Shown here: one piece after another, positions 1 through 53,672 of the stretch
How positions within the stretch are numbered: position 1 is the stretch's first letter
Layout of the letters: every line of letters begins with the position of its first letter
DNA from: Shigella phage vB_Shi_2KOFFS
Strand: one strand, 5' to 3'
Sequence record: PV615261
Length of the DNA: 53,672 nucleotides
Made by a program: the position numbers and the translations under genes
The notes under the pieces: generated by a model
Told to the model about the DNA's origin: nothing
The model's database searches: none
The model's input: only the letters and a program-made list of their open reading frames with translations

Positions 1-236
1 TTACCAAGCCCAGCCCGTTCGCAGACAATTGTTAATATCTGCATAACGGCTCTGGGCTATTTTAATAGCCGCAACACTGGAGTCCTTATGGATTTTGATG
101 CACTTGATAACTTAGACTTCGGTGCTGCCGAAGAAGCAATTGAAGAACTTAAGAAGAAGCAGGACGAAGAAGCAATCGTTCCTGGTGCTGGCGATAACGA
201 CTGCTCAAGTGGTGCGTGCGCCATCTAAGGACGTAT

Positions 237-443
237 ATGTTTTCAGAGTGGGTAAATGACCCAGGAAGCTCTAAACAAGCATACTTGAAGTTTTCACTAA
301 ATCCAGACAAAACAGTTGGTCATGTATATAATGGTGATTGGGATTTCAAAGTTGTCGAATTCAAGCCACCATATATGAAGGTTATCGTACTTCACCCGCG
401 CAAAGAGTTTGAAGTGGAGTTTAACTATGTTAGACCAGCTTAA
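237..443 (+). CDS. hypothetical protein (68 aa)
   Basis: ORF with ATG at 237 preceded by AAGGA Shine-Dalgarno; no recognisable motif. Confidence 0.4.
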   Translation: MFSEWVNDPGSSKQAYLKFSLNPDKTVGHVYNGDWDFKVVEFKPPYMKVIVLHPRKEFEVEFNYVRPA

Positions 444-666
444 GTCAATCTTTCTTGGCGTCTTGACTGCATTGGGCATTCTCCTTGCAGTGTTCCTCAA
501 AGGCAAAAGCTCGGGCAAAGCCGAGGAGCGCCAGGAAGCCAAAGAGAAGCAATTCGATTCCATTAAAGAATCTATCGAGATTAAAACGCATGTTCAGAAA
601 GAAGTGTCTAGCAGTTCTGATAGCAATGTCGATAGTGAGTTGCTCTCAAAGTGGGTTCGTAAGTGA
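427..666 (+). CDS. small membrane protein, one predicted TM helix
   Basis: ATG 427 after GGAG; hydrophobic segment IFLGVLTALGILLAVFL followed by charged Ser-rich tail. Confidence 0.4.
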   Translation: MLDQLKSIFLGVLTALGILLAVFLKGKSSGKAEERQEAKEKQFDSIKESIEIKTHVQKEVSSSSDSNVDSELLSKWVRK

Positions 667-762
667 TTACTGCATGATTGCACAACCAATCTATTTGGAT
701 GTTGCAGAAGTGAAAGTTTTATCACGCGAAACCAAAACACAGATTTTAGTCCACAATGAAAC

Positions 763-1233
763 GTGGGCACAAAAGTGTTCGAAACAATGAAACTATCAAA
801 GCAGTATATTTACGACAGAGTTTCTAAACGTCAGGAACCTACTTGGCAAGTAGACACAGATGGGTATTTATCTGCTTCGATTACTTTGCCGGAAGGCACC
901 TTCAACGTAAGAAAACATATTCTTGTGTTCTACAAAACGAACGGATACATTCCAGATTTTGTAGACCATAAAGATAACAACAAATTAAACAATGCTCCGG
1001 ACAACTTGCGAGAAGCAAGCAAATGCCAGAACCAGCAGAACTCCAAGAAGCCAAAGAATAACTCCTCTGGCGTGAAGGGAGTGTCACGAACCAAACATGG
1101 CAAGTGGCAAGTTAATGTTATGGCATTTGGTGTGAAGCATTATGGTGGATTGTTTGACTCTCTAGAAGATGCCAAGCAACACGTAGAATCATTGCGAATG
1201 AAGTTGCATCGTGACTTTGCTCGTAGTGTGTAG
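763..1233 (+). CDS. HNH homing endonuclease with AP2-type DNA-binding domain
   Basis: HNH motif VDHKDNNKLNNAPDNLR and AP2-like block SSGVKGVSRTKHGKWQV...HYGGLF; start uncertain (GTG 763 or ATG 787). Confidence 0.8.
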   Translation: MGTKVFETMKLSKQYIYDRVSKRQEPTWQVDTDGYLSASITLPEGTFNVRKHILVFYKTNGYIPDFVDHKDNNKLNNAPDNLREASKCQNQQNSKKPKNNSSGVKGVSRTKHGKWQVNVMAFGVKHYGGLFDSLEDAKQHVESLRMKLHRDFARSV

Positions 1234-2377
1234 ATTTACTTACCCGACAGTGAGTGAACAAGACGGACGTCTATAACTTCCCACATGGCCTAGCTAGTTG
1301 GTGGTGTAAAAGACTGACCAAGGTGACGACAGCCAAACAAATGCTCGCCATCGCATTTCATTTGGCAGTCCGGTACGGGACTTTAAATACACGTATATCA
1401 TAGTCGAGGGAGTGCGCGACTTTAAATAACGAGACTCTAGCCACTTGTGGTATGGCAGGTGTAATTCCTGCAAGTTGCTCTGGGCATAACAATTAAATTG
1501 CTGCCTCCTAGGATTGGAACGTCCCGCTACACATCGTTAGTGTGAGAAGGTTAGTCCACCGAGACAAAGGCTTGCGGCTTGACTCCAGCCAAAGAAGAAA
1601 ACGGCGTGCTTGAGAACGAAGCTCCGATGACTCCGTAAAGTCAACGTAATGAACACGAGACGTTCAGGTGGATACTTCCTAAAACAGTGTCCGAGAACAC
1701 CCCTCGCCAAAGTGCTTGAGAACGTTAGCTCTGTCTTGCCAGCATTAATGGCACGTTGGCCGCGTAAAGGCCACAGCGTCTGACCAACGTATCGGTCACC
1801 AAATTCAATGGATTCGTAGAGTTAATTAAACCTGCACGATGGGATAGGGATGAAGCATCCGAGGCCGACTGTGTAATTGCTGGCTTACTATAAACCAGCC
1901 GAATCCACCAATCGGGAGAAAGTGCTGTGGACGATATTGTATCGTAGGTGGTCGCATTCCACCCTCCCAACTTCTACCAAACAGTTATGCCTCTGTTCAA
2001 AAGGCTCAAGAGAGCGTCTGGCATACCGTAGCGATACGGCTTAGTTGCGCTGATTGTGTTGTGCAGAAAGAAAGTTCAGGCTTTCGTTTGGGTTACTCCT
2101 CATCCCGAAGTTAGCTGGATTCAAAATCCAGACTATGTTCCTATACACATGAAATATGCAAGTCGAGGGTTCTTAATGTTCAAACATGATGCGAGCATTA
2201 AGCGGGTTTATACTTTTCCCCGATGGTCCCCATAAACAAGGCTGATTCACTTGGGCGGTTCGAATCAAATTTAATAAGTGTCTTGGCCGCAGTGGAAACA
2301 TCATCTAAGCCAATGTATTGTAATGTTCGTAATAGTCCACGTCAGGACACTTACTTAAATTTTAACTGGAGAGAAAC

Positions 2378-2608
2378 ATGAAAACTGCTGAAATTGCCGA
2401 AGAGATTTATAAGGCCGTAATAGCCAACCAAATCACAAGTGAAGTCCTGCACATGGATATTGAAGAAGTTCGCAATGCCTTTGGTGGTTTTGCAATCTTG
2501 TCAATAGAAGCTGCGGAAGCACTGACAAACACGTACAATCAACGCGAATATGAAAAGCGTTCTGTACTAAATGCGTCGCTAAAAGAAATTCAGGCGTCAT
2601 TAAAATAA
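2378..2608 (+). CDS. hypothetical protein (76 aa)
   Basis: ATG 2378 preceded by GGAGAG; no motif recognised. Confidence 0.5.
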   Translation: MKTAEIAEEIYKAVIANQITSEVLHMDIEEVRNAFGGFAILSIEAAEALTNTYNQREYEKRSVLNASLKEIQASLK

Positions 2609-2664
2609 TACCATTATCATGGTGCGGAGCTAATTTATCTCCCACCATATGAACCGGAGAGCAA

Positions 2665-3315
2665 ATGATTACTGCCACATTGGTCGACCACATGGGTAGC
2701 GACCTCACAACTGTTAATGCTGCACGAGCTTCTTATGGTGCAGAGTCACACGAAATGACTTTACGTGACGAGAAGCTGATTGAGTTTCTTGCAAAGCATA
2801 AGCACAATACACCTTTTGCCCATGCGTATGTGACATTACGCTGCACTGCGCCAATCTTTGTTGCACGCCAACTGGGCAAGCACCAGGTGGGCTTTCGTTG
2901 GAACGAAGTTAGCCGTCGTTACAAAGATGGCGAAGCAATCGAAATTGAATGCTTTGTACCTGATGTGATGTTTGGTCGTCCTGAAAAGTTGATGACTCAG
3001 ACTGCACAACCATTGCCACAAGATTTTGCTGACGATATTCACTATCGCATGGAAATCCACAACAAGGCTTGCATTGCAGAGTATGAAACGTTAATTGGTT
3101 TGGGGATTGCTCCAGAGCAAGCCCGAATGGTGTTGCCACAATCCATGATGACTACATGGATTTGGACTGGCTCTTTACTGGGCTGGGCTAATATGTACAA
3201 GCAACGCTCTACAGAGCACGCCCAATATGAGGCACGTTTGTTTGCAAAAGAAGTCAATAAAATTATGTCAGAGTTGTTTCCTGTTTGCTGGGAGGCACTC
3301 ATTAAACAGGAATAA
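2665..3315 (+). CDS. thyX: ThyX-family (flavin-dependent thymidylate synthase-like) protein
   Basis: Translation ARQLGKHQVGFRWNEVSRRY aligns to the ThyX RHR-x7-S region but reads KHQ instead of RHR; good RBS; position in nucleotide-metabolism block. Confidence 0.6.
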   Translation: MITATLVDHMGSDLTTVNAARASYGAESHEMTLRDEKLIEFLAKHKHNTPFAHAYVTLRCTAPIFVARQLGKHQVGFRWNEVSRRYKDGEAIEIECFVPDVMFGRPEKLMTQTAQPLPQDFADDIHYRMEIHNKACIAEYETLIGLGIAPEQARMVLPQSMMTTWIWTGSLLGWANMYKQRSTEHAQYEARLFAKEVNKIMSELFPVCWEALIKQE

Positions 3316-5082
3316 ATGATGAACGTTAAGCAATGTGTGGCTAAGATTAAGCACGATGTACCAGACTGTAAATCCACATCTGGCAAGTCTTTACAGGTTT
3401 GGTTGAATGTCGATGAAGCTGGTAATAAGAATTTTTCTGGTTACTGTTTTGCATGTGGCGTTCTAGTACCAAATCCTTACGGAAATAATCCGGAGAACAT
3501 TCCAGAGATTAAAGTCAAAACTCCAGAAGAAATTCAGGAAGAAGTTGATGAAATCACTGCTTGTCCTCCGTTTGATTTAACCCATCGCAGCATTGAGCCA
3601 GAATTTTGGAAAGCTGCTGGTGTTCGACTTCTATATTCAGAGTATGATGGAAAGACTCCAAATGCTCTGGCACATGGCTACACCAAAAATGGTAAACTTG
3701 TTCGTTGGAAGATTAAACTTCTGAACAAGAAAGTTATGTGGTCAGTTGGCGACACTCAGGGTAACGACCCTTACAACTGGATGGCTGCAAAAGCAATTGG
3801 CGGTAAGACACTGTTCATCACAGAAGGTGAAGAAGACTGTATCGCATTGCGTCAAATCCTCAAAACTATGAACCGTGGTGGTGCATATGAAGATTTGGAT
3901 TTTGCTGTAATTAGTTTGAGCGACGGAAGTGATTCCGTACACAAATGTTTGTCACCAGTTGCAGAAGAAATTAAGCAACGTTGGGAGCAGGTTGTTATCG
4001 TATTTGATGATGACGAACCTGGACGTAAAGCTGCAAAAGAAGCGTGCCGATTGTTGCCTGGTGCAATGATTGCAACACTTCCAGCTAACGATGCCAACGA
4101 TTGTTTGAAGCGTGGCTTGCTCAAAGCTACTCAATCTGCTGTTGTGTTCCGTGCTGCTCGTCCTCTGCCTACAGCACTTGTCAACAAAGAACTTCTTATG
4201 GAAGAGCTTGATGACGAGGTTGAACAGGGTGTGGATTATCCTTGGCCCAAATTAACCGACTTAATGTTTGGTCAACGTCGAGCCGAAGTTATTACAATCG
4301 GTGGTGCAGAAGGTGGTGGTAAAACTACACTGTCCCGTCAGATTGTGCATCACAACATTACCAAGCACGATTGGGGAGTGTTTACTGCATACATGGAGGA
4401 AACTCCTACAGAAACACTGCGCCGTATGGCTGGCCTTAATGACAACTTGCCATATTGGGAACCCGCGTTCACTCGTGAAGACCCTCGATATGATGAAGCT
4501 AAGTTCCGTCAAACTGCTGCGAAGATGCTTCGTAACATGGAGATTTGGGACCGCAAGCAAGCTGGAGAAGACCCTTATGAAACCTGGGATGGGTTAAAGA
4601 CGATTCTTCGTCAGATTGGACCAGACATTGATATGTTTGTCCTTGATAACTTAACCTACTTATCGGAAGGGATTTCTGCCTCAGAGAAGAACGACTTCTT
4701 AGGTAAGCTGTATGCAGATATTACTAAGCTGGCAGACCAATATCAGTTCCATGTAAATATCTTGTCGCACCTTAACCCTGTGGCAAAAGGTCAACGACCT
4801 CATGAGGATGGTGGACGTATCAAGAAGTCAGACTTTACTGGCTCACGTGCTGCTGCTAAATATTCTCATGGTATGTTTGGCTTTGAGCGTAATAGCCAGG
4901 CAGTTGACCCAAACTGTTCTATCATTCGTTCCATTAAGGCTCGTAAGAGTGGTAAAACAGAAGGCTTCAAGACGTACTATGACACCGAATCCGGTCGAAT
5001 CATTCAACGTTCTTGGGATGACTCGCTGTTCGAAACCAAAGAGATTGTTCAACTCACTAAGAAGAACGGTCCACACCAATAA
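3316..5082 (+). CDS. bifunctional DNA primase-helicase (TOPRIM plus RecA/DnaB-like ATPase)
   Basis: N-terminal Cys cluster; TOPRIM motifs FITEGEEDCIAL and VVIVFDDDEPGRKAA; Walker A ITIGGAEGGGKTT; 588 aa. Confidence 0.85.
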   Translation: MMNVKQCVAKIKHDVPDCKSTSGKSLQVWLNVDEAGNKNFSGYCFACGVLVPNPYGNNPENIPEIKVKTPEEIQEEVDEITACPPFDLTHRSIEPEFWKAAGVRLLYSEYDGKTPNALAHGYTKNGKLVRWKIKLLNKKVMWSVGDTQGNDPYNWMAAKAIGGKTLFITEGEEDCIALRQILKTMNRGGAYEDLDFAVISLSDGSDSVHKCLSPVAEEIKQRWEQVVIVFDDDEPGRKAAKEACRLLPGAMIATLPANDANDCLKRGLLKATQSAVVFRAARPLPTALVNKELLMEELDDEVEQGVDYPWPKLTDLMFGQRRAEVITIGGAEGGGKTTLSRQIVHHNITKHDWGVFTAYMEETPTETLRRMAGLNDNLPYWEPAFTREDPRYDEAKFRQTAAKMLRNMEIWDRKQAGEDPYETWDGLKTILRQIGPDIDMFVLDNLTYLSEGISASEKNDFLGKLYADITKLADQYQFHVNILSHLNPVAKGQRPHEDGGRIKKSDFTGSRAAAKYSHGMFGFERNSQAVDPNCSIIRSIKARKSGKTEGFKTYYDTESGRIIQRSWDDSLFETKEIVQLTKKNGPHQ

Positions 5083-5143
5083 CAGAGTTGCTGCGCTGCA
5101 TGGTTCGCCCACCAGCGCGGCCCTCACTTTACAATAGTTGGAA

Positions 5144-5527
5144 ATGATGAAAATTTGTTCTAAGTGCAAAGTACCTCAAGATGAAGCAAACTTTCACAAG
5201 AGTTCATCTTGGTGTAAGCTTTGCAAGAAATTGAAGTATCGCGCAGAGTACAAATCTGCACCATTACCAGAGAAGCCTGTTCGTAATATTGAACGAGAGC
5301 GGGAACTAAATAAGGCAAGGTCTAAGAAACATGCAGAGTTAAATCCTAAGAAGCGTGCTGCCAGAGTCGCGGTACGTGGGATGATTCCTCCTGCACGTTG
5401 TATGGGGTGTTGCCAAGATAAGAAACTTGAAGCACATCACGACGACTACAATAAGCCAAAGGTTGTTCGTTGGCTTTGCAAAGAATGTCACACCCTGTGG
5501 CATATGAATAATACACCTATTGAATAG
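5144..5527 (+). CDS. HNH endonuclease (zinc-ribbon plus HNH)
   Basis: CSKCKV...CKLCKK zinc ribbon and C-terminal EAHHDDYNKPKVVRWLCKECHTLWH; paralogue of 46603..46995. Confidence 0.7.
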   Translation: MMKICSKCKVPQDEANFHKSSSWCKLCKKLKYRAEYKSAPLPEKPVRNIERERELNKARSKKHAELNPKKRAARVAVRGMIPPARCMGCCQDKKLEAHHDDYNKPKVVRWLCKECHTLWHMNNTPIE

Positions 5528-5540
5528 TTCGGAGCCTGAA

Positions 5541-7466
5541 ATGTTGTATCCTTACTCCAATATGTATGCTATGGATATTGAAACCACTGGCTTACTGGAC
5601 CAAATGAAGAAGCAAGAAGCACCGCGCTTGCACAACATGGGAATCATTGATGTTGTTTCTCGTGAAGAGAAGTGGACCGACAGAAAGTCTATCCAGGCAT
5701 TTCTGGATACAGGCCCAACATTAATCATGCACAACGGCGCAACCTTTGACTTTGAAGCACTGAGGTTCCTTGGCTACGACGTTTCAAAATGTACCTTAAT
5801 TGATACTTTGTTTATCAGTTGGTATCTGCAACCTCGTCGTGTTAAGCACGGCTTAGAAGGTTACGGCGAAGAGTTTGGTGTGCCAAAACCAGTCATTGAT
5901 GATTGGGAAAATCAAACTCAAGAAGAATACAACCATCGTGTGATGGAAGACTGCAAGATTCAGTTGAAGCTGTGGGAACAGCAATACATTCAACTCTTGA
6001 AGATTTATAAATCTCCTAGCGAAGTTAAGCGCTTCATTGAATACCTGATGACAAAAGCTCGTCAACAGGTTATTCAACAACGTACTCGCTGGAAGCTGAA
6101 CATTGAGAAGGCATTGGCATTTAAGGCCAAGCTGGAGCCAATGATTAAAGAGAAGACGGACGCATTGGAAGCATCAATGCCACGTATTCCAGAATATGTT
6201 ATCAAAACCCGTCCAGCTAAATGCCACAAGTTGAACGGACAATTATCTTCCGCTGGCATCAAGTGGAAAGCTATTTGTGATGCAAACGGTTTGGACTGGA
6301 AAGACCCAGACCTGGCTATCAAGGTTCTTAAAGGTTATAAGAATCCTAACGCTGGTTCTCATGTGCAAATTAAAGACTGGTTGTTCAGCTTAGGTTGGGA
6401 ACCGGAAACCTTTAAGTTTGACCGTAACAAGGAAACAGGTGAAACTCGCCAGATTCCACAAATCACTGTGAAGGATGAAGATGGCAATCCTGAAATATGT
6501 CCGAGCTTGCATAAGCTGGCGGAAAGAAACCCCGACTCTGGTATTCAACATCTTATTGGGATGGGCGTGTATAAACACCGTCTGTCTGTTGTTAATGGCT
6601 TCCTTCGCGACGTCGATGAAGATGGGTTCCTTACTGCACGATGCGGTGGCCTTACCAATACTTTACGCCTTAAACATCGCGAACTTGTTAACCTCCCTTC
6701 TATTCGTGTATTTGGCGGTGAAGAACTGCGTTCAATGTTGGAAGCGTGGCGCGAAGACTACGAACAGCTAGGCTCTGACTTGTGTTCTCTGGAAGACCGT
6801 TGTAAACACCACTTCCAGTGGATGTATGACCCTGAATACGTTAAGAAGCAGTTGGCACCAGACTATGATGCTCACCTTGCAATCGGCGTAATTGGTGGAT
6901 TTATTACTGAACAAGAGTCTCAGGACCACAAGGACGGAATTAAGAAGTGTAAACAACGTCCAATGTTTAAGACTACAAACTATGCTTGTCAGTATGGTGC
7001 TGGTGTGCCGACTGTAGCTCGTTCTGCTGGCTGTGACCAGACTACTGCTGCACGACTGCATAAAGCATATTGGGACTTGAACTGGTCTATTAAAGAGATT
7101 GCTGCAAACACCAAAGTTATCACAGTCGACGGTCAGATGTGGCAACAGAATCCAGTAAACAAATTCTGGTATTCATTGCGTACAGAGAAAGACCGCTTCT
7201 CCACATTGTGTCAGGGTACTGGTGCATATGTGTTTGATGTTTGGTGTAACAACATCATTGCAATTTGTAATGAACGTTGGGGCTGTGACCCACTTCTGTC
7301 CGGGCAATTCCACGATGAATTGATTCTCCAAGTTAAGAAAGGTTTCCGCGATTTGTGGACGGACTTGCTTAATGAGGCAATGGACCGAACCAACAAAGAA
7401 CTTAAACTTAACCGCGATTGTGCATGTGATGTACAGTTCGGTGATAACTACGCGGAGATTCACTAA
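5541..7466 (+). CDS. family A DNA polymerase with 3'-5' exonuclease domain
   Basis: Exo motifs MDIETTGL and HNGATFDFEAL; pol motif B KQRPMFKTTNYACQYGAG; motif C QFHDELIL; ATG 5541 after GGAG. Confidence 0.85.
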   Translation: MLYPYSNMYAMDIETTGLLDQMKKQEAPRLHNMGIIDVVSREEKWTDRKSIQAFLDTGPTLIMHNGATFDFEALRFLGYDVSKCTLIDTLFISWYLQPRRVKHGLEGYGEEFGVPKPVIDDWENQTQEEYNHRVMEDCKIQLKLWEQQYIQLLKIYKSPSEVKRFIEYLMTKARQQVIQQRTRWKLNIEKALAFKAKLEPMIKEKTDALEASMPRIPEYVIKTRPAKCHKLNGQLSSAGIKWKAICDANGLDWKDPDLAIKVLKGYKNPNAGSHVQIKDWLFSLGWEPETFKFDRNKETGETRQIPQITVKDEDGNPEICPSLHKLAERNPDSGIQHLIGMGVYKHRLSVVNGFLRDVDEDGFLTARCGGLTNTLRLKHRELVNLPSIRVFGGEELRSMLEAWREDYEQLGSDLCSLEDRCKHHFQWMYDPEYVKKQLAPDYDAHLAIGVIGGFITEQESQDHKDGIKKCKQRPMFKTTNYACQYGAGVPTVARSAGCDQTTAARLHKAYWDLNWSIKEIAANTKVITVDGQMWQQNPVNKFWYSLRTEKDRFSTLCQGTGAYVFDVWCNNIIAICNERWGCDPLLSGQFHDELILQVKKGFRDLWTDLLNEAMDRTNKELKLNRDCACDVQFGDNYAEIH

Positions 7467-7711
7467 TGCGTGTTTTAGCCTTGTACGACAAACAACAAAT
7501 GGAACTTTACCAGGCGGCTGGAGATATTCCGGCCACAGAACTGGCGGTGTCTGCAATTGAGATGCACGCCTCGGCATTATTTGGAAGTGATTATCAGGGC
7601 GATATTACCTATGAAGGTGCCCTGAAAGCACTAAAGGAATCGAAAGATTTCGCAGTAACACAATCTATCCTGTCCGACCTGGACATTGACTCTCACATTA
7701 TTGAAATTTAA
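7466..7711 (+). CDS. hypothetical acidic protein (81 aa)
   Basis: ATGA overlap with polymerase stop; acidic composition; no motif. Confidence 0.5.
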   Translation: MRVLALYDKQQMELYQAAGDIPATELAVSAIEMHASALFGSDYQGDITYEGALKALKESKDFAVTQSILSDLDIDSHIIEI

Positions 7712-7722
7712 AGGTACTCAAA

Positions 7723-8586
7723 ATGGCATTTGCTGCTCCTACCCTGGCCTCGAACAAGACTCCTTCTGCTGCACCATTACTGGAAGCGGGTGGTTATCCT
7801 GCTCGTGTTTGCCGTATTATCGACCTGGGCTTACAGCCTGGTTCTGCTAAATATCCTACTCCGTCTCTGAAACTTCTGGTTACTTTCGAACTGCTCGATG
7901 AGTACATGAAAGAAGTTGACAGTGAAGGTAAAATGGTCATGGTTCAAGACCCAGACGAAGATGACGGCATCATGATGGCGAAGAATCTTGAAGACAAGCC
8001 ACGTTGGTTTGACTTTGAGTTTACCTATAATGCTGACGGCTTCATGGGTGAGAACTCCCACATCTACAAATTCGCTAAGGCGATTGATGCACTGGAAGTT
8101 AAACCTAATCTGGAACAAGGCATTCAGGGCCATCCTGCCAAGAACCTGCCAGACTGGTTGGGCGAACCTCTGATTGTTGGCATTGTTCAATATACCAAGC
8201 AGTCAGGCAAGAATGCTGGCCAGGTTGCGAACAAAGTTGCTACCTTCTCCCCGATGAAGTCTAAGGAGAAGAAAGAGGCTAAAGCTCTGGTTAACCCGAC
8301 TGTCTTCTTCGACATGTCTGAGCCGGACCTGGAAGTATTCAACAAACTGCCAGGTGGCGAATCCCCGTATGCAATCAAGAACCGTATCACTTCTGGTGTT
8401 GATTTCTACAAGACTAAGCTGTCTGCACTGTTAGGCGGTAAACCTGCTGATGAAGGTACTGTACCTAATCAGGCTTCTGATGAAGAAGTTGATGCAGCCA
8501 TGAAAGCTGAACTGGAAGCACAGGCTGCTGCAAAAGCACAGCGTGAAGCCGAAGGTGGTGCAAGCACGTCTGCTATGCCGTTCTAA
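7723..8586 (+). CDS. hypothetical protein, possible ssDNA-binding or annealing protein
   Basis: Optimised codon usage; sits between polymerase and 5'-3' exonuclease; Ala/Glu-rich C-terminus ending MPF; function is inference. Confidence 0.55.
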   Translation: MAFAAPTLASNKTPSAAPLLEAGGYPARVCRIIDLGLQPGSAKYPTPSLKLLVTFELLDEYMKEVDSEGKMVMVQDPDEDDGIMMAKNLEDKPRWFDFEFTYNADGFMGENSHIYKFAKAIDALEVKPNLEQGIQGHPAKNLPDWLGEPLIVGIVQYTKQSGKNAGQVANKVATFSPMKSKEKKEAKALVNPTVFFDMSEPDLEVFNKLPGGESPYAIKNRITSGVDFYKTKLSALLGGKPADEGTVPNQASDEEVDAAMKAELEAQAAAKAQREAEGGASTSAMPF

Positions 8587-8594
8587 TTATAAAT

Positions 8595-9656
8595 ATGGCT
8601 CCTTCGGGAGCCTTTAATTTGGAGCTTACCAAAGTGAGTAAGAAACGAGTTTTGTTGCTGGTTGACGGCGACATGGTTGCATTCAGTCACTGTGCTGCTG
8701 AGGAATACGGCAAAGATTCAGAAGATATTAACTTTGCTAAGATTCAAATGTCAATGGATTCCAAGATGGAATTCCTTGCGAAACGCGTGGGAGCTACAGA
8801 AGTAGTCACCTGCATTTCACCATCCAAAACATTCCGTAATGTTCTTGCCGAGAATTACAAAGGCAATCGTGATGACGTGTGGCGACCAGAAAACTTAAAG
8901 AATGCGAAAGCACATCTTATGGTTGCCTGGAATGGTGTATGGATGAAGGGTCTGGAAGCAGATGACCTTCTTGCTGTATTCGCACGTCATGAATACGAAA
9001 TGACAATGGGCAAACGTAATGAGATTAAGAGCCTCAAGCGCATTGGTCCTTGCACATATGATGAAGTCTGGATTGCGTCGCTGGACAAAGACTTGCGACA
9101 AATCGGGCAGAATGGTGGTGCTGGTCCGGTAATTAAACATTACCAATGGGAACGAGAAACCCAGGGTATTGGTGAGAAGGTTGTAACTCCGCAGGATTAC
9201 GGCGAACTCAAATTAATCATCAAGGACAATGGCAAATCGAAGAAGAAAGAAGTTAAAGGCAATGGCCCTAAATTCTTCTTGCATCAATTGCTTATTGGCG
9301 ACTCAACGGATAACGTTATGGGTTGCGGAGTTCTTGAAGAAAGAATCTACAAAACTGGTGCCAAAGCTGGAGAAACTTATTTCCGTCGTGATGGTATTGG
9401 TGCAGTTGCTTCATTCGAAATGCTGGATGGTACAACCTCCTATGCAGAAGGTTTGAAGAAAGTTATTGGTGCATACATTATGCGCTTCGGAGATGGTTGG
9501 GAACAAGAGCTACTCAAAGTGGGCCGTCTTGTTTACATGCACCATCAAATTGAAAAGGGTAATTGTGTTCGCTTGTGGCATTACAAGAACATTAACGAAT
9601 ACTTTGACCTTAAAGAGAATCGTATCCTCACTCAAGAAGAGTACCTCCAGAAATAA
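8595..9656 (+). CDS. 5'-3' exonuclease / flap endonuclease (FEN, PIN-like)
   Basis: Motifs LLLVDGDMVAF, GLEADDLLAV and SLDKDLRQI matching the Pol I 5'-nuclease / T5 D15 family. Confidence 0.8.
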   Translation: MAPSGAFNLELTKVSKKRVLLLVDGDMVAFSHCAAEEYGKDSEDINFAKIQMSMDSKMEFLAKRVGATEVVTCISPSKTFRNVLAENYKGNRDDVWRPENLKNAKAHLMVAWNGVWMKGLEADDLLAVFARHEYEMTMGKRNEIKSLKRIGPCTYDEVWIASLDKDLRQIGQNGGAGPVIKHYQWERETQGIGEKVVTPQDYGELKLIIKDNGKSKKKEVKGNGPKFFLHQLLIGDSTDNVMGCGVLEERIYKTGAKAGETYFRRDGIGAVASFEMLDGTTSYAEGLKKVIGAYIMRFGDGWEQELLKVGRLVYMHHQIEKGNCVRLWHYKNINEYFDLKENRILTQEEYLQK

Positions 9657-9667
9657 TTGGAGTTGGA

Positions 9668-10192
9668 ATGGCTTACGGTTATTGTGGAACGGAAGCCAAG
9701 TTTGTATCTTGGCTCCAATCTGCTATTCGAAGTGTTTGGTCTAAACACCCAAGCAAACTCGCGCTGATACAATCTCGACGCATTGCATTGAAGGTCGGTG
9801 ACTCAAAGAAACCAATCTTCCACATTCAATGCTACCATTGCAAGAAGTTGTATAAGCTCAAAGAGATTGAAGTAAACCACAAAGTTCAGGTTGGTGGCCT
9901 TCTTAAGTTGGAAGACCTGCACCGCTTTGTGGACAACCTTCTACTGGTTCAGCCAGAAGATTTGGAATTGCTGTGTAAAGATTGTCACGGCATTATTACA
10001 TACATGGAACGATATGGTGTATCACGACGTGATGCAGTCATTGAGAAGAAGTGTATTGCATTTGCCAAATTGTCTGACGAAGAGCAAATTGCCAAGTGCA
10101 ATCTTGCTAAAATAGAACCAGTTCCTAAAACCAAAATCGGACGTAAGAATGCTGTTCGAGAATACCTGAGAAAGAATCTTAATGTCTATTAA
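9668..10192 (+). CDS. HNH-like endonuclease
   Basis: CYHCKK...EVNHKVQVGG...LCKDCH pattern; ATG after GGAG. Confidence 0.5.
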   Translation: MAYGYCGTEAKFVSWLQSAIRSVWSKHPSKLALIQSRRIALKVGDSKKPIFHIQCYHCKKLYKLKEIEVNHKVQVGGLLKLEDLHRFVDNLLLVQPEDLELLCKDCHGIITYMERYGVSRRDAVIEKKCIAFAKLSDEEQIAKCNLAKIEPVPKTKIGRKNAVREYLRKNLNVY

Positions 10193-10937
10193 GCTCCTCG
10201 ATGATGGTACAAAATATACAAAGGCTCACGCACATGATTGGGAAGACCCAGACTGCCGTATCAAAGGGCGCTGTGAACTCTTCATCAAGATTGACGGAAT
10301 TCGAGCTATCCGTAATAAATCAGGTAGTGTCTGGAGTCGTAATTCCAAACCCCTACCTCATTTGGACCACTTACAGTTCAGAGATGCTGAAATATTCCGT
10401 AATAGTTGGAATGAGACTTCTAGCATCCTCGGACGTATTGACCCGCCAAGCATTCCTCTAACCCAGGACAATGTGTATGAGTTGAGCGATGGTGCTGTTG
10501 ACCCACGCTTGTACATCGGCTGGTGCAAAGACCCAAGCAATGAAAACCTTAAGGCATTGATGGATAAATATCTGGCGCTTGGTCATGAAGGTATCATTGT
10601 CCGTGATGCAAAAGGTAAATGGTGGAAGATTGTACCATATAAATATGCCGATGTGAAGATTACTGGTATGAAAGAAGGTACTGGTGCTCTTAAAGGTATG
10701 TGTGGCTCTATCTCCTCGAACTACGGCAGTGCTGGCTCAATGGTGAAAGATTGTCTGGCAGACCACGGTATTCCAGAATCTAACACATTGATTCGTAAGT
10801 GGTTGTGGGAACATCGCCACGAGCTAATTGGTTCGATTATGCAAGTTCGATATCGTGAGAAGACAGAAGCTGGTAAGTTCCGGTTCCCGTCACTCGTTCG
10901 TTTACGTGCAGACAAAAGTGAGGAAAGTTTTGATTAA
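10182..10937 (+). CDS. ATP-dependent DNA ligase (minimal type)
   Basis: Motif I FIKIDGIRAI (KxDGxR), motif IV HEGIIVRD, motif V WWKIVPYKYADVKITG. Confidence 0.8.
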   Translation: MSIKLLDDGTKYTKAHAHDWEDPDCRIKGRCELFIKIDGIRAIRNKSGSVWSRNSKPLPHLDHLQFRDAEIFRNSWNETSSILGRIDPPSIPLTQDNVYELSDGAVDPRLYIGWCKDPSNENLKALMDKYLALGHEGIIVRDAKGKWWKIVPYKYADVKITGMKEGTGALKGMCGSISSNYGSAGSMVKDCLADHGIPESNTLIRKWLWEHRHELIGSIMQVRYREKTEAGKFRFPSLVRLRADKSEESFD

Positions 10938-11555
10938 GCGATTAGCTGTTATTCTCAATGGACCTCCAGGCTGCGGTAAAGACACCATTGCAAATAAGAT
11001 TGTTGCTGCCGAGGAACCATACTTTCTCGGTAAGCGCAAGTTCATTAAACACCAGTTTAAGGATGCACTGTATGAGCATACTGCCAAACACTTTCAAGTT
11101 GATGTGGACAAGTTTATTCACTACGCTTCGGACCGTGACCTCAAAGACTCTATCTCCCTTGCAGGTCTTGGTGGCAGAACACCTCGTCAGGCTCTTATTC
11201 ACGTTAGCGAAGATGTGTATAAACCTCGCACGGACAAGACTACTTCGGTAAGGTTGAAGCTGCTCGTGTTGAAGAACTCGCGGGGCGTATGGGTGGCATT
11301 ATTAATGTCATTTATCCCGATGGCGGTTTTGGTGATGAAGTCGTTGCCATTGAGTCTGCTTATGATTTTGTCCTCATTGTGCGTTTGCATCGTGATGGTT
11401 TTGATTTCACGGGCGATTCTCGCAGATACATCAACCTCCCAGACACACCTACCCGCGTAACAGTGGACGAACATTTAGTTGATGGTAAAGTGGGTGATTC
11501 TGTATTCAAAGTGTTCAACTGGATTGAACGCGTAACTTATCAAGTAGAGAAATAA
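10930..11555 (+). CDS. P-loop nucleotide kinase (dNMP kinase-like), reading frame broken by a -1 frame change near 11223-11250
   Basis: Walker A LNGPPGCGKDT after TTG 10930 with GAGGA RBS; frame 1 stays protein-like to about 11240, then frame 3 (DYFGKVEAARVEELAGRMGG...) runs to stop 11555; no slippery heptamer. Confidence 0.5.
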
Positions 11556-11557
11556 TC

Positions 11558-12052
11558 ATGTCTTGTATGACCCAAGTTGTTGCTGTAAAGCGAGTGCATC
11601 CTAATGCGAAATTACCTGTGTACGCTACTGTTGGCGCTGCTGCTGCTGACGTTTGCACTATCTCCGATAGCACTGTTGTTATCAATCCCGGCTGCTCTGC
11701 TGTTTTCGATACTGGCCTCCAGTTCGAGGTTCCAGTTGGATACGAACTCAAAGTATATAGCCGTTCTGGTCATGGCTTTAAGTCTGGCATTCGCCTGGCA
11801 AACTGCACAGGAATTCTGGACTCCGATTATCGTGGCAATCTTATGGTTAAGTTGCACAATGACTCGGACACAGCCTTTGTGGTTCAGCCAGGTGAACGTA
11901 TTTGTCAAGTGCAAGTTAGTAAAGCTACTCAACACCATTTCGTTGAAGTTGACCGCTTGAATGCAACTGGTCGTGGTGAAGGTGGATTTGGCTCAACTGG
12001 TCGTGTGATGAGTGTAGTATTCGACATTAGTAACCGATTGGAACCTATCTGA
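11558..12052 (+). CDS. dut: dUTP pyrophosphatase
   Basis: dUTPase motifs AAADV, YSRSGHGFKSG, GILDSDYRGNL, RGEGGFGSTGR. Confidence 0.9.
   Translation: MSCMTQVVAVKRVHPNAKLPVYATVGAAAADVCTISDSTVVINPGCSAVFDTGLQFEVPVGYELKVYSRSGHGFKSGIRLANCTGILDSDYRGNLMVKLHNDSDTAFVVQPGERICQVQVSKATQHHFVEVDRLNATGRGEGGFGSTGRVMSVVFDISNRLEPI
12034..12051 (+). promoter_or_regulatory. degenerate copy of promoter-like motif inside the 3' end of dut
   Basis: TATTCGACATTAGTaaccgATTGG shares TATTCGACATTAGT with copy at 41894; immediately upstream of 12054 ORF and packaging genes. Confidence 0.3.
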
Positions 12053-12053
12053 A

Positions 12054-12383
12054 ATGAAACTGTCCTCACCTGTTGTAGTAAATAACCGCAAAGTTAAATT
12101 TGCATATCTCAAGTCTAATGTCACCTCAACTGGTGGCGGGACTTATCTCACCCGTGCACTTGCAGTTCGCAACGAAACAGGTGCGGATGTTATCGTTTTC
12201 ATGCTTCCTCATGGTGAAAACACAATCAAGAACGTCGAACGTATCAAGCGTGGGCGCGAAGATTTAATGTCGGCTGTCAAGCCGCTGATACTGCCATTTA
12301 AGATTGTGGTGGTTGTTGGTTCTACCCAAGCATATCTTGAAGATTTCTATAAAGATATGGCCTGGAGCGATATTAAATATTAA
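12054..12383 (+). CDS. hypothetical protein (possible small terminase subunit)
   Basis: 109-aa ORF directly upstream of the packaging genes; function by position only. Confidence 0.45.
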   Translation: MKLSSPVVVNNRKVKFAYLKSNVTSTGGGTYLTRALAVRNETGADVIVFMLPHGENTIKNVERIKRGREDLMSAVKPLILPFKIVVVVGSTQAYLEDFYKDMAWSDIKY

Positions 12384-12399
12384 GCGACACGCATAATTA

Positions 12400-12430
12400 G
12401 GGAGGCTATCTGGCCTCCTATCTTATTCGG
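12400..12430 (+). terminator. stem-loop with downstream T-rich tract (intrinsic terminator-like)
   Basis: GGAGGC-tatctg-GCCTCC hairpin followed by tatcttattcgg. Confidence 0.4.
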
Positions 12431-12438
12431 AGTCGCTT

Positions 12439-12624
12439 ATGCGCACAATACAATGCCCCAACTGCCATTATGAAATTGCAGAAGATGATTTCATAACGCA
12501 GCAATGCCCTATCTGTGATTCATACATGCCACTAAACCGCCTGTACTTAAAGGCCGATTCTGGTTTAGGCAGCATCATTCGCATCAATCCCGTGCAAACT
12601 CAGCCATTAGTGGATTGTGATTAA
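12439..12624 (+). CDS. small zinc-ribbon protein
   Basis: CPNCHYE...CPICDSY paired CxxC motifs in 61 aa. Confidence 0.45.
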   Translation: MRTIQCPNCHYEIAEDDFITQQCPICDSYMPLNRLYLKADSGLGSIIRINPVQTQPLVDCD

Positions 12625-12643
12625 AAACAAAGAGAACGAATCA

Positions 12644-14662
12644 ATGTCAAAGACTGATGACCTCGGACCGGAGTTTAATGATACAGTAGCCTCGTATCTT
12701 GCCAAGCACTACGGTGACGTATTAAAAGTCTCAAGAGAAAGATTCTGTATTCTATCTTTGCCATTGCTCCGTCGATATATTTCAGAAAATACTGCAATAG
12801 TTGACAGCTATGAAGAACAAATTCAAGCAGAGTTAGAAGGCCAGGGTCTTGAAAACGATGCTGTATTGCGTTCCGTTTTCAGAGCACAACTTGAGCGTCT
12901 TCGCTCTGGCGACAAGAAAGACTCGACTGCCTATGCAGATGAGTTGAAGAAAGGTATTCAAGCAGGTGTTACTGACCGTGTTGCAGGTTCCACATTAGAG
13001 GAGCCAAACTCGGAGCATGATAACACCGACGAACTTGTAGACAAGATTCTGCATGACCCACACAATGTGGACCCAACTGTAATCCCTGCCAAGGTTGCAG
13101 AACGTGTTCGCAAAATCTTGATGAAAAGTTTCGAAGCCTTTGGTAAATGGCAGTTCCATATTCAGATGGGATTTCCATTTCAAGCACAGGACTTTCACGA
13201 TGTAATATTCAGTGTTGGTCAAAAGGTTGTTGATGGCGAGATTGACCGCTTAATAGTGACCATTCCTCCACGACACTCTAAGACTCAGCTCATGAGTATT
13301 GCATTGCCCTTGTATTCATTTTGCCACAATGAATCAAGCCATAACATTATCACTTCGTATGCAGAAGACGTTGTTCTTGAATCGAGTGGTTACATCCGTG
13401 CTGTAATGATGGACCCACTGTTCCAACGCATATTCCCGAAGGTGAGAATCGACCCCAACAAACGTTCTCTTGAACGCTGGGGTACAACCAAAGCTGGAGT
13501 TATGCACGCAGTGCCTACTGGTGGTAAGCTAACTGGTAAAGGTGCTGGACTTCTTGTTGCAAAATACTCCGGCTGTTTCGTGGTGGATGACGTTATCAAG
13601 CCGAAAGATGCCTACTCTGACACAGTTCGAGCAGAAATCAACGACCGATTTGATAACACCTTCATGTCACGTCTCGCCAACGATGGTTGCATAACTGATT
13701 CGTACGGAAACCAAATTAAGTGTGCCCGTACACCAATGGTTATCATCATGCAGCGAGTTCATGACCAGGATTTAGTTGGTTATATACTCCGTGGTGGCTC
13801 TTCTGATAAATACCATTATCTCAATATCCCAGCGATTATTGAGAAAGGTGTCGGAAGTGCTGAATGGTATGATAAGTTAATCAAGAAGCAGAACTACACT
13901 CATGCTATTCCCATTCTGTATAATTTGAACAGGAAGGAAGAGAAGTCTGCATTATGGCCTTCACGTAAGAGCTTAGAATCTCTGGAGGCAATGAAAGAGT
14001 CTAACCCATACACATACAATTCACAGTATGCTGGCGACCCATCTGCACAAGGCCATGGCCTTATCAAAGAAGATTGGTGGCAAGAGTATGAGCCAGACGT
14101 TTTCGACAGAAGTCGCATAGTCAGAAGTTTTATTACAGCGGATACGGCATCAACTGCCAAATCCTATTCTGATTATTCGGTCCTTAAGCATTGGGGCGTG
14201 ACTAAAGAGCGTGACGTTTATTGTTTAGATATTATGCTCGGTAAGTTTGAAACTCCAGAACTCAAGACTGCTATCATCGACTTCTGGAACAAATGCAACA
14301 AGTTGGACTTGAAATGCGTAGGTTGTATTCCTCGTGCATTGTACATGGAAGACAAGTCTGCCGGACAATTCTTGAACCAACAATTTATCAGAGATGGGAG
14401 TGTCCGAGTTTTACCATTGCCTCGTGATGGGATTAATGGTAATGACAAGGTAACTCGATTCCTTAACGCAATCCCATATTTCTCGCAAAAGAGAATATTC
14501 TTCCCTGCTGGTCATGAACACATTGACCACGTTAGACGTGAAATACTTGGATTCACTTCTTTGGGTAGTGGTACTGGACACGACGATTGTGTCGATAACG
14601 TTTCAGATATGGTTGCAATCGAATTCTCAGGCCCAAGTGCCAACTACTCCGCATGGATGTAA
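12644..14662 (+). CDS. terminase large subunit
   Basis: Deviant Walker A IPPRHSKTQ, Walker B-like CFVVDDVIKP, C-terminal acidic nuclease-like region; position before portal. Confidence 0.8.
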   Translation: MSKTDDLGPEFNDTVASYLAKHYGDVLKVSRERFCILSLPLLRRYISENTAIVDSYEEQIQAELEGQGLENDAVLRSVFRAQLERLRSGDKKDSTAYADELKKGIQAGVTDRVAGSTLEEPNSEHDNTDELVDKILHDPHNVDPTVIPAKVAERVRKILMKSFEAFGKWQFHIQMGFPFQAQDFHDVIFSVGQKVVDGEIDRLIVTIPPRHSKTQLMSIALPLYSFCHNESSHNIITSYAEDVVLESSGYIRAVMMDPLFQRIFPKVRIDPNKRSLERWGTTKAGVMHAVPTGGKLTGKGAGLLVAKYSGCFVVDDVIKPKDAYSDTVRAEINDRFDNTFMSRLANDGCITDSYGNQIKCARTPMVIIMQRVHDQDLVGYILRGGSSDKYHYLNIPAIIEKGVGSAEWYDKLIKKQNYTHAIPILYNLNRKEEKSALWPSRKSLESLEAMKESNPYTYNSQYAGDPSAQGHGLIKEDWWQEYEPDVFDRSRIVRSFITADTASTAKSYSDYSVLKHWGVTKERDVYCLDIMLGKFETPELKTAIIDFWNKCNKLDLKCVGCIPRALYMEDKSAGQFLNQQFIRDGSVRVLPLPRDGINGNDKVTRFLNAIPYFSQKRIFFPAGHEHIDHVRREILGFTSLGSGTGHDDCVDNVSDMVAIEFSGPSANYSAWM

Positions 14663-14664
14663 AT

Positions 14665-14877
14665 ATGGCGGTTATCACTCGTTTAGATGCCCGCTCACGC
14701 AAGAACAACTCCTTCCAGATTCAAGATTTGGAAGGAAACATTTTGTGTGTGATTGAGGCAGTTTCTACCACAGAGAGCGACTGTGTTAAGTTAAAGCACG
14801 AGTCAAATCTGCGACTCCACACCTCCGACAACATTCAAATTGTTAAGGGTAATGGAACTATTCTAAGGAAGAAATAA
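14665..14877 (+). CDS. hypothetical protein (70 aa)
   Basis: Small ORF between terminase and portal; ATG 14665. Confidence 0.4.
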   Translation: MAVITRLDARSRKNNSFQIQDLEGNILCVIEAVSTTESDCVKLKHESNLRLHTSDNIQIVKGNGTILRKK

Positions 14878-16193
14878 TGACTTCCAAGAAGAAAAACAAT
14901 CTTTCTGTTAAAGTTGCAGATGGGTTAGAAAACCTTGTAACGGGGTTGGGCGGTCAGGCAGATAAGTCCACTTTTAACCAGTGGACTTTCTCAAACAAGA
15001 ACGCGAACTATCGCGAACTTATGAACCGCTTCCGTGAGGATTGGGTTGCACAGAAAGTGTGCACCGTCATTCCTCAAGACATGACGCGCAAGTGGCGACA
15101 TATTGATAGTGAAGAAGGACGCAAAGCGGATAAGAAACTTCGTATTCGTAAGCTGTTCCGTGAGGCATATCAATGGGCCAGATTGTATGGTACTTCATTT
15201 GTTCTGCTCGACCTGAAAGGTACGGGCAAACTTGATACACCATTGCGACTGGATAACTTGAAGACTGGATGTATTAAATCCATGAGAGTTATTGACCGCT
15301 CACGCTTATTTGCCGCAGGGACTATGGTTCTGGACCCTTTGAGTCCTCACTATGGTTTGCCAGAGTATTATACTTTGGCTGGGTATCCCGGCTATATCCA
15401 CTACACTCGTTTCCTTCGGTTCGAGGGTACTGAACTACCGCTGTTCGAATTCCAACGCAACATGTGGTATTCCGATTCGGTACTTATTCCACTGCTGAAA
15501 ACGATTGACCAATTCTACACAACTGCTGCCGCTGCCGCCAGCCTCGCCCAAGAAGCCACCATTGATGTGGTAACTGTCGAAGGCTTACAATCTTTGCTTA
15601 CATCACCGGAAGGTGAAGCTGCTGTGATGAAGCGCTTCAAACTTATGAAGCTGGCAAAGAGTATTTATAATGTCTTAATTCTCGACAATACTGAGAAGTA
15701 TGACACCAAGTCAATTGCACTATCTGGTGTGAAAGACTTGATTTGGGAATACTTGAAGATAGTTGCTGCCGCAGTTGGTATTCCGGCTACACGTTTCCTT
15801 TCTGCATCTCCAGACGGTATGAATGCTACGGGCGAATCTGACCTCGTAAACTATATCGACTTGTTGACAGGCTTGCAGACTTCTGTGTTCGACCCTCGTT
15901 TAGATGTGGTAGACAAGATTGTCCAAGCGCACTTTGGCATTGAAGAGTATAGCTACGAATGGCTAGACATCTTCCCTGAATCCAACGTTGAGAAAGCGAA
16001 GCGAGCTAAAGATTTGGCATTTGCTGTTGACCTGCTGGTTAACAACGGTACTATTACTACCGAAGTTGCAAACGAAGTCATGTTCCATTCGGGCGTGTTC
16101 GGAACTTGTGACCTTGGCAAGCCAAATCCTAATCCTCCTAACATCCAAAAGGGTAACGCAAGTGAAGCAAAGCCAAAACCTGGTTCAGCTTAA
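14877..16193 (+). CDS. portal protein
   Basis: 438-aa ORF between terminase and scaffold genes; assignment by synteny and size. Confidence 0.6.
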   Translation: MTSKKKNNLSVKVADGLENLVTGLGGQADKSTFNQWTFSNKNANYRELMNRFREDWVAQKVCTVIPQDMTRKWRHIDSEEGRKADKKLRIRKLFREAYQWARLYGTSFVLLDLKGTGKLDTPLRLDNLKTGCIKSMRVIDRSRLFAAGTMVLDPLSPHYGLPEYYTLAGYPGYIHYTRFLRFEGTELPLFEFQRNMWYSDSVLIPLLKTIDQFYTTAAAAASLAQEATIDVVTVEGLQSLLTSPEGEAAVMKRFKLMKLAKSIYNVLILDNTEKYDTKSIALSGVKDLIWEYLKIVAAAVGIPATRFLSASPDGMNATGESDLVNYIDLLTGLQTSVFDPRLDVVDKIVQAHFGIEEYSYEWLDIFPESNVEKAKRAKDLAFAVDLLVNNGTITTEVANEVMFHSGVFGTCDLGKPNPNPPNIQKGNASEAKPKPGSA

Positions 16194-16206
16194 CGACGAA
16201 GATACC

Positions 16207-17226
16207 GTGAATGAAGTAGTTTTGTTGAACGACAAGGCTACTTTGACGACCCGTCGTTTACGTGACTCTGGCGAAATGATTGCAGAATGCACCATCGCTC
16301 GTACTGGCATCATGCTGTATAAAGCAAAAGAACTTGGTGAAATCGCAAAACATCTGGACCCAGAATCTATTTGCCGTGTTCGTACCAAGCCGGAAGTATT
16401 ATTTGACGAAGCAACCATTGAAGGTTGTCGCTCAATTCCGGTTACTATCGGCCATCCGAAAAATGATGTTAACATCAAGAACAACAAAGAACTCCAGAAA
16501 GGGTTCATCGAAGGGCGTCCAGTTGCAGACGGTTCTTTCTTGGCTGCATCAATCGTTTTGAATGACGAGCAAGCTATTCGATTAGTTGATTCTGGTGTTG
16601 ACCAAATCTCCTTGGGCCATAATGCTGAACTGGCTGTATCAGAAGATGATGAAGCCGACTTCGATAAAGTTCGCATTATTCCTAATCATGCTGCAATTGT
16701 TGTTCGTGGTCGCGCTCAGACTACGCGCATTGGCGACTCTGGCGAAGAGATTGCCATTGTTGATAAGGCAACCTTTGACGTTGTTGAAGCAGAGCGTGAT
16801 GCAGCGCTTGACAAGATTAGTGTCCTTGAACAGAAACTTGCTGATGCAGAAACTGCACGACTATCCGATGAAGCTATTCAGGCTGAGGTAGACAAACGTG
16901 TAGTTGCTCGTACAGCATTGCTTGTTGATGTGGCCCGTCTTGGCGACGAGTTCTCCAACCTCGATTTCTCCGGCAAGACCGATGCAGAAATTAAGTTGGC
17001 TGTAGTTAATAAATTGCATGACAAGGATTTCAGCGATAAGAGCGAAGACTATATCTCCGCCCGTTTCGATGCAGCTCTTGAAGATTGCGATTCCATTACT
17101 TTGGGAGATGCCCTGAATCAGTCTATGCAATTCTCTGCTAAGAAAGATTCAGAAGCTCGTAAACCTAAAGTTTCTATTTCCGAAGAAGCTAACAAACGTC
17201 GTTTAGAACGCTTCAACTCTTTATAA
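16207..17226 (+). CDS. capsid scaffolding (or scaffold/protease) protein
   Basis: Acidic coiled-coil-like segment DVVEAERDAALDKISVLEQKLADAETARLSDEAIQAEV; position between portal and capsid genes; start uncertain (GTG 16207 or ATG 16276). Confidence 0.5.
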   Translation: MNEVVLLNDKATLTTRRLRDSGEMIAECTIARTGIMLYKAKELGEIAKHLDPESICRVRTKPEVLFDEATIEGCRSIPVTIGHPKNDVNIKNNKELQKGFIEGRPVADGSFLAASIVLNDEQAIRLVDSGVDQISLGHNAELAVSEDDEADFDKVRIIPNHAAIVVRGRAQTTRIGDSGEEIAIVDKATFDVVEAERDAALDKISVLEQKLADAETARLSDEAIQAEVDKRVVARTALLVDVARLGDEFSNLDFSGKTDAEIKLAVVNKLHDKDFSDKSEDYISARFDAALEDCDSITLGDALNQSMQFSAKKDSEARKPKVSISEEANKRRLERFNSL

Positions 17227-17235
17227 GGTAAGACA

Positions 17236-17709
17236 ATGCCAAAGCAAGATTGGTCTATTAATACTGGTGAAGCATATGCAGGTGAACAATATGGCCTGGC
17301 TACCACCAACTCCCAGCGCCTGACCTACGTTGCCGAAGAAGAAATGGCAAACTTTGGTCTGGCTGTTGTTCAAGGCACAGCTTCTAATCAGGTTAAACCT
17401 GGTATTGGGGAAGACGGCACTGTTCTGGGCATTACTATGCGCCAGATTAACATCGAATCTGCTACTCGTCCTGGCGACGGCACTGTTGCAATTAAAGTTG
17501 GCTGGCCTCTGGGTGTTATGCTGTCTGGCCCAATCATGGTCAAACTGAAAACTGCAATCACCGACAAGAACATTGGTGTATCCACTAAAGGCGAATTTGG
17601 TGGTGTTGGTGCTGGGTATACTAAAGCAACCAACCTGACTGCCCTGCGTTATCCGGCTTCCGCTGGCGATGTTGTCCCGGTCATGATTAACGTAGTCCCA
17701 AAGCCGTAA
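17236..17709 (+). CDS. capsid-associated decoration-like protein, 0-frame product (157 aa)
   Basis: Optimised codon usage; beta-rich Gly/Val composition; located between scaffold and major capsid gene. Confidence 0.65.
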   Translation: MPKQDWSINTGEAYAGEQYGLATTNSQRLTYVAEEEMANFGLAVVQGTASNQVKPGIGEDGTVLGITMRQINIESATRPGDGTVAIKVGWPLGVMLSGPIMVKLKTAITDKNIGVSTKGEFGGVGAGYTKATNLTALRYPASAGDVVPVMINVVPKP

Positions 17710-18002
17710 CGCCACCCCCAGCCCCTACAGTATCTGCTGTAGCTGGAGTTGTAACGGTTGATGCGTCTTCTACTGATGCCACTGTAACTGTAGACAAGCT
17801 GTTCAAGTTTGAGAACTCTACAGCAACAGATTATAACTTCGCTGTTACACCTCCTGTGACTGGTGTTTCTGTGGCGGCAAACGGCACTGTGACTGTCTTG
17901 AATGAGACGACCACAGAGACTTCTGCTACAATTAAGGCAACAAACAAAACAACCTCTAGCGTAACTGCGACCAAAGAAATTACCATTACGCCGAAGGCTT
18001 AA
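17236..18002 (+). CDS. -1 frameshift fusion product: decoration-like protein plus C-terminal Ig-like domain
   Basis: After slipping at 17697-17703 the -1 frame reads AVTPPPAPTVSAVAGVVTVDASSTDATVTVDKLFKFENSTATDYNFAVTPPVTGVSVAANGTVTVLNETTTETSATIKATNKTTSSVTATKEITITPKA, ending TAA 18000-18002. Confidence 0.55.
17697..17703 (+). promoter_or_regulatory. -1 programmed ribosomal frameshift slippery heptamer C CCA AAG
   Basis: X XXY YYZ heptamer in the 0 frame, 3 nt before the TAA stop of 17236..17709; the -1 frame is open for 99 codons downstream. Confidence 0.6.
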
Positions 18003-18024
18003 GTTGCAATGGCGCAATTAATGG

Positions 18025-19064
18025 TTGCGCCTCATCAAACAAAACGGATTAATTTACATGCCTAAGATGATTAAACTGGCGGACGGTTCTGAATTTGAAC
18101 TGAACGACGCTATCACCCGTATTCAGGATTCTGGCACTGTTGTCCTGAATGACGACGATGCAGTATTCTTTCAACGCCAGCTTGAGTTCATTGAAGCTCA
18201 AACTTATGACACCCTGTATCCAGAACTGGAAGCGCGTGCTGCTTTCGGTGTGGACACCACTGGTGGCGCTGGCGTAAACACTCTGACCTACCGTTCCTAC
18301 AACCATGTAGGTAAAGCTCAGGTAATTAACGCCCGTGCAACCGACCTGCCGAAGTCCAGCATTTCTGGTAAAGAATACAGCATCCCTGTTAAATCAGTTG
18401 GTACTGCATTCGACTACGATATTGACGAAGTAGCGTCTGCTGCTGTTACTGGCCTCCCGCTGGAAACTCGTAAAGCGAATGCTGCTATTCGTGGTTACGA
18501 GCAGTATGTTAACTCTGCTGCATGGTACGGCGATAAAGCTAACGGCTTTGTTGGCTTCTTCGAAAACCCAGACATTACCAAAGCAACTGTTGCTCAGGGT
18601 GCTGGTGGTTCTACCAAGTGGGCCGAGAAGACCCGACCGAAGTTATTGCCGACCTGACTGCTGCTGTGTCTGCAATGTATGCTTCTACTCTGAAAATTAT
18701 GCGCCCAGATGAAATCTGGATGCCTGTTGAGCATGAGCAGTACATCTTCAACACTGCACGTTCTGAACAGTCTGATAAGACGATTGGTCAGTTCTTCATT
18801 GACAACAACCAGTTCATCAACTCCCGCGATAAAATCAAGGGTCTGAACGCAATCAAAGGTCACGGCGATTCTGGCTCCGATTGCTTCGTTGTTGTTTGCC
18901 GCAATGCAATGGGCAACCGTACTTTCCGTCTGCGTGAGCCTCTGCCACTGACCTGGCAACCGGTACAGCTTCATGGTCTGGTTTATGAAGTTCCTGGCCG
19001 TGGTCGTTTCGCTGGCTTCCAAGCGATGTATCCGGCAGCAATCTCCATCAACTCCGGCATCTGA
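18025..19064 (+). CDS. major capsid protein; reading frame changes (-1) near 18628-18640 in this sequence
   Basis: Strongly optimised codons; frame 1 (18025..18657) and frame 3 (18618..19064) are each protein-like and together about 350 aa; no slippery heptamer at the junction. Confidence 0.65.
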
Positions 19065-19070
19065 TAAATA

Positions 19071-19090
19071 GGGCGGGACTGTTCTCGCCC
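19071..19090 (+). other. stem-loop after capsid gene (possible terminator or RNA processing site)
   Basis: GGGCGGGA-ctgt-TCTCGCCC, 8-bp stem with one G-U pair; no strong U-tract. Confidence 0.35.
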
Positions 19091-19110
19091 ATAACTTAAG
19101 AGAAATAGTA

Positions 19111-19551
19111 ATGCAGATTAAGAACAACGAATCACGCAACCTTCAATTCTTCTTCTATAAGAAGGGAAAGTCTGGCAAATCTGAGCTGGACTTTGTTCAC
19201 ATTCCTGGTGGCGCAACTGTAGAAATCGATGACGAAATCTACAAATCTCTTACGGCATCTCTGACGGAAGTTGAAGAACTGCGCGAAGAAGTGGTTCCGC
19301 TTGATGACGAGAATATCGGTGCTTCTGTTAATACTGGTAAAGAAGCTCTTGTCATTAAAGAGTATTACAGCACTGGCAAAACTCGCAAAGTCAACCTGGT
19401 TAAAGAAGCAATCAAAGCTGGTTCTCTTACCATTGTTGAACGTGTGAAAGTTGGTATGCCTGACATTGATGCTATTCTGACTAAGAATGGTATTGATATC
19501 AAAGGTATGCCGGAAGACGTTAAACTGGCACTCTACGATAAGTTGGCGTAA
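19111..19551 (+). CDS. hypothetical virion/head-completion protein
   Basis: 146-aa ORF in structural block; ATG after AGAGAAATAG. Confidence 0.5.
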   Translation: MQIKNNESRNLQFFFYKKGKSGKSELDFVHIPGGATVEIDDEIYKSLTASLTEVEELREEVVPLDDENIGASVNTGKEALVIKEYYSTGKTRKVNLVKEAIKAGSLTIVERVKVGMPDIDAILTKNGIDIKGMPEDVKLALYDKLA

Positions 19552-19941
19552 ATGATAACACTAACCGATTTGGTGAAACGTTATCCGGCTATGGCTGACA
19601 TGACCCAAGCACGTTTTGACATTTTAGTTGAAGATGCAAAACTTGTGATGGGAACAATCGAATCGCGTTGGTGTGGGTTTTATGACCCAGCTATGGCATC
19701 ACTTGTCGCGCACTGGTCTTCAACAATTGATGACTTAATGCCTGGTGATGCCGCAATGCCAGCTATGCCTGTAAGTCGTACTGATGTGGACGATGTGCAG
19801 GTAGAGTTCAGCGACCGAATCATTTCGACTATCCCATATATCGAAGCTGATTTCATGTCAACCGTGTACGGTCAACGTTATTTACAATGGCGGCGTATGG
19901 CATTTGCTGGGCCGAGGGTAAGCCCTGGGTCACAGTTTTGA
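19552..19941 (+). CDS. hypothetical head-tail connector protein
   Basis: 129-aa ORF, ATGA overlap with upstream stop; function by position. Confidence 0.45.
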   Translation: MITLTDLVKRYPAMADMTQARFDILVEDAKLVMGTIESRWCGFYDPAMASLVAHWSSTIDDLMPGDAAMPAMPVSRTDVDDVQVEFSDRIISTIPYIEADFMSTVYGQRYLQWRRMAFAGPRVSPGSQF

Positions 19942-30243: not shown

Positions 30244-30614
30244 TGGCTGGAAACTTACTGTTAGATTCTAACCACGATATTATTATTGGTCGTGGTGCAA
30301 CCAGGGTCGGTGGTGTAGAAGAGGTTGCTCAAATAGTTAAGTGCAGATTATTAACAGTGTTCGGAGAATGGAAACATGACACGACCACTGGCCTCCCTTG
30401 GTTCGAGGGAATCTTCACTAAGACTGTCAGAACTGCTGATATTGAAGCAGCCATCGCCAACGTCATTCGAAGCACCCCAGGTGTTCAACAACTTATCTCT
30501 ATAAATATTGATGCTGACTTCCGTGAGCGTGAAGTAAGAGTTTCATTCATTGCTATCTCAGATTATGGAAGTCTTGAGGATTACTTAACATGGCAACAAT
30601 CCAGTACGGCGTGA
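30243..30614 (+). CDS. baseplate wedge protein (GPW/gp25-like)
   Basis: 123 aa with LLDSNHDIIIGRGATRVGG...GEWKHDTTTGLPWFEGIF typical of GPW/gp25 family. Confidence 0.6.
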   Translation: MAGNLLLDSNHDIIIGRGATRVGGVEEVAQIVKCRLLTVFGEWKHDTTTGLPWFEGIFTKTVRTADIEAAIANVIRSTPGVQQLISINIDADFREREVRVSFIAISDYGSLEDYLTWQQSSTA

Positions 30615-31744
30615 CTGAAAACGGGTTCGTACAGAAGCCTGTTCAAGAAATCGTGTCGCACATTAATAGCAGATTCCGTAGCGTGTTCGGTGCCAACTTC
30701 GACATTAGTCCAGAAGGCCCAGATGGACAGGTTATTGGAATTATTTCAGAAGAAATTTCTAAGTGCTGGCAACAGGCTGAAATGGTATTCAATGCCTATC
30801 GTCCTGGTGCAATGCAGAAGGTTGGTCTGGACAACATCTGCGAACTAACCTTCACAAAGCGATTGGTCAATTGGCCGTCTCGTGTTGGTGTTCGTTGTGC
30901 TGGTCAGGCTGGCACTCTTGTCCCTGCTGGCTCTATTGTCAGTGACGGGACAATGAACTTCAAAACACAGTATGATTGTATTATTCCAGGAACTGTTACG
31001 GCAGTAGCAACTGAGTCTGGCGAATATTACATTGCTGCTAACACTGTTAATAAAATTGTTACCACAGTCGCAGGTTGGGAATCAGTTAACAACCCAGAGA
31101 TTGGGCAAACAGGTGTGGATTATGAGTCTGACCCAGCACTTCGTATCCGCCGTGACAGAACTACTGCGCACAGCGGTTCAGCATTTGTTGAAGCTATTTA
31201 CGCTGCACTCGCTGACCTTAATCTTTCTTACATTCGTATTCGTGATAATGATACCGGCGCTCCTATTGGGACTCAGCCTTCGGGTACAGTATTTGTTGTC
31301 GTAGAGGGTGGAACAGAAGACGAAATTGCTCGTCGAATTTATTCCTCCAAAACAGGCGGTGTTCCTACCCATGGTACTACATCCGTATCTATCTACGATA
31401 GTAAAGGCTATCCGCACGAAATTAAGTTCAGTCGTCCAGAAGATGCAACCATTTATGTAACTGGTACATTCAAGCGTCGCCCTGGTTCTAATATTAGTTC
31501 CAACGATGCGGCACGCCAGTTGCAAACGGCTATGATGGAGTATATCAACTCCCTGAACCCAGGTGATTCTGTTATCTGGTCAGAATGTTTCAAGCCTATC
31601 ATGGACGCTACTAACGGTGTTCAGGTTGATTCATTATTCATTGGTACTTCTGCGAGTCCAACTGGAATTGCTACAATCGAACTGGACATTGACAAGAAGG
31701 CTGTAGCCACATCTGCGTCTGTAGTTTTCACTGAAACACCATAA
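30590..31744 (+). CDS. baseplate J-like protein
   Basis: 384 aa directly after the GPW-like gene; order matches Mu gp46-gp47 / P2 W-J. Confidence 0.55.
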   Translation: MATIQYGVTENGFVQKPVQEIVSHINSRFRSVFGANFDISPEGPDGQVIGIISEEISKCWQQAEMVFNAYRPGAMQKVGLDNICELTFTKRLVNWPSRVGVRCAGQAGTLVPAGSIVSDGTMNFKTQYDCIIPGTVTAVATESGEYYIAANTVNKIVTTVAGWESVNNPEIGQTGVDYESDPALRIRRDRTTAHSGSAFVEAIYAALADLNLSYIRIRDNDTGAPIGTQPSGTVFVVVEGGTEDEIARRIYSSKTGGVPTHGTTSVSIYDSKGYPHEIKFSRPEDATIYVTGTFKRRPGSNISSNDAARQLQTAMMEYINSLNPGDSVIWSECFKPIMDATNGVQVDSLFIGTSASPTGIATIELDIDKKAVATSASVVFTETP

Positions 31745-31752
31745 GGTTAATA

Positions 31753-32397
31753 ATGGCTGGTAAATCTGGTTTAGATATGCTGCTAATGCAGTATAGCGAT
31801 TCTCCAAACTTACGGGCGTACATTCAGATTTTCTTGGACGAGTTAAAGCTCGTCCAGAATGCTCAAGAAGAGTCTGTTAAATACCGATACCTTGCCGATT
31901 CATTTGGCGTTATGGTTGATGATATTGCATACCTCGTTGGTGCCAGCCGTACTATCTATGGTGCTGCACCACTTGGGTACTTCGGCTTCTATTCTGACCC
32001 AAGTGCATTCCCTGCCGGAGATGACAATAATCCTGGCGTTGGTGGCATTTTGAAGTCAGATGGTGACCGGGACTCTGGTGACTTTGTTCGTACCGATACT
32101 CAACTTAAAGATGCAATACGTGCACGTATCCGCAAGGTTGTAGGAAGCTGCACAATCGAAGAACTGATTGTTTATGTGGACCTTGTTCTTGGTCGTAGCC
32201 TGAATCTTGAAATCATTGAAGGATTCCAGACTCTACATTACCAAGTACATAACACACTGTCAGTTGCAGAGAAAGTGTTGTTGGCTTACATGCTTCCAGA
32301 CTTTAAGCCTGTTGGCATCTCCATAACTCTTTCGGACAATGGTGGTGCTATTGAACTCCCATATGTTTCTAAAGTTTATCCACCGGAGAACCGATGA
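31753..32397 (+). CDS. baseplate/tail protein (gpI-like position)
   Basis: 214-aa ORF between J-like gene and fibre genes. Confidence 0.45.
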   Translation: MAGKSGLDMLLMQYSDSPNLRAYIQIFLDELKLVQNAQEESVKYRYLADSFGVMVDDIAYLVGASRTIYGAAPLGYFGFYSDPSAFPAGDDNNPGVGGILKSDGDRDSGDFVRTDTQLKDAIRARIRKVVGSCTIEELIVYVDLVLGRSLNLEIIEGFQTLHYQVHNTLSVAEKVLLAYMLPDFKPVGISITLSDNGGAIELPYVSKVYPPENR

Positions 32398-33593
32398 CAA
32401 ATCGTTTGAATTACCCAGAATATTGGGCGCAGGATGGCGAAGCACTTGACCCCGATTTGGATACGACTGCACCATCCTATATCCCAGACCGATACGAAAA
32501 TGTCGGCTGGGAAGCTGAAAAGCCTCCCGAACAATGGCAGAACTTCTTAACTCAAATCACTGACGTTAAGATTCGAGATATGTTGGTTGGTGGGATATTG
32601 CAATGGTGTGATACCGTAACATATTCGCTTGGCGCTTTTGCAATAGTTGATGGTAAGATTTATCAGAAGCGGGAAGAGATTCCTGGCAATATAAGTCCTC
32701 CAACCTCCGGAAGTGGTTGGCAAGAGGTTCTTGAGACAAACCTTGTTAAGTTTAATGAAAAGGTTCAATATCTCAAGAATGTGTTCAATGCTCATATGGC
32801 AGAACAGAACCCTCATAAAGATACTGTAGACACAATTGTTGATGGGACATACCTTCAAGAATATGTGTACGACAGATTCGCCAGCGACGAACGAGTTACA
32901 ACAATCCCATATCACATCTCCAGAACCGGCGCATCTGTCCACAGAGTAACTCCAGAACAGCTTGGAACACTTCCAACATCTGGTGGGACTTTCACAGGAC
33001 CGATAACTTTCACCGAAGAAGCATATGCTGGTGGCGGTGTTTCACAATATGTACACCGAAATGATTCGACTGGCATATTCGAATTGGTTAATGGGACTAC
33101 TGCAATTGGTGTGGACAGTAGTGGTCATGCGTGGTTCATAAACTCCGCCGGTGCTTTTGAAATCATTACGGAAGCAAACTACAACAAGTTCAACATTAAG
33201 TATGGGAACCAGTTTGCACTCCCTGTTCCAATGCTTCGTGCTGACTTTCATGAAGACATTAATGACGCAGGGTCTGTTGGTCTGTGGACCGTTGAGACAA
33301 CCACTGCCCCAGAATTTTGGTATGGCGGATTTAACATCTCCAACAATGGGTTGAAGTTCTTTGGACCAACCTTCAATATCCCGACCACTGTGGTTGTTGT
33401 AGTTACTACCGATGAAGTTGATGTAGTTATGCGAACTTCTAATGAAGATTCTTTCAGCTTTCCAGACGGACTTGACCTGAAAGACTACATTGATAACAAA
33501 CTCTTTGCAGATAAGAATGTAATGGCTCTAAGATTCTTTGAGGTATATCCAAGACTTTCTGCTAACCAAATCTCTATGCTTGCGAGACGATAA
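32394..33593 (+). CDS. tail fibre protein
   Basis: Fibre motif NPHKDT...QLGTLPTSGGTFTGPITFT shared with the next gene. Confidence 0.6.
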   Translation: MTNRLNYPEYWAQDGEALDPDLDTTAPSYIPDRYENVGWEAEKPPEQWQNFLTQITDVKIRDMLVGGILQWCDTVTYSLGAFAIVDGKIYQKREEIPGNISPPTSGSGWQEVLETNLVKFNEKVQYLKNVFNAHMAEQNPHKDTVDTIVDGTYLQEYVYDRFASDERVTTIPYHISRTGASVHRVTPEQLGTLPTSGGTFTGPITFTEEAYAGGGVSQYVHRNDSTGIFELVNGTTAIGVDSSGHAWFINSAGAFEIITEANYNKFNIKYGNQFALPVPMLRADFHEDINDAGSVGLWTVETTTAPEFWYGGFNISNNGLKFFGPTFNIPTTVVVVVTTDEVDVVMRTSNEDSFSFPDGLDLKDYIDNKLFADKNVMALRFFEVYPRLSANQISMLARR

Positions 33594-34984
33594 TGTTAAG
33601 ACCAAAACTTAATAGAGTCTGGACTTCAAACAATGCCAACCTACGGCGTGACCCTGGGGATGCCAAATATCTCCAAGGGTGGATTGCAGAAATCCCAACC
33701 TTCCAGGTTCTTAACTATTTGCAGTATAAGGTTGACACTACTCTCCTAGCACTGGCTGAGCGTGGTGTCTTCGAATGGGGAACCGATGTTCAGTATGGAC
33801 TTGGTTCCCTCGTGTGGGATGATGCAACTCGAACTGTTTATGTTGCAACTGTTGGTTCTCCTAGCCGTACTTTACGTCCTAGTGAGAACTTGGGGCAGTG
33901 GGCTGCAAGTGCTATTCAAGTATCTCGTTACGACTACGATGATATTGTTAGCAAGATTTCTGCACACATCGCAGATACCACTTCCAACCCACATCGACTG
34001 ACAGCCAATATGATTGGTGCATACAACAAAGCACAAATCGATTCGCTGATTTCTCAGTACAATGCCCTTGTTGCGAGTCATGCCAATGACCGGAACAATC
34101 CTCATAAAGTAACTGCTGCCCAGGCAGGTGCTGTTCCTGTCGCTGGAGGTACTTACACCGGACCTGTTACATTCCAGCAAGGTATGCTGTTCGATGTAAG
34201 CGGTACTTCTAAGTTATCGTTTGGTCCTGCTGGCCTTTATATGCAGTCAGGTGACGAACGTATTGGGCTGGATGCCAGTGGTGTTCCGGTTGTTGGTAAG
34301 GCATCAACAAACACCAACTCTCGAATTATTACTGATGCAATATTTGCAGAAGTTAAGGCGCGAGAAGAGCCAAAGTATGCAGTACCTGCACCAAATTTCT
34401 GTCAGCACTTGATTGGCGATTTTAATATCAACTCTGGCAAGGGTGCAATCAATGCCTCCGACAGTCTATATTTTAACAACGATTATGGTGGCGCTCTGTA
34501 CAGAACTGCTGGGCAGGATGTTCGAGAAACTCTTTACGAAGGTGCGGGATACGGATTTACAGACTGCACAATCTGTGTGGATGTTCTTTCCAACTCACCT
34601 CGTGCGCCGAGCAGTGACGATTCTGTTGGCGTATTCTTCTCCCTAAATGGATTGAATAGTGAGAACATAGACTTCTATTTGCAGAACAAGGGGCAGCTCA
34701 ACCTTAACCGAAATGCCTCTGGTGCTAGTGACTGGATTTACTATAATCTCCCTAACCGAGTGAATCGCTGGTATCGTATTGCTGCAACCCTAAGCACGAC
34801 CACTGGACTTGAAATATACGTTGATGGTGTTCGTGTGGCTTCTGATGCCTCGCAGAATGGTGCGGCTGCATGTGTTGGCAGGTATCCTCAGATTCATTTC
34901 CAGCCAACATCAAGAAACTATGCTGTTCGCAACTTCCGAGTTTGGGATTTCAAAATGACACCAAACCAAATCTCTACTTTATAA
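33593..34984 (+). CDS. tail fibre protein with C-terminal lectin (LamG/ConA-like) domain
   Basis: NPHKVTAAQAGAVPVAGGTYTGPVTF fibre repeat; C-terminal ...WYRIAATLSTTTGLEIYVDGVRVASD lectin-fold-like block. Confidence 0.6.
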   Translation: MLRPKLNRVWTSNNANLRRDPGDAKYLQGWIAEIPTFQVLNYLQYKVDTTLLALAERGVFEWGTDVQYGLGSLVWDDATRTVYVATVGSPSRTLRPSENLGQWAASAIQVSRYDYDDIVSKISAHIADTTSNPHRLTANMIGAYNKAQIDSLISQYNALVASHANDRNNPHKVTAAQAGAVPVAGGTYTGPVTFQQGMLFDVSGTSKLSFGPAGLYMQSGDERIGLDASGVPVVGKASTNTNSRIITDAIFAEVKAREEPKYAVPAPNFCQHLIGDFNINSGKGAINASDSLYFNNDYGGALYRTAGQDVRETLYEGAGYGFTDCTICVDVLSNSPRAPSSDDSVGVFFSLNGLNSENIDFYLQNKGQLNLNRNASGASDWIYYNLPNRVNRWYRIAATLSTTTGLEIYVDGVRVASDASQNGAAACVGRYPQIHFQPTSRNYAVRNFRVWDFKMTPNQISTL

Positions 34985-34993
34985 GGTAATGTA

Positions 34994-36346
34994 ATGGCTA
35001 AAGGTTGGTCATTTGGCGGCTTAATTGCCGCCTTAAAGTCTGCTGCATTCTTAAATGCAGGTACTGCTCGTGGTGAAGTAATCACTGTTGGACAAAAGAA
35101 TGCCCAGATTCCAACCACAGCATTTGTAACAAACTTCAATTTCAATACATACACATTCACCAATGGTGAAGTTCTATATGTTGAGATGAACTCTGCTGTA
35201 AACGTTCCACCAGAGTTACAGAAGTGGGACCTTGGGAAGTTCAGCGGAGCATATGTAATCATAACTGTGCTTGGAATTTCTGATAACAGCAATGCCTCCA
35301 TCCTCGTAACGCATGGTGAGGCAGCACGACCTCCAATCATGTACTATTCTCGCGGACCGTCTGGTAGCAGGTCGTACACAGCGCAACCCCTAATGTCTTG
35401 CAAGGATGCCGGAAGCGCGAACATTAACCTGTTTACAGGTGCGTCAGATGTTGGTGTTTATTATCAAGAGTCTGATGCTGTTGCTGGTTCTGCTGGCGGC
35501 TATCCAGCAGCACATGCTGGCACACTGGAAGTTTTGCCAACTGCATATGGTGTACAGCAACGCTATACATCCATATATGGTAACGTTTGGGTTCGTAGTC
35601 GTACGCTTGATTCCTCGCAGAATTGGGCTGATTGGAGGGAGCTTGCGCGAGTAAATCAGCGCGACCGCATCACAGAAGTTGGTGCAATGGAGTTGTATAA
35701 CGATATTCCATACATCGACTTCCACTATGCAAACTCTGGTTTAGACTACACTGCACGTATTATCGCAGAAGGATACAATCAGTTAGCTTTACGTGGAACT
35801 GGTCAAGACTTCAAGCTGTTCCTGAGTGGGCAGTATCGCGGTATAACTTGGGGCCGTGGTTGGGGCCAAGAGACAGATGGGAACGTCCCTTATGGAGTGT
35901 ACAACTGTGAAGTTGGTCCAGATGCCTGGGTCCCAATCTTGACGCTACAAACTGTAACAACTGGTCAAGGGTATGGAACCCATATTTCGTTTGGCGCATA
36001 CAGCAGAAATAATGATTTCTCAAATCCTGTAATCTCACGACGTGGTGATAATGGTGCTGTACACAACTGGACATTCCAGAATGACGGCAACATTGACTAC
36101 ACTGGCAATGGTGGTCCATTCCGTTTTGCACGGGAGAATTGGGTAAACTCTTCTTTCATGAGCGATATTCGCCTGGCCTCCTACCAAGAGACTACCACAT
36201 GGCGTGGCTACGGGTATCGAGATGAATCTGGTTGGGTAATCACTGCTGTAATCAACCAAACTGCTGACGAATTCATCGACTACGTTGGTCGTCGTAAACT
36301 CCAGAAATATATGAATGGAACATGGTATGACAGCTATTCTGTGTAA
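34994..36346 (+). CDS. tail fibre / receptor-binding protein
   Basis: 450-aa Gly/Tyr/Asn-rich ORF in fibre block. Confidence 0.5.
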   Translation: MAKGWSFGGLIAALKSAAFLNAGTARGEVITVGQKNAQIPTTAFVTNFNFNTYTFTNGEVLYVEMNSAVNVPPELQKWDLGKFSGAYVIITVLGISDNSNASILVTHGEAARPPIMYYSRGPSGSRSYTAQPLMSCKDAGSANINLFTGASDVGVYYQESDAVAGSAGGYPAAHAGTLEVLPTAYGVQQRYTSIYGNVWVRSRTLDSSQNWADWRELARVNQRDRITEVGAMELYNDIPYIDFHYANSGLDYTARIIAEGYNQLALRGTGQDFKLFLSGQYRGITWGRGWGQETDGNVPYGVYNCEVGPDAWVPILTLQTVTTGQGYGTHISFGAYSRNNDFSNPVISRRGDNGAVHNWTFQNDGNIDYTGNGGPFRFARENWVNSSFMSDIRLASYQETTTWRGYGYRDESGWVITAVINQTADEFIDYVGRRKLQKYMNGTWYDSYSV

Positions 36347-36857
36347 GTATGAAGGGTTTGTTGAGAATACAAGCCTGACTGAAAGCCAACAAGTGCTCAG
36401 GGACGAGCACAAGATTCTATTCGGATGCGATAAGAATGGAACATGTTGGTATAAAATTCGTGAGTCTTTAAAGGACGGTACAGCCAAAGTTGTGTACGAA
36501 AATGATGGGACTATTCGACACATTGACTTTGGTCCTGGTGATACTGTGGCCACACCGCTGGGTGGGAACATAGTTGAGCTGGAGTCGCTGCCAGAGGGTG
36601 TTGAAGAAAACAGACACTTTTGGAAGTTTGATGGTGAGAAGTTTGTCGAGCATAAAGAAAACCGTGTGAAATACAACGAGTTTATGCGTAAGAAGAAACT
36701 TGCACCATTGACGGAAGAAATTGGCATTCTCACTGACATGGTTGAGCTTGGCATGGCCAAGAAGTCTGACAACGAACTGCTTATTAAACTCAAGAAGAAG
36801 CGTATCAAACTGTCTCAACTCGACCTAACCGAAACAATCGACTGGAATGAATTCTAA
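36327..36857 (+). CDS. tail fibre assembly chaperone (Tfa-like)
   Basis: C-terminal LTDMVELGMAKKSDNELLIKLKKKRIKLSQLDL resembles the conserved C-terminal region of Mu/P2-type tail fibre assembly proteins. Confidence 0.6.
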   Translation: MTAILCKYEGFVENTSLTESQQVLRDEHKILFGCDKNGTCWYKIRESLKDGTAKVVYENDGTIRHIDFGPGDTVATPLGGNIVELESLPEGVEENRHFWKFDGEKFVEHKENRVKYNEFMRKKKLAPLTEEIGILTDMVELGMAKKSDNELLIKLKKKRIKLSQLDLTETIDWNEF

Positions 36858-37198
36858 TGGATAGACAAACTTTCCAGATGATTTGGGAAGCAATGCACCA
36901 ATACGGCGTTTGGCATGGACTGTTGGCTGGACTGACAGCCTTAATCCGTGGTGCATATGAGAGTGAGGGTTTAAGCAAAGCGTTGCTGGATGCGACGCTA
37001 TGCAGCTTAATCGGCCTGTTTGCATTTCAGGTCGCAGGTACATTTGAAACTTTCACAACTAACGTTACTATGCAGTTGGTGTTAGCTATTGTGATTGGTG
37101 TCATTGGTGCCAACCTCATTATCACAACTGTCAGAGAAAGTTTCTCTGGCGCAATCAAACAACTTAATCCTTTGACGTGGTTCAAGAAGGCACGATGA
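36857..37198 (+). CDS. holin (three predicted transmembrane segments)
   Basis: 113 aa with three hydrophobic helices; immediately upstream of the hydrolase. Confidence 0.6.
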   Translation: MDRQTFQMIWEAMHQYGVWHGLLAGLTALIRGAYESEGLSKALLDATLCSLIGLFAFQVAGTFETFTTNVTMQLVLAIVIGVIGANLIITTVRESFSGAIKQLNPLTWFKKAR

Positions 37199-37215
37199 AA
37201 TGGTAAGGAACCCGA

Positions 37216-37770
37216 ATGTTATCATTCAAAGTCCTTGCACTTCTGACAGCTTTAGTTCACATCAACGCCCCAGCTTCGGTTGGGGCAGTGAATTCTGCTA
37301 TTACAGATTTTGCAAGTCACTCTTATTTAAATGGAAGTCTGAAACTATCTTCTTCACAACGCAAAGAGCTAGAATGCTACACTAAAGTTATCTGGTATGA
37401 AGCTCGCGGAGAAGACAAACATGGAAAGATTCTGGTAGCTAATGTCGTCCGTAATAGAACTAAGTTCGGGAAGCCATTCGCTAACACCGTTTGTGATGTT
37501 GTCTATCAACGCAACCAATTTGCATGGACACGAGAAGCAAAGAAGAAGAATGCTCAATGGAAGCATGTAGCAAAGGTTAATTATGCCACAGAACAACAAC
37601 AAGTTCTGGACACCATTAATGTTGCAATCTCTTTTGTATTATTTAATCAACCCTCTGTCACCAAAGCAACCCACTTTTGTACAGCATCGGAGAAGTGCAA
37701 CTTCAAGAATGTTAAAGGTTTGGGACGTTATGGTGGCCATAAATTCTATGAGTATCTAGGAAATCTGTAA
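37216..37770 (+). CDS. SleB-type cell wall hydrolase with N-terminal signal peptide (endolysin)
   Basis: Signal-like [24 protein letters not shown]; SleB-family block [28 protein letters not shown]...[13 protein letters not shown]. Confidence 0.7.
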
Positions 37771-38870
37771 TGGCTTACACTACCTTTTCACAAACCAAGA
37801 ATAACCAACTATTAGAACCAATGTTCTTTGGTCAGAACGTTAACGTTGCTCGATATGACCAACAGAAGTACAGCATCTTCGAGAAGTTAATCGAGAAGCA
37901 GTTATCTTTCTTTTGGCGACCTGAGGAGGTTGATGTTAGCCAGGACCGAATTGACTATGCTGGTCTTCCTGAGTGTGAGAAACACATTTTCACCAGCAAT
38001 TTACGATACCAAATCCTGCTTGATTCCATTCAGGGACGCGGACCAACCACAGTTTTACTACCAATTGTGAGCATTCCTGAGCTGGAAACTTGGATTGAAA
38101 CTTGGTCATTTTCGGAGACAATTCACTCTCGCTCTTACACGCATATTATTCGTAATATCGTGACAGACCCAAGTGTCATTTTCGATGAAATTGTGGAGAA
38201 TGAGCACATTAAAATGCGTGCAATCGGCATCTCCCAATATTATGACGAGCTTCAACATCTGACTTCCATGTGGCATCTGCATGAAGATAAAGTTTCTCTT
38301 CGTGAGCTTAAGAAGAAGCTGTATTTATGCCTCATGTCCATTAATGCACTGGAAGCAATTCGCTTTTATGTCAGTTTTGCTTGCTCATTTGCCTTCGCTG
38401 AACGTAAGTTAATGGAAGGAAATGCCAAGATTATTCGCTTAATTGCTCGTGATGAAGCACTCCATTTGACCGGAACTCAGCACATGCTGAACCTTCTTGC
38501 AAGCGGTGTTGATGACCCAGAAATGGCCGAAATTGCTAAAGAATGCCGTCAAGAATGCCAAGAAATGTTCGAAAATGTGGCCCAACAAGAGAAAGATTGG
38601 GCTGATTATTTGTTCAAAGATGGCTCAATGATTGGCTTAAATAAGCAAATTCTGTGCGGATATGTGGAATATATCACGAATATTCGTATGCAAGCAGTTG
38701 GATTGGATGCTCCATTCAAAGGTGCTACTAACCCGATTCCTTGGATTAACGCATGGCTAAATTCGGATGCTGTACAAGTTGCTCCACAAGAAACGGAGAT
38801 TAGTTCGTACCTTGTCGGGCAGATTGATTCCGAAGTGGACACCAATGCTCTGGGCGGATTTGAGCTGTAA
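37770..38870 (+). CDS. nrdB: ribonucleotide reductase small subunit (class Ia R2-like)
   Basis: [20 protein letters not shown] and [30 protein letters not shown] match iron-ligand and tyrosyl-radical regions of class Ia NrdB. Confidence 0.75.
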
Positions 38871-39015
38871 CGATTATATGCGAGAAGAGATTCGATGCGT
38901 TAGCATCGTTTCTCTTTGAGCTAGAATAAAACAAGTAAATTAAATATTTATTTATTCCCAATATTGCTACAATATTAAGAGTAATATTAGGAATGCGTAA
39001 AGTTAAAACCAAATG

Positions 39016-39050
39016 GTACATGGTCGGTCAACTGTACCTGCTTCAATCTT
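39016..39050 (+). repeat. 35-40 nt intergenic repeat element, copy 1
   Basis: GTACATGGTCGGTCAACTGTACCTGCTTCAATCTT; second copy at 42611-42650. Confidence 0.6.
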
Positions 39051-39419
39051 CGTTCACGGTCGGTCAGCTGTATCTCGCCGAAATTTGTTCGAACAGTTGT
39101 CTGACTATGAAATAATTTTTTTTTTATAATTTTTTTTTATTCTTAATATTGTTACAGAATTAATGAGACTAAAATTCGTAACAAAGCTACGAGACTCGAC
39201 TTGTTACAATATTAATGAGACTCGAATTGTGGCAATATTAATTTTTTATTTTTAGGGGCCGGGGAGCAGAAGCCCAACGTCCTATCGGACTTAAATACGG
39301 TCCCTACTCCAACTTTTTCCTACAGCCTATCGGCTTTCAAACAACACCAAGTTAGGCGCTTCGCTTATAAGTCAAGGTCAAAGGCAATCAGAGTACGCTG
39401 TTGTAATGTGCTAATCTCA

Positions 39420-39436
39420 CCATTAGTTGGTTGTGA
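39420..39436 (+). promoter_or_regulatory. conserved promoter-like motif (CATTAGTTGG family), upstream of RNA polymerase gene
   Basis: cCATTAGTTGGtTGTGA; one of at least 9 copies of consensus ACATTAGTTGGATGTGAA. Confidence 0.45.
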
Positions 39437-39498
39437 TTATGAATAGGCTACGCAAGTCTAATCCGTTTCAGTTAAATCATAATCAATTGGAGACTATC

Positions 39499-41613
39499 AT
39501 GACTAACGAAGAATACCGTGCACTGGCTGCTGATGGCGCTCGCTTGAAAGAAGAAGGCCAAGGTTGGAAAGACGTGCTCGATACGATGGACCGTTGCAAT
39601 CAGATGGTAGATGAAATCACCTCCGCTACACAATCCGAAACTAAAACCGAAACTAAATTGGAGACTCGCAAAATGACAACTATCTCAACTCAAACTATCA
39701 AATCCGTTGTCCCTGCTATCACTGCTCTGGTATATCGTGCCAAAGAGAAACAGAACTACATGCAACCTCAGACCTGTGCTATTGCTGCTCTTGCAATCTT
39801 TAAGATGATGACCTCATTCACTCGTGATGATGTTGTTCCTGCAATTGCAATGGTTGAGCTGGCTTCTGCTTCAATTGCTGATGCCAACCGCTACAACAAC
39901 GATTTGAAAGCAATGCACTATGTTGACCCAGCTATCAACCTCATTGGTCTGGCTAAACACTTTGGCTTCATCACCATGAACGAAGATAAGTCATTCCAAC
40001 AAACTGACACATGGGTTGAACTGGTTACAACCAAAGACACAGCAGTGCCATTCACTGAGCGTGTTACATCTGAATCTCGTCGCAAGCCTTTCGTTAAAGG
40101 TGGCAAAGTTAAGCCATCCAAGACTCTGAAAGCTGCAATCGAATTCCTGCAAGATACTGAGTACCATGTGGAGACTGAGATGGTTCGCATCATTCAGTCC
40201 ATGCTTGAGCAACGTACTTATGGTGGCTTGCAGATGCCAGAAGCAATCCAGACTGAACTCCATGTTTGGAACAATGCTGTAGCAATGATGAATCAGGACA
40301 CACTGTATTCTGACTACTTTGCTGATAACCGTGGCCGTCTGTATCATGTAGCATGTGCTGGCCCTAACCCACAATCCTCTGACTTTGCTCGTTGCTTGTA
40401 TTCTCACAATGTTGAGAACATCGTTAAGAAGTTTAACGAAGATGGTTCTACTACCATTGCATACAACATGTTCATGGCAGAGCTGGAAGATATTTCTGGT
40501 GGTGAATGGTGCAGTGCTAAACGTTTAACTTATGTTGCTCAGAATCCGGCTGGTTCACTTGCTCGCATGATGAACATGCCTAAAGCTGAACGTCCTTCCA
40601 AGCCATTCACTTATGTTCGTCTGGCTCTGGATTGGTTCAAGTTTGAGACTATAGGTGAATGCGATTCTCGTGTAGGCTTTGGCTTAGATGCTAAATGTTC
40701 TGGTACTCAATATCTGGCATTCATTGCTGGTAACATGGAAATGGCTCGTGCTACAGGTCTGGTTGATTCTGAGACTAAAGCATCTGACCCATACCAGTTG
40801 AGTCTCCGTGAACTGTTGAAGTTACTCGACCGCTCTTCAATGAAGCCATCTCCTGAAATCATGGACGAATTCTTGAATCCGAAATCTGGTCGTAAGTTTA
40901 TCAAAACTCCGTACATGGCTATCCAATATGGTGGTGGTAAAGCTGCATTAACTGGTTCTTCTGACTTTATCTCCTACATGACAGAAGCGCTCCAGATTCC
41001 TATGGAGAAAGCTGAGGCATTTGCTGAACTGTGTGTAGAAGCAATCCATAACGCATTGGGTGCTAAGATTAACATGTTCATTGAGAAAGCTGCTGATGCT
41101 GCATACAACCGTTGTGTTGAACTTGGTAAAGAGTACATCACATACCGTCACACAGACGGTCAGGTTGTAATGAAGCCTTGCTTCCCATCTCGTGAAATCT
41201 GTGAGGCATTCAGCATTCGTGTTGACTCTCAAACTCGTGTCATCTTTGGCCAGATTCAGGAGAATAAGCCTTGGACCATTCGTGAATCCAACCCAACTAA
41301 AGAAGAATTCAAGCGTACTTTCGTTGTTAACTACATTCAAGGTATTGACGCATTGGTTGCTCGTACTGTTGCAGTTAAAGCTAAAGAAGCTGGTCTTCGT
41401 GGTTTTACTTCAATCCATGATTGTTTCCGTTGCTGTCTGGCAGATGCTCCACGTATGATGGAAGTTATTCGTGCAGCATATGTTGAAATCTTCGTAACCA
41501 ACAATCAATTCGAGAATCTGTCTAAGCAACTTGGTGGCATTCAGATGTATCATGAGAACATCGTAACCGAAGAGCTTCTGATGAGCGAACACGCTTACTA
41601 CTTCTGTCAATAA
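39499..41613 (+). CDS. T7-like single-subunit DNA-dependent RNA polymerase
   Basis: Motif A GLDAKCSGTQYLAFIAG (T7 DGSCSGIQH), motif B RKFIKTPYMAIQYGGGK, motif C FTSIHDCFRC (T7 IHDSFGT); ATG 39499 after GGAG; about 704 aa. Confidence 0.8.
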   Translation: MTNEEYRALAADGARLKEEGQGWKDVLDTMDRCNQMVDEITSATQSETKTETKLETRKMTTISTQTIKSVVPAITALVYRAKEKQNYMQPQTCAIAALAIFKMMTSFTRDDVVPAIAMVELASASIADANRYNNDLKAMHYVDPAINLIGLAKHFGFITMNEDKSFQQTDTWVELVTTKDTAVPFTERVTSESRRKPFVKGGKVKPSKTLKAAIEFLQDTEYHVETEMVRIIQSMLEQRTYGGLQMPEAIQTELHVWNNAVAMMNQDTLYSDYFADNRGRLYHVACAGPNPQSSDFARCLYSHNVENIVKKFNEDGSTTIAYNMFMAELEDISGGEWCSAKRLTYVAQNPAGSLARMMNMPKAERPSKPFTYVRLALDWFKFETIGECDSRVGFGLDAKCSGTQYLAFIAGNMEMARATGLVDSETKASDPYQLSLRELLKLLDRSSMKPSPEIMDEFLNPKSGRKFIKTPYMAIQYGGGKAALTGSSDFISYMTEALQIPMEKAEAFAELCVEAIHNALGAKINMFIEKAADAAYNRCVELGKEYITYRHTDGQVVMKPCFPSREICEAFSIRVDSQTRVIFGQIQENKPWTIRESNPTKEEFKRTFVVNYIQGIDALVARTVAVKAKEAGLRGFTSIHDCFRCCLADAPRMMEVIRAAYVEIFVTNNQFENLSKQLGGIQMYHENIVTEELLMSEHAYYFCQ

Positions 41614-41632
41614 CAACTAAGCGCCAAGGATG

Positions 41633-41650
41633 GCATTAGTTGCATGTGAA
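41633..41650 (+). promoter_or_regulatory. conserved promoter-like motif copy
   Basis: gCATTAGTTGcATGTGAA, 26 nt upstream of ORF start 41676. Confidence 0.45.
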
Positions 41651-41675
41651 TCTAATAAACAATTTGGAGCATATC

Positions 41676-41843
41676 ATGTTTACAGTGACCCTAGTAACCT
41701 ATTACGGCAAACAAGTTTGTGAGAAGTTTGAGACTTTAGAAGAAGCAAGAGCTTTTGCAGCACTTGAAGAGAACATTTATGTAGAGTGTGAAATCACTGA
41801 TGGTGATAAGCAATACGAAATAGTTAAGCCTACACTCAACTGA
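41676..41843 (+). CDS. hypothetical small protein (55 aa)
   Basis: ATG after GGAGCATATC; downstream of promoter-like motif. Confidence 0.45.
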   Translation: MFTVTLVTYYGKQVCEKFETLEEARAFAALEENIYVECEITDGDKQYEIVKPTLN

Positions 41844-41893
41844 TTCCCAATATTCAGACAATATTGCTGCATGTAATATTGTCTCGATATTCG

Positions 41894-41911
41894 ACATTAG
41901 TTGGATGTGAA
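41894..41911 (+). promoter_or_regulatory. conserved promoter-like motif copy
   Basis: ACATTAGTTGGATGTGAA exact consensus; no ORF follows for about 1.1 kb. Confidence 0.45.
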
Positions 41912-42610
41912 GTAAAAGAATACGGAGAAATATTACTCACGTTGTTCGTGGGTTTCCGCATGTCATGTTGAATCATTCTAGAAACATTCAGCATGTCAGC
42001 TTTGAGTTACAGTGTTGTAATGATGTGGCAATCATTGAACTCCCTAGGTAGGCCACCTACAGTTCCAGCAACCATGACTTAGAGTAGGAATATCTATCCG
42101 AAACTTGTACTTCACCTATAGCATGTTCAATTGCGACAATATTGCTCCATCTCCTATTATAAAGGCCCACCCACAAGCCGGGAGATAACTTTGGTAATAT
42201 TGGAACTTTTGGACATGCTTCTTTCTTTCAATCAGAATTCGAAAGAAGAGAAGAGTCGGAGCAAAGCCTCTCGTTTTCACGCAGAAGCCGCCCCGATTTT
42301 GAGCAACAAATATTGTGACAATTTTGTCGCAGTATGGCATGTAAATATTGCTACAAATTGGCATGTTAGAATGTGGCAGAATTGTTAGAGGACTAATCAC
42401 CTCGAAGATACAATCGTCTACCAATCTGGCATGTTAATTTTGTAACAGTATTTGTGCCAATTTCGCATGTAATAGCTGTATCAGTAATGACCCAATATTC
42501 TTGCAACCCGCATGAATACTGGCTTCCAGCCAAGCGAAGGCTTTATCATCGCATGTAATATTGTGACAATATTGGGATAAAACCCTTTATTTAATTTGTT
42601 TTATTATGCT

Positions 42611-42650
42611 GTACATGGTCGGTTTTCCGTACCTGCTTGCTCCAATCTTA
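42611..42650 (+). repeat. 35-40 nt intergenic repeat element, copy 2
   Basis: GTACATGGTCGGTTTTCCGTACCTGCTTGCTCCAATCTTA; matches 39016-39050. Confidence 0.6.
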
Positions 42651-42765
42651 ATGTGCCAAATACGTTAAGTATGGGAGTAAACCTGTAATTAATGGTGCAT
42701 GTTTAATTGTGACAAAATTCGTCTATTTGGCAGATGAATTAGTTGCAATTAAGCATGTTCATTTA

Positions 42766-42783
42766 TCATTAGTTGCATGTGAA
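42766..42783 (+). promoter_or_regulatory. conserved promoter-like motif copy
   Basis: tCATTAGTTGcATGTGAA. Confidence 0.45.
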
Positions 42784-43076
42784 TAAGACCAAATCTCTGT
42801 AAATTCTGCTGAAATTGTGTGACAGATTTTAGAGAGATTATGTCTCCAAGCTAATCATTGTAGTTTTTAGACACTTTGTGTGTCACATATATAGCCTGTG
42901 AAAAACGTGTGGTTTATTGCCGGATTGCAACGCGCCCACCAGACTAGGAAGTCCCTGATGGCGGCACACACAGGAATACTATATAACTCCCTACAACTTT
43001 AAGGTGGATTGAGGTAAGACAAGACCTCCACAATCGTTCTGTAGGGAGTTCTTTTAACTTAGGAGAATAAGCAGAA

Positions 43077-43307
43077 ATGAATTACGCACTGTATTGCTAT
43101 TTAAACAAACAAGGCTTTGTTAAGCACGCTTTGGTTAACATTAAAACTAAGGAAGTATTGTTGGCCGACCAATCAATTGTTGACTTTAGATTGGTATGGA
43201 AGAAAGCAATGCACCCTGAACATGTTTGGGAAACAATTCAGTTAGATAAGCACCACAAAATTGTGGCAACTGCTACTCGTCCAGACCACATTCTACCAAG
43301 AGGTTAA
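43077..43307 (+). CDS. hypothetical early protein (76 aa)
   Basis: ATG after AGGAG; first ORF after the 1.2 kb non-coding region. Confidence 0.55.
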   Translation: MNYALYCYLNKQGFVKHALVNIKTKEVLLADQSIVDFRLVWKKAMHPEHVWETIQLDKHHKIVATATRPDHILPRG

Positions 43308-43309
43308 TC

Positions 43310-43498
43310 ATGGACTTCATCGTCTACTTTAAGTTAAATGGTGTGGAGCAAAGATTGTACTTCAATTCTTTACTTCGTTTGCAACAGTGGGCGGAGAAGT
43401 TTGTTGGGTATGACTTTGAATACATCAACGCATGTACACCCGACGAACACGAGGAAATCGTGTTCAGCTCTTTAAATCAAATTCTGGAGGCCAAATGA
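43310..43498 (+). CDS. hypothetical early protein (62 aa)
   Basis: Tightly packed ORF. Confidence 0.45.
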   Translation: MDFIVYFKLNGVEQRLYFNSLLRLQQWAEKFVGYDFEYINACTPDEHEEIVFSSLNQILEAK

Positions 43499-43743
43499 GC
43501 CAGTTTAAGTTAAAAGCAGATTTAATCGAATTGGCCTCTTATGAAGAGAAGGTTGAATTCATCCAGGAGCGTCTTGTTGTCAACTTTAATAATTGGATAC
43601 ACCTTCCAGTAAGTGATGTAGTTAAAGAAGTTAAAAATGATTTCGGCATTGAAATCACAAAAAGACAATTCAATAAAGATGTTATGACTGACCGAATCAT
43701 GGATAGTTTAGTTAATAACTTTATGTCCTACAAAGGTGTGTGA
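43495..43743 (+). CDS. hypothetical early protein (82 aa)
   Basis: ATGA overlap with upstream stop. Confidence 0.45.
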   Translation: MSQFKLKADLIELASYEEKVEFIQERLVVNFNNWIHLPVSDVVKEVKNDFGIEITKRQFNKDVMTDRIMDSLVNNFMSYKGV

Positions 43744-43745
43744 TA

Positions 43746-43919
43746 ATGAACGACCAGCAATTCAACACATTCATGCAGCAAATTAATCATCAAGAATTGA
43801 TAGACACTCTCAAAGGCAAGAAGCCAGTTGAACGTAAATATCGTAAAATTGATAATTATATGCCAACAATCATTGCATGTGTTGGTGTTGCTATTGTTCT
43901 CTACTTCCTGGTGAGATAA
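43746..43919 (+). CDS. small protein with C-terminal transmembrane helix (57 aa)
   Basis: ATG 43746; C-terminal hydrophobic IIACVGVAIVLYFLV; below the ORF-track size cut-off. Confidence 0.35.
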   Translation: MNDQQFNTFMQQINHQELIDTLKGKKPVERKYRKIDNYMPTIIACVGVAIVLYFLVR

Positions 43920-44005
43920 TGGACATTGTTAAGAAATTAGTATTCTGTATCGTAATGTTCCCTCTGGTGCTGCTCGTTGTGGGCAGCTTCATGTACTTAA
44001 ACTAA
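43919..44005 (+). CDS. tiny hydrophobic peptide (28 aa)
   Basis: MDIVKKLVFCIVMFPLVLLVVGSFMYLN; ATG overlaps upstream stop (TAATG). Confidence 0.25.
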   Translation: MDIVKKLVFCIVMFPLVLLVVGSFMYLN

Positions 44006-44014
44006 GGTAATTAA

Positions 44015-44314
44015 ATGGCTTCTTTACTTGAATTCTCAAATATTGCAAATGTTGCTAAGAATTCCATTCCGGAAAACGCTGATGTAATTGCATATATGCG
44101 TGTTGATGTGAGTCTGTTGGCTTTTGTAATGGACCACATCAATCTTGTTGAAGAGCAGTTGTCTCAAGCCAATGAAACAATTGATAATCTTCGTGAGCTT
44201 CGTACAGCGGAGCAAAATTCTTATGCCGAACTGATGGAGCAGAAGAACAAGCTCCAAGAGCAATTGGCAGATGCACTTCAACAAATTGAAGAGCTGACTC
44301 CAGCATCTAAATAA
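44015..44314 (+). CDS. hypothetical coiled-coil protein (99 aa)
   Basis: ATG after AAGGT; heptad-like ELRTAEQNSYAELMEQKNKLQEQLADALQQIEEL. Confidence 0.5.
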   Translation: MASLLEFSNIANVAKNSIPENADVIAYMRVDVSLLAFVMDHINLVEEQLSQANETIDNLRELRTAEQNSYAELMEQKNKLQEQLADALQQIEELTPASK

Positions 44315-44332
44315 TCAAACTTAGGAGTTATT

Positions 44333-44593
44333 ATGGCTACCAAAACAGGCATGATGATTGTCCCGAGCCGTAATAACTCTTTAAGCGGCTTTACACCATA
44401 TCGCATCTACCGTGTAATCTCAGGGACTGGTGAAGCAAACCTGTCAGAAGTTGCTTTGAAGTTGGGCCGTATGGTCCACTCCGAAATATCCTGTAACGTA
44501 GTTGATGACGAAGGTAAAATCCGTTTTGTAACAATGGATTTCTTTCGTGAATTTAACCTCAAATCTGAATTAGGAGTTCTGTACCATGAATGA
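44333..44593 (+). CDS. hypothetical protein (86 aa)
   Basis: ATG after AGGAG. Confidence 0.5.
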   Translation: MATKTGMMIVPSRNNSLSGFTPYRIYRVISGTGEANLSEVALKLGRMVHSEISCNVVDDEGKIRFVTMDFFREFNLKSELGVLYHE

Positions 44594-44768
44594 GGATGAT
44601 GTTGTTTGCCCAAAGTGTGGCAGCAATAACGTAGACCATGTAACACACGAAGCAGTGGGAATGTATGGTCCCGTAGTTCTGGACAGTGCATTCTGTGTAG
44701 ATTGTGGTTTAAACATTTATCGTGGAAAACTTATAGACAACAGTGGGAATATCCCTCCAAAAGGATAA
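44586..44768 (+). CDS. small zinc-ribbon protein
   Basis: CPKCGSN...CVDCG paired CxxC in 60 aa. Confidence 0.45.
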   Translation: MNEDDVVCPKCGSNNVDHVTHEAVGMYGPVVLDSAFCVDCGLNIYRGKLIDNSGNIPPKG

Positions 44769-44770
44769 TC

Positions 44771-44998
44771 ATGAAATTTAAATGTGTTGCTTCGACCAAA
44801 GATTATGTTCCAGTTGGCTTCATCGTTGAAGGTGAAGCTATCTCACCTTTGGAATTTAAAGTGACCAAATCGGCTGAGAATGTTTCTCCAGCATTTCGTA
44901 AAGGTGCTGTAGTTCCTATGAATGGTGCGTTCTGGACATGGCAGCGTGACCATGAAGCAGAATTTGCAGATATTTGTGAACAAGGCTTATTACAATGA
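44771..44998 (+). CDS. hypothetical small protein, paralogue A
   Basis: MKFKCVASTKDYVPVGFIVEGEAISP...FWTWQRDHE; similar to next ORF. Confidence 0.5.
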   Translation: MKFKCVASTKDYVPVGFIVEGEAISPLEFKVTKSAENVSPAFRKGAVVPMNGAFWTWQRDHEAEFADICEQGLLQ

Positions 44999-45225
44999 CA
45001 AAGTTTAAATGTGTGAAATCAACCTCTTCATCTGAGTATTCTCCAAAAGTTGGAGATGTGATTGAGGGAGAACTTATCCAAGTACACGGAGGTCGTGGAT
45101 TCCGCCACAGAGTGCTTATTTCTAAAGATAGTGACCGAAAAATGCCAGACGGTAAGCCATACTTTTCACTTGGTGAAACAGTTCCCTTAGAAGGCAGTGT
45201 TTGGACTTGGAAAGAAGTTAAATAA
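44995..45225 (+). CDS. hypothetical small protein, paralogue B
   Basis: MTKFKCVKSTSSSEYSPKVGDVIEGELIQ...VWTWKEVK; tandem duplicate of 44771..44998. Confidence 0.5.
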   Translation: MTKFKCVKSTSSSEYSPKVGDVIEGELIQVHGGRGFRHRVLISKDSDRKMPDGKPYFSLGETVPLEGSVWTWKEVK

Positions 45226-45288
45226 TTTCCTCAACCACTTTTGTAATGAGAGTGGTTGCTGAATATTATTAATCAACTTGGAGCATTT

Positions 45289-45579
45289 ATGAAACAGCGT
45301 ACTCGTTTACAACGTGACCCAGCCACAGGTCGCTTGTTACCAGCATATTTGAAAGTTGGTGACTTAGTTTACACTCGCGACTTTGCTTTTGATATTTGTC
45401 CAAGCAAAGCGTATGAAGTTCTTGCCACCAGCTTGTCTGGTCCTAAAGTGATATTCGGTGCACTTGAGCCAATTCAGTTAACCGGAACTCAGTTTGTCAT
45501 TAAAGACGAATCTGGTTGCAATCGTATCTTCAATCTCGAAGGTGGATTATCCAAATGGGAGAAGGTGAAGCGTGGGTAA
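45289..45579 (+). CDS. hypothetical protein (96 aa)
   Basis: ATG after GGAGCATTT. Confidence 0.5.
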   Translation: MKQRTRLQRDPATGRLLPAYLKVGDLVYTRDFAFDICPSKAYEVLATSLSGPKVIFGALEPIQLTGTQFVIKDESGCNRIFNLEGGLSKWEKVKRG

Positions 45580-45805
45580 GAATTATATCGAAATGTTTAA
45601 GCAACTGTCCATCAATGGGCAGGAGTTCTTGCTAAACGATGCAAGGCAAGATGTAGAGCTGTCTGATAAGTATAGCTCCTTATATCAGAGAACCATTGTA
45701 AAATGGACGTTCTCTTATATATCTTACAATCTTCCAGAAGAGACGCTTGTAATTAGCGGTTCTGGAAATTCAGTTTTAGCAGCTTTGGAGAAACTAAAGC
45801 AATGA
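45572..45805 (+). CDS. hypothetical protein (77 aa)
   Basis: GTG start overlapping upstream gene end. Confidence 0.4.
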   Translation: MGKNYIEMFKQLSINGQEFLLNDARQDVELSDKYSSLYQRTIVKWTFSYISYNLPEETLVISGSGNSVLAALEKLKQ

Positions 45806-46089
45806 ACAAGAATTCAATCGTTAAATATGTTGGTGAAACTAATTCCAGCTTTACCAAAGGAAAGAAGTACAAAATCGTCGCAGGTCGTGGTGACGGGGTT
45901 CCTCGCAACAACGGTACACTCGGTGCGTATATTCAATCTCCTTTGGGTTTTGTCGTTGTTGATGATAACAACGTTCTACTCTATCGTACATTCACCAATT
46001 TGTGGGAGTTGGTAAAAGATTCTGGCGAAGTTAGTTGGTATAAACCTGAATCAAACATCGACCCAATTCCTATTTCCAAATCTATGTGA
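45802..46089 (+). CDS. hypothetical protein (95 aa)
   Basis: ATGA overlap. Confidence 0.45.
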   Translation: MNKNSIVKYVGETNSSFTKGKKYKIVAGRGDGVPRNNGTLGAYIQSPLGFVVVDDNNVLLYRTFTNLWELVKDSGEVSWYKPESNIDPIPISKSM

Positions 46090-46130
46090 TTAACAATGGG
46101 CATCTCCTGTAGGTGTCCATGATTAATCTA

Positions 46131-46148
46131 ACATTAGTTGGATTTGAA
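46131..46148 (+). promoter_or_regulatory. conserved promoter-like motif copy
   Basis: ACATTAGTTGGATtTGAA, 75 nt upstream of 46223. Confidence 0.45.
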
Positions 46149-46222
46149 GAGGGACAAAGCTATTCCGTGGTTAGCAATGTCACTGAAACTTAAACTGTAA
46201 TTAACTTAAGAGAATCTTAATC

Positions 46223-46603
46223 ATGGCACAATATTCAGATGTAAACACTGGCATCATCGGTCCTAACGGCTTCAAGAAAGACCCAAAACATCCTGACATT
46301 CGTGGACGTATTAACGTTGACGGAATCTGGTATTGGGTGTCTGGTTGGAACAAGCAAGCCAATGGTAATGAATTTACCTCACTTGCATTAACCATCATGA
46401 CCCAAGAACAGGTTGATGAAATGATGCGTAAGCGTGAAGAGAAGGCTAAAGCCAAAGCTCAACCTCAAGCTGCCGCTCAACAGCAACAGCAACGCCAGCA
46501 ACCTTCTGCACAACAGCAAGCACCTGCTCAACAGCAAGCTCCGCAGTCATCTGGATACAACCCAAATGAGCCGCAGGACTTTGATAGCGACATACCATTC
46601 TGA
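46223..46603 (+). CDS. small protein with Gln-rich linker and SSB-type acidic C-terminal tail (DFDSDIPF)
   Basis: 126 aa; about 60-aa beta-rich N-terminus, Lys/Ala helix, QQQ-rich linker, terminal PQDFDSDIPF resembling the bacterial SSB C-terminal peptide. Confidence 0.6.
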   Translation: MAQYSDVNTGIIGPNGFKKDPKHPDIRGRINVDGIWYWVSGWNKQANGNEFTSLALTIMTQEQVDEMMRKREEKAKAKAQPQAAAQQQQQRQQPSAQQQAPAQQQAPQSSGYNPNEPQDFDSDIPF

Positions 46604-46995
46604 TGAATAAGGTCTGTAAAATCTGTGGGAGTTTAAAAGCTCCTACAGACTTCTATCGGAATGACAGGACATGTAAAGTTTGCCGTTGCGCCAAAGTACG
46701 TGCAAACCGTGCAGCAAAGATTGACCATTATCGCAAGTATGAACGAAAACGCGGTTATCATGGTAACGGCCTTAATGATGCCAGGAAGAAATATCCAAAT
46801 CAATATAAGGCCCAAACTGCTGTAAACAATGCTATTCGAGATGGACGATTACAGGCAAAACCTTGTCAAGTGTGCGGTTGCATTATATCTCATGCCCACC
46901 ATGATGATTACAACAAGCCTCTTGATGTTCGCTGGTTGTGTCCTCGCCACCACAATGAGTGGCACGCCGAAAACGGAGAGGGACTTAATCGATGA
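46603..46995 (+). CDS. HNH endonuclease (zinc-ribbon plus HNH)
   Basis: CKICGS...CKVCRC and HAHHDDYNKPLDVRWLCPRHHNEWH; paralogue of 5144..5527. Confidence 0.7.
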   Translation: MNKVCKICGSLKAPTDFYRNDRTCKVCRCAKVRANRAAKIDHYRKYERKRGYHGNGLNDARKKYPNQYKAQTAVNNAIRDGRLQAKPCQVCGCIISHAHHDDYNKPLDVRWLCPRHHNEWHAENGEGLNR

Positions 46996-47100
46996 AAATT
47001 TTATGTTTTATAGGGCTACATAATTGGGAGATTTCTCATACAAACGATTATGTAACCCTTTGGGTGTGTAAGCACTGTTCAGAAATGCGTGAGGAATATC

Positions 47101-47790
47101 ATGGCAAATAACTTTGTCGAAATACCTGCCAATTTGGTCAAACCTGGTGATGTATTGGTTTACGGCAACAGGGAATACCGGATTGAAAACATTCTACGGT
47201 TTAGTGATGCAGTTCAGTTGCAATATTCTGGTGGGTACTACAATTTTGAATTTGGCCGCATAGTCAAAGTGCTCGACAGGCCACCAGCTTTGGAAACTCC
47301 AACAGCAACATTCAACACCCAGATAACACCAGTATTTCTCCCCTATGGTGAAGCAGTGAAGCCATTCTCAGACGAAGAGGATGTTAAGGGTGCTGATGTA
47401 GAAGTTGGTGATGTTATTTGGTACAAGGGAAATTGGGCAACTGTTACAAATACGTACAAGCATCCGTACTCACCATACAATAAAGTCAATATTGACCATG
47501 ATGGTGTAAAAGGTCTGCAAGTACGCCTGACATTATCTGGAACTTATTCAAGAAAGGTAAGAGCAATAATGGAAACATTAAATATTCAAAATGCAATCGA
47601 AGCGCAACGTATTCTTCTGCAAAAGCTAGAGCAAATGCTGGACTTACAGCAACTTGCACCAACAGAAGATGGCAAGATTGCAATCGGCAACTGTAACATT
47701 CGCGTGGACAAGGCATCAATCACTAAAGCCGCACGCGATGAAATGAAAGCTGCTGCAAGCAAATCAGCAGAGCTTATTAAGAAGCTGTAA
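47101..47790 (+). CDS. hypothetical protein (229 aa)
   Basis: ATG after GAGGAATATC; no motif recognised. Confidence 0.55.
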   Translation: MANNFVEIPANLVKPGDVLVYGNREYRIENILRFSDAVQLQYSGGYYNFEFGRIVKVLDRPPALETPTATFNTQITPVFLPYGEAVKPFSDEEDVKGADVEVGDVIWYKGNWATVTNTYKHPYSPYNKVNIDHDGVKGLQVRLTLSGTYSRKVRAIMETLNIQNAIEAQRILLQKLEQMLDLQQLAPTEDGKIAIGNCNIRVDKASITKAARDEMKAAASKSAELIKKL

Positions 47791-47842
47791 TTAACAGAGG
47801 TCATTCCACTTCGAGTGGCCTCGATTAATTATTGGAGGAATT

Positions 47843-48202
47843 ATGAAACTTAAGTACATCATTATTTATACTTTAGCATTAATTGTTTTGGCGTTCTTCA
47901 GCTTTGAGTCTAAAGCGTCAACAAAGAACTTCAAATGTGGAGCATATGCTCTTGTAATTGATAACATCGGAGACAGCCAACCTCTGATTGCGTCAATAAT
48001 TCCTGAAGCTGGTGTTTGGATAGAGGTTCCAAGTGATGAACCCAATCCTGCAACAGTTTTGTTTTACAACATTAAAGATAGCAGGTTTGCTGCACTGTTT
48101 ATAAATCATGAAGATAAACTTGTACTTCAGATTTTCCGTGACGGAGACTTCCTCAAAGCAAACTACCCTATCTTATCCACCAGCTGTACGGAGAAGAAAT
48201 GA
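47843..48202 (+). CDS. secreted/periplasmic protein with N-terminal signal peptide
   Basis: MKLKYIIIYTLALIVLAFFSFESKAS signal-like N-terminus; ATG after GGAGGAATT. Confidence 0.5.
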   Translation: MKLKYIIIYTLALIVLAFFSFESKASTKNFKCGAYALVIDNIGDSQPLIASIIPEAGVWIEVPSDEPNPATVLFYNIKDSRFAALFINHEDKLVLQIFRDGDFLKANYPILSTSCTEKK

Positions 48203-48432
48203 CTTCAACCGAATTTACCATTGATGGAGTTCAATACCTGCTGGAATCTGATTGCGAATATCGCCATTGGACAGTAGTTCACGACCGAGTTGTAAAATAC
48301 TTGGAACGTGTAGGGAAGGAAACTGCTAAATCTATGTTGTTTGAGGCAACAGTTCTTGGAACAACCTCAATCAATAAAGAATTAGTGTCTTTCAAATTAA
48401 CCATTCACCCTAGCGGGAATAGCTTTCAATGA
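48199..48432 (+). CDS. hypothetical protein (77 aa)
   Basis: ATGA overlap. Confidence 0.45.
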   Translation: MTSTEFTIDGVQYLLESDCEYRHWTVVHDRVVKYLERVGKETAKSMLFEATVLGTTSINKELVSFKLTIHPSGNSFQ

Positions 48433-48704
48433 TTTCGATAGACCAAGTTCCAGTTGAACTAAGTAAGGCAAAAGGTAAGCTAGATGATGCCAAATCTGAC
48501 TTATCTACCTTTGATTTAAATGCTCCGGCCGATAAAGTTAAAGTTTTCATCGACTGTATTGACGGATGGGTGCTTGTTGAGCACGCAGTCCTTCGAGCAT
48601 TACTTGTTGATGAAGTTACCAAGGCTCAGGCATCATTTGATGAACTTGATAACCTCAACACACTGTTAAACAATACTTTAAACGATGCGTTAAAGGGTAA
48701 ATAA
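48429..48704 (+). CDS. hypothetical protein (91 aa)
   Basis: ATGA overlap. Confidence 0.45.
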   Translation: MISIDQVPVELSKAKGKLDDAKSDLSTFDLNAPADKVKVFIDCIDGWVLVEHAVLRALLVDEVTKAQASFDELDNLNTLLNNTLNDALKGK

Positions 48705-49117
48705 TGAATGTTAAGCTCGGTCAACGTTCTTTAGACCGACTTAAGGGAGTAAATCCTTCATTAGTTGCAGTTTTCAAACGAGCATGTGAAACCATGCCTT
48801 TTGATGTAACTGTTTTGGAAGGTTTACGCTCTTATGAACGTCAACAAGAACTGTTAAAACAAGGTGCAACCAAAGTTTCAGTAAGCCGACACATGTCTGG
48901 TAACGCTTTGGACATTGCACCATATCCAATTGACTGGAATGACCTCGAACGATTCAAAGTTTTAGCTCATCACATGTTCAAAGCTGCAAAAGAGCTTGGA
49001 ATTACCATTCGTTGGGGCGGGAACTGGAGCCGTATTGATGAAAATCAGCCGTATCCACCACTTGCACCAGGTAAGAAGAAGCTGATTGATATGCCCCACT
49101 TCGAACTTCCAGCATAA
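48704..49117 (+). CDS. peptidase M15 family cell-wall peptidase (zinc D,D- or L-Ala-D-Glu peptidase fold)
   Basis: Zinc-ligand pattern [13 protein letters not shown] plus C-terminal MPHFEL; 137 aa, no signal peptide. Confidence 0.65.
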
Positions 49118-49137
49118 CTTCATCAATGGAGAATCCG

Positions 49138-49404
49138 ATGAATTATCAAGACATACCAGCAGAGATTCAGCATCACTATGCCCGTATAGATAAGGCAAAG
49201 AAAGAATTGCATCAAATGTCTGCGCTGAATCTAAGCGATGAAGTTCGATTAAATGCTTATATGGAGGTTGGAGAAACTTCCATGAAAATTAGCTTCAATG
49301 AGAAAGAAGCTATTATGCGGACGCTTATTAAAAATAGCGAGGAAAGATTAGTAAAACTTCGTAAAATACATAGTGCACTAACTGACACAATGGAGAGCAT
49401 ATGA
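49138..49404 (+). CDS. hypothetical protein (88 aa)
   Basis: ATG 49138. Confidence 0.45.
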
Positions 49405-49943
49405 GCACCATTATCCAAGCAATAGAAAATCTTAAGTCCTGGCGTAGAGATGAAACCTTATTGGTTCGTTTCTACACAGGCGAAACTAATTCTGAATTTG
49501 TAGATGCGTGGATTGATGGCCTATCTTGGCGTCATTATGATTTCAACATGCGAGATTATTTGCATGAAGAATACGGCATTGAATATCCAGAAGACGGTAC
49601 ATACGACGTAATTGAATCAAACGAAGAAGATGTTACCGAAGTTTGCTTTGCCAACGGCCTATTCAGCATTCGTAAGTACGATAAGTTCAATGAGCTGCTT
49701 GTTGATACTGATTTGGATGTAATTCTTGCAGCATTCCGCAGTGGTGATATTGATATTTTCACTGTGGATGATTTGAACGATATGTTCATTACACGTTGTG
49801 ACTCAATTACAGAATACTTGAAGCAAAGTGAGTCACTGGATATTCCAGACCGCCTTGCACCATATATTGATTGGGATGCAATCACCAAAGATTATGGAAG
49901 TGACTACATCTTCTCTGAGGGAGTATTGTTCTTAAATGTCTGA
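49401..49943 (+). CDS. hypothetical strongly acidic protein (180 aa)
   Basis: Very high Asp/Glu content throughout. Confidence 0.5.
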
Positions 49944-50172
49944 CTTAAATATCAACTCAATAAAGCCAGAAGATATTCTCTTCCACCAGCCTCGTGGACA
50001 CTACTATCGAATTCTGTTTGCTACAAAAATTAAAACCCACTGCGGCAATTGGGTAGATGGGTTTGCTTACCAGGAAGTTAAGAAGTATGGAAATCATACT
50101 TTCTTGGGAATTAATTCGATAATTTATACAAGACCGAAGGAACTGTTTGATTCAGATTGGAAAGCAGTATAG
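49936..50172 (+). CDS. hypothetical protein (78 aa)
   Basis: ATG overlapping upstream gene end. Confidence 0.45.
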   Translation: MSDLNINSIKPEDILFHQPRGHYYRILFATKIKTHCGNWVDGFAYQEVKKYGNHTFLGINSIIYTRPKELFDSDWKAV

Positions 50173-50240
50173 TTCCAGGCTGTTCCGTCGAAGTGCCAAG
50201 CGGGTTTTGTACTCGCATTGGCCTTCGGCTTAATTCTGGG

Positions 50241-50258
50241 ACATTAGTAGAATTTGAT
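50241..50258 (+). promoter_or_regulatory. conserved promoter-like motif copy (degenerate)
   Basis: ACATTAGTaGaATTTGAt, preceded by TTAATTCTG shared with copy at 50381. Confidence 0.35.
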
Positions 50259-50380
50259 TCTGACCTCTTAGGGAAGAACTGCATTATACATCTATCGCCA
50301 AATGGGTGTCAAGCACTTTCTTAATTTATTTTATTTATTCTTATTATTCGTGCGGTTTGGAATAATGGAATAATTCTGAA

Positions 50381-50398
50381 ACATTAATTGGAATTGAC
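50381..50398 (+). promoter_or_regulatory. conserved promoter-like motif copy
   Basis: ACATTAaTTGGAaTTGAc, preceded by TTCTGAAACATTA as at 52345; 10 nt upstream of the structured element. Confidence 0.4.
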
Positions 50399-50408
50399 AA
50401 CATCAGAT

Positions 50409-50486
50409 AAGAGCTTTGTAACTAGGTAGTCCGTCTGGTACCAAGACGTGTGAGAACGTTCGATTCGTTCTACAAAGCTCTTTTCG
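50409..50486 (+). ncRNA. candidate small structured RNA with tRNA-like T-arm and acceptor-like stem, ending in a U-tract
   Basis: 12-bp closing stem 50409-50420/50471-50482; internal hairpins 50432-50448 (5-bp stem, 7-nt loop) and 50454-50470 GAACG-TTCGATT-CGTTC (canonical T-arm shape); no D-arm; followed by CTTTTC. Confidence 0.35.
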
Positions 50487-51031
50487 ATGGAATGTTTCCA
50501 TCATATACATTTATCTTTTAACATAGGCCAAAAGGCCGGAATACTTATTCGCAGAAAAGCTATTCACTTGTTATAGGCGATGTATTGGGATGAATTGGAA
50601 CTAAATAAGCAAGCTGTTAGGGCTGAATAATTAGAGGGTTATGCCTCATGCTTATGTTAGTCGTTCGAAAATAGGTTTGTGCCACAAGCTGCTGGTGCTC
50701 TGAGGAAGTCGGACAAACAGGGCTTAGAGTGGCATAATCCTCACAAAACCGCGCCACCAGCTATGCCAAAGCAGGTAGGTTGGGTGAATGTATTGGGAAG
50801 GGTTACAAAGCCTCTGTGACCTCCGTAGCTTGCCAGGCTGCGGTGCAGTTATGATACGCAGGTCGCACCCTAACGGGAGTAACCCTTCGCCAATGCAGTC
50901 ATCCAGAATTGACACAAACGGTAGGCAGTGGCCCGATTTTCGGCCTTCCTGCGCTGCCCTGTGGCCTGTTTCATGGGCCAAAAGATGAGAAGAGAAGTCA
51001 CAAACACTGAATCGAAAATTGGAGAGTTCCT

Positions 51032-51352
51032 ATGATTCGCAAGCATTCTGCTAAAGTTTTGACATTAAGAAATGTACTAATGTCTTCGCCAAGTGGGGAA
51101 GAGGAGGAAGAAACAATCCACTTCGTTCTCGTTGGCGGGCGTTGGTATTACAACGGGACCAATAACTTCACCGTAGGAATTTCGGAGAAAGATGGGTTCT
51201 GGAAGCACACTTTCAAAGACATACTCGAATGTAGTGCTAAATACACCCTTGCAGAAGTTAAGAAATATTTCTACTGCGGCCCAAACAAGTCCATGCAAAT
51301 CGCAACTCGCAATTGGACAACAAACCAACCAGTTTACGGAGTTCCATTTTGA
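51032..51352 (+). CDS. hypothetical protein (106 aa)
   Basis: ATG after GGAGAG. Confidence 0.5.
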   Translation: MIRKHSAKVLTLRNVLMSSPSGEEEEETIHFVLVGGRWYYNGTNNFTVGISEKDGFWKHTFKDILECSAKYTLAEVKKYFYCGPNKSMQIATRNWTTNQPVYGVPF

Positions 51353-51639
51353 ACTTACAAGACAAATCCAAAGAAGAGTTGATTGAGATTATCCAGAAGG
51401 AGCACGAACTCGCTGGCATCACAATCAACTATGAACTCCGGGCAATGCAAGCTGTTGCTTTGGGTCATGGTCTAATGGCTACACTCATTCATGCCAAGAA
51501 TGTGTTAGGCATTGACAACGAAAAATACCAAATTCTGGAGAAAGCTGCGCAAGAGCGGATTTCGCAGTGCTTGGTGACATTAGTTGATTTGGGAATCGAC
51601 GCAGAAACTGCGAACAAACGTATCCTACAAGGCCACTAA
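51313..51639 (+). CDS. hypothetical protein (about 96-108 aa)
   Basis: Start uncertain (TTG 51313 or TTG 51349 overlapping upstream stop). Confidence 0.4.
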   Translation: MDNKPTSLRSSILNLQDKSKEELIEIIQKEHELAGITINYELRAMQAVALGHGLMATLIHAKNVLGIDNEKYQILEKAAQERISQCLVTLVDLGIDAETANKRILQGH

Positions 51640-51640
51640 A

Positions 51641-52315
51641 ATGTCTTATCATGATGATGACAAAGAGATTGCACTATCAACGTGTAAGCAATGGCTCAAT
51701 GATAATGATGCCGTCTATCTTGCCAAGGAAGATGTTATCATTATGTGGGTCCATTTTAATCCAGAATCGAAGCGCGGTGAGTGGCAACGCTACAAGATGA
51801 AAGAGGCTTGTCGCATAATTAAAGCCACACGCGCTGGCTTCTCTGCTATGAAATACATCAAGCCAGAGATGCTAATGCTTGCTGCACAAGAAGAAGAACG
51901 TGCATATAAGCAAGCTGTTAAATCTCGTTCAACTGTTCCTCCAGAGTTCTTTAATTTGGAGCGCGCTGGACACTTCAACAATTTAGAAATGTTGACACTG
52001 TGCCTGTTGCAAGAATTAGTTGGAAGAGGACAAAACATTGAAGCTGTTTGTCTTGGAGAACTCATGAAAGAGTTGTTCTCGGCAAAGGGCTTTGCTGTGC
52101 CAAATCGAACTTTACGCTGGAAATTGTTGCGAGCAGTCGCACAAGAAGCTGGTGTAGTTGTTCGTGACAGAACAAACCGACTCACTGTAACTGGAGTTGG
52201 GCGTTTTGTAGCAATCCAGATTGAGGGTTATGACGAATCAATCATCACTGAACTCACTGTCGATGAGACAAAGGATTTAGTAAATAAAACACTAGAACGA
52301 TTCAATAGATATTGA
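51641..52315 (+). CDS. hypothetical protein (224 aa)
   Basis: ATG 51641 immediately after upstream stop. Confidence 0.5.
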   Translation: MSYHDDDKEIALSTCKQWLNDNDAVYLAKEDVIIMWVHFNPESKRGEWQRYKMKEACRIIKATRAGFSAMKYIKPEMLMLAAQEEERAYKQAVKSRSTVPPEFFNLERAGHFNNLEMLTLCLLQELVGRGQNIEAVCLGELMKELFSAKGFAVPNRTLRWKLLRAVAQEAGVVVRDRTNRLTVTGVGRFVAIQIEGYDESIITELTVDETKDLVNKTLERFNRY

Positions 52316-52344
52316 GTCGTTTGACGAATCAGAGCAGTTCTGAA

Positions 52345-52362
52345 ACATTAGTTGGATGTGGA
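52345..52362 (+). promoter_or_regulatory. conserved promoter-like motif copy
   Basis: ACATTAGTTGGATGTGgA, 77 nt upstream of 52439. Confidence 0.45.
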
Positions 52363-52438
52363 AAGAGAAAGGCTCTTTAATTTTATCTAAGTCACGTCAC
52401 CGTGGCGTGCAAAACTATTCAATATAAGGTATATACAA

Positions 52439-52777
52439 ATGGCTAAGATTGTAACCGTAACTCAGTACGAAGCTAACGATGGTTCCCTGTTCCTGACCGA
52501 AGCAGAGTGTAATGCACATGACTTCAAACTGGAAAACGGTGCTAAAATTGAGAAAGCTGCCGAAGCGTACCTGAACACCGTTGGCGCTATCGACCGTTCT
52601 CGCTCCATGCAGAAGAACACCATCGAGCAGTTCCTGGCATTCTACCTGCCGTGGGTTGAAGCTGGTGAGCCGGAAGTTGAGCGTACTAAGTTCGATACTC
52701 CGAAAGAAGCTAAAGTTGCTGATGCAGCTGTTTCCGAAGCTGCCGAAGCTGCTGTTGAAGAAGCTCCGGTATTCTAA
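52439..52777 (+). CDS. small acidic protein with highly optimised codon usage (112 aa)
   Basis: ATG after AAGGT; net charge about -11; codon usage like the capsid genes; flanked by promoter-like motif and downstream hairpin. Confidence 0.6.
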   Translation: MAKIVTVTQYEANDGSLFLTEAECNAHDFKLENGAKIEKAAEAYLNTVGAIDRSRSMQKNTIEQFLAFYLPWVEAGEPEVERTKFDTPKEAKVADAAVSEAAEAAVEEAPVF

Positions 52778-53672
52778 GTTGCCGATGGCAAACTTGAGAG
52801 ACTAGGCTAAATCGATCTGGCGTGCACTGGAAGTTTTCCGGTGCTGCCTTGAACCCATTCCAGAGTGAGTGGGCTTCAATGAGCATTCTTGTGATTAGAG
52901 TTGGGAGGTAGGCCGATGCCCAAGCTCATGGCCCAGACAAGAGTGTTCATTGAAGTAGTTTTCTGAGTCTTACGACGGGCCTAAACTGCCTGGAGTTATT
53001 GCGACTGTTTTATTCATTTAAAATAAATGCAAATGATTCTGAAATGCGAGTTGCGGCTTAATTAAATTTAAGTCCTCTCCGTGGTCTTCCAATCCCACGT
53101 AACCAAATTTGGCGCATTGTGGCTTCGAGATGTGATTAATAAATCGGAGCATTAATTAATTTGTATTCTGCGATGCAAAGCAGGCTTAAGTCCTCCAGTG
53201 CGCGTGGGGATGTGACAGAGTACAAACTTAATTATGCAGTTGGATATTTCTAGAGGACGGACGAGCACACTGGAATGTCTTCAATTGGTTTAGTGTGAGA
53301 AGCTATGCCAATTTGAAACGTAACTCCTTGAGGAAGTGCTCCTCTGGACTTCCCTCCACACAGGAATCTCAAGCCTGTGGCAGCGACTTCGAAGCTGCAC
53401 TGCGTAACCTAATTCACCCTAAAGTGAGTTGCCCTGAGCATGGAAATAAACTGCTCATAACCGATGGTATCTACAAAGGTAGATTAAATCAGGTTGCCTG
53501 TTGGTACTTGGGTTCAACACCTGCTTGCACTCGCAAAGTAGTGCCTCGTACCTGAGATGAAGTGAGTCGGGACCATCAATCCCACGTTATGTCAAAACAC
53601 AGTAGGCGACTCACAGATTCTACAAGCCTCGCAGTTCGGGAAAACCTGCGTTATCAAAACCCCCCCCCCACC

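Follow-up and report, generated by a model that had tools for sequence, protein, structure and literature searches.

Two families of very large phage RNAs, GOLLD and ROOL, were reported between 2009 and 2017, and their structures, including the ROOL nanocage, in 2025. No protein partner is known for ROOL, and what either RNA does has stayed obscure, in part because the host organisms are difficult to handle. GOLLD was reportedly described by Weinberg et al. in 2009. Smaller stable RNAs are found in the tRNA cluster of phage T4, where species 1 and 2 (rnaC and rnaD), transcribed together with the phage tRNAs, are simple molecules of about 120-140 nt that host tRNA-processing enzymes release. 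In MALAT1/mascRNA, a tRNA-like structure brings in RNase P or tRNA 3′-processing enzymes that set the end of the adjacent long non-coding RNA, which a compact tertiary structure then protects; in E. coli, tRNA-precursor spacers such as 3′ETS-leuZ act as sRNAs. GOLLD is phage-encoded, lies near tRNA islands, and has a conserved 3′ domain and a variable 5′ part, sometimes with tRNAs in the linker (cryo-EM study, PMC12286853). ROOL (Weinberg et al. 2017, PMC5737381), found in phages and prophages and frequently close to tRNA islands, is an ornate RNA with multiple pseudoknots.

We analysed a locus with a comparable layout in Shigella phage vB_Shi_2KOFFS (PV615261), whose sequence of 53,672 nucleotides is called the window below. 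The genome belongs to Carltongylesvirus (Chaseviridae) and is that of a phiEcoM-GJ1-like coliphage, a myovirus with a strictly lytic cycle and a T7-like RNA polymerase of its own. A sequence-only reading had pointed out that positions 1234-2377 lack coding capacity on the + strand and had offered three interpretations: a large structured RNA, a degenerate remnant of a mobile intron or homing endonuclease, or a cis element for replication or packaging. There is indeed no + strand ORF of 60 codons or more in this region, the longest encoding 59 aa:

1254-1403, + strand, ORF of 49 aa
1649-1783, + strand, ORF of 44 aa
1877-2044, + strand, ORF of 55 aa
2056-2235, + strand, ORF of 59 aa
2223-2381, + strand, ORF of 52 aa

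At a threshold of 50 aa, 1234-1876 is among the largest + strand ORF-free gaps of the genome. Taken alone, 1.1 kb free of 60-codon ORFs would not be improbable. The region is non-random because its position and sequence are conserved across genera and its base pairs covary. On balance, we consider that the stretch from about 1256 to 2267 is probably a + strand non-coding RNA island, from which a stable ornate RNA would be cut out of a long transcript.

When related phages are aligned, the region is found in them and is conserved. At least five related genera have a comparably sized gap in the equivalent place, and synteny holds for Carltongylesvirus, Faunusvirus, Suwonvirus, Loessnervirus, and Aeromonas phage phiA050. 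Identity between genera is only 42-65% in the region. We found no conserved ORF in the island, since no frame is kept among relatives: the 59-aa ORF, the longest inside the core defined below, is disrupted in close relatives, and no frameshift-corrected gene emerged. Some database records annotate small hypothetical proteins inside the region, and the genome papers on Chaseviridae phages that we examined do not mention the gap. The island is bordered as follows:

1234..1255, + strand, relic of the 3′ end of the o-spanin gene (ATTTACTTACCCGACAGTGA...), the first 22 nt of the region, outside the RNA
2268..2377, + strand, spacer and 5′ leader of the 76-aa ORF 2378-2608, poorly conserved between genera

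The 5′ neighbour, ORF 763-1233, had been described as an HNH-AP2 homing endonuclease gene. The HNH part of this description stands (Pfam HNH_3, E 3e-13), whereas AP2 has no Pfam match at E≤0.01. In SKA49, which lacks the HNH gene, the sequence ...AAG TGT TCG AAA CTT ACC CGA CAG TGA ends the spanin ORF, and in Faunus, phiA050, and Fifi44 the motif likewise comes after the spanin gene. The 22-nt relic was displaced by the insertion of the HNH cassette and is the only part of the region related to that cassette. ACTTACCCGACA, which we had considered as a regulatory motif, is where the spanin ORF ends. The adjoining HNH gene and the annotated hypothetical proteins could suggest that the region is what is left of a mobile intron or homing endonuclease, or a protein gene broken by frameshifts that went unrecognised. 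We regard this as hardly credible, because phages that lack the HNH gene (SKA49, GJ1, Faunus, and PP101) have the RNA region intact, Rfam gives no match to group I or group II introns even at E≤10, the flanking genes are both complete, and the ORFs are not conserved even among close relatives.

The 3′ end of the island holds its most conserved part, a core of about 287 nt that is closed on either side by an H-type pseudoknot and contains two long-range helices and at least seven hairpins:

1981-2267, + strand, core RNA
1981..2006, + strand, pseudoknot PK1: H1 1981-1984/1993-1996, H2 1988-1992/2002-2006, A-rich loop 3 UCAAAA
2021..2159, + strand, central domain with long-range helices P_a (2021-2025/2155-2159) and P_b (2055-2058/2146-2149)
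2026-2039, + strand, hairpin Hp1 with GNRA loop GCGA
2070-2085, + strand, hairpin Hp2 of the central domain
2087-2109, + strand, hairpin Hp3 with invariant loop CUCCUCA
2112-2135, + strand, hairpin Hp4
2150-2162, + strand, invariant junction UGAAAUAUGCAAG
2167..2231, + strand, 3′ three-way junction: P-alpha 2172-2202, P-beta 2203-2222, tentative closing helix GGG 2167-2169/CCC 2229-2231
2237..2267, + strand, pseudoknot PK2: P-gamma 2237-2240/2250-2253, loop GAUUC 2244-2248 pairing with GAAUC 2262-2266

Two GC-rich hairpins singled out in the sequence-only reading are real once shifted by 1-2 nt: the second (CUGGAUU-CAAA-AUCCAG at 2115-2131) is contained in Hp4 and the first (GCAGG-UGUAAUU-CCUGC at 1455-1471) belongs to the 5′ part of the island.

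Compensatory changes are found throughout the core. In PK1, H1 is 100% paired with compensatory changes in 3 of its 4 pairs, and H2 is 91% paired with 3 compensatory pairs. P_a changes from GCAUA/UAUGC to GUAUA/UAUAC in 4 phages, and P_b from UGUG/CACA to UGGG/CCCA in PM1; each of Hp1, Hp2, Hp3, and Hp4 has 3-6 compensatory pairs. These central-domain assignments include four Loessnervirus-type sequences that the model left unaligned there and that were fitted by eye only. P-alpha is compensatory in 7/7 pairs and P-beta varies from CGGG/CCCG to CAGG/CCUG, while the GGG/CCC helix remains tentative because its variation is of the G·U kind only. A further helix, P_d (2013-2016/2048-2051), is compatible with the sequences but invariant, and so provides no evidence. 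PK2 forms the 3′ end of the conserved RNA and is present in 17/17 sequences in six versions (UGAUUC/GAAUCA, AGUCC/GGACU, UUGGAA/UUCCAA, GUAUAUU/AAUAUAC, GGUC/GACC, and UGAUUCC/GGAAUCA); its column count is 89% paired despite misalignment. The loops CUCCUCA and UGAAAUAUGCAAG are invariant.

The highest covariation figures come from the alignment that was fitted to the proposed structure (A5) and rest on only about six independent lineages: 97.7% of the cells are paired and 35/56 pairs show compensatory changes, against 30-47% and 7-13 pairs in slid controls. In a structure-blind MAFFT alignment (A3), 98% are paired (25-56% in slid controls), with 11 compensatory pairs (0-3 in slid controls). 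The pairing cells hold 49 G·U and 2 A·C, and such an excess of G·U is the selection pattern of a single-stranded + strand RNA. Folding energies of the single sequence are uninformative on either strand, the core folding no better than its shuffles (z = -0.32). We assigned helices manually and with a covariance model instead of RNAalifold, which recovered only 8 pairs from a 17-sequence MAFFT alignment because the variable hairpins are misaligned; a naive all-against-all helix scan was swamped by G/U-rich false helices. Taken together, the covariation, the pseudoknots, and the strand-specific G·U pairs support the first of the three interpretations, a large structured RNA.

A search with the covariance model (R1) recovered the core at full length in 18/18 non-redundant loci, with 36-397 bits. 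Three Nefertitivirinae phages and 5,426 E. coli genomes gave no core, nor did the chance matches of pattern scans in metagenomes and genomes. Most of the 72 + 14 matches of these scans were such chance matches, and the true homologues were few (L036, L047, L048, L057, L073, L087, and L096). The core is confined to Cleopatravirinae-like phages, and the hosts of the phages carrying the RNA are Enterobacterales and Aeromonas. Within the island, the core is invariant and always the last part, and the 5′ modules are mosaic.

The upstream part consists of hairpin modules:

1288..1327, + strand, module U0, a 40-nt block with hairpin UUGGU-(14 nt)-ACCAA at 1298-1321
1402..1437, + strand, block U2, hairpin AGUCG-(10 nt)-CGACU followed by UUUAAAUAACGAGACUC
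1440-1451, + strand, hairpin A with tetraloop CUUG
1455-1471, + strand, hairpin B with loop UGUAAUU, the first hairpin mentioned above
1473..1512, + strand, hairpin F with a conserved 12-nt loop CUCUGGGCAUAA, followed by UUGCUGCCUCC
1495..1650, + strand, lineage-specific insertion with the first copy of GUGCUUGAGAACG (1606-1618)
1651..1724, + strand, module U4 with hairpins C, E, and D and the conserved GUGCUUGAGAACG (1712-1724)
1651-1665, + strand, hairpin C, with GAAC/GUUC, GAAG/CUUC, or CAAG/CUUG
1670-1692, + strand, hairpin E with invariant loop UUCCUAAAACA, with GGAUAC/GUGUCC, GUCAC/GUGGC, GCC/GGC, or GUC/GAC
1692-1706, + strand, hairpin D with loop AACANNC, with CGAG/CUCG, AGAG/CUCU, or UGAG/CUCA
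1731..1804, + strand, three-way junction seen by inspection, CUGU...ACAG around two hairpins with 7-nt loops, then UGACC-AACGUAU-CGGUCA, then CCAAAU

The U0 block is shared with the T4-like Serratia phages PS2, SP1, and 4S (90-92% identity by blastn), and in PS2 it lies in an unannotated gap of 540 nt directly 5′ of tRNA-Gly. By eye, its stem covaries between UUGGU/ACCAA, AUGGU/ACCAU, and ACGGU/ACCGU. Within the 5′ part, U2 is the block most conserved in primary sequence, and it is present in all genera but PM1/PP101 and 4HA13; its helix is 95.6% paired and nearly invariant. A partial copy of U2 at 1373-1389 accounts for the first of two direct repeats reported earlier, GACTTTAAATA at 1379 and 1418; the other, GTGCTTGAGAACG, is found at 1606 and 1712. 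We discarded U2 as a reiterated phage promoter because it has a single genomic copy (≤3 mismatches) and differs from the consensus annotated in GJ1, which is absent from the gap. By inspection, it is not a second tmRNA-like tag either, as the reading frames through it vary from genus to genus and terminate in K or stop immediately. The conservation of its primary sequence could still reflect a promoter or a protein-binding site, which would alter the transcript model given below.

In a second structure-blind MAFFT alignment (A7; 94% paired, 26-42% in slid controls), hairpin A is 100% paired, and hairpins A and B each have compensatory changes in 3/4 pairs. Hairpin F is kept in DE15, GJ1, Faunus, uvigL018, and 4HA13, lies upstream of U2 in Faunus and uvigL018, and has a stem whose covariation was seen by eye only. 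In a tile scan, SKA49 and 4HA13 alone shared 1514-1634, and GJ1, DE15, and Mangalitsa lack the insertion. U4 is present in 14 phages, and its covariation was read from a regex table and by inspection, with some mis-registered rows of hairpins C and D fixed by eye. The UGACC-AACGUAU-CGGUCA hairpin has a counterpart, GCCC-ACGUUAC-GGGC, in phiA050, uvigL012, mgL047, 4HA13, and uvigL018. The 5′ modules covary and change order between genera, as expected of separate folding units.

Two further domains between these modules and the core resemble tRNAs:

1809..1911, + strand, TLS-1, 8-bp acceptor stem UGGAUUCG/CGAAUCCA, unpaired D-like segment UAGAGUUAAUUAAACC, long variable arm, T-like arm GCUGG/CCAGC, 3′ ACCAA
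1914..1971, + strand, TLS-2 (by inspection), a degenerate mini-tRNA-like element with acceptor GGGAG...CUCCC, arms ACGAUA-UUG-UAUCGU and T-arm-like GGUGG-UCGCAUU-CCACC, ending 10 nt 5′ of the core

In an alignment of 7 phages (A8; 93% paired overall, 21-43% in slid controls), the TLS-1 acceptor stem is 100% paired and compensatory at 2 positions. Among tRNA traits, TLS-1 shows an acceptor stem in the 7-8 bp range that stacks on a T-like arm, itself covarying, and it ends in a single-stranded tail of the NCCA type, ACCAA, that does not vary. It has no canonical T-loop (UUCRANY), D-arm, or 7-nt anticodon loop: its T-like loops of 5-11 nt are off consensus, its D region is unpaired, and its third arm varies in length. 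It lies between U4 and the core here, and upstream of U2 in Y2 and uvigL027. Real tRNAs occupy the position of TLS-2 in Fifi44 (L007, 2665-2734), Y2 (L014, 2474-2542), and uvigL027, and phiA050 has there a mini-tRNA with a 3′ end CCACCA. In these four phages and in the window, the CCA ends of the tRNAs or tRNA-like units lie 10-15 nt 5′ of the core. In uvigL012, a further tRNA-like module is found 3′ of the core. At default thresholds, ARAGORN called neither a tRNA nor a tmRNA in the window, and at thresholds of 55-70% it made only inconsistent calls; neither TLS-1 nor TLS-2 matches the Rfam tRNA model RF00005 at E≤10. In summary, the island is made of independently folding modules: U0, U2/A/B, F, C/E/D, two ACCA-ending tRNA-like domains, and the core.

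This composition raises the question of whether the island is the eroded, non-functional remains of a tRNA/tmRNA cluster. The gaps of relatives contain scattered tRNA-like fragments and real tRNAs, modules have been gained, lost, and reshuffled, and the window phage has lost an upstream tRNA that its relatives keep. The covariation argues strongly against decay: more than 50 base pairs are upheld by compensatory changes across genera that are 42-65% identical. Moreover, the core has no tRNA-like fold, and its invariant single-stranded loops indicate purifying selection. Decay is thus a very improbable explanation.

The core matches no described RNA family. The Rfam scan of the window and relatives, at gathering score and at permissive E-values, gave no match in the region. 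GOLLD has no match at gathering score in the window or 8 relatives, at E≤10 in 1100-2500, or at E≤5 in 5 relatives, and ROOL none in the window and relatives.

The context of the island informs on how it may be expressed. The promoter consensus of GJ1-type phages occurs at 10 + strand sites of the genome, all outside the gap, and we found no terminator-like sites there either. A thyX-primase module is always downstream of the core, on the same strand, with no terminator between them. This arrangement would suit a cis-acting leader, or riboswitch-like 5′ UTR, controlling the replication operon (small gene, thyX, primase/helicase, and DNA polymerase), and by inspection the C/U-rich loops CUCCUCA and UUCCUAAAACA could sequester Shine-Dalgarno sequences. 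We find such a leader unlikely, because PK2 closes the structure 60-140 nt before the next start codon and the spacer after it is unconserved, with part of it missing in SKA49. The gene that comes first downstream also varies between genera, the 76-aa ORF having no detectable homologue outside Carltongylesvirus; the size of about 290 nt plus about 700 nt of modules is far above that of known leaders; and uvigL012 has its tRNA-like module after the core.

The position directly 5′ of the replication genes could also indicate an origin, where a folded RNA derived from a transcript, or hairpins extruded from single-stranded DNA, would prime or mark the start of replication. T7-like phages use RNA polymerase transcripts at their primary origin, and G·T pairs are tolerated in single-stranded DNA too. 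Yet the region has no iterons, tandem repeats, or AT-rich unwinding block, the cumulative GC skew has no inflection, there is no phage promoter inside the gap, and the pseudoknots, the GNRA tetraloop, and the CCA-encoding tRNA-like domains are hallmarks of RNA. An origin is therefore quite improbable, and with selection of the + strand RNA type we see no positive evidence for the replication or packaging element proposed in the sequence-only reading.

Under the preferred reading of an RNA island, the phage T7-like RNA polymerase would transcribe it, without a promoter or terminator of its own, within a long transcript starting at a predicted promoter at 52345 and reaching the thyX-primase-polymerase genes. 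Host RNase P would cut on the 5′ side of the tRNA-like modules, and RNase E and 3′ trimming would act after the encoded CCA. RNase P recognition is an assumption, since ARAGORN and Rfam call neither of the tRNA-like domains, in which canonical D and T loops are missing. Cuts at this tRNA and tRNA-like punctuation would free the core, which its terminal pseudoknots would stabilise and which may then work in trans as an ornate scaffold RNA similar in kind to GOLLD and ROOL. We would guess that its target is the translation apparatus, because of its companions (tRNAs, tRNA mimics, and a tmRNA-like gene) and its anti-Shine-Dalgarno-like C/U-rich loops.

This last companion is a permuted tmRNA-like gene about 1.9 kb upstream, conserved in the same phages, whose tag ANDSEMRVAA* is itself conserved, the changes in it being synonymous. 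Seemingly overlooked so far, it points to a wider RNA-based strategy aimed at translation. It is possible, although we hold it with some doubt, that the core, with or without its 5′ modules, represents a new class of giant ornate RNA analogous to GOLLD and ROOL, putatively forming a particle or docking on ribosomes, and that together with the tRNA mimics and the tmRNA-like gene it reprograms host translation or ribosome rescue. If so, these elements would make up a translation-directed RNA toolkit. The RNA is absent both from Rfam and from the genome papers on these phages that we examined. The carrier phages plate on laboratory E. coli, Yersinia, Erwinia, and Pectobacterium, and several are in biocontrol development; with an E. 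coli host and a lytic, easily engineered phage, the system is genetically tractable for the study of such RNAs.

How does the island compare with known RNAs? Like tmRNA (SsrA), the permuted two-piece form included, it is rich in pseudoknots, and its tRNA-like domains combine an acceptor stem with a reduced D region and an encoded CCA. Unlike tmRNA, it has no conserved tag frame and no tmRNA model match, and TLS-1 is a closed domain instead of being formed by two RNA ends. As in MALAT1/mascRNA, tRNA-like punctuation would set the end of the RNA and a compact tertiary structure, here the terminal pseudoknots, would guard it; the tRNA-like elements of the island are, however, 5′ of the core and not 3′. 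T4 species 1 and 2 are also small stable RNAs beside phage tRNAs, and the 40-nt U0 module is likewise near tRNA-Gly in Serratia phages, but the T4 RNAs, likened here by description and not by sequence, are shorter (about 120-140 nt) and much simpler. ROOL is similarly an ornate multi-pseudoknot phage RNA near tRNAs; it differs in secondary structure, its Rfam model does not match, and the core of the island is smaller (about 290 nt). Relative to GOLLD, the Rfam model is dissimilar, and the island is found with hosts among Enterobacterales and Aeromonas, in a lytic myovirus with its own T7-like RNA polymerase. The resemblance to GOLLD is one of layout only: a very large phage RNA with a conserved, pseudoknot-rich 3′ domain and a variable 5′ part, adjacent to tRNAs. 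With its two pseudoknots, long-range helices, and tRNA-like satellites, the RNA would be of a complexity comparable to that of GOLLD and ROOL.

The phage belongs to Chaseviridae, genus Carltongylesvirus, and phiEcoM-GJ1-like coliphages are 90-98% identical to it (megablast, blastn). All genes of the window lie on the + strand. The gap at 1234-2377 has the spanin genes on one side and a small gene, thyX, and the primase/helicase on the other. The window phage carries an inserted HNH endonuclease gene (763-1233, Pfam HNH_3) behind the spanin genes. The first bases of the gap, 1234-1255, are not specific to the RNA: identical bases (...AAA CTT ACC CGA CAG TGA) end the o-spanin ORF in the related phage SKA49. 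The o-spanin gene thus received the HNH cassette in its 3' end, a displaced copy of which remains. The spanin ORF of the window now ends in ...KCSKQ*, and in the region 763-1255 its former end ACTTACCCGACAGTGA (...LTRQ*) persists displaced at 1238-1253; the cassette is absent from SKA49, GJ1, and others.

The sequence-only reading had described 1234-2377 as devoid of + strand ORFs of at least 60 codons, and the longest + strand ORF indeed has 59 aa. Both hairpins and both direct repeats that it named exist as well, 1-2 nt away from where it placed them. The lack of ORFs is unremarkable in itself, as is the folding energy (z = -0.32); it is comparative evidence that carries the case. The region is present and conserved in relatives: a gap of roughly 1 kb, left unannotated, occurs at the same place in SKA49, GJ1, Faunus (Faunusvirus), PP101 and PM1 (Suwonvirus), Fifi44 and Y2 (Loessnervirus), and Aeromonas phage phiA050. 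In a first alignment, the block at ~1975-2270 was strongly conserved and showed compensatory changes. Between lineages, pairwise identity in the block drops to 42-65%. To find more relatives, we scanned IMG/VR, metagenomes, and GTDB genomes for sequence patterns and verified the matches with nhmmer and a covariance model. The scans added loci L012, L018, L027, L036, L047, L048, L057, L073, and L096; the remaining matches were due to chance. Searches for the element gave no match in three Nefertitivirinae phages, nor in 5,426 complete E. coli genomes. One 21-nt search pattern, TGAAATATRCAAGN{2,3}AGGGTT, matched more than 30 contigs of a fen metagenome (sample Ga0194135, among loci L032-L103) and three contigs (L110, L112, L116) of the Ignavibacteriae MAG fen_1276. 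None of these contigs fits the core model, and the pattern probably represents a repeat of that organism with no relation to the element. The record PP952070.1 ('Staphylococcus phage Pel53') is 83% identical to these coliphages in the RNA island and 98% in the primase, and its listed host, Staphylococcus hyicus, looks doubtful. A segment of window 1-6000 is shared, at the megablast level, with 48 'Stx2a-converting' and 2 Stx1 phage records, in which the island itself has no matches.

We assigned the helices of the conserved core (1981-2267) manually from segmented sequences and put the nested ones into a covariance model, R1, for which the five closest sequences were used. R1 aligned 18 of 18 non-redundant homologues end to end. 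It left unaligned the central domain of four Loessnervirus-type sequences, which was fitted by eye only (P_b as UUAAUA/UAUUAA; the CUCCUCA hairpin as GCCAG/CUGGC against GCUGG/CCAGC). The elements of the core are as follows.

1981-1984 with 1993-1996 (H1) and 1988-1992 with 2002-2006 (H2): pseudoknot PK1, 5' end
2021-2025 with 2155-2159: long-range helix P_a
2026-2039: hairpin Hp1, GNRA loop
2055-2058 with 2146-2149: long-range helix P_b
2070-2085: hairpin Hp2
2087-2109: hairpin Hp3, invariant loop CUCCUCA
2112-2135: variable hairpin Hp4
2150-2162: invariant junction UGAAAUAUGCAAG
2172-2202 and 2203-2222: hairpins P-alpha and P-beta of the 3' junction
2237-2240 with 2250-2253 (P-gamma) and its loop 2244-2248 with 2262-2266: pseudoknot PK2, 3' end

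In the model-fitted core alignment, 97.7% of 859 cells are paired and 35 of the 56 pairs show changes on both sides, against 30-47% pairing and 7-13 compensatory pairs in slid controls. Since such an alignment is biased towards the structure, we counted the 5' half again on a MAFFT alignment made blind to structure, obtaining 98% pairing against 25-56% and 11 compensatory pairs against 0-3. The pseudoknot helices are 92% paired (30-52% in controls), and PK2 turned up in all of the 17 sequences searched one by one, its sequence differing between six versions. Two helices, P_d and the GGG/CCC closing helix, are compatible but give no information. Core pairs include 49 G·U and 2 A·C cells, an excess indicating that the selected strand is the + strand, as for the genes. 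These data bear out a large structured RNA, one of the possibilities raised from the sequence. The comparative data contradict a broken gene and a remnant of an intron or homing endonuclease. The 59-aa ORF, which lies within the core, is disrupted in close relatives, no reading frame is conserved, and Rfam gives no group I or II intron match.

The 5' two-thirds of the gap downstream of 1255 is a mosaic according to a tile scan. Most genera have blocks U2 (1402-1437) and U4 (1651-1724), while 1514-1634, which holds the first copy of the second direct repeat, is restricted to SKA49 and 4HA13, and 1754-1954 to part of the genus. Hairpins A and B, after U2, show 94% pairing in a structure-blind alignment (26-42% in controls), and hairpins C, E (invariant loop UUCCUAAAACA), and D also covary. 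The blocks of the U2/U4 region are thus folded RNA too. Two sequence similarities link them to the core: a 16-nt direct repeat, 81% identical, between the start of U2 (1395-1410, AUAUCAUAGUCGAGGG) and the invariant junction (2154-2169, AUAUGCAAGUCGAGGG), and the likeness of the hairpin F loop CUCUGGGCAUAA (1477-1490) to GUCUGGCAUAC (2016-2026). They may stem from a common binding motif or from internal duplication long ago.

Two further modules resemble tRNAs.

1809-1911: TLS-1, tRNA-like domain with an 8-bp acceptor stem, a T-like arm, and an invariant 3' ACCAA
1914-1971: TLS-2, degenerate tRNA-like element immediately 5' of the core

The acceptor stem of TLS-1 is 100% paired, compensatory changes included; canonical D or T loops are absent, and neither ARAGORN nor Rfam calls a tRNA. 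TLS-1 lies between U4 and the core in the window and 5' of U2 in Y2 and uvigL027, and hairpin F also changes position between genera, so these modules behave as independent units. A tRNA or tRNA-like 3' end always lies immediately 5' of the core. Real tRNAs occupy this place in Fifi44, Y2, and uvigL027, and a 63-nt mini-tRNA with terminal CCACCA in phiA050; PM1 and uvigL018 have a tRNA-Cys slightly farther upstream. That the island is an eroded array of tRNAs is contradicted by the covariation. The hairpin module U0 shares a 40-nt piece (1288-1327) with the T4-like Serratia phages PS2, SP1, and 4S at 90-92% identity; there the block belongs to a 540-nt gap that lacks annotation and directly precedes tRNA-Gly. 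A tRNA-like element, GGACCAAC...GGUUUGACUCCUGAUUGGUCCACCA, is present in that gap too and is like one 3' of the core in contig L012 (in PS2, locus L122, the U0-like block and the tRNA-like element region are at 1501-1539 and 1770-1845). Such resemblances suggest mobile, tRNA-associated RNA modules common to unrelated phages.

Eight putative phage promoters are annotated in the GJ1 record (consensus ACATTAGTTGGATGTGA). The + strand of the window has 10 such sites and the gap none, the nearest being 5131 on the downstream side and, as the genome is circularly permuted, 52345 on the upstream side. Between 600 and 2800 we found neither a sigma-70-like + strand promoter nor an intrinsic terminator, and the island would thus most simply be part of a long phage-polymerase transcript. 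Two observations weaken a role as cis leader of the replication operon: the spacer is not conserved, and the gene that follows it differs between genera. The replication element proposed from the sequence has no supporting feature: an origin's tandem repeats, iterons, and skew change are all absent. Elsewhere, the + strand lacks ORFs of at least 50 aa at 17710-18024, 23209-23376, 38920-39426, 41844-42130, 42389-43076, and 50325-50787. Several of these stretches coincide with matches to the GJ1-type promoter consensus (39420, 41633, 41894, 42766, 50241, 50381), and they are probably the early regulatory region. The window ends (53652-53672) in AAAACCCCCCCCCCACC, with a C10 homopolymer that may be an assembly or terminus artefact.

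The other non-coding gap, 52780-53294, some 1.9 kb upstream, gave consistent sub-threshold Rfam matches to tmRNA models, permuted and alpha-proteobacterial (RF04321 and RF01849); five phages showed them at the same position.

52771-53152, + strand: permuted tmRNA-like gene, called by ARAGORN only at 70% of the default threshold
53029-53061, + strand: tag frame GCA AAU GAU UCU GAA AUG CGA GUU GCG GCU UAA (ANDSEMRVAA*)

Eleven relatives of several genera keep the tag, either with synonymous changes or as ANDSEMRMVA, ANDSEIRVAA, or ANDNEMRAAA. Given the conserved tag, the model matches, and the ARAGORN call, these phages appear to encode a divergent, probably two-piece tmRNA, which is unannotated in the records examined.

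In summary, it is established that the gap holds a + strand RNA island built of modules, and that their one universal member is a new, elaborately folded RNA of ~287 nt. Host tRNA-processing enzymes would excise it at the tRNA or tRNA-like punctuation, and the terminal pseudoknots would stabilise the excised RNA, which could then act in trans. The nearby tRNAs, tRNA mimics, and tmRNA-like gene, together with the invariant C/U-rich loops, lead us to guess, with low confidence, that its target is the translation apparatus. The papers we read on these phages do not mention the gap, and a fragment of the element might be listed among the 10,006 unnamed phage RNA candidates of a catalogue from 2023. 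The scan for a known family gave no Rfam match, permissive thresholds included (GOLLD, ROOL, group I/II introns, tmRNA, RNase P, riboswitches). The island falls outside GOLLD and ROOL because their covariance models do not match, but it resembles GOLLD, also of phage origin, in its layout: a conserved 3' domain, a variable 5' domain, and tRNAs between them (PMC12286853).

What the first reader, a model, noticed from the sequence alone, without database searches (positions are those of the whole stretch)
17236..18002. Canonical -1 slippery site (C CCA AAG) appends a 99-codon Ig-like domain to a capsid-associated protein
The 157-aa decoration-like gene ends GTC CCA AAG CCG TAA. The heptamer C_CCA_AAG at 17697-17703 is a textbook X XXY YYZ -1 frameshift site of the XXA AAG type that is efficient in bacteria. 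The -1 frame is open from 17703 to a TAA at 18000-18002 and encodes a Thr/Val/Ser-rich beta-strand-like sequence behind a PPPAP linker, typical of Ig-like (BIG2-type) domains added to phage structural proteins by frameshifting. A 6-bp hairpin (17725-17742) lies downstream. This would give two forms of a capsid surface protein, one displaying an Ig-like domain.
Basis: partly seen in the sequence, partly recalled or inferred. Interest (0 to 1): 0.7.

Follow-up and report, generated by a model that had tools for sequence, protein, structure and literature searches.

The report
Frameshift adds Ig domain to capsid cement
A phiEcoM-GJ1-like E. coli phage very probably uses a conserved -1 ribosomal slip at the end of its capsid cement gene to make a second, longer form carrying an Ig-like surface domain; this is a known phage trick, but it is not annotated as a frameshift in any of the 21 related public genome records I inspected.

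Summary
The 157-aa gene at 17236-17709 ends GTC CCA AAG CCG TAA. C_CCA_AAG lies at 17697-17703. The -1 frame is open from 17691 to a TAA at 18000-18002.

The gene is a capsid cement protein (Pfam PF22758; predicted fold matches Pam3 gp6). The 99-aa -1 product is a Pro-rich linker plus a confident Ig-like beta-sandwich (AF2 pLDDT 94).

The case for a programmed -1 frameshift is comparative:
- All 27 distinct relatives with a downstream -1 ORF of 92-191 codons keep a slip motif 0-1 codon before the stop: C_CCA_AAG in 22, C_CCA_AAA in 1, N_NNA_AAG in 4.
- Six relatives without the ORF lack the heptamer.
- The -1 frame is under purifying selection (dN/dS 0.07-0.28) from the first post-slip codon.
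- In the window there is no start codon before codon 51, in the middle of the fold.
- Ig modules are swapped or duplicated between phages behind the same site.

No convincing stimulatory RNA was found, so efficiency is unknown. No protein-level evidence was available.

Verdict: real, a new member of a known kind (Ig-like extensions added by frameshifting, as in T3 and A2). Public records leave the region blank or call it a separate ORF.

The parts
17236..17709 (+). Capsid cement (decoration) protein gene, 0 frame, 157 aa. It sits between the head maturation protease/scaffold gene and the major capsid protein gene.
   Evidence: Pfam PF22758 Phage_cement, E 2.8e-17, 63.6 bits against a cut-off of 27. 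PHROG 563, head and packaging. The AF2 model (pLDDT 81.8) matches Pam3 capsid 8hdt_G, T1, FCWL1, HFTV1, XM1 and TW1 capsid accessory proteins and the phi29 head-fibre base.
17697..17703 (+). Slippery heptamer C_CCA_AAG. tRNA-Pro would re-pair CCA to CCC and tRNA-Lys AAG to AAA.
   Evidence: Read directly from the sequence. Invariant in 22 distinct relatives although the preceding codon varies (GTC, CTC, GGC, ATC, GCC, TCC). Variants are C_CCA_AAA in L045 and N_NNA_AAG in Myduc, L028, L029 and L030. It was the most efficient heptamer in E. coli in Sharma et al. 2014, PMC4066793.
17707..17709 (+). 0-frame stop codon TAA, one codon after the heptamer.
   Evidence: In relatives the stop lies 0 or 1 codon after the motif.
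17688..17690 (+). TAA stop in the -1 frame, 7 nt upstream of the heptamer. It limits entry into the -1 ORF to 17691-17703.
   Evidence: The four -1 codons between this stop and the slip point (CGT AGT CCC AAA) include no start codon.
17703..18002 (+). -1 frame extension: 99 codons plus TAA. The predicted trans-frame product has 255 aa (156 + 99).
   Evidence: dN/dS against relatives is 0.11-0.28 in this frame and 0.94 or more in the other two. Variable sites by codon position are 39/39/93. The first possible start (GTG) is codon 51 and there is no ATG.
17709..17726 (+). Pro-rich linker TPPPAP.
   Evidence: Every extension type begins with a Pro-rich stretch (PPPAP, APVLP, APTVPP, KPVPPDPPP). 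The AF2 model has no secondary structure in residues 1-8.
17727..17999 (+). Ig-like beta-sandwich domain (extension residues about 9-99).
   Evidence: AF2 pLDDT 94.3, nine strands between residues 9 and 97. Foldseek PDB: T5 pb6 5ngj (E 2e-4, TMq 0.61), phi29 prohead 6qvk (TMq 0.60-0.63), invasin, Rib, PKD, cadherin. BFVD: 'Bacterial Ig-like domain protein' of phages SGF2 and NJ01 (TMq 0.75-0.77), BIG2-domain proteins, capsid and tail proteins. phrog_13745 'Ig domain containing protein', E 5e-8.
17725..17742 (+). Small hairpin (6-7 bp), 21 nt downstream of the heptamer. Its role is uncertain.
   Evidence: It is kept in most close relatives with a few compensatory changes. The consensus structure is weak (-7.25 kcal/mol, covariation term +0.3) and the spacing is non-canonical.
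17710..17721 (+). Slip-proximal segment CGCCAC..CCAG, unusually conserved at synonymous sites. Candidate 5' arm of a long-range pairing (a lead only).
   Evidence: Lowest synonymous diversity of the whole extension: 0.128 against a mean of 0.417, matched by 33 of 2000 column permutations. Block conservation is visible in the alignments.
17860..17876 (+). Segment CUGG..GUGGCG, the second most conserved at synonymous sites and complementary to 17710-17721. Candidate 3' arm (a lead only).
   Evidence: RNAduplex picks this partner in 13 of the 15 window-type sequences. 85.9% of cells are paired, but covariation is not significant: 68-86 of 500 shuffles reach the observed values. Phage Y2 lacks one of the two helices.

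Best explanation
This is a programmed -1 ribosomal frameshift site at the 3' end of the capsid cement gene of a Chaseviridae (Carltongylesvirus-like) phage.

Most ribosomes read GTC CCA AAG CCG TAA and release the 157-aa cement protein. A fraction slip back one base on C_CCA_AAG: P-site tRNA-Pro moves from CCA to CCC and A-site tRNA-Lys from AAG to AAA. They then read GCC GTA ACG... and make a 255-aa protein. That protein is the full cement fold (minus its last Pro), a TPPPAP linker and a roughly 90-residue Ig-like domain.

Because the cement fold is intact, the long form should co-assemble on the capsid with the short form and display the Ig-like domain outward on some positions.

Shown here: the site, the open frame, the folds, conservation, coding constraint and the absence of any independent start.

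Inferred: that slippage happens, its efficiency, incorporation into virions, and the domain's role. Weak adhesion to surface carbohydrates or mucus is the usual proposal for phage Ig-like domains (background knowledge, not tested here).
For: 1. Motif and frame are exactly as described.

2. Presence and absence go together. All 27 distinct cement-gene relatives with a downstream -1 ORF of 92-191 codons carry a slip motif 0-1 codon before the 0-frame stop: C_CCA_AAG in 22, C_CCA_AAA in 1, N_NNA_AAG in 4. The extension is always in the -1 frame, never +1. Six relatives whose cement gene is followed within 15-73 nt by the capsid gene (L026, L027, L031, Spp001, pAh6.2TG, VPs20) lack the heptamer and the ORF.

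3. The heptamer is invariant while the flanking codons and the cement protein diverge to 57% identity.

4. There is purifying selection in the -1 frame from the first post-slip codon. dN/dS is 0.07-0.14 for codons 1-50 and 0.11-0.28 overall, against 0.94 or more in the other two frames.

5. No independent entry exists. A -1 stop lies 7 nt before the heptamer, there is no ATG, and the first GTG is codon 51. AF2 places five of the nine strands upstream of that codon. Start codons chosen by annotators and gene callers differ from record to record.

6. The site behaves as a module slot. Unrelated Ig-like sequences (Ig_2/Ig_3-like in L028, weaker Ig_3 matches in Orgeat and Myduc) and tandem duplications (193 aa in flopper, SA91KD, JL1) all sit behind the same site and a Pro-rich linker.

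7. C_CC.A_AA.G was the most efficient -1 heptamer measured in E. coli, and A_AA.G the best tetramer (PMC4066793).

8. The cement fold matches the capsid-binding base of the phi29 head fibre gp8.5 (6qyy). From background knowledge, gp8.5 carries a C-terminal fibre that projects outward, which would be a precedent for a C-terminal projection on this fold.
Against: - There is no protein-level evidence.
- No canonical stimulator was found. I saw no SD-like element upstream. The conserved hairpin is 21 nt downstream and the consensus structure is weak.
- In Sharma et al. 2014, heptamers without a stimulator gave only 2-10 times a background of about 0.055%. Efficiency here could therefore be very low unless an unrecognised stimulator exists.
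- Four lineages have a P-site codon that cannot re-pair well (G_GCA_AAG and similar), so the tandem-slip model does not fit them exactly.
Confidence: 0.9

Rival explanations
1. The downstream ORF is a separate small gene ('Ig domain containing protein', as in the RefSeq records of ST32 and Y2), translated from an internal GTG or TTG start.
For: Public records annotate it this way. Gene callers produce proteins of 70-90 aa.
Against: - The annotated starts differ in nearly every record and are not conserved. The window has no start before codon 51, and there is no ATG in the extension of any relative examined except Myduc, where it is codon 78.
- Residues 1-50 are under purifying selection (dN/dS 0.07-0.14).
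- Those residues form five of the nine strands of the fold. A product starting at codon 51 would be half a beta-sandwich.
- The consensus scan finds no promoter-like site in the region.
Confidence: 0.05
2. The change of frame happens at the RNA level. RNA polymerase slips on CCCAAA and produces a fraction of mRNAs that are one base shorter, rather than the ribosome slipping.
For: It would give the same fusion protein and the same comparative signals.
Against: The homopolymer runs are only 3 nt long. From background knowledge, productive transcriptional slippage needs runs of about 7 or more A or T. What is conserved is an X_XXY_YYZ or A_AAG pattern in a fixed codon register, which matters to tRNAs and not to a polymerase.
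Confidence: 0.03
3. There is no expression at all. The ORF is a decaying remnant or a chance open frame, or the frame break is a sequencing error in a gene that was once fused.
For: The window carries at least one probable 1-nt error, in the capsid gene.
Against: The same frame arrangement is found in 27 independently sequenced lineages. There is strong purifying selection, a confident fold, and turnover and duplication of intact modules.
Confidence: 0.02

Closest known systems
Phage T3 capsid protein gene 10 (10A/10B), and the T7 and K1F counterparts
   Same: [quoted passage not shown] In T3 the extension is Ig-like (Atkins et al. 2016, PMC5009743; K1F gene 10b in PMC13370021).
   Different: There the major capsid protein itself is extended. 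Here it is an accessory cement protein (PF22758). The slip motif also differs. The extension here is a swappable module that is sometimes duplicated.
Ig-like domains added by frameshifting in Lactobacillus phage A2 and Listeria phages A118, A500 and PSA (the class described by Fraser et al. 2006)
   Same: This is the same general phenomenon: promiscuous Ig-like modules at the C-termini of phage structural proteins, some reached by -1 or +1 frameshifting (review text in PMC5009743).
   Different: Those cases concern major capsid or major tail proteins of siphoviruses of Gram-positive hosts. I found no description of a case on a cement or decoration protein, or in Chaseviridae.
Cement proteins Pam3 gp6 and E217 gp24 (Pfam PF22758), and related capsid accessory proteins of T1, XM1 and TW1
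   Same: The N-terminal 156 residues belong to this family by HMM and by fold, and the gene sits next to the capsid gene.
   Different: None of the cement homologues retrieved here exceeds 177 aa or has an in-frame Ig domain. The frameshift extension is a feature of the Cleopatravirinae-like lineages sampled.
T4 Hoc and T5 pb10 (decoration proteins with in-frame Ig-like domains)
   Same: Capsid-surface display of Ig-like domains on a non-essential decoration protein (background knowledge, not tested here).
   Different: Those proteins are encoded in one frame, so every copy carries the domains. Here only the frameshifted fraction would.
Tail assembly chaperone G/GT-type -1 frameshift
   Same: A conserved -1 slip near the end of a short structural-module gene gives a long and a short form. 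The window has its own example, T_TTT_TTC at 23106-23112.
   Different: The gene, the motif and the role of the extension (binding the tape measure during assembly) are all different.
E. coli dnaX and IS3/IS911 frameshift sites
   Same: They use X_XXA_AAG-type or A_AAG motifs that exploit tRNA-Lys(UUU) (PMC4066793).
   Different: Those sites have defined stimulators: an upstream SD-like element and a downstream hairpin or pseudoknot at short spacing. None was identified here.

Membership tests
Programmed -1 ribosomal frameshift site | Slippery heptamer X_XXY_YYZ (or Z_ZZN tetramer) in the 0-frame register | tested here: met
   C_CCA_AAG at 17697-17703, in register with the ORF that starts at 17236.
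Programmed -1 ribosomal frameshift site | A -1 ORF open across the site that cannot be reached by its own initiation | tested here: met
   The -1 frame is open from 17691 to 18002. A -1 stop lies at 17688-17690, there is no ATG, and the first GTG is codon 51.
Programmed -1 ribosomal frameshift site | Motif and frame arrangement conserved in diverged relatives and absent where the extension is absent | tested here: met
   27 of 27 lineages with the ORF have the motif. None of 6 without the ORF has the heptamer, though one (pAh6.2TG) has a bare A_AAG.
Programmed -1 ribosomal frameshift site | Coding constraint in the new frame starting at the slip point | tested here: met
   dN/dS is 0.07-0.14 for codons 1-50. 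Variable sites by codon position in codons 1-27 are 7/8/24.
Programmed -1 ribosomal frameshift site | Stimulatory element: a downstream structure at about 5-9 nt or an upstream SD-like sequence | tested here: inconclusive
   I saw no SD-like sequence in the 30 nt upstream. The hairpin is 21 nt away and the consensus structure is weak. A candidate long-range pairing lacks significant covariation.
Programmed -1 ribosomal frameshift site | Trans-frame protein observed, or frameshift efficiency measured | not testable with these tools
   This needs mass spectrometry, a western blot or a reporter assay. No published data were found.
Phage cement protein (Pfam PF22758, E217 gp24 / Pam3 gp6) | HMM score above the gathering threshold | tested here: met
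   63.6 bits against a cut-off of 27, covering residues 4-152.
Phage cement protein (Pfam PF22758, E217 gp24 / Pam3 gp6) | Fold like that of solved cement proteins | tested here: met
   Foldseek against Pam3 capsid 8hdt_G: E 2.2e-6, TMq 0.68. Also T1, FCWL1, XM1 and TW1. There is no sequence-level PDB match.
Phage cement protein (Pfam PF22758, E217 gp24 / Pam3 gp6) | Bound on the outside of the mature capsid | not testable with these tools
   RefSeq labels the homologue 'virion structural protein'. I did not see primary data.
Ig-like domain on a phage structural protein | Beta-sandwich fold resembling known Ig-like domains | tested here: met
   AF2 pLDDT 94.3. Matches to the Ig-like domains of T5 pb6 and the phi29 capsid protein, invasin, PKD and cadherin, and to phage Ig-like and BIG2 proteins.
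BIG2 (Pfam PF02368) specifically | Sequence match to the Big_2 HMM | tested here: not met
   There is no Big_2 hit at E of 1 or less. The only match is a sub-threshold Rpf1_C hit. The BIG2 resemblance rests on fold alone.

The most novel reading that the evidence does not exclude
The frameshift may be tuned by a long-range RNA pairing rather than a local hairpin. The two stretches of the extension with the least synonymous variation are CGCCAC..CCAG at 17710-17721, starting 7 nt after the heptamer, and CUGG..GUGGCG at 17860-17876. They are complementary and could close a domain of about 140 nt whose 5' arm sits at the ribosome's mRNA entrance during the slip. Distant stimulators of this kind are known from plant RNA viruses (background knowledge). 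I know of no established example in a phage.
Probability: 0.15. Interest if true: 0.6.

Novelty: new member of a known kind. Interest (0 to 1): 0.45.

Why it matters
1. Annotation. In the public genomes of this phage group that I inspected, which include E. coli, Yersinia, Erwinia amylovora, Pectobacterium and Pantoea phages, the region is left blank or called as a truncated 'hypothetical' or 'Ig domain' ORF. The proper product would be a 255-aa cement-Ig fusion made by ribosomal slippage.

2. Biology. It extends the 'Ig-like domain by frameshift' theme from major capsid and tail proteins to an accessory cement protein. It also gives a clean natural series: domain present, absent, swapped or duplicated behind one fixed recoding site. 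That series could be used to study how such modules move and what they do, for example in adhesion to host or mucosal glycans.

3. Engineering. A naturally sub-stoichiometric, outward-facing C-terminal display site on a cement protein would be a ready-made low-copy display position, analogous to T7 and K1F gene 10B.

4. Recoding. An efficient heptamer with no obvious stimulator, conserved across several genera, is a useful test case for what sets frameshift levels in bacteria.

Tried and rejected
- **Pfam on the extension.** Only a sub-threshold Rpf1_C hit and no Big_2. I relied on structure instead.
- **PDB sequence searches with the cement protein.** Both the single sequence and the 37-sequence profile gave nothing. 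A fold search was needed.
- **AF2 of the full 255-aa fusion.** The two parts were modelled separately.
- **The local hairpin 17725-17742 as stimulator.** It is real and partly conserved, but it is 21 nt from the heptamer. The RNAalifold consensus is only -7.25 kcal/mol with an unfavourable covariation term. I rejected it as a canonical stimulator.
- **The extended hairpin in the window's minimum-energy fold.** It scores -27 kcal/mol with z -2.5 but is not conserved in ST32, BSBP01 and others.
- **Upstream SD-like stimulator.** I saw none in the 30 nt upstream in any lineage (by inspection).
- **Terminator and promoter annotated inside this region in the SA91KD record.** The consensus scan finds neither in the window.
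- **Long-range pairing.** It is suggestive, but covariation is not significant and Y2 lacks one helix. I keep it as a lead only.
- **Search for an in-frame cement-Ig fusion among homologues.** None of the 86 homologues is longer than 177 aa.
- **Other candidate heptamer.** T_TTG_GGA at 51588 simply runs into the next gene.
- **Literature.** Ten full-text searches found no description of this frameshift and no virion proteome for the family. The phiEcoM-GJ1 genome paper could not be opened.
Full report
**What the window is**

The region belongs to a phiEcoM-GJ1-like myovirus (Chaseviridae, Cleopatravirinae, Carltongylesvirus). Bases 17100-18200 match 46 phage records at 80-98.5% identity, with Escherichia phage Ecp_YSF the closest. 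The local gene order is portal, head maturation protease/scaffold (DUF2213), the 157-aa gene, a gap of about 350 nt, then the major capsid protein (PF09950).

**Checking the observation**

- The ORF 17236-17709 ends GTC CCA AAG CCG TAA.
- C_CCA_AAG occupies 17697-17703 in the X_XXY_YYZ register.
- The -1 frame has a TAA at 17688-17690 and is then open to the TAA at 18000-18002.
- A slip on the heptamer continues with GCC GTA ACG... and gives 99 further residues (AVTPPPAPTVSAVAG...ITITPKA). The trans-frame product has 255 aa.
- The hairpin at 17725-17742 exists.

The heptamer alone is not rare, with 9 copies against 6.5 expected. However, of 134 ORFs of 80 aa or more, this is the only one that combines an in-frame XXXYYYZ near its end with a long -1 extension.

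**What the two parts are**

The 157-aa protein is a capsid cement protein.
- It matches Pfam PF22758 (E217 gp24 / Pam3 gp6) at 63.6 bits against a cut-off of 27, and PHROG 563.
- There is no sequence-level match in the PDB.
- An AF2 model built on 37 homologues (pLDDT 81.8) matches the cement chain of the Pam3 capsid (8hdt_G, E 2e-6, TMq 0.68). It also matches accessory capsid proteins of T1, FCWL1, HFTV1, XM1 and TW1, and the capsid-binding base of the phi29 head fibre gp8.5. From background knowledge, gp8.5 carries a C-terminal fibre that projects outward. That would be a structural precedent for a C-terminal projection growing out of this fold.

The 99-aa extension is an Ig-like domain behind a linker.
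- It has no Pfam match above threshold but hits phrog_13745 'Ig domain containing protein'.
- It folds with high confidence (pLDDT 94.3) into nine beta-strands spanning residues 9-97, behind an unstructured TPPPAP linker.
- Its best PDB matches are the Ig-like domain of T5 tail tube protein pb6 and that of the phi29 capsid protein, then invasin, Rib, PKD and cadherin domains.
- In the viral structure library it matches 'Bacterial Ig-like domain' proteins of phages SGF2 and NJ01 (TMq 0.75-0.77), capsid proteins of phages Paul and 7-11, and several BIG2-domain and major tail proteins.
- 'Ig-like' is therefore confirmed. 'BIG2-type' holds by fold only.

**Is it a programmed frameshift? Comparative evidence**

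I collected the locus from 21 annotated phage records, from IMG/VR and from assembled metagenomes.

| Group | Distinct lineages | Motif before the 0-frame stop | -1 ORF past the stop |
|---|---|---|---|
| Carltongylesvirus, phiA050, Faunus, PP101, 4HA13, Loessnervirus, four uncultivated | 22 | C_CCA_AAG | 92-98 codons, or 191 with two domains |
| L045 | 1 | C_CCA_AAA | 94 codons |
| Myduc, L028, L029, L030 | 4 | G_GCA_AAG, G_GTA_AAG, A_GTA_AAG, G_TTA_AAG | 94-110 codons |
| L026, L027, L031, Spp001, pAh6.2TG, VPs20 | 6 | no heptamer | none of this kind |

- In the first group the codon before the motif varies (GTC, CTC, GGC, ATC, GCC, TCC), the 0-frame tail varies (CCG, TCG, CAG or nothing before the stop), and the cement protein drops to 57% identity. 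The heptamer itself never changes.
- The invariant core across all 27 lineages is A_AAG or A_AAA, 0-1 codon before the stop. The extension is always in the -1 frame.
- In the six negative lineages the capsid gene follows within 15-73 nt. pAh6.2TG happens to end GAA AAG TAA, but it has only a 26-codon -1 tail.
- Presence of the motif and presence of the ORF therefore coincide.

**Coding constraint and lack of an independent start**

Against eight same-length relatives, dN/dS in the -1 frame is 0.11-0.28 overall and 0.07-0.14 for codons 1-50. The same DNA read in the other two frames gives 0.94 or more. Variable sites fall 39/39/93 by codon position, and 7/8/24 in the first 27 codons. Selection on the protein therefore starts at the slip point.

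The window has no ATG in the extension, and its first GTG is codon 51. Five of the nine strands lie upstream of that codon. The four -1 codons between the upstream stop and the slip point contain no start.

In the public records the region is either unannotated (GJ1, PP101, phiA050, Fifi451, Orgeat, and by tblastn also PO103-1, EcoM1, SKA49, Navette and Mauresque) or called from a different GTG or TTG in nearly every record. None of the 21 annotated records I inspected marks a frameshift.

**A module slot**

Sequence-unrelated Ig-like domains sit behind the same site and a Pro-rich linker:
- the window type;
- a PP101/L045 type;
- a Fifi451/L046 type;
- an I-set-like 'YVWKK' type in Orgeat, L037 and L042, with sub-threshold Ig_3/Ig_2 matches;
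- an L028/L029/L030/L044 type, with Ig_2 and Ig_3 Pfam hits on record for L028;
- a Myduc type.

Flopper, SA91KD and JL1 carry two tandem copies, giving 193 aa.

Domain similarity is incongruent with cement-protein similarity. EaPF9 is 62% identical in the cement protein but 80% in the domain. PYps16N is 92% against 73%. Within Loessnervirus three different domain types occur. This is the promiscuous behaviour described for phage Ig-like domains, some of which are known to be reached by frameshifting (review text in PMC5009743).

**Mechanism and what is missing**

C_CC.A_AA.G was the most efficient -1 heptamer measured in E. coli, reaching 54% with the IS3 pseudoknot. A_AA.G was the best tetramer. 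The effect is attributed to the shiftiness of tRNA-Lys(UUU) (PMC4066793). In the same study, heptamers without a stimulator were only 2-10 times above a background of about 0.055%. A stimulator, or acceptance of a very low level, is therefore implied.

I did not find a convincing stimulator:
- I saw no SD-like sequence upstream.
It begins 21 nt after the heptamer, and the consensus fold is weak.
- The larger fold seen in the window is not conserved.

One lead emerged. The two 6-codon stretches with the lowest synonymous diversity are the one right after the slip site (GCC GTA ACG CCA CC; 0.128 against a mean of 0.417; 33 of 2000 permutations as low) and ACT GGT GTT TCT GTG GCG, about 160 nt downstream (0.225). 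They are complementary (CGCCAC:GUGGCG and CCAG:CUGG). RNAduplex selects this partner in 13 of 15 sequences. However, both-sided changes are few, and shuffles reach the observed covariation 68-86 times in 500. Y2 also lacks one helix. I treat this as an untested idea.

**Rivals**

- *A separate gene.* This is contradicted by the missing or unconserved start and by the constraint on residues 1-50.
- *Transcriptional slippage.* This is unlikely with 3-nt runs and a conserved codon register.
- *A remnant or a sequencing error.* This is excluded by recurrence in 27 lineages, by purifying selection and by module turnover. The window does contain one probable 1-nt error elsewhere: a C missing at 18632-18634 in the capsid gene, unique among 45 relatives.
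- *Stop-codon readthrough.* This would hit a TAG 11 codons after the TAA (read from the sequence).

**Comparison and novelty**

In kind this is the known 'Ig-like C-terminal extension by programmed frameshift' (T3 10B, Lactobacillus phage A2, Listeria phages). What is new:
- the carrier, a PF22758 cement protein rather than a major capsid or tail protein;
- the family, Chaseviridae;
- the clear present / absent / swapped / duplicated series behind one fixed site.

Ten full-text searches found no prior description. The library is limited, and the original GJ1 and Y2 papers were not readable. I therefore rate it a new member of a known kind, well supported computationally (confidence 0.9) but lacking protein evidence. 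Interest is moderate.

Noticed in passing
window 18058-19064, break at 18632-18634: The major capsid protein gene is split into two frames (18058..18657 and 18618..19064). One base is missing in GAC-CCG where relatives have GACCCCG or GACTCCG. All 45 related records hold 312 bases where the window has 311. This is probably a sequencing or assembly error in an essential gene.
   Followed up: yes
window 22750-23384, heptamer at 23106-23112: The gene between the tail tube gene and the tape measure gene (152 aa) carries an in-frame T_TTT_TTC. A -1 stop lies immediately before it, and the -1 ORF runs 58 codons past the 0-frame stop to 23384, overlapping the tape measure start at 23377. This is the classic G/GT-type tail assembly chaperone frameshift, so the phage has two -1 recoding sites.
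   Followed up: partly
L004 (flopper), L010 (SA91KD), L011 (JL1); DE15 by tblastn: A 282-bp insertion relative to the window gives two tandem Ig-like domains (193-aa extension). The second copy follows a second PPAP linker.
   Followed up: partly
L018 Fifi451, L019 EaPF9, L020 Orgeat, L021 Y2 (all Loessnervirus): Closely related Erwinia phages carry three unrelated Ig-like modules behind the same heptamer. The EaPF9 and Y2 module is closer to the E. coli phage module (72-80%) than their cement proteins are (57-62%). This implies horizontal exchange of the module alone.
   Followed up: partly
window 17710-17721 and 17860-17876: These two patches have strongly reduced synonymous variation and are mutually complementary (CGCCAC/GUGGCG and CCAG/CUGG). 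They could form a long-range RNA element. Covariation is not significant.
   Followed up: partly
PP952070.1 (hit H20/H52): A record named 'Staphylococcus phage Pel53' (host given as Staphylococcus hyicus) is 89% identical in DNA to these E. coli and Yersinia Carltongylesvirus phages across the locus. The host label looks doubtful.
   Followed up: no
L010 (SA91KD) 1984-2026 and 2074-2102, equivalent to window 17719-17761 and 17809-17837: The GenBank record annotates a rho-independent terminator and a sigma-70 promoter inside what is here read as the -1 coding extension. The consensus scan of the window finds neither.
   Followed up: partly
L026 (P0057), L027 (P0061), L031 (P0093): Uncultivated relatives with cement proteins 57-67% identical have lost (or never had) the Ig ORF. 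Instead they end in short in-frame tails such as ...VVPGTTPPAAGGGE, and the capsid gene follows within 21-73 nt.
   Followed up: partly

Follow-up and report, generated by a model that had tools for sequence, protein, structure and literature searches.

The capsid locus

The stretch of DNA analysed here, referred to as the window, comprises 53,672 nt (Shigella phage vB_Shi_2KOFFS, sequence record PV615261) and is the complete or near-complete genome of a Chaseviridae phage (Cleopatravirinae, Carltongylesvirus-like). Positions 17900-19200 are matched by 52 GenBank phage records, the best matches being Ecp_YSF (99.2%), PO103-1 (97.5%) and ST32 (95.9%), and they contain two overlapping open reading frames on the + strand, 18025..18657 in frame 1 and 18618..19064 in frame 3, which the ORF listing gives just as the initial annotation had described them. 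That annotation had also called both frames protein-like, and codon log-odds scored against the window's own long ORFs agree: the means per codon are +0.56 and +0.49, while the other frames are negative and contain 4-17 stops.

The proposal that these frames encode a major capsid protein is borne out, since both pieces match the Pfam family PF09950 (Major_capside / DUF2184) well above its cut-off of 26.8 bits. The frame-1 piece covers profile positions 1-109 of 251 with 93.3 bits and the frame-3 piece positions 108-251 of 251 with 58.3 bits; the intact Ecp_YSF protein covers positions 1-251 with 165.8 bits. The two pieces are halves of one PF09950 domain. As the sequence is written there is no continuous PF09950 polypeptide, the profile being cut at 108/109 between the frames, and after the repair of one base it is continuous.

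The limits of the gene (Table 1) follow the annotation of its relatives, in which the true start corresponds to the ATG at 18058 (MPKMIKL...) and not to the TTG at 18025. The intact protein has 335 amino acids, so the earlier figure of about 350 is too high. The GTG at 18618 is merely the first start-like codon of the frame-3 ORF, and 18618-18632 (MGRED) is frame-1 coding sequence read out of frame. At the other side of the overlap, the tail RPKLLPT of the frame-1 product stands in place of the family motif PxEV[I/L]ADL.

Table 1. Features of the capsid gene and of the cement-protein gene upstream of it
Feature	Position	Strand	Frame	Remarks
Cement-protein gene	17236..17709		1	PF22758; ends ...GTC CCA AAG CCG TAA
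Start-less 103-codon -1 ORF	17691-18002			No ATG; first start-like codon GTG 17856
Heptamer C_CCA_AAG	17697-17703			Two codons before the cement-protein stop
Major capsid protein, codons 1-192 (Met1..Thr192)	18058..18633	+	1	Matches the 335-aa genes of Ecp_YSF, PO103-1 and ST32
Missing-base site	18632..18635	+		Window ACC|CG, relatives ACC CCG / ACT CCG; from alignments, exact placement ambiguous
Major capsid protein, codons 193-335 (Pro193..Ile335) and stop	18633..19064	+	3	Collinear with the single ORF of the relatives
Out-of-frame tail RPKLLPT and TGA	18634..18657	+	1	Readthrough past the deletion; not real coding sequence

One base is missing at codons 192 and 193

When the window is aligned with Ecp_YSF, PO103-1 and ST32 it reads GAGAAGA-CCCGACCG where the relatives read GAGAAGACCCCGACCG. 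The window is one base short at 18632-18635, which is where the initial annotation had put the change of frame. The Thr192 codon ACC occupies 18631-18633 in frame 1 and the Pro193 codon CCG occupies 18633-18635 in frame 3; base 18633 is common to the two codons, and therefore exactly one base is missing. As written, translation stops after 199 residues and the other 143 codons lie in the -1 frame. Restoring one base, as had been suggested, is correct in that it yields ...KWAEKTPTEVIADL..., the sequence of Ecp_YSF, PO103-1 and ST32. The suggestion that this base is an extra C in the ACCC run stands as to the number of bases; as to its identity, either C or T would fit, since ACC CCG and ACT CCG both occur among the nearest relatives. 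A homopolymer context is therefore likely but not certain: if the ancestor read ACC CCG the loss shortened a run of four C to three, and if it read ACT CCG the lost base was a T outside any homopolymer. The closest of the ENA/Logan contigs (L028, Logan ERR11438411, 99.1% DNA identity over 3.5 kb) reads ACT CCG.

The gene is continuous in relatives and public collections

Of the GenBank relatives, approximately 48 align across the site, and all of these carry one base more than the window. With an 81-nt junction query, every full-coverage GenBank relative aligned over 82 bases, and the 79-nt alignments corresponded to 80 bases; none was 100% identical. In the three records that were inspected (Ecp_YSF, PO103-1 and ST32) the gene is a single 1008-nt CDS annotated as major capsid or major head protein. 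The extra base is also present at 15 IMG/VR loci with 71-99% protein identity, each of which encodes an uninterrupted protein of 335-343 amino acids. Through exact-protein look-up of neighbouring genes we reached six independent ENA/Logan contigs that span the junction (L025 and L028-L032), and all are intact. In five of them (L025, L028-L031) a 335-aa PF09950 gene is called, and L032 begins inside the gene; in L028-L031 and L032 the junction is the sole gap in an alignment of 1.9-3.5 kb. Gene order in the contigs is that of a head module, with portal (PF06381), Pa193_gp24 (PF09979), cement (PF22758), capsid, E217_gp27 and tail terminator genes. Wherever a gene is annotated or called at this site in relatives, it is a single capsid gene of 335-343 amino acids. 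GenBank record PP952070.1, entitled 'Staphylococcus phage Pel53' (host Staphylococcus hyicus), shows 92% DNA identity to E. coli/Yersinia Chaseviridae in the capsid region, and its host label looks doubtful.

A degenerate pattern demanding the deleted form gave no match in viral, metagenome and genome collections, and exact-protein look-up returned no record of the truncated 199-aa product or of the downstream 146-aa protein. In a collection of 5.8 billion proteins, 116 of the 120 best homologue clusters measure 332-349 amino acids, and none of the 120 best matches is a homologue of about 199 or about 148 amino acids. We also considered whether capsid genes might be naturally split in this family and found no such gene among these 120; the four shorter entries (218-315 aa), all on contigs 1.3-4.1 kb long, are probably truncated.

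The relatives differ synonymously on both sides of the junction, with Thr encoded by ACC or ACT and Pro by CCG, CCT or CCA, and the preceding residues are freely replaced. Trp188, Lys191, Pro193, Glu195, Asp199 and Leu200 do not vary among 32 diverse homologues. Synonymous change combined with invariant residues points to selection on one continuous protein and not on a nucleotide signal, and no conserved signal at the nucleotide level was seen across the junction in relatives.

The break lies within a single fold

Sequence alignments with the solved single-chain capsid proteins of the cyanophage Pam3 (8hdt), FCWL1 (9kmg) and T1 (9kzj) run through the junction. For an intact homologue with 96% identity, the AlphaFold model has a mean pLDDT of 75, rising above 87 for residues 150-300. 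A Foldseek search with this model recovered the HK97 fold, with matches to Pam3, FCWL1, T1, XM1, Pa193, E217, HK97 and encapsulins at E values down to 2.5e-18. According to the model, the break falls on the first residue (N-cap) of the helix formed by residues 193-210 (pLDDT about 90), within a single HK97 fold. A 199-residue product would be without this helix and everything downstream of it, and would end in the junk tail RPKLLPT.

Other indels in the record

The whole window was compared with Ecp_YSF, TH53 and PO103-1. Most of the gaps are compensating pairs in divergent regions, and the conserved 27-kb structural block otherwise shows almost no isolated indels relative to the closest relative; the error rate of the record is low, not gross. 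A second record-specific deletion of one base was found at 11229/30, where it frameshifts a conserved gene whose annotation is dNMP kinase / ATP-binding protein. The extra base is there in each of the 52 relatives compared (CTCGC[T/C]ACGG), and the protein match of the window switches there from frame 1 to frame 3. No long run is present at 11230, and Pfam searches with the pieces of this gene gave only sub-threshold P-loop matches. Unique single-base deletions in two conserved genes of one record suggest sequence error more than biology. Other one-base indels that set the record apart from two or three reference genomes are a change from T4 to T3 at 8618 (8618-8621), a change from TT to TTT at 27062 (27062-27064), and indels at 3318 and 53457. 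Positions 3318, 8618 and 27062 are intergenic by annotation, and near 53457 small hypothetical CDSs are annotated in Ecp_YSF; these four may be real or may be errors.

The ends of the window (1-72 and 53655-53672) fall where a tRNA-Arg is annotated in Ecp_YSF (record positions 51606-51676), in place of which the window has an unrelated stretch of about 70 nt. The window terminates in a run of ten C (…AAAACCCCCCCCCCACC), where Ecp_YSF has eight.

Tests for recoding at the break

The initial annotation had pointed out that no X XXY YYZ heptamer accompanies the change of frame. This holds at the break itself (18625-18640); within the overlap zone there is a formal A_AAC_CCA at 18564-18570. Both frames are open only over the 115 nt from 18543 to 18657, and a scan of this whole zone for canonical and relaxed -1 slippery sites gave A_AAC_CCA alone. 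At the break, -1 re-pairing is impossible for both Thr-ACC (to GAC) and Arg-CGA (to CCG). We examined A_AAC_CCA as a possible shift site and judged it coincidental; it encodes the conserved Glu-Asn-Pro of FFENPDI, and a shift at this point, 65 nt upstream of the break, would garble about 23 residues, including the invariant Trp188 and Lys191. Stimulatory structure was sought at the spacing of a programmed -1 frameshift, 5-9 nt downstream of the shift site. The region after the heptamer (18571-18660) folds no better than shuffled sequences (z = +1.29). A modest hairpin that begins at 18639 folds better than shuffles (z = -2.5), and was judged uninformative; it lies 3' of the break with no shift site before it, and relatives whose capsid gene requires no shift have it too.

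Slippage by the polymerase was considered as well. Transcriptional slippage takes a long homopolymer, about 7 or more A/T, and the longest runs in the overlap zone, A4 at 18563 and C3 at 18632, are too short for it. A frameshift-suppressing tRNA encoded by the phage was likewise discarded, as ARAGORN finds no tRNA in the window; a quadruplet-decoding tRNA gives a +1 shift, and a -1 shift is needed here. The two-frame layout is absent from all relatives aligned across the site, and a literature search on Carltongylesvirus capsid frameshifting and on capsid proteomics of phiEcoM-GJ1 found nothing relevant.

A probable frameshift site in the cement-protein gene

The head module does contain a candidate for programmed -1 frameshifting, located 930 nt upstream, where the heptamer C_CCA_AAG near the end of the cement-protein gene is overlapped by a -1 ORF without a usual start (Table 1). 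The counterpart of this ORF in ST32 is annotated in RefSeq as an 'Ig domain containing protein', and Pfam recognised no Ig domain in it. All 18 loci examined, down to 71% capsid identity, have the heptamer in the same place with the -1 ORF overlapping it, and the codon before C_CCA_AAG varies (GTC, GGC, CTC, ATC or TCC) with its final C always retained. RNAalifold found no conserved structure after the heptamer. C_CCA_AAG has been described as highly shift-prone in E. coli, and phage structural proteins are well known to gain Ig-like extensions at the C terminus through -1 frameshifting (PMC5009743). From its sequence context and conservation, C_CCA_AAG at 17697 is probably a genuine programmed -1 frameshift site of the cement-protein gene. 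If so, the predicted fusion of cement protein and extension would have about 250 amino acids with the junction ...NVVPK-AVTPPPAP.... The records of relatives that we inspected have two separate genes or nothing at this position, with no frameshift annotated.

Discussion

Of the two alternatives left by the initial annotation, a homopolymer or assembly error and a recoding event, the former fits all of the tests and the latter is supported by neither a shift site, nor conservation, nor a long run. The lesion is unique to this record and sits within or beside a run of C, and the record holds a second unique deletion that frameshifts a gene, which together support an error. We therefore attribute the capsid split to an indel error in the record, with a probability of roughly 0.85, and infer that it is the record, rather than the phage DNA, that lacks the base. 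One base has been lost from the codons of Thr192 and Pro193, changing AC[C/T] CCG to ACCCG. On this view the loss would have arisen in base calling, consensus building or assembly, at a short run of C, and the phage itself would carry an unbroken gene and make an ordinary capsid protein of one chain. Some of the evidence counts against an error: if the ancestor read ACT CCG, the loss of a T would fit homopolymer-length errors less well, the structural block has almost no other isolated indels, and the deletion at 11230 lies outside a long run.

A deletion that is real in the sequenced DNA would mean a defective genome, either a non-viable variant that accompanied wild-type phage in a mixed lysate or environmental sample, or a mutation that entered the consensus by chance or at low coverage. 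The given sequence does carry the deletion, a second gene is also frameshifted, as might be seen in a decaying genome, and natural one-base deletions likewise favour short runs. However, each virion needs hundreds of copies of the capsid protein and a truncated gene cannot sustain a lytic phage, long ORFs elsewhere are intact with normal synteny, and no independent contig has the lesion; we regard a defective genome as unlikely. Should the phage be viable with a real deletion, it would have to obtain its capsid protein through an unconventional -1 shift at ACC_CGA or from an HK97 fold made of two chains, which we find highly improbable; ACC_CGA has no known slipperiness, and adjoins the rare Arg codon CGA.

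Restoration of the full-length protein by -1 ribosomal frameshifting, or by a polymerase that adds a base, is equally improbable. A shift anywhere within 18543..18657 would give a fused product, the overlap zone holds a formal heptamer and has a better-than-shuffled hairpin downstream of 18639, and corrective or compensatory ('savior indel') frameshifting is a recognised class, which gives low yields and makes use of a long run or some special context (Atkins et al. 2016, PMC5009743). Such very low yields are difficult to reconcile with the most abundant protein of the virion. Moreover, neither codon at the break is able to re-pair in the -1 frame, the formal heptamer represents conserved Glu-Asn-Pro codons with no structure after it and a cost of about 23 residues, the A4 and C3 runs are too short, no relative has the two-frame layout, and the break has nothing comparable to the conserved C_CCA_AAG at 17697. 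If recoding did occur, a capsid protein of about 37 kDa with the junction peptide WAEKTPTEVIADL (...WAEKT-PTEVIADL...) would be expected. It is scarcely conceivable that two polypeptides, one of 199 amino acids and one of about 130-148 restarted at GTG 18618 or ATG 18675, form one HK97-like fold. The GTG has a weak GGTGG upstream and there are in-frame ATGs at 18675, 18699 and 18720, but the cut would interrupt the fold just where a confidently modelled helix begins, and the strand order as we read it from the model suggests that both halves contribute strands to the P-domain. An ATG restart would drop the conserved PTEVIADL helix start, homologues of either size are absent from the 120 best matches, and the solved relatives are all single chains. 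Jointly, recoding and a two-chain capsid are without support and very unlikely.

The capsid split is thus most likely not a real biological feature. The family to which the protein belongs is ordinary and well populated, and the split itself is of little biological import; its importance is for curation, as the genome, annotated as it stands, would seem to have its capsid protein in two fragments and its dNMP kinase gene broken. The record merits a check against the reads, and correction. The locus also illustrates how the two situations may be told apart, since a genuine programmed frameshift has a conserved shift site and a start-less downstream frame, whereas an indel artefact occurs in one record, in the middle of a domain, and with no signal. 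The cement-protein site and the capsid break are alike in having overlapping frames within the head module, but only the former has a shift-prone heptamer near a stop codon, a start-less -1 ORF and conservation.

Capsid genes expressed in two frames by a programmed -1 shift are known from T7 (10A/10B), T3, Lactobacillus phage A2 and Listeria phages A118 and A500 (PMC5009743). In these phages the shift takes place near the 3' end, at a conserved shift-prone site, and adds an optional C-terminal extension to an unshifted product that is itself the functional main capsid protein. The break in the window, in contrast, is in the middle of the fold, has no shift site and is not conserved, and its unshifted product would be useless. 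A likeness is also found in the G-run mutants of herpes simplex thymidine kinase, which have a one-base indel in a run, as the window may, and in which rare recovery of the frame is possible (PMC5009743); that run is of about seven G and gives a trace of product, whereas the window has a run of three C and the protein is needed in bulk. The nearest counterparts are the capsid proteins of Carltongylesvirus / Chaseviridae phages (Ecp_YSF, WMM91801.1; ST32 gp57, YP_009790717.1; PO103-1, UTQ80257.1; and phiEcoM-GJ1), whose genes share 95-99% DNA identity with the window and the same gene order of portal, protease/scaffold, cement protein, Ig-like ORF, capsid and head-tail adaptors. Their capsid gene is an uninterrupted ORF of 1008 nt, compared with which the window is one base short at Thr192/Pro193, and they belong to the same PF09950 family, with a protein identical to that of the window once the one base is restored.

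Follow-up and report, generated by a model that had tools for sequence, protein, structure and literature searches.

An orphan gene for a class Ia ribonucleotide reductase small subunit in a Carltongylesvirus phage and its possible pairing with the host large subunit

We analyzed a stretch of 53,672 nucleotides from Shigella phage vB_Shi_2KOFFS (PV615261; hereafter, the window), in which all genes lie on the + strand. An open reading frame (ORF) at 37770..38870 (+), running from ATG to TAA, encodes a 366-aa small subunit (beta, R2; gene nrdB) of ribonucleotide reductase (RNR). The initial annotation had placed this gene after the lysis genes rather than with the other nucleotide-metabolism genes, and this position was confirmed: nrdB comes right after the holin and endolysin genes, far from thyX (2665..3315; the product is flavin-dependent ThyX, not ThyA) and from the dUTPase gene (11558..12052). 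A P-loop protein encoded at 10828-11460 is annotated as a dNMP kinase in relatives. The features of the locus are listed below, with the residues of the phage protein numbered according to E. coli NrdB.

36857..37198, + strand: holin, part of the upstream lysis cassette
37216..37770, + strand: endolysin (Hydrolase_2; Pfam), part of the upstream lysis cassette
37758-37763, + strand: Shine-Dalgarno-like AGGAAA within the 3' end of the endolysin gene, 6 nt (CTGTA-A) before the nrdB ATG
37770..38870, + strand: nrdB, class Ia RNR beta (R2), from Pfam, NCBIfam and structure matches
38022..38138, + strand: first half of the di-iron/radical site, with D84 (38022-38024), E115 (38115-38117), H118 (38124-38126) and Tyr122 (38136-38138), all conserved in the alignment
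38280..38297, + strand: site of a 10-aa deletion, between HED and KVS, replacing E. coli residues 173-182 (alignment and AlphaFold2)
38352..38465, + strand: second half of the di-iron site, with E204 (38352-38354), D237 (38451-38453), E238 (38454-38456) and H241 (38463-38465), all conserved in the alignment
38790..38867, + strand: C-terminal tail for radical transfer and docking on alpha (E350, Y356 and the last stretch of the protein), from the alignment
38893..38918, + strand: terminator-like hairpin CGATGCGTTAGCATCG followed by T-rich TTTCTCTTTG, 23 nt past the nrdB stop

The stop codon of the endolysin gene (TAA, 37768-37770) shares one base with the nrdB start codon (ATG, 37770-37772), and this overlap suggests translational coupling of nrdB to the lysis cassette. 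The same Shine-Dalgarno sequence has been noted for phage ST32 (PMC6266442). Downstream, the hairpin at 38893..38918 would end the late transcription unit, and a search for the phage-specific promoter core ATTAGTTGGA, with one mismatch allowed, gave no match within 10401-39422. By its sequence context, nrdB looks like the last cistron of a long late unit, expressed with the lysis genes. Beyond the hairpin, the RNA polymerase ORF as called mechanically (39427..41613; 728 aa from a TTG start) exceeds that of relatives (617 aa, starting near 39765) by about 110 aa. A 20-mer resembling the phage promoter, CACCATTAGTTGGTTGTGAT, occupies 39418-39437, and the true start of the RNA polymerase gene is therefore probably downstream.

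Database models were used to determine the family and class of the phage protein. It matched the Pfam family PF00268 (Ribonuc_red_sm; E=3.8e-49, 168 bits against a cutoff of 33.6) and, along residues 1-366, NF006576, the NCBIfam equivalog model for class Ia beta (E=3.4e-211; score 700.8 bits, cutoff 346), and its top matches among solved structures were E. coli R2 (E ~2e-200). Scores for other models fell far below their cutoffs, both for the class Ib NrdF model TIGR04171 (100.4 bits, cutoff 355) and for the R2-like ligand-binding oxidase models (NF006198: 26.3 bits, cutoff 274; NF006200: 22.8 bits, cutoff 194). The two NrdB signature blocks, described as near-exact in the initial annotation, are both present and match E. 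coli NrdB exactly (residues 115-131 and 225-239). The beta subunit of class Ic enzymes has Phe at the radical-tyrosine position, and the tyrosine kept at position 122 of the phage protein thus excludes this class. The class Ia assignment proposed at the outset holds: with more than twice the cutoff score for the equivalog and the tyrosyl-radical residue in place, the phage protein, beyond any doubt an RNR small subunit, belongs to class Ia, and all of the sequence-level class Ia NrdB features that we tested were found in it. Two SKA49 records (OL741059.1 and NC_079180.1) label the same NrdB as 'class 1b'; we rejected this label, because the NCBIfam scores (class Ia: 700.8 bits; NrdF: 100.4 bits) clearly place the protein in class Ia.

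Compared to E. coli NrdB, the phage protein shows 82% identity over aligned positions (300/376 when the gap is counted). All six iron ligands (D84, E115, H118, E204, E238, and H241) are kept in the alignment, as are the radical-bearing Y122 and the hydrophobic residues that form its pocket (F208, F212, and I234), the residues for radical transfer (W48, D237, E350, and Y356), and the C-terminal anchor residues L370, F373, and L375. In its iron ligands, Tyr122, radical-transfer residues, docking tail, and NCBIfam equivalog, the protein is therefore like E. coli NrdB (PDB 1RIB, 1MXR, and 6W4X). The tail was also compared across 114 bacterial NrdBs, in which positions 341-350, 352, 354-357, 359-362, 373, and 375 do not vary. 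Only one of these residues is changed in the phage protein, by N343A just upstream of 38790..38867, and the other tail changes of the protein (351, 353, 368, 369, 371, 372, and 374) fall at positions that vary among the same bacterial proteins. Twenty-one substitutions are specific to Carltongylesvirus and fall at positions with at least 90% conservation among bacteria.

The deletion at 38280..38297 differs in length among phage copies (GJ1-type: 4 aa; FXie-2024a: 7 aa; window: 10 aa). In the AlphaFold2 model of a bacterial homolog (P0005), a beta-hairpin with strands at 174-178 and 181-185 occupies this site (local pLDDT ~85–92), whereas in the model of the window protein two helices are joined by a short linker at the same place. 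Mean pLDDT values of the two models were 58 and 62, reflecting a shallow alignment, and only the locally confident hairpin region was used. The 10-aa deletion is thus the sole structural change in the phage NrdB, and by these models it takes away a surface beta-hairpin.

To place the gene in its genome, the window was compared to related phages. It corresponds to a complete, rotated genome of a phiEcoM-GJ1-like Carltongylesvirus (Chaseviridae, Cleopatravirinae) and is colinear, with rotation, to Escherichia phage vB_EcoM_SA91KD (53,673 bp). Most of it aligns to SA91KD at 85–98% nucleotide identity, with stretches of tail-protein genes at only 73–77%. The end and the start of the window adjoin in the SA91KD record, and this, together with the colinearity, bears out the earlier suggestion that the window may be the whole genome.

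The genome carries no gene for a large subunit (alpha, R1; nrdA), as had been claimed from the ORF list. Using E. coli NrdA as query, a six-frame tblastn search of the window returned a best match of E=0.29 over 20 aa, and an NrdA from an Aeromonas chasevirid (31%-divergent) returned nothing at E<=1. Among all 20 ORFs of at least 216 aa, Pfam found no RNR large-subunit domain of any class, no ATP-cone, and no NrdD domain, and every ORF of at least 500 aa was otherwise assigned by Pfam (primase-helicase, DNA polymerase A, terminase, an SLT-containing 1223-aa tail protein, and T7-like RNA polymerase). A hidden or split nrdA was ruled out by the six-frame searches with two NrdAs and the Pfam analysis of ORFs of at least 216 aa. 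The window locus is not a self-sufficient phage nrdAB of the T4 type, because the alpha gene is absent from the complete genome. Nor did we find remnants of nrdA or yfaE flanking nrdB. The Pfam scan covered 60 window ORFs, out of 81 non-overlapping + strand ORFs of at least 50 aa; among these 60 there were no matches to NrdI or NrdH and none to ferredoxin, thioredoxin, or glutaredoxin. The helpers YfaE, thioredoxin, glutaredoxin, and NrdI were likewise found neither by tblastn nor by Pfam in 40 small + strand ORFs. Two observations could have overturned the description of the gene as an orphan R2, namely a lost tyrosyl-radical residue on proper alignment or an nrdA elsewhere in the genome; in the alignment to E. 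coli NrdB, Y122 is intact, and the whole-genome searches gave no nrdA.

Using the Nei-Gojobori method, dN/dS among six phage nrdB copies was 0.03–0.08, with dS up to 0.9. For example, the window protein is 100% identical to SA91KD gp78, with 0 amino-acid changes between the two genes at dS=0.20 (~20% synonymous divergence). The gene is intact in 6/6 phage copies aligned, and full-length tblastn matches (100% of the query) were found in 40/40 records among the matches listed. Between the phage and E. coli genes, synonymous divergence has reached saturation (pS 0.89), and the GC3 of phage nrdB (0.42) is like that of other phage genes, not like that of E. coli nrdB (0.63). Saturated synonymous sites and phage-like GC3 in a gene whose protein is still 82% identical to that of E. 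coli point to an old capture, and they contradict a recent capture from E. coli. Judged from these substitution patterns, the window nrdB is an old capture under strong constraint, and not a recent pick-up or a decaying remnant. An NrdB of at least 90% identity occurs in 45 records and a Carltongylesvirus-type terminase of at least 95% identity also in 45; these equal counts, which compare totals and not individual records, are compatible with nrdB being core or universal in the genus. One further record, PP952070.1 ('Staphylococcus phage Pel53', host S. hyicus), is Carltongylesvirus-like, with 88% nucleotide identity to the window at 36–42 kb and a 90.9% identical NrdB. Its host label looks wrong, or the phage looks like a contaminant of an enterobacterial culture.

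The orphan nrdB of the phiEcoM-GJ1 group has been known as a fact since 2013. In a survey of phage RNR genes, Dwivedi et al. 2013 (PMC3653736) tabulated two phages as 'nrdB only', phiEcoM-GJ1 among them, and left undecided whether incomplete RNR sets work, and the ST32 paper (PMC6266442) merely names nrdB in its gene list. The gene is annotated in >40 GenBank records. We found no published work on the function of the Carltongylesvirus orphan nrdB in a search that did not cover the 2008 phiEcoM-GJ1 genome paper. With gene and orphan status already in GenBank and in the 2013 survey, little is added here as discovery; the part that may be new is only the link, described below, to the orphan nrdB-yfaE pair of OBP-like jumbo phages.

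Within the genus, the gene occupies the same place (endolysin - nrdB - RNA polymerase) in phiEcoM-GJ1 (gp75) and in the ST32, flopper, SA91KD, MLP1, and PYps phages, with 90–100% protein identity, and the length of Carltongylesvirus NrdBs differs only with the hairpin indel (366, 369, or 372 aa). Outside the genus, Erwinia phage Aioli (Loessnervirus, a sister genus in the same subfamily) has its holin and endolysin genes separated from the RNA polymerase gene by two small ORFs; in this one Loessnervirus genome no RNR gene was found by annotation or by tblastn. In Aeromonas phage PAGF2_10BT, whose terminase is 60% identical to that of the window, the ligase and terminase genes flank a complete set of nrdA (706 aa), gf54, and nrdB (365 aa). 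The NrdB of this phage shares only 31% identity with the window NrdB and has a different tail. Given this divergence, the different location of the Aeromonas genes, and the absence of RNR genes from Aioli, we infer that the window nrdB was acquired independently, at the end of the late operon; the same observations speak against vertical descent from a family-level nrdAB, which we rejected.

To identify relatives of the protein, the phage NrdBs were compared to bacterial and other phage sequences. The closest of the 114 bacterial homologs sampled was that of E. coli K-12 (82%), with other Enterobacterales and Vibrio at 77–80%. In a neighbor-joining (NJ) tree of this one protein, Carltongylesvirus NrdBs were sister to the 377-aa NrdBs of jumbo phages with 91% support (100 bootstraps), and the two groups have derived residues in common at otherwise conserved sites (S90G, L98I, E222K, R253A, and D369A). 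Pantoea phage Survivor falls within the jumbo sister group; Pseudomonas phage OBP, Edwardsiella phage pEt-SU, Klebsiella phage N1M2, and others are relatives of this group. Like the window, the OBP-like nucleus-forming jumbo phages (OBP, N1M2, pEt-SU, and Survivor) encode an enterobacterial-type NrdB (73–79% identical); unlike the window, they have the full-length hairpin and an adjoining YfaE-like ferredoxin. In OBP (NC_016571.1, 207567-208954), for example, a gene for an NrdB with 79% identity to that of E. coli precedes a ferredoxin gene whose product is 61% identical to E. coli YfaE. The entire 284,757-bp genome of OBP, the one jumbo-phage genome fully checked, contains no nrdA by annotation or tblastn. 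A metagenomic relative has the same nrdB-Fer2 pair with no nrdA adjacent, and NrdB is the only RNR entry in the N1M2 genome paper (PMC7058600). An orphan nrdB of enterobacterial type is thus found in two phage groups that are not related to each other. Transfer from phage to phage may account for this; with the shared residues and an NJ tree of one protein, which is no strong proof, we consider it fairly likely. Among the bacterial sequences, the NrdB of GCA_054570795.1 (10001-11485 of the excerpt examined) is 494 aa long, with tandem inserts ending in PVSYTHLDVYKRQ. This sequence is a translated Nextera adapter, and the inserts are an assembly artefact within an otherwise normal nrdA-nrdB-yfaE locus.

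Compared to known systems, the phage gene differs from its E. coli counterpart in several respects. In E. coli, nrdB belongs to an nrdA-nrdB-yfaE operon, whereas the phage copy stands alone, with phage-like codon composition, the 21 lineage-specific changes, and no 10-aa beta-hairpin. With T4 nrdAB and the nrdA-gf54-nrdB of PAGF2_10BT it shares the enzyme family and the general purpose of dNTP supply in infection, but these two phages encode both subunits, inside the replication module. Campylobacter phage CPt10 is, like the window, a case of nrdB without nrdA (PMC3653736). However, CPt10 has an nrdA pseudogene, interrupted and degenerating (PMC3653736), whereas the window holds no trace of nrdA and its nrdB is strongly selected.

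The initial annotation left two roles for an orphan R2, pairing with the host R1 or some other function. Our comparisons favour the pairing. Phage beta2 probably docks on host NrdA and makes a hybrid class Ia reductase, a proposal that starts from the absence of an alpha subunit in the phage. In this scheme, the phage nrdB would encode a catalytically competent di-iron, tyrosyl-radical R2 of enterobacterial type and act as an auxiliary metabolic gene of Carltongylesvirus phages; its product would dock through a host-type C-terminal tail onto host NrdA (alpha2), and the resulting alpha2(host)-beta2(phage) complex would reduce NDPs to dNDPs, sustaining or raising the dNTP supply for phage DNA synthesis. 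The pairing is favoured because strong purifying selection has preserved E350, Y356, F373, L375, and the tail positions that do not vary among bacteria. To our knowledge, E350, Y356, and the C-terminal tail have no use besides docking on alpha and radical transfer to alpha. The contrast with the Aeromonas chasevirid is consistent with this reading, in that its NrdB, encoded together with an NrdA in one genome, ends in a tail that is unrelated. E. coli YfaE is the cofactor-maintenance protein, and its YfaE-like counterpart in jumbo phages also points to an active radical subunit, since cofactor maintenance matters only for such a subunit.

From general knowledge of RNR, the radical-bearing subunit may be the one worth supplying. 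The beta subunit carries a labile, stoichiometric radical, higher R2 alone is a classic route to more RNR capacity (e.g., in hydroxyurea resistance), and nrdB is half as large as nrdA. Some features sit less easily with a hybrid reductase. In OBP, a Pseudomonas phage, simple host pairing would fit poorly, because the class Ia RNR of the host is presumably of a different subclass. The position of nrdB as the last cistron of a structural and lysis unit, outside the replication module, implies an odd timing for a dNTP boost, and the 21 lineage-specific substitutions or the loss of the hairpin could each alter function.

These same changes lead to the strongest of the competing explanations, in which beta2 also pairs with host NrdA and the value of the phage copy lies in changed properties and not in extra copies, such as escape from the dATP-inhibited alpha4beta4 ring, escape from host radical-content control, or escape from a radical scavenger. 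In its favour, besides the 21 substitutions at conserved sites, the beta-hairpin has become progressively shorter in the phage lineage (by 4, 7, and 10 aa). However, we could tie none of the changed residues to a regulatory surface. The one beta residue reported as key to the inhibitory alpha-beta interface is I297, which packs on alpha I47 (PMC11447812), yet I297 and the whole loop DGSMIGLNK are unchanged in the phage NrdB. Escape from dATP inhibition through loss of the hairpin is thus not supported, and we regard the explanation by changed properties as unlikely overall.

Somewhat less likely again is a function outside RNR, in which the protein would work by itself as a ferritin-like di-iron oxidase, handle iron, or pass a radical to some other partner. 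No alpha is encoded by the phage, nrdB lies among lysis genes and not among nucleotide-metabolism genes, and an orphan copy is also present in a Pseudomonas jumbo phage. Against such a role, E350, Y356, and the docking tail serve only the work with alpha, yet they are invariant at dN/dS <0.1; the ligand-binding oxidase models reached only 23–26 bits against cutoffs of 194–274; and the 60 ORFs of the window covered by Pfam (81 in total) offered no other candidate partner.

A dominant-negative decoy, in which the phage protein would occupy host NrdA via its tail and shut down host dNTP synthesis, is very improbable. A host-type tail would permit the binding, but an intact di-iron site, Tyr122, and radical path would be needless for a decoy and are strictly conserved all the same; the phage replicates its own DNA and so needs dNTPs, and the related jumbo phages pair nrdB with a YfaE-like cofactor-maintenance ferredoxin. 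Most improbable of all is a non-functional passenger or decaying remnant of a former nrdAB operon: nrdB is indeed the only RNR gene in the genome and its indel region is shrinking, but the selection analysis (dN/dS 0.03–0.08, and no amino-acid change from SA91KD at ~20% synonymous divergence) effectively refutes this idea, with the copies intact (6/6 aligned) or full-length (40/40 among the matches listed) and no remnants of nrdA or yfaE on either side.

Returning to the hybrid reductase, we tentatively extend it to a broader proposal that we hold as possible. An enterobacterial-type radical subunit, with or without a YfaE-like ferredoxin, may be a portable phage auxiliary gene, forming a phage-specific clade that has moved between unrelated groups (53-kb Carltongylesvirus and 250–285-kb OBP-like jumbo phages) with no alpha encoded as far as checked, and running a chimeric host alpha2-phage beta2 RNR. 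Cyanophages, which supply only the high-turnover subunit of a photosystem, offer an analogy for such beta-only phages. If this proposal is true, it is active beta2 and not alpha2 that sets the limit on dNTP synthesis in enterobacteria during infection. A hybrid enzyme, if real, would be a clean example from nature of a virus that completes a host enzyme of two subunits by supplying the radical-generating half only, and it would show which subunit limits dNTP supply in infection. The phage protein would also be a natural E. coli-compatible R2 variant (no hairpin and 21 substitutions) for studies of docking and radical transfer. For annotation of phage genomes, these results carry a warning: a match to nrdB does not imply a complete RNR pathway.

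Two other observations concern the same genome. It encodes two muralytic enzymes, a Peptidase_M15_4 protein of the L-Ala-D-Glu peptidase type whose gene lies in the early/middle region (48704-49117) and the Hydrolase_2 (SleB-like) endolysin (37216-37770) beside the holin gene. In addition, the 1223-aa tail protein at 23377-27048 ('tail fiber' in relatives) contains a YqaJ-like nuclease/recombinase domain (residues 459-595, E=2e-12) together with a C-terminal SLT lytic transglycosylase domain, which is an unusual pairing for a virion protein.

What the first reader, a model, noticed from the sequence alone, without database searches (positions are those of the whole stretch)
38871..39426. AT-rich iteron-containing spacer with T10 and T9 tracts between nrdB and the RNA polymerase gene; a 35-40 nt element is duplicated at 42611
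The spacer has homopolymer T runs (39116-39125, 39131-39139), direct repeats TTAATGAGACT (39160 and 39212), CCTATCGG(A/C) repeats (about 39281 and 39324), several CAATATT units, and the element GTACATGGTCGG...GTACCTGCTT...CAATCTT (39016-39050), which recurs almost verbatim at 42611-42650 on the other side of the polymerase gene. In T7-like phages the primary replication origin lies in an AT-rich promoter-containing region next to the RNA polymerase gene; the duplicated element flanking the polymerase gene could be a terminator/processing site or a recombination site.
Basis: partly seen in the sequence, partly recalled or inferred. Interest (0 to 1): 0.5.

Follow-up and report, generated by a model that had tools for sequence, protein, structure and literature searches.

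The report
Terminal-repeat junction of a Chaseviridae phage
The AT-rich spacer is the conserved junction region of a phiEcoM-GJ1-like phage where the left edge of a roughly 3-kb terminal repeat carrying the RNA polymerase gene lies, and the duplicated element is an unannotated motif found just outside both edges of that repeat in at least five genera.

Summary
All repeats exist at or within 1-2 nt of the stated coordinates and exceed chance.

The window is a Carltongylesvirus-like phage (Chaseviridae), a family with non-permuted genomes and ~3-kb direct terminal repeats (DTR).

Termini recorded for five relatives in four genera (Mangalitsa, JL1, 4HA13, Y2, PM1) all map to one invariant site, CCTATCGGAC|TTAAATACGG. 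That is window 39286-39291, inside the spacer. The right boundary maps to about 42253-42258.

The spacer therefore contains:
- the nrdB terminator;
- palindrome and promoter-like repeat arrays;
- the predicted left genome end.

The duplicated element has the core TGGTCGG-N6-7-(G/A)TAC. There are three copies: 39016, 39052 and 42611.
- It lies 185-270 nt outside the left boundary and 350-365 nt outside the right one.
- Each copy sits about 40 nt after a 17-bp palindrome, AATATTGnnnCAATATT.
- It is not coding, is not a terminator, and has no conserved RNA fold.

My best reading is a DNA-level signal tied to replication or processing of the terminal repeat, analogous to T7 phiOR/phiOL. This function is inferred, not shown. 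An origin role is neither supported nor excluded.

The parts
38880..38921 (+). Intrinsic terminator hairpin ending the late lysis/nrdB operon
   Evidence: Folds at -24.2 kcal/mol with z = -6.0. It also matches the terminator consensus scan. It is about 100% conserved in 14 relatives.
38960..38976 (.). Perfect 17-bp palindrome AATATTGCTACAATATT, the start of module A
   Evidence: The arms carry information and the central 3 nt do not. A palindrome in the same position precedes D2-A in Y2, L030, phiA050 and 4HA13.
39016..39043 (+). D2-A1: duplicated element, type A (TGGTCGGTCAACTGTACC core)
   Evidence: Present in all 14 close relatives and in 4HA13, Y2, L030, phiA050 and PM1.
39052..39079 (+). 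D2-A2: degenerate tandem copy with a 36-nt period
   Evidence: family D2. Lost through a 36-nt deletion in BSBP01 and TH24. Two copies are also present in L030 and phiA050.
39112..39138 (+). T10/T9 tracts (ATAATTTTTTTTTT x1.9). They include a sigma-70-like CTGACT-18-TATAAT match at 39101-39130.
   Evidence: The pattern T-run-TATAAT-T-run recurs in Y2, L032 and phiA050.
39148..39242 (+). 26-nt tandem array of palindrome-like units plus TTAATGAGACT, 3.7 copies
   Evidence: TRF result. Unit number varies among relatives. The flopper record annotates it only as repeat_region, and the GJ1 record annotates one unit as a putative sigma-70 promoter.
39272..39310 (+). Invariant terminus site GCCCAACGTCCTATCGGAC|TTAAATACGGTCCCTACTCC. 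The predicted left physical end of the genome lies at 39286-39291.
   Evidence: Termini of Mangalitsa and 4HA13 (PhageTerm), JL1, Y2 and PM1 (both repeat copies in the record) map here. Identity to the 14 relatives is 1.00. The site is conserved as far as Erwinia, Pectobacterium and Aeromonas phages.
39286..42258 (+). Predicted direct terminal repeat of about 2.97 kb, collapsed to one copy in this assembly. It carries the RNAP gene and one small ORF.
   Evidence: BLAST of the DTRs of JL1, Mangalitsa, 4HA13 and Y2 onto the window. The ICTV profile describes the family as non-permuted with roughly 3-kb repeats.
39421..39437 (+). Copy of CATTAGTTGNATGTGAA, the motif that the GJ1 record annotates as a putative phage promoter
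   Evidence: (family D1). There are ten copies, all on the + strand, scattered through the genome upstream of genes.
39499..41613 (+). Single-subunit RNA polymerase gene. Start is ATG 39499, or ATG 39673 as in most relatives.
42557..42573 (.). Perfect palindrome AATATTGTGACAATATT followed by GGGA, the start of module B
   Evidence: TTGTGACAATATTGGGA is conserved across genera.
42611..42638 (+). D2-B: duplicated element, type B (TGGTCGGTTTTCCGTACC core)
   Evidence: It lies 350-365 nt downstream of the DTR right boundary in Mangalitsa, 4HA13, Y2 and PM1.
42647..42669 (+). Hairpin with the conserved loop GCCAAAU
   Evidence: z = -5.2. Two pairs are kept through changes on both sides; Bp10 has GTTTGT/ACAAAC where Y2 has GAATGT/ACATTC.

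Best explanation
The spacer is the junction region of a terminally redundant Chaseviridae genome.

Reading left to right, it holds:
1. the terminator of the late lysis/nrdB operon;
2. a palindrome, followed about 40 nt later by two tandem copies of the D2 element;
3. T-tracts and a 26-nt array of palindrome or promoter-like units;
4. the left boundary of a roughly 2.97-kb direct terminal repeat (DTR), at 39286-39291. The DTR contains the RNA polymerase gene and ends near 42253-42258.

In the virion, the spacer therefore adjoins only the right-hand copy of the repeat, and the left genome end starts at TTAAATACGG.

The duplicated element belongs to a duplicated module: hairpin, then the 17-bp palindrome AATATTGnnnCAATATT, then about 40 nt, then TGGTCGG-N6-7-(G/A)TAC. 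One module lies just outside each DTR boundary, and both face the same way.

Inferred mechanism: the modules are DNA-level signals, with the palindromes bound by a dimeric protein. They act like the orphan promoters phiOR and phiOL that flank the T7 terminal repeat. They would start local transcription-coupled DNA synthesis through the single repeat copy of a concatemer junction, or recruit the packaging machinery, so that both ends can be cut with a full repeat.

What is shown: the element's position, conservation and non-coding nature. What is inferred: its function.
For: Identity of the phage:
- 61 phage records match. The best are phiEcoM-GJ1-like Escherichia and Yersinia phages at 88-96%.
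- The family has linear, non-permuted genomes with roughly 3-kb terminal repeats (ICTV profile).

Left terminus, placed within 6 nt of the same invariant sequence by five genomes in four genera:
- Mangalitsa and 4HA13 by PhageTerm.
- JL1, whose record holds an exact 2995-bp repeat at both ends.
- Y2, 2608 bp.
- PM1, 2665 bp.
- Mapped onto the window.

Right boundary: recorded for the two relatives that align there, at window 42253 (Mangalitsa) and about 42258 (JL1).

Conservation:
- The terminus site is 100% conserved in 14 relatives.
- It is detectable by BLAST in Erwinia, Pectobacterium and Aeromonas phages.

D2:
- Only three copies in 53.7 kb. None is expected by chance.
- Present at both positions in all 14 close relatives, and in 4HA13, Y2, L030, phiA050 and PM1.
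- Always outside the repeat: 185-270 nt upstream of the left boundary and 350-365 nt downstream of the right one.
- Type A (TGGTCGGTCAACTGYACC) and type B (TGGTCGGTTTTCCGTWCC) are each preserved across genera.
- A palindrome starts 54-61 nt before D2 in most modules examined, A and B alike. 4HA13 module A (24 nt) and phiA050 module A (adjacent) are closer.

Palindromes:
- The arms carry 0.9-2.0 bits and the centre 0.1-0.45 bits, which is the pattern of a dimeric protein-binding site.
- They cluster only around the DTR boundaries.

The T7 analogy is reasonable because the phage encodes:
- a gp4-like primase-helicase (E = 5e-31 to T7 gp4 structures);
- a family A DNA polymerase and a 5'-3' exonuclease;
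- SSB, an endonuclease and a lysozyme-like amidase.

In T7 and T3, the RNAP-lysozyme complex pauses at the concatemer junction to start maturation and packaging (PMC3276506). T7 phagemids need an ori, a pac site and the terminal repeat (PMC13236587).
Against: - No read-level or experimental data exist for this phage. The termini are transferred by homology.
- The published PYps23T repeat (2339 bp, PMC8762354) has different boundaries. Both fall inside copies of ATTAGTTGGA|(C/T)GTGAA, corresponding to window 39431 and 41905. Either ends differ between close relatives or one method is wrong.
- The distance from D2-A to the cut varies from 185 to 270 nt, which argues against a fixed-spacing cleavage signal.
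- The two modules are in direct, not mirror, orientation relative to the two boundaries.
- The palindromes match neither the genome-wide promoter-like motif nor a good sigma-70 consensus, so their promoter status is open.
- No terminase small subunit or other candidate binding protein was identified.
Confidence: 0.5

Rival explanations
1. One reading: the AT-rich spacer, or the repeat arrays on both sides of the RNAP gene, is the main replication origin. This would be either a T7-type origin (promoter, AT-rich unwinding region, primase site) or an iteron-type origin. D2 would supply primase recognition sites on the strand displaced by rightward transcription.
For: - The replisome is T7-like.
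- AT content is 71% at 38920-39255, with T10 and T9 tracts.
- There are 26-nt, 36-nt and 14-nt tandem repeats.
- In module B the roughly 35-nt stretch between palindrome and D2 is 80% or more A+T and T-rich in every genus, although its sequence is not conserved.
- The D2 core contains TGGTC/GGTC. From memory, T7 primase sites are (G/T)GGTC and GTGTC.
- GTC is kept in every D2 copy examined except L032-B.
- GC skew is positive almost everywhere. Its only clear dip is at 39001-40000.
Against: - A 5-mer match carries little weight, and the specificity of this primase is unknown.
- The invariant GG after GTC is not explained by primase recognition.
- The spacer has no DnaA boxes, and I did not search for an initiator gene.
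- The palindromic repeats have variable centres, unlike directly repeated iterons.
- From memory, T7's primary origin is downstream of gene 1.
- GC skew is confounded because every gene lies on one strand.
Confidence: 0.2
2. D2 is part of the 5' leader of two early transcripts that start at the palindromes. It would act at the RNA or RNA polymerase level as a pause, attenuation or antitermination element (as with lambda nutL/nutR or HK022 put), or as part of a roughly 140-nt small RNA ending at the T10 tract.
For: - Each module follows a hairpin that looks like the end of a transcription unit: the nrdB terminator for module A, and a covarying hairpin (AGCC/GGCT in the window, AGAGC/GCTCT in phiA050, ACCTGT/ACAGGT in Y2) for module B.
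- TTGTGACAATATTGGGA in module B is conserved asymmetrically and resembles SP6/T7-type promoters in 12 of 18 positions (my own comparison from memory).
- Region 39008-39140 folds at -33 kcal/mol with z = -3.9. In that fold D2-A pairs with CTGACTATG just before the T10 tract.
- Relatives tolerate 18-nt self-contained hairpin insertions in the loop.
- A covarying hairpin follows D2-B.
Against: - RNAalifold finds no structure over D2-B and no compensatory change in the D2-A helix. TH33 breaks one pair.
- D2 alone has z = -0.2 and -1.3.
- The long-range partner sequence is absent in Y2 and 4HA13.
- No Rfam family matches.
- No transcription start data exist for this family.
Confidence: 0.2
3. The element is conserved because it encodes small proteins: a 40-aa ORF at 38993-39115 and a 20-aa ORF at 42605.
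For: - Several records annotate a hypothetical protein here: flopper_25, Mangalitsa_082 and PYps23T ORF081.
- An ORF is open in 14 of the 15 phages compared.
- Insertions are multiples of 3 nt.
Against: - A 1-nt indel places D2 in two different reading frames, ..WYMVGQLYL.. in some phages and ..MVHGRSTV.. in others.
- TH33 has a stop after 8 codons.
- The alternative frame is closed in flopper and Bp10.
- The ATG inside or upstream of D2 is lost in 4HA13 (ATA, ATT), Y2 and the GJ1-type copy B.
- There is no Shine-Dalgarno sequence.
Confidence: 0.03
4. The duplication is a neutral relic of recombination between the two repeat-rich regions and has no function.
For: The extended 3' similarity (CTGCTT..CAATCTT) occurs in copy A in only 2-3 of the 15 compared phages (full in the window and Mangalitsa, CAATCTT alone in SA91KD). 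It looks like a product of exchange between copies or between phages.
Against: The core is retained at both positions, with distinct A and B subtypes, across Escherichia, Yersinia, Erwinia, Pectobacterium and Aeromonas phages whose RNAPs are only 66-76% identical. Flanking non-coding sequence has diverged over the same span.
Confidence: 0.05

Closest known systems
Long direct terminal repeats of Chaseviridae (Erwinia phage Y2, Pectobacterium phage PM1, Escherichia phages Mangalitsa, 4HA13 and JL1)
   Same: The invariant terminus sequence is the same. The gene content of the repeat is the same (RNAP plus small ORFs). The flanking modules are the same.
   Different: The ends of this particular phage have not been determined. 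Repeat length differs between relatives (2608-3234 bp). PYps23T is reported with other boundaries.
T7/T3 concatemer-junction region: the terminal repeat flanked by orphan phage promoters phiOR and phiOL and by the repeat arrays SRL/SRR (Dunn & Studier 1983, from memory), with the RNAP-lysozyme pause coupled to packaging (PMC3276506)
   Same: - A terminal repeat is bracketed on the outside, at a few hundred bp, by similar elements in the same orientation with no gene directly behind them.
- Tandem short repeats lie next to the repeat.
- The set of RNAP, lysozyme-like amidase and replisome genes is T7-like.
   Different: - The repeat is about 3 kb, not 160 bp, and it contains the RNAP gene.
- The flanking elements do not match the genome-wide promoter-like motif.
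- They carry palindromes of the dimer-binding type.
- The phage is a myovirus with a different terminase.
- No function has been demonstrated.
T7 primary replication origin: promoters phi1.1A/B, an AT-rich region and a gene 4 primase site (from memory)
   Same: The order is the same: a promoter-like motif, then an AT-rich stretch, then a TGGTC-containing motif. The phage has a gp4-like primase-helicase.
   Different: - There are two modules flanking the repeat, rather than one downstream of gene 1.
- The specificity of this primase is unknown.
- Initiation has not been mapped.
Terminase small-subunit recognition arrays (lambda cosB R sites, SPP1 pacL/pacR, P1 pac hexamers; from memory)
   Same: Multiple short repeated protein-binding sites flank the cleavage positions.
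   Different: - There are two cleavage positions 3 kb apart.
- The sites are palindromic.
- No small terminase subunit was identified.
- The spacing between D2-A and the cut is variable.
Lambda nutL/nutR and HK022 putL/putR
   Same: Two copies of one element each lie a short way downstream of a promoter-like site at the head of rightward transcription.
   Different: There is no conserved RNA hairpin over D2 and no boxA/boxB-like sequence.

Membership tests
Chaseviridae long direct terminal repeat (left boundary lying in the spacer) | Sequence homologous to termini recorded in relatives | tested here: met
   Five genomes in four genera start or end their repeat at window 39286-39291. The site is invariant in 14 relatives.
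Chaseviridae long direct terminal repeat (left boundary lying in the spacer) | The repeat contains the RNAP gene and ends in the conserved non-coding region downstream | tested here: met
   The DTRs of JL1 and Mangalitsa align to window 39286-42258.
Chaseviridae long direct terminal repeat (left boundary lying in the spacer) | Physical ends and doubled read coverage in this phage's own virion DNA | not testable with these tools
   No reads are available. The window holds one collapsed copy.
T7-type promoter-coupled replication origin | A phage RNAP promoter immediately upstream | tested here: inconclusive
   The upstream motif is the palindrome, not the genome-wide motif CATTAGTTGNATGTGAA. The ICTV profile says the promoters of this family have not been identified.
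T7-type promoter-coupled replication origin | AT-rich unwinding region followed by a primase recognition site | tested here: inconclusive
   AT-rich stretches and TGGTC are present. The specificity of this gp4-like primase is unknown.
T7-type promoter-coupled replication origin | Replication initiates here | not testable with these tools
   This needs marker-frequency or 2D-gel data.
Iteron-type origin | Three or more directly repeated initiator-binding sites | tested here: inconclusive
   A 26-nt array with 3.7 copies exists. Its conserved part is a palindrome with a variable centre, and copy number varies between relatives.
Iteron-type origin | DnaA boxes and/or an adjacent initiator gene | tested here: not met
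   There is no TTWTNCACA in the spacer. The neighbouring genes are nrdB and RNAP. The replisome is T7-like, a type that uses no initiator.
Intrinsic (rho-independent) terminator, as a reading of the duplicated element | A stable GC-rich hairpin followed directly by a U-run | tested here: not met
   D2-A has z = -0.22 and D2-B has z = -1.27. Neither has an adjacent U-run, and the terminator scan does not report them. The separate hairpin at 38880-38921 does qualify.
Structured RNA element (nut/put-like, sRNA, riboswitch) | A conserved secondary structure with compensatory changes, or an Rfam match | tested here: not met
   No pairs are predicted over D2-B. The D2-A helices show 0 compensatory pairs. 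The only Rfam matches are spurious, below-threshold miRNA hits.
Protein-coding small ORF | One reading frame and one start codon conserved across relatives | tested here: not met
   Two frames are in use, TH33 has a premature stop, and the ATG is lost in other genera.

The most novel reading that the evidence does not exclude
The palindrome-plus-D2 modules are the so-far unknown cis-acting system that defines and duplicates the 3-kb terminal repeat of Chaseviridae. They would be a combined replication-priming and packaging signal placed outside both cut sites and read by a dimeric phage protein. One consequence would follow: the RNAP gene copy at the left end has no upstream promoter region of its own, so early RNAP expression would depend on the right-end copy or on end joining.
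Probability: 0.25. Interest if true: 0.6.

Novelty: new variant of a known kind. Interest (0 to 1): 0.35.

Why it matters
How long terminal repeats are generated and recognised is poorly understood outside T7. For Chaseviridae, the ICTV profile states that the promoters have not been identified.

This analysis gives a precise, conserved candidate cut site and a pair of family-wide flanking modules. These are concrete targets for end mapping, transcription-start mapping, footprinting and mutagenesis.

There are also practical uses:
- The analysis says where genome records of these therapeutic-candidate coliphages should start.
- It shows that many deposited records are arbitrarily permuted.
- It shows that short ORFs annotated across the element are probably not genes.

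Tried and rejected
1. Coding explanation for D2. Translating the small ORF in 15 phages showed two frames and one premature stop. Rejected.
2. D2 as a terminator or structured RNA. Single-sequence folds, two RNAalifold runs and an Rfam scan gave nothing for D2 itself. Only a neighbouring hairpin (42647-42669) and the nrdB terminator are supported.
3. The palindromes as canonical sigma-70 promoters. The scan found no more sites than in shuffles (11 against 11.9). The only good + strand hit in the spacer is 39101-39130. By manual inspection only two units have a proper extended -10.
4. The palindromes as the phage RNAP promoter. They resemble the SP6 promoter, but they occur only around the repeat boundaries. 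A different 17-mer is distributed genome-wide upstream of genes. Left open.
5. DnaA boxes. None in the spacer.
6. tRNA genes. None.
7. Literature. No transcriptome or end-processing study of Chaseviridae is in the library. The GJ1 and Y2 genome papers are not held.
8. Identifying a terminase small subunit or another DNA-binding candidate for the palindromes. None found among the proteins scanned.
9. A shared cut-site motif. TCGGA occurs at both boundaries in Carltongylesvirus and ..TC|G.. in PM1 and JL1. It is too short and not general (Y2 and phiA050 differ), so I make no claim.
Full report
**What the window is.** The region lies between nrdB (37770-38870, PF00268) and a single-subunit RNA polymerase gene (PF00940). 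All large ORFs are on the + strand. Megablast and tblastn place the window among phiEcoM-GJ1-like phages (Chaseviridae, Cleopatravirinae, Carltongylesvirus). Nucleotide identity is 88-96% to some 40 Escherichia and Yersinia phage records. The ICTV profile describes the family as linear, terminally redundant and non-permuted, with terminal repeats of about 3 kb. It states that the promoters have not been identified.

**Check of the observation.**
- T10 lies at 39116-39125 and T9 at 39130-39138. These are the only homopolymer runs of 9 or more in 53.7 kb.
- TTAATGAGACT at 39160 and 39212 belongs to a 26-nt tandem array at 39148-39242, 3.7 copies.
- CCTATCGG lies at 39281 and 39326.
- CAATATT is the half-site of a 17-bp palindrome, AATATTGnnnCAATATT. 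There are 18 matches against 4.6 expected. Thirteen of them (12 after dropping an overlapping site) fall in 38960-39239 and 41849-42573, on the two sides of the RNAP gene.
- The duplicated element (here called D2) is at 39016-39043 and 42611-42638. No shuffle produced any match.
- A third, degenerate copy lies 36 nt after the first, at 39052-39079.
- The spacer is 64% A+T, and 71% at 38920-39255, against 56% overall.

- Mangalitsa annotates a 3234-bp direct terminal repeat found with PhageTerm. Its first base aligns to window 39290/39291. The sequence before it, at the end of that record, is ...CCCAACGTCCTATCGGAC.
- 4HA13, from a different genus and also analysed with PhageTerm, has exactly the same junction, CCTATCGGAC|TTAAATACGG.
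- JL1 carries both repeat copies in its record, an exact 2995-bp duplication. It starts at CGGACTTAAAT, which is window 39286.
- Erwinia phage Y2 (2608 bp, both copies in the record) starts 3 nt earlier at the homologous site.
- Pectobacterium phage PM1 (2665 bp) does the same.
- BLAST of these repeats onto the window gives 39286-39291 for the left boundary. The right boundary maps to 42253 (Mangalitsa) and about 42258 (JL1).
- The block 39270-39300 is identical in all 14 aligned relatives. It is the only part of the spacer that BLAST still finds in Erwinia, Pectobacterium and Aeromonas phages (compared).

In virions, the spacer upstream of 39291 sits only before the right-hand repeat copy.

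One published result disagrees. The 2339-bp repeat of PYps23T was determined by ligation-PCR and primer walking (PMC8762354). Both of its boundaries fall inside copies of the 17-mer ATTAGTTGGA|(C/T)GTGAA, which correspond to window 39431 and 41905. A boundary that falls inside a repeated 17-mer at both ends could come from template switching, but I cannot decide this.

**Anatomy of the spacer.**
- 38880-38921 is a strong terminator hairpin, -24.2 kcal/mol with z = -6.
- 38960-38976 is a perfect palindrome.
- D2-A1 and D2-A2 follow about 40 nt later.
- Next come the T-tracts, which contain the best sigma-70-like match on the + strand (CTGACT-18-TATAAT).
- Next comes the 26-nt array. The GJ1 record annotates one of its units as a putative sigma-70 promoter, and its copy number varies among relatives.
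- Then come the terminus site, a copy of the GJ1-type putative phage promoter motif at 39421, and the RNAP start.

**The duplicated element is part of a duplicated module.**
- In both places D2 begins 54-56 nt after the start of a perfect palindrome (38960 to 39016, and 42557 to 42611), and that palindrome follows a hairpin.
- The same layout is found in 4HA13, Y2, the metagenomic relative L030, Aeromonas phage phiA050 and PM1. The RNAPs of 4HA13 and L030 are about 75% identical to the window's; Y2's repeat aligns to the window's RNAP gene at 72% nucleotide identity.
- The core is TGGTCGG-N6-7-(G/A)TAC. It has a type A form (TGGTCGGTCAACTGYACC) upstream and a type B form (TGGTCGGTTTTCCGTWCC) downstream, and each is conserved across genera.
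- Wherever the repeat boundaries are recorded, both copies lie outside the repeat. Copy A is 185-270 nt before the left boundary. Copy B is 350-365 nt after the right boundary.
It looks like exchange between copies or between phages.

**What D2 is not.**
- It is not coding. A 1-nt indel places it in two different reading frames in different phages. TH33 has a stop after 8 codons. The ATG within or before it is replaced in 4HA13, Y2 and GJ1-type copies.
- It is not a terminator, and it is not a conserved RNA structure. Folds give z = -0.2 and -1.3. RNAalifold predicts nothing over D2-B. It finds no compensatory change for D2-A. Rfam gives nothing.
- In the window alone, a long hairpin pairs D2-A with CTGACTATG just before the T10 tract (z = -3.9). 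The partner sequence is absent in other genera, so I treat this as unproven.
- A neighbouring hairpin at 42647-42669, with loop GCCAAAU, does show compensatory changes.

**The palindromes.**
- Across 15 instances in the window, the arms are informative (0.9-2.0 bits) and the three central bases are not (0.1-0.45 bits). Orthologous perfect copies in other genera differ only in the centre. This is the signature of a site for a dimeric DNA-binding protein.
- The module-B copy, in contrast, is conserved asymmetrically as TTGTGACAATATTGGGA. By my own comparison from memory, it resembles SP6/T7-type promoters.
- Because the palindromes occur only around the repeat boundaries, while CATTAGTTGNATGTGAA occurs ten times on the + strand across the genome upstream of genes, I leave their promoter status open.

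**Mechanism.** The phage has a T7-like set of genes:
- a gp4-like primase-helicase (E = 5e-31 to T7 gp4 structures);
- a family A DNA polymerase and a 5'-3' exonuclease;
- SSB, an endonuclease and a lysozyme-like amidase.

In T7 and T3 the terminal repeat is flanked on the outside by the orphan promoters phiOR and phiOL (from memory; phiOL is mentioned in PMC3276506). The RNAP-lysozyme complex pauses at the concatemer junction to start maturation. Packaging of plasmids requires an origin, a pac site and the repeat (PMC13236587).

By analogy, I propose that the two modules are DNA-level signals that bracket the single repeat copy of a concatemer junction. They would either start local, transcription-coupled DNA synthesis through it or recruit the packaging machinery, so that both ends can be cut with a full repeat. 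Position, conservation and the non-coding nature of D2 are shown. The function is inferred.

Three rivals remain open:
- an early-transcript leader element;
- neutral duplication, which the cross-genus conservation makes unlikely.

**Verdict.** The region is largely explained by a known family feature, the long terminal repeat junction. The D2/palindrome modules that flank the repeat are, as far as the records and papers available here show, undescribed; the flopper record annotates only the T-tract and 26-nt tandem repeats, as bare repeat_region features. This is a new variant of the known class of terminal-repeat-flanking cis elements. Interest is moderate.

Noticed in passing
window 39484-39657: A 174-nt insertion flanked by direct repeats AATTGGAGACT gives the RNAP a 58-aa N-terminal extension (ATG 39499 instead of 39673). 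Mangalitsa, TH33, Bp10 and JL1 share it, and the other eleven aligned relatives, including GJ1, lack it. The listed TTG start at 39427 is probably not the real start.
   Followed up: partly
window 41850-43076: About 1.2 kb has no credible ORF. It is filled with about a dozen composite units of GCATGT followed by AATATTGTGACAATATT-like palindromes, and it spans the predicted right repeat boundary. The layout is conserved in Erwinia, Pectobacterium and Aeromonas relatives. Function is unknown: early promoters, operators or packaging sites.
   Followed up: partly
window 39421, 41634, 41895, 42767, 46132, 52346 (weaker: 7575, 12605, 27086, 50242): The 17-mer CATTAGTTGNATGTGAA occurs ten times, always on the + strand and upstream of genes. 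It is the putative phage promoter of the GJ1 record. The published PYps23T terminal-repeat boundaries fall exactly inside two copies of it, which suggests either a link between this motif and end formation or a PCR artefact.
   Followed up: partly
window 42647-42669: A hairpin with the invariant loop GCCAAAU lies about 10-30 nt after D2-B (about 10 nt in the window). Its stem covaries (GAATGT/ACATTC in Y2, GTTTGT/ACAAAC in Bp10, U-G wobble in the window). z = -5.2.
   Followed up: yes
relatives L002 (SA91KD), L012 (Bp10), L008 (EcoM1), L013 (Pel53), aligned to window 39038-39090: Three independent 18-nt insertions are each a perfect mini-hairpin (TCTCCTTCGGAGA in two, GTTACGAAGTAAC in the third). 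They sit at different points between the D2-A copies and the T-tract.
   Followed up: no
window 38993-39115: A short ORF across D2-A is open in 14 of the 15 phages compared, but in two different frames. Several GenBank records annotate it as a hypothetical protein, which is probably an over-annotation.
   Followed up: yes
window 3316-5082, 5520-7466, 8595-9656, 46223-46995, 48704-49117: The phage has a T7-like replication and processing gene set in a myovirus background: gp4-like primase-helicase, family A DNA polymerase, 5'-3' exonuclease, SSB, endonuclease and a lysozyme-like amidase. The primase N-terminus has only a degenerate zinc-ribbon motif (H/C-x4-C ... CxxC).
   Followed up: partly
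record PP952070.1 (L013): The record labelled 'Staphylococcus phage Pel53' (host Staphylococcus hyicus) is about 88% identical in DNA to these coliphages over this region, with an RNAP 92.7% identical in protein. The host label looks doubtful.
   Followed up: no
window 12439-12624: A 61-aa ORF with two CxxC pairs (zinc-ribbon-like) overlaps the start of the large terminase gene. No recognisable small terminase subunit was found nearby.
   Followed up: no

Follow-up and report, generated by a model that had tools for sequence, protein, structure and literature searches.

The stretch of DNA analysed here (the window, 53,672 nucleotides of Shigella phage vB_Shi_2KOFFS, PV615261) is a complete, permuted genome of the genus Carltongylesvirus (Chaseviridae), a myovirus of the phiEcoM-GJ1/ST32 type, in which the + strand carries every gene. 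The product of its single-subunit RNA polymerase (RNAP) gene matches the Pfam family PF00940 (E=1.1e-18; 67.7 bits, with the cut-off at 22) and phrog_414 'RNA polymerase' (E=5e-97), and in a weak alignment with T7 RNAP both catalytic motifs are recognizable, namely motif A (LDAKCSGTQY versus FDGSCSGIQH) and motif C (IHDCF versus IHDSF). This bears out the claim, made in a previous sequence-only reading of this DNA, that the genome encodes a T7-like enzyme, albeit one that retrieves T7 RNAP in a phmmer search with E=0.004 only and has ~145 fewer residues before the T7-408 equivalent than T7 RNAP. A start kept in other genera (MTTISTQ) lies at 39673 of the RNAP ORF. The protein is 99% identical to the RNAPs of the Escherichia phages Bp10 and SKA49, and the RNAPs of the five genera that bear the motif described below are 66-76% identical, with conservation among these genera also of the segment aligned just before the T7 post-specificity-loop motif.

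The repeated motif, (a)ACATTAGTTGGATGTGAA, spans 18-20 bases and ranks first among the families recovered by a de novo repeat scan that allows mismatches; the commonest 9-mer of the window is CATTAGTTG, which occurs 8 times on the + strand and 0 times on the - strand. Sequences within 0-3 mismatches of ACATTAGTTGGATGTGAA are found at 39420, 41633, 41894, 42766, 46131 and 52345 (6 versus 0.11 expected), and those at 50241 and 50381 differ from it at 4 positions. All eight of these confirmed copies lie on the + strand. With a threshold of 12 bits, a matrix derived from these eight sites detects 15 sites on the + strand and 0 on the - strand, as compared to the 0.62 expected per strand (maximum 4) in a first-order Markov simulation, and the eight sites retain leave-one-out scores of 14-28 bits. 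Motif discovery and whole-genome scanning thus uphold eight of the nine coordinates at which the sequence-only reading had placed copies, together with the extended upstream sequence that it had noticed at 50381 and 52345 (TTCTGAA ACATTA in both). Nor is the motif equally frequent in coding regions: all 8 strong sites are confined to non-coding DNA, which makes up ~15% of the window and is defined as the part without ORFs of at least 50 aa, and on this crude gene map 25-530 nt separate the 3' end of the motif from the next ORF start. No second candidate motif repeated along the genome was recovered in the de novo repeat scans. The ninth coordinate, 12034, was rejected, as it marks only a 14-nt half-site, TATTCGACATTAGT (12020-12033), in the part of the dUTPase gene that encodes the C-terminus; because the 20-mer at this site scores -4.4 bits, lies inside that gene and has no half-site counterpart in phiEcoM-GJ1, it is not a copy of the motif.

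Table 1. Motif copies, hairpins and the RNA polymerase gene in the window, in order of position (GJ1 label, number of the corresponding promoter annotated in phiEcoM-GJ1)
Feature	Sequence	GJ1 label	Position	Strand	Score and context
Variant copy	GCATTATTTGGAAGTGAT	P8	7574..7591	+	19.5 bits; not a seed site
Variant copy	CCATTAGTGGATTGTGAT		12604..12621	+	17.2 bits; 22 nt before large terminase gene (12644..14662)
Terminator-like hairpin, T-rich tail			27047..27082	+	11 pairs; -17.8 kcal/mol, z = -4.5; directly before 27085 copy
Variant copy	ACATTATTTGAATATGTA	P9	27085..27102	+	14.1 bits; between tape-measure and baseplate-hub genes
Terminator-like hairpin			38893..38908	+	after last late-block gene
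Copy	CCATTAGTTGGTTGTGAT		39420..39437	+	25.1 bits; leave-one-out 18.6; 61 nt before first ATG of RNAP ORF
Single-subunit RNA polymerase gene			39499..41613	+	704-aa ORF
Copy	GCATTAGTTGCATGTGAA		41633..41650	+	27.3 bits; 25 nt before small ORF 41676..41843
Consensus copy	ACATTAGTTGGATGTGAA	P1	41894..41911	+	30.0 bits; heads 1.2-kb ORF-poor region
Copy	TCATTAGTTGCATGTGAA	P2	42766..42783	+	27.5 bits
Stable hairpin			46088..46128	+	-18.2 kcal/mol, z = -4.4; directly before 46131 copy
Copy	ACATTAGTTGGATTTGAA	P3	46131..46148	+	29.6 bits; 74 nt before SSB gene 46223..46603
Weaker copy	ACATTAGTAGAATTTGAT	P4	50241..50258	+	22.0 bits; leave-one-out 14.0
Weaker copy	ACATTAATTGGAATTGAC	P5	50381..50398	+	22.0 bits; leave-one-out 14.0
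Weak copy	ACATTAGTTGATTTGGGA		51577..51594	+	17.3 bits; in end of coding region, 46 nt before gene 51641..52315
Weak copy	GAATTAGTTGGAAGAGGA	P6	52013..52030	+	13.1 bits; within gene 51641..52315
Stable hairpin			52295..52322	+	whole 55-nt stretch -16.5 kcal/mol, z = -3.1; before 52345 copy
Copy	ACATTAGTTGGATGTGGA	P7	52345..52362	+	27.7 bits; 76 nt before ORF 52439..52777

As a phage promoter this motif is already known in the form of a prediction, annotated in 2008 in phage phiEcoM-GJ1 (hereafter GJ1; EF460875 / NC_010106), which was reportedly described by Jamalludeen et al. (2008, Appl Environ Microbiol 74:516). The GenBank entry EF460875, an annotation independent of the present analysis, carries nine 'putative phage promoter' features that share the motif sequence with the window and have the same consensus (e.g. 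P1, CGACATTAGTTGGATGTGAA, and P7, AAACATTAGTTGGATGTGGA); upon extraction P1-P9 score 13-30 bits with the matrix derived from the window. The early regions of the two phages are 89% identical overall, and the flanks of five positions (P1, P3, P7, P8 and P9) align between them, while the correspondence of P2, P4, P5 and P6 was established from flanking sequence and the order in the site listings. The two sets are not the same in all copies: those before the polymerase gene and before the terminase gene have counterparts in GJ1, at 569 and, identical in sequence, at 26981, neither of which is annotated, and the 41633 copy, situated between the RNAP gene and the ORF that follows, is missing from GJ1, which has no equivalent at 11 bits or more, and is found in ST32, where a TTG inside it has been annotated as the start codon of ORF2. 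Like the window set, the GJ1 set consists of predictions; the 2022 ICTV profile states of promoters that they 'have not yet been identified' (PMC12842549), and the literature searched on Chaseviridae yielded no transcription-start mapping, in vitro transcription or binding data.

The motif core is kept at syntenic positions in Carltongylesvirus, Sabourvirus, Suwonvirus, Loessnervirus and Myducvirus, specifically before and after the RNAP gene, before the SSB gene, at the P7 position and after the tape-measure gene, and in intergenic alignments of these five genera it is essentially the sole conserved block. Upstream of the RNAP gene the syntenic copy recurs in 4HA13 (120), PM1 (182) and PA_03 (170) as well as in GJ1; the copies before the SSB gene and at 52345 are syntenic in six genomes, and so, in 6/6, are those at 27085 and at 41894, the latter being followed by a conserved GTAACAGAAtAC. 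Among the remaining early and middle copies, that at 42766 precedes by 293 nt the first gene of a small-gene cluster (43077-46089), and that at 50381 is followed by ~390 nt without ORFs, up to 50788.

The sequence-only reading had seen no clear copies inside the late structural block, which is not quite right. Weaker + strand copies absent from its list occur at 7574, 12604, 27085, 51577 and 52013; those at 12604, 27085 and 7574 mean that the late block is not empty, and 7574, 27085 and 52013 are the annotated P8, P9 and P6 of GJ1. The copy at 7574 lies near the end of a small gene that follows the DNA polymerase gene, 131 nt before the gene at 7723..8586, and is kept in GJ1 and 4HA13. The copy at 12604, a candidate for driving the head and tail operon, is matched in position only weakly in 4HA13 (10.7 bits) and PA_03 (8.0 bits) and not at all in PM1 or SNUABM_27. 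For the operon of baseplate, fibre and lysis genes the candidate promoter is the copy at 27085. The copy at 51577 is present also in GJ1 (12354) and 4HA13 (11868), and its status as a promoter is uncertain; that at 52013 is found in five genera, each time within the homologous gene, such that the protein sequence may be the cause of its conservation. The location of these last two weak copies within genes counts against reading the motif as a promoter.

Across 40 sites from six genomes, picked by the matrix such that information inside the block is inflated and the flanks are unbiased, the information content is limited to one asymmetric block of ~19-20 nt with flat flanks. A 4-bp ACAT/ATGT inverted repeat within the motif is broken in several copies. 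These features bear on the possibility that the motif is the site of a phage transcription factor that redirects the host RNA polymerase, activates it in the manner of a MotA box, or represses it. Such a factor would account for the conservation of an intergenic motif ahead of genes, and might be sought among the many small early proteins of unassigned function encoded at 43077-50172. However, no second element, -10-like or other, occurs at a fixed distance, the profile of the 40 sites being flat from +1 to +40 past the block; this differs from the MotA-type layout of a box at about -30 with a fixed -10. There is likewise no conserved hexamer 17 bp past the TTGGAT of the motif, as the spacing of sigma70 -35/-10 elements (16-18 bp) would demand, and in a consensus scan of the + strand no sigma70-like match overlaps any motif copy, such matches not being enriched anywhere in the genome. 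Moreover, the asymmetry and strand-specificity of the motif, with its repeat broken in several copies, are unlike the operators of dimeric regulators, and the dedicated RNAP of this genome needs promoters, for which there is no other genome-wide repeated candidate. We therefore regard a transcription-factor site as unlikely.

Four motif copies are preceded by stable hairpins, as detected by folding and a terminator scan (Table 1). A terminator-like hairpin at 12400-12419 precedes the 12604 copy; hairpin-capable sequence is present before the 27085 position in 6/6 genomes, with the sequence itself diverged (by eye), and a similar hairpin-forming sequence is seen by eye before the equivalent of 52345 in GJ1, 4HA13 and PA_03. 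Since the copies are intergenic and adjoin hairpins, their position between co-directional genes fits a sequence-specific signal at which the phage RNAP pauses or terminates, or an RNA processing site, as well as it fits initiation; an intergenic site of this kind, taken alone, does not tell whether a transcription unit begins there or the preceding one ends. Nevertheless, the 39420 copy precedes the first gene of the genome, that of the RNAP, where no unit transcribed by the phage RNAP should end. An exception could arise there if transcription reads through a concatemer junction, or reads through within the terminal-repeat copy on the right-hand side. Furthermore, the hairpin comes first and the motif after it, the order expected where a promoter lies behind a terminator, and with its 19-20 nt the block is as long as T7-type promoters are; the known sequence-specific pause signal of T7 is short, about 7 nt. 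This reading is further disfavoured by the lack of a predicted conserved RNA structure and of any Rfam match for the motif. On these grounds a role in 3'-end formation or processing in place of initiation appears very unlikely.

The three copies around the RNAP gene lie in a predicted terminal repeat beside a dyad-repeat array, and the half-copy in the dUTPase gene coincides with a homology breakpoint with GJ1, which raises the possibility that the motif is a DNA-level repeat serving recombination at module junctions, replication or packaging. We attach hardly any probability to this explanation, as the copies occur genome-wide before conserved genes, are syntenic in five genera and always point along transcription; occasional recombination between copies would in any case be compatible with promoter function.

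The promoters of the T7 group (T7, T3, SP6 and K11) resemble the window motif in being one asymmetric conserved block, of ~17-23 bp. The likeness extends to the orientation of the copies, all along transcription of a unidirectional genome, to their intergenic placement, often just after a hairpin, to the cluster of copies immediately downstream of the polymerase gene, and to an RNAP of the same Pfam family with catalytic motifs A and C kept. As judged from such sequence features, the T7-like promoter reading proposed earlier gains support from a block that is asymmetric, co-oriented, intergenic and syntenic in five genera. Differences from the T7 group are the strong divergence of the window RNAP and the myovirus nature of its phage. 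To our knowledge T7 has no promoter copy before the polymerase gene itself, where the window has one, and we know of no convincing similarity of the motif to the T7, T3, SP6 or K11 promoters, save for a partial resemblance, by eye, to what we take to be the 5' half of the SP6 promoter. The best matches in the window are early and middle and the late ones weak, the reverse of T7 with its class III promoters, and this too speaks against a promoter. T4 middle promoters (MotA box plus sigma70 -10) likewise place a phage-specific conserved box before non-early genes, but the window motif lacks a -10 at fixed distance and its block is twice the length of the MotA box.

Based on these observations we propose that the repeated motif is very probably a promoter set read by the phage's own T7-like RNAP. 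We further infer RNAP-motif binding, a +1 position, a temporal programme and a feedback loop, and consider it likely that (a)ACATTAGTTGGATGTGAA is the promoter of this enzyme in the following scheme. The host RNA polymerase would first transcribe the RNAP gene from an AT-rich region shortly before it, at ~38.9-39.25 kb, whereupon the phage RNAP would start at the 3' edge of every motif copy or just past it. On the model of the T7 promoters, CATTAGTTGGATGTGAA, 17 bases long, might represent -17 to -1; the +1 is not obvious, because the base directly after the motif varies (T in 20, G in 12 and A in 8 of 40 sites). The copy before the RNAP's own gene could provide positive feedback, and the near-consensus copies at 41633, 41894, 42766, 46131, 50241, 50381 and 52345 would drive the early and middle clusters, with transcripts from 52345 onward, supplemented by the weaker 7574 copy, presumably running on into the replication genes. 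The two late operons may be driven by the copies at 12604 and 27085, which are degenerate, conserved in position and both preceded by a terminator-like hairpin, together with read-through along the unidirectional genome.

Among close relatives conservation is 0.90-0.94 in the motif versus ~0.8 in the flanks, a modest gap derived from few sequences. Across more distant lineages the motif and the RNAP show some co-variation, which is correlative and derives from one genome per lineage: a Proteus phage has the variant motif TTGAGTGTGAA and, alone among these phages, a 4-aa RNAP insertion in the loop region, within the segment that aligns just before the T7 post-specificity-loop motif, and in a Nefertitivirinae phage with an RNAP ~33% identical the motif is absent and another intergenic repeat is present.

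Every long ORF of the window lies on the + strand, as do all eight occurrences of its commonest 9-mer, CATTAGTTG, which is absent from the - strand. The top family in an all-against-all repeat scan tolerating mismatches was the 18-20-base intergenic motif that the sequence-only reading had described as a candidate promoter set, and the eight strong copies it listed were all located (see table): ACATTAGTTGGATGTGAA is matched six times with 0-3 mismatches, against 0.11 such matches expected, and twice with four mismatches. A scan at a threshold of at least 12 bits with a 20-nt matrix built from these eight sites, using first-order Markov simulation as background, recovered 15 sites, every one of them on the + strand (simulated 0.62 per strand, maximum 4), and the leave-one-out scores of the eight ranged from 14 to 28 bits. 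All eight fall in the approximately 15% of the genome outside ORFs of at least 50 aa. The statement that the late structural block lacks clear copies was not quite right, as weaker ones, overlooked by that reading like those at 7574, 51577 and 52013, exist at 12604 and 27085; 5' of the major capsid gene (17710-18057) no motif was found. A degenerate ninth copy claimed at 12034 had to be discarded: it is a 14-nt half-site, TATTCGACATTAGT (12020-12033), in the part of the dUTPase gene coding for the C-terminus, with an unrelated 3' half, a score of -4.4 bits and no counterpart in Escherichia phage phiEcoM-GJ1 (GJ1). This half-motif sits exactly at a breakpoint in the homology with GJ1, which realigns from TGGAACCTATCTGAAATG onward; a recombination event in which a promoter copy took part may have left it there as a scar.

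Motif copies, hairpins and comparable repeats (window coordinates unless stated; P1-P9, promoters annotated in GJ1)
Feature	Position	Strand	Detail
Strong copy	39420	+	0-3 mismatches
Strong copy	41633	+	0-3 mismatches
Strong copy	41894	+	0-3 mismatches; P1 orthologue
Strong copy	42766	+	0-3 mismatches; P2 orthologue
Strong copy	46131	+	0-3 mismatches; P3 orthologue
Strong copy	50241	+	four mismatches; P4 orthologue
Strong copy	50381	+	four mismatches; P5 orthologue
Strong copy	52345	+	0-3 mismatches; P7 orthologue
Weaker copy	7574	+	19.5 bits; P8 orthologue
Weaker copy	12604	+	17.2 bits; 22 nt 5' of terminase gene
Weaker copy	27085	+	14.1 bits; tape-measure/baseplate-hub gene interval; P9 orthologue
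Weaker copy	51577	+	missed by the sequence-only reading
Weaker copy	52013	+	missed by the sequence-only reading; P6 orthologue
Stable hairpin	directly 5' of 27085 copy		-17.8 kcal/mol; z -4.5
Stable hairpin	directly 5' of 46131 copy		-18.2 kcal/mol; z -4.4
Stable hairpin	directly 5' of 52345 copy		-16.5 kcal/mol; z -3.1
Stable hairpin	directly 5' of 50241 copy		-15.6 kcal/mol; z -2.4
Other terminator-like hairpin	8597-8612
Other terminator-like hairpin	12400-12419
Other terminator-like hairpin	38893-38908
BUCT696 repeat	1407, 4073, 4835, 16178, 52673, 52703, 52861, 53009	+	in BUCT696; the last four are record positions

By megablast, 64 GenBank phage records match window 39000-53000, the best being Escherichia phages BSBP01, DE15, ST32, SA91KD and GJ1 (88-92% identity), which belong to the genus Carltongylesvirus of the Chaseviridae, a family of 52-56-kb myoviruses with a T7-like single-subunit RNA polymerase. 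As a predicted promoter the motif is already known, having stood from 2008 in the GenBank entry for the type phage of Carltongylesvirus: nine features (P1-P9) of the GJ1 record (EF460875; Jamalludeen et al. 2008) are labelled 'regulatory / promoter / putative phage promoter', and their sequences are the same motif (P1 CGACATTAGTTGGATGTGAA, P3 CAACATTAGTTGGATGTGAG, P7 AAACATTAGTTGGATGTGGA). This account of prior art is built on GenBank features and secondary citations. The 2022 ICTV profile describes Chaseviridae promoters as not yet identified (PMC12842549), the ST32 paper is silent on promoters, searches of papers with the literal motif string gave only unrelated matches, and no transcript mapping for any member of the family was found in the searchable literature. 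The present analysis adds conservation across genera, the extra copies 5' of the polymerase and terminase genes and a model of two late operons. The start codon assigned to ORF2 of ST32 is a TTG within the equivalent of the 41633 copy ('AGGATGGcattagTTG'; window 41640); if the motif there is a promoter, this ORF must begin at the ATG at 41676, as GJ1 annotates.

We compared one genome from each of four further genera of the Cleopatravirinae, namely 4HA13 (Sabourvirus), PM1 (Suwonvirus), pEa_SNUABM_27 (Loessnervirus) and PA_03 (Myducvirus), whose polymerases are 66-76% identical to that of the window. With a cut-off of 12 bits the window matrix yields 7-11 sites per comparison genome on the + strand, and 0-2 on the - strand. 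Of the five other genomes, four have a copy 5' of the polymerase gene (pEa_SNUABM_27 has none), and further syntenic sites occur just 3' of that gene, 5' of the SSB gene, at the P7 position and in the gap between the tape-measure and baseplate-hub genes. The sites are thus syntenic relative to conserved genes, and in MAFFT alignments of five of them with 60 nt on either side the motif is essentially the sole block kept in all genomes; that it is instead a recombination or replication repeat is disfavoured. Among the 40 sites that score at least 18 bits in the six genomes, information content is limited to about 19-20 positions, with a weak preference for TTCT just upstream. CATTAGTTG is nearly invariant, and the 3' half varies by lineage (GGAATTGAT in 4HA13, GAGTGTGAA in the Proteus phage). 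A scan of IMG/VR with CATTAGTTGGATGTGA returned 28 loci, about half of them on contigs of 50-57 kb, the size of Chaseviridae genomes; the remainder are presumably mostly chance matches. Over these loci and the comparison genomes the leading 12 bases of the motif reach an identity of 0.90-0.94 and the flanks about 0.8, a profile that is drawn from few sequences and is only modestly informative.

Recognition by the host enzyme was considered in two forms. The motif contains TTGGAT, which could be read as part of a sigma70 promoter, and it has no -10 partner: nothing is conserved within 40 nt 3' of the motif in the 40 sites, so that a -10 element at a fixed distance is lacking, and the sigma70 reading was rejected. 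No sigma70-like site coincides with a motif copy, and nowhere in the genome are such sites commoner than in shuffled sequence (31 vs 34.8, 27 vs 30.5, 34 vs 33.9). A factor redirecting the host polymerase to the motif is likewise disfavoured. An N4-like hairpin promoter was rejected, the ACAT...ATGT inverted repeat being only 4 bp long and broken in several copies, and Rfam gave no match to a known RNA family. All available sequence-level tests support the candidate promoter set, and it is very probable that the copies serve as promoters of the phage polymerase. If T7 is taken as the guide, CATTAGTTGGATGTGAA (17 nt) would span -17 to -1; the base that follows is T in 20, G in 12 and A in 8 of the 40 sites, so that the placing of +1 is tentative.

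Based on these observations we propose that the polymerase gene would at first be expressed by the host enzyme from AT-rich sequence at 38.9-39.25 kb, in the equivalent of which GJ1 has an annotated sigma70 promoter, and that the phage polymerase would next raise expression of its own gene from 39420. Near-consensus copies would serve the early and middle clusters, transcripts from 52345 and the weaker 7574 copy would run on into the replication genes, and the late operons would be transcribed from degenerate copies and by read-through. Stable hairpins lie directly 5' of four copies, and the one before 27085, with 11 pairs and a T-rich tail, is the best terminator-like match of the late region; as judged by eye, hairpin-capable sequence occupies the equivalent place in all six genomes despite sequence divergence there. 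That the motif itself is a termination or processing signal is disfavoured. Together with the 12604 and 27085 copies, the terminator-like hairpins suggest two late transcription units, 12644-27048 (terminase to tape-measure) and 27125-38870 (baseplate, fibres and lysis), each preceded by a terminator and a degenerate promoter. Confirmation of the motif would settle the promoter question for the Chaseviridae and show how transcription is programmed in a group of phages that serve in the biocontrol of E. coli, Erwinia and Pectobacterium; synthetic biology would gain another orthogonal polymerase-promoter pair, a short one.

The polymerase is encoded by the ORF at 39499-41613 (+) and occurs in about 170 phage records. 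It has matches to PF00940 (67.7 bits, E=1e-18) and PHROG 414 'RNA polymerase' (E=5e-97), and is very distant from T7 RNA polymerase (E=0.004 only, phmmer against PDB). The aligned pieces include the DxRGR segment (YFADNRGRLY vs T7 YNMDWRGRVY), motif A (LDAKCSGTQY vs FDGSCSGIQH) and motif C (SIHDCF vs LIHDSF). T7 RNA polymerase has approximately 145 more residues before its position 408 than the window enzyme has before the equivalent point, which implies a much reduced promoter-binding N-terminal domain. The start kept in other genera, MTTISTQ, is codon 59 of the window ORF; the first 58 codons (39499-39672; MTNEEYRALAADG...) form an in-frame N-terminal extension common to Bp10, SKA49, Mangalitsa and TH28 and missing from GJ1 and ST32, and 4HA13 encodes a separate 55-aa gp01 in its place. 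Across the five genera, conservation is good in the segment just before FVVNYIQGIDA, a motif that aligns with T7 GIAPNFVHSQDG past the specificity loop. Only the Proteus phage has a 4-aa insertion in it, alongside its variant motif, and a tie to promoter sequence is suggestive only. In Aeromonas phage BUCT696, of the subfamily Nefertitivirinae, the polymerase is about 33% identical to that of the window and the CATTAGTTGG motif is absent; this genome instead has, at about eight intergenic sites on the + strand, a short GC hairpin and then CCAAAAGAA (e.g. GGCTCtaGCGAGCCAAAAGAA), a candidate promoter or processing signal of the Nefertitivirinae.

The window is the whole genome in permuted form. 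The Mangalitsa terminal repeat is 3,234 bp (PhageTerm), with record position 4 corresponding to window 39293, and that of 4HA13 is 3,120 bp; by synteny with both, the physical left end would lie near 39290 and the direct terminal repeat would extend to about 42520. A 95-nt tRNA-Arg is annotated approximately 1.3 kb after P7 in GJ1 and ST32, and Mangalitsa has no tRNA. ARAGORN found no tRNA in the whole window, where the syntenic position is the end junction, near 53670 and wrapping to the start, and the gene may therefore be split or absent.

No credible ORF was found in the 1.2 kb at 41844-43076, which includes copies 41894 and 42766, and the equivalent stretch is unannotated in five independently annotated relatives. 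Five of the six genomes have near-identical sequence in the first 12 or so nt (GTAACAGAAtAC) 3' of the 41894 copy, and the window, GJ1, 4HA13 and PM1 have a longer stretch of about 30 nt (GTAACAGAATACGGAGAAaTATT..) in common, a pattern suggestive of a conserved non-coding RNA or of an origin activated by transcription as in T7. Another family of repeats, separate from the motif, occurs at 41849-42573 and 38960-39239; its unit of approximately 26 nt, 'GCATGT(a/t)AATATTGTGACAATATT', has as core the 7-bp dyad AATATTG-N3-CAATATT, with about 10-12 + strand copies 3' of the polymerase gene and three, lacking GCATGT, 5' of it. The dyad array also follows the polymerase gene in GJ1, 4HA13, PM1, pEa_SNUABM_27 and PA_03, and by synteny with Mangalitsa and 4HA13 such arrays would flank both boundaries of the approximately 3.2-kb terminal repeat; the dyads might serve as host promoters or operators, as iterons of an origin or as repeats used in packaging. 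The primary origin of T7 lies at promoters phi1.1A/B, just after gene 1, and an analogue can be proposed for the 41633-42766 cluster. We regard it as rather unlikely that copies 41633, 41894 and 42766, the conserved ORF-poor stretch and the GCATGT-AATATTGTGACAATATT array together form a transcription-activated origin and/or a processing site of the terminal repeat; were the origin reading true, the product of the 41894 promoter would be a conserved non-coding RNA, not an mRNA. Between the 42766 copy and the first gene (43077) lies a long hairpin followed by TTCTTTT (42986-43049), whose fold is not significantly better than those of shuffles (z = -1.7) and which may act as an attenuator or be a processing site of the RNase III type.
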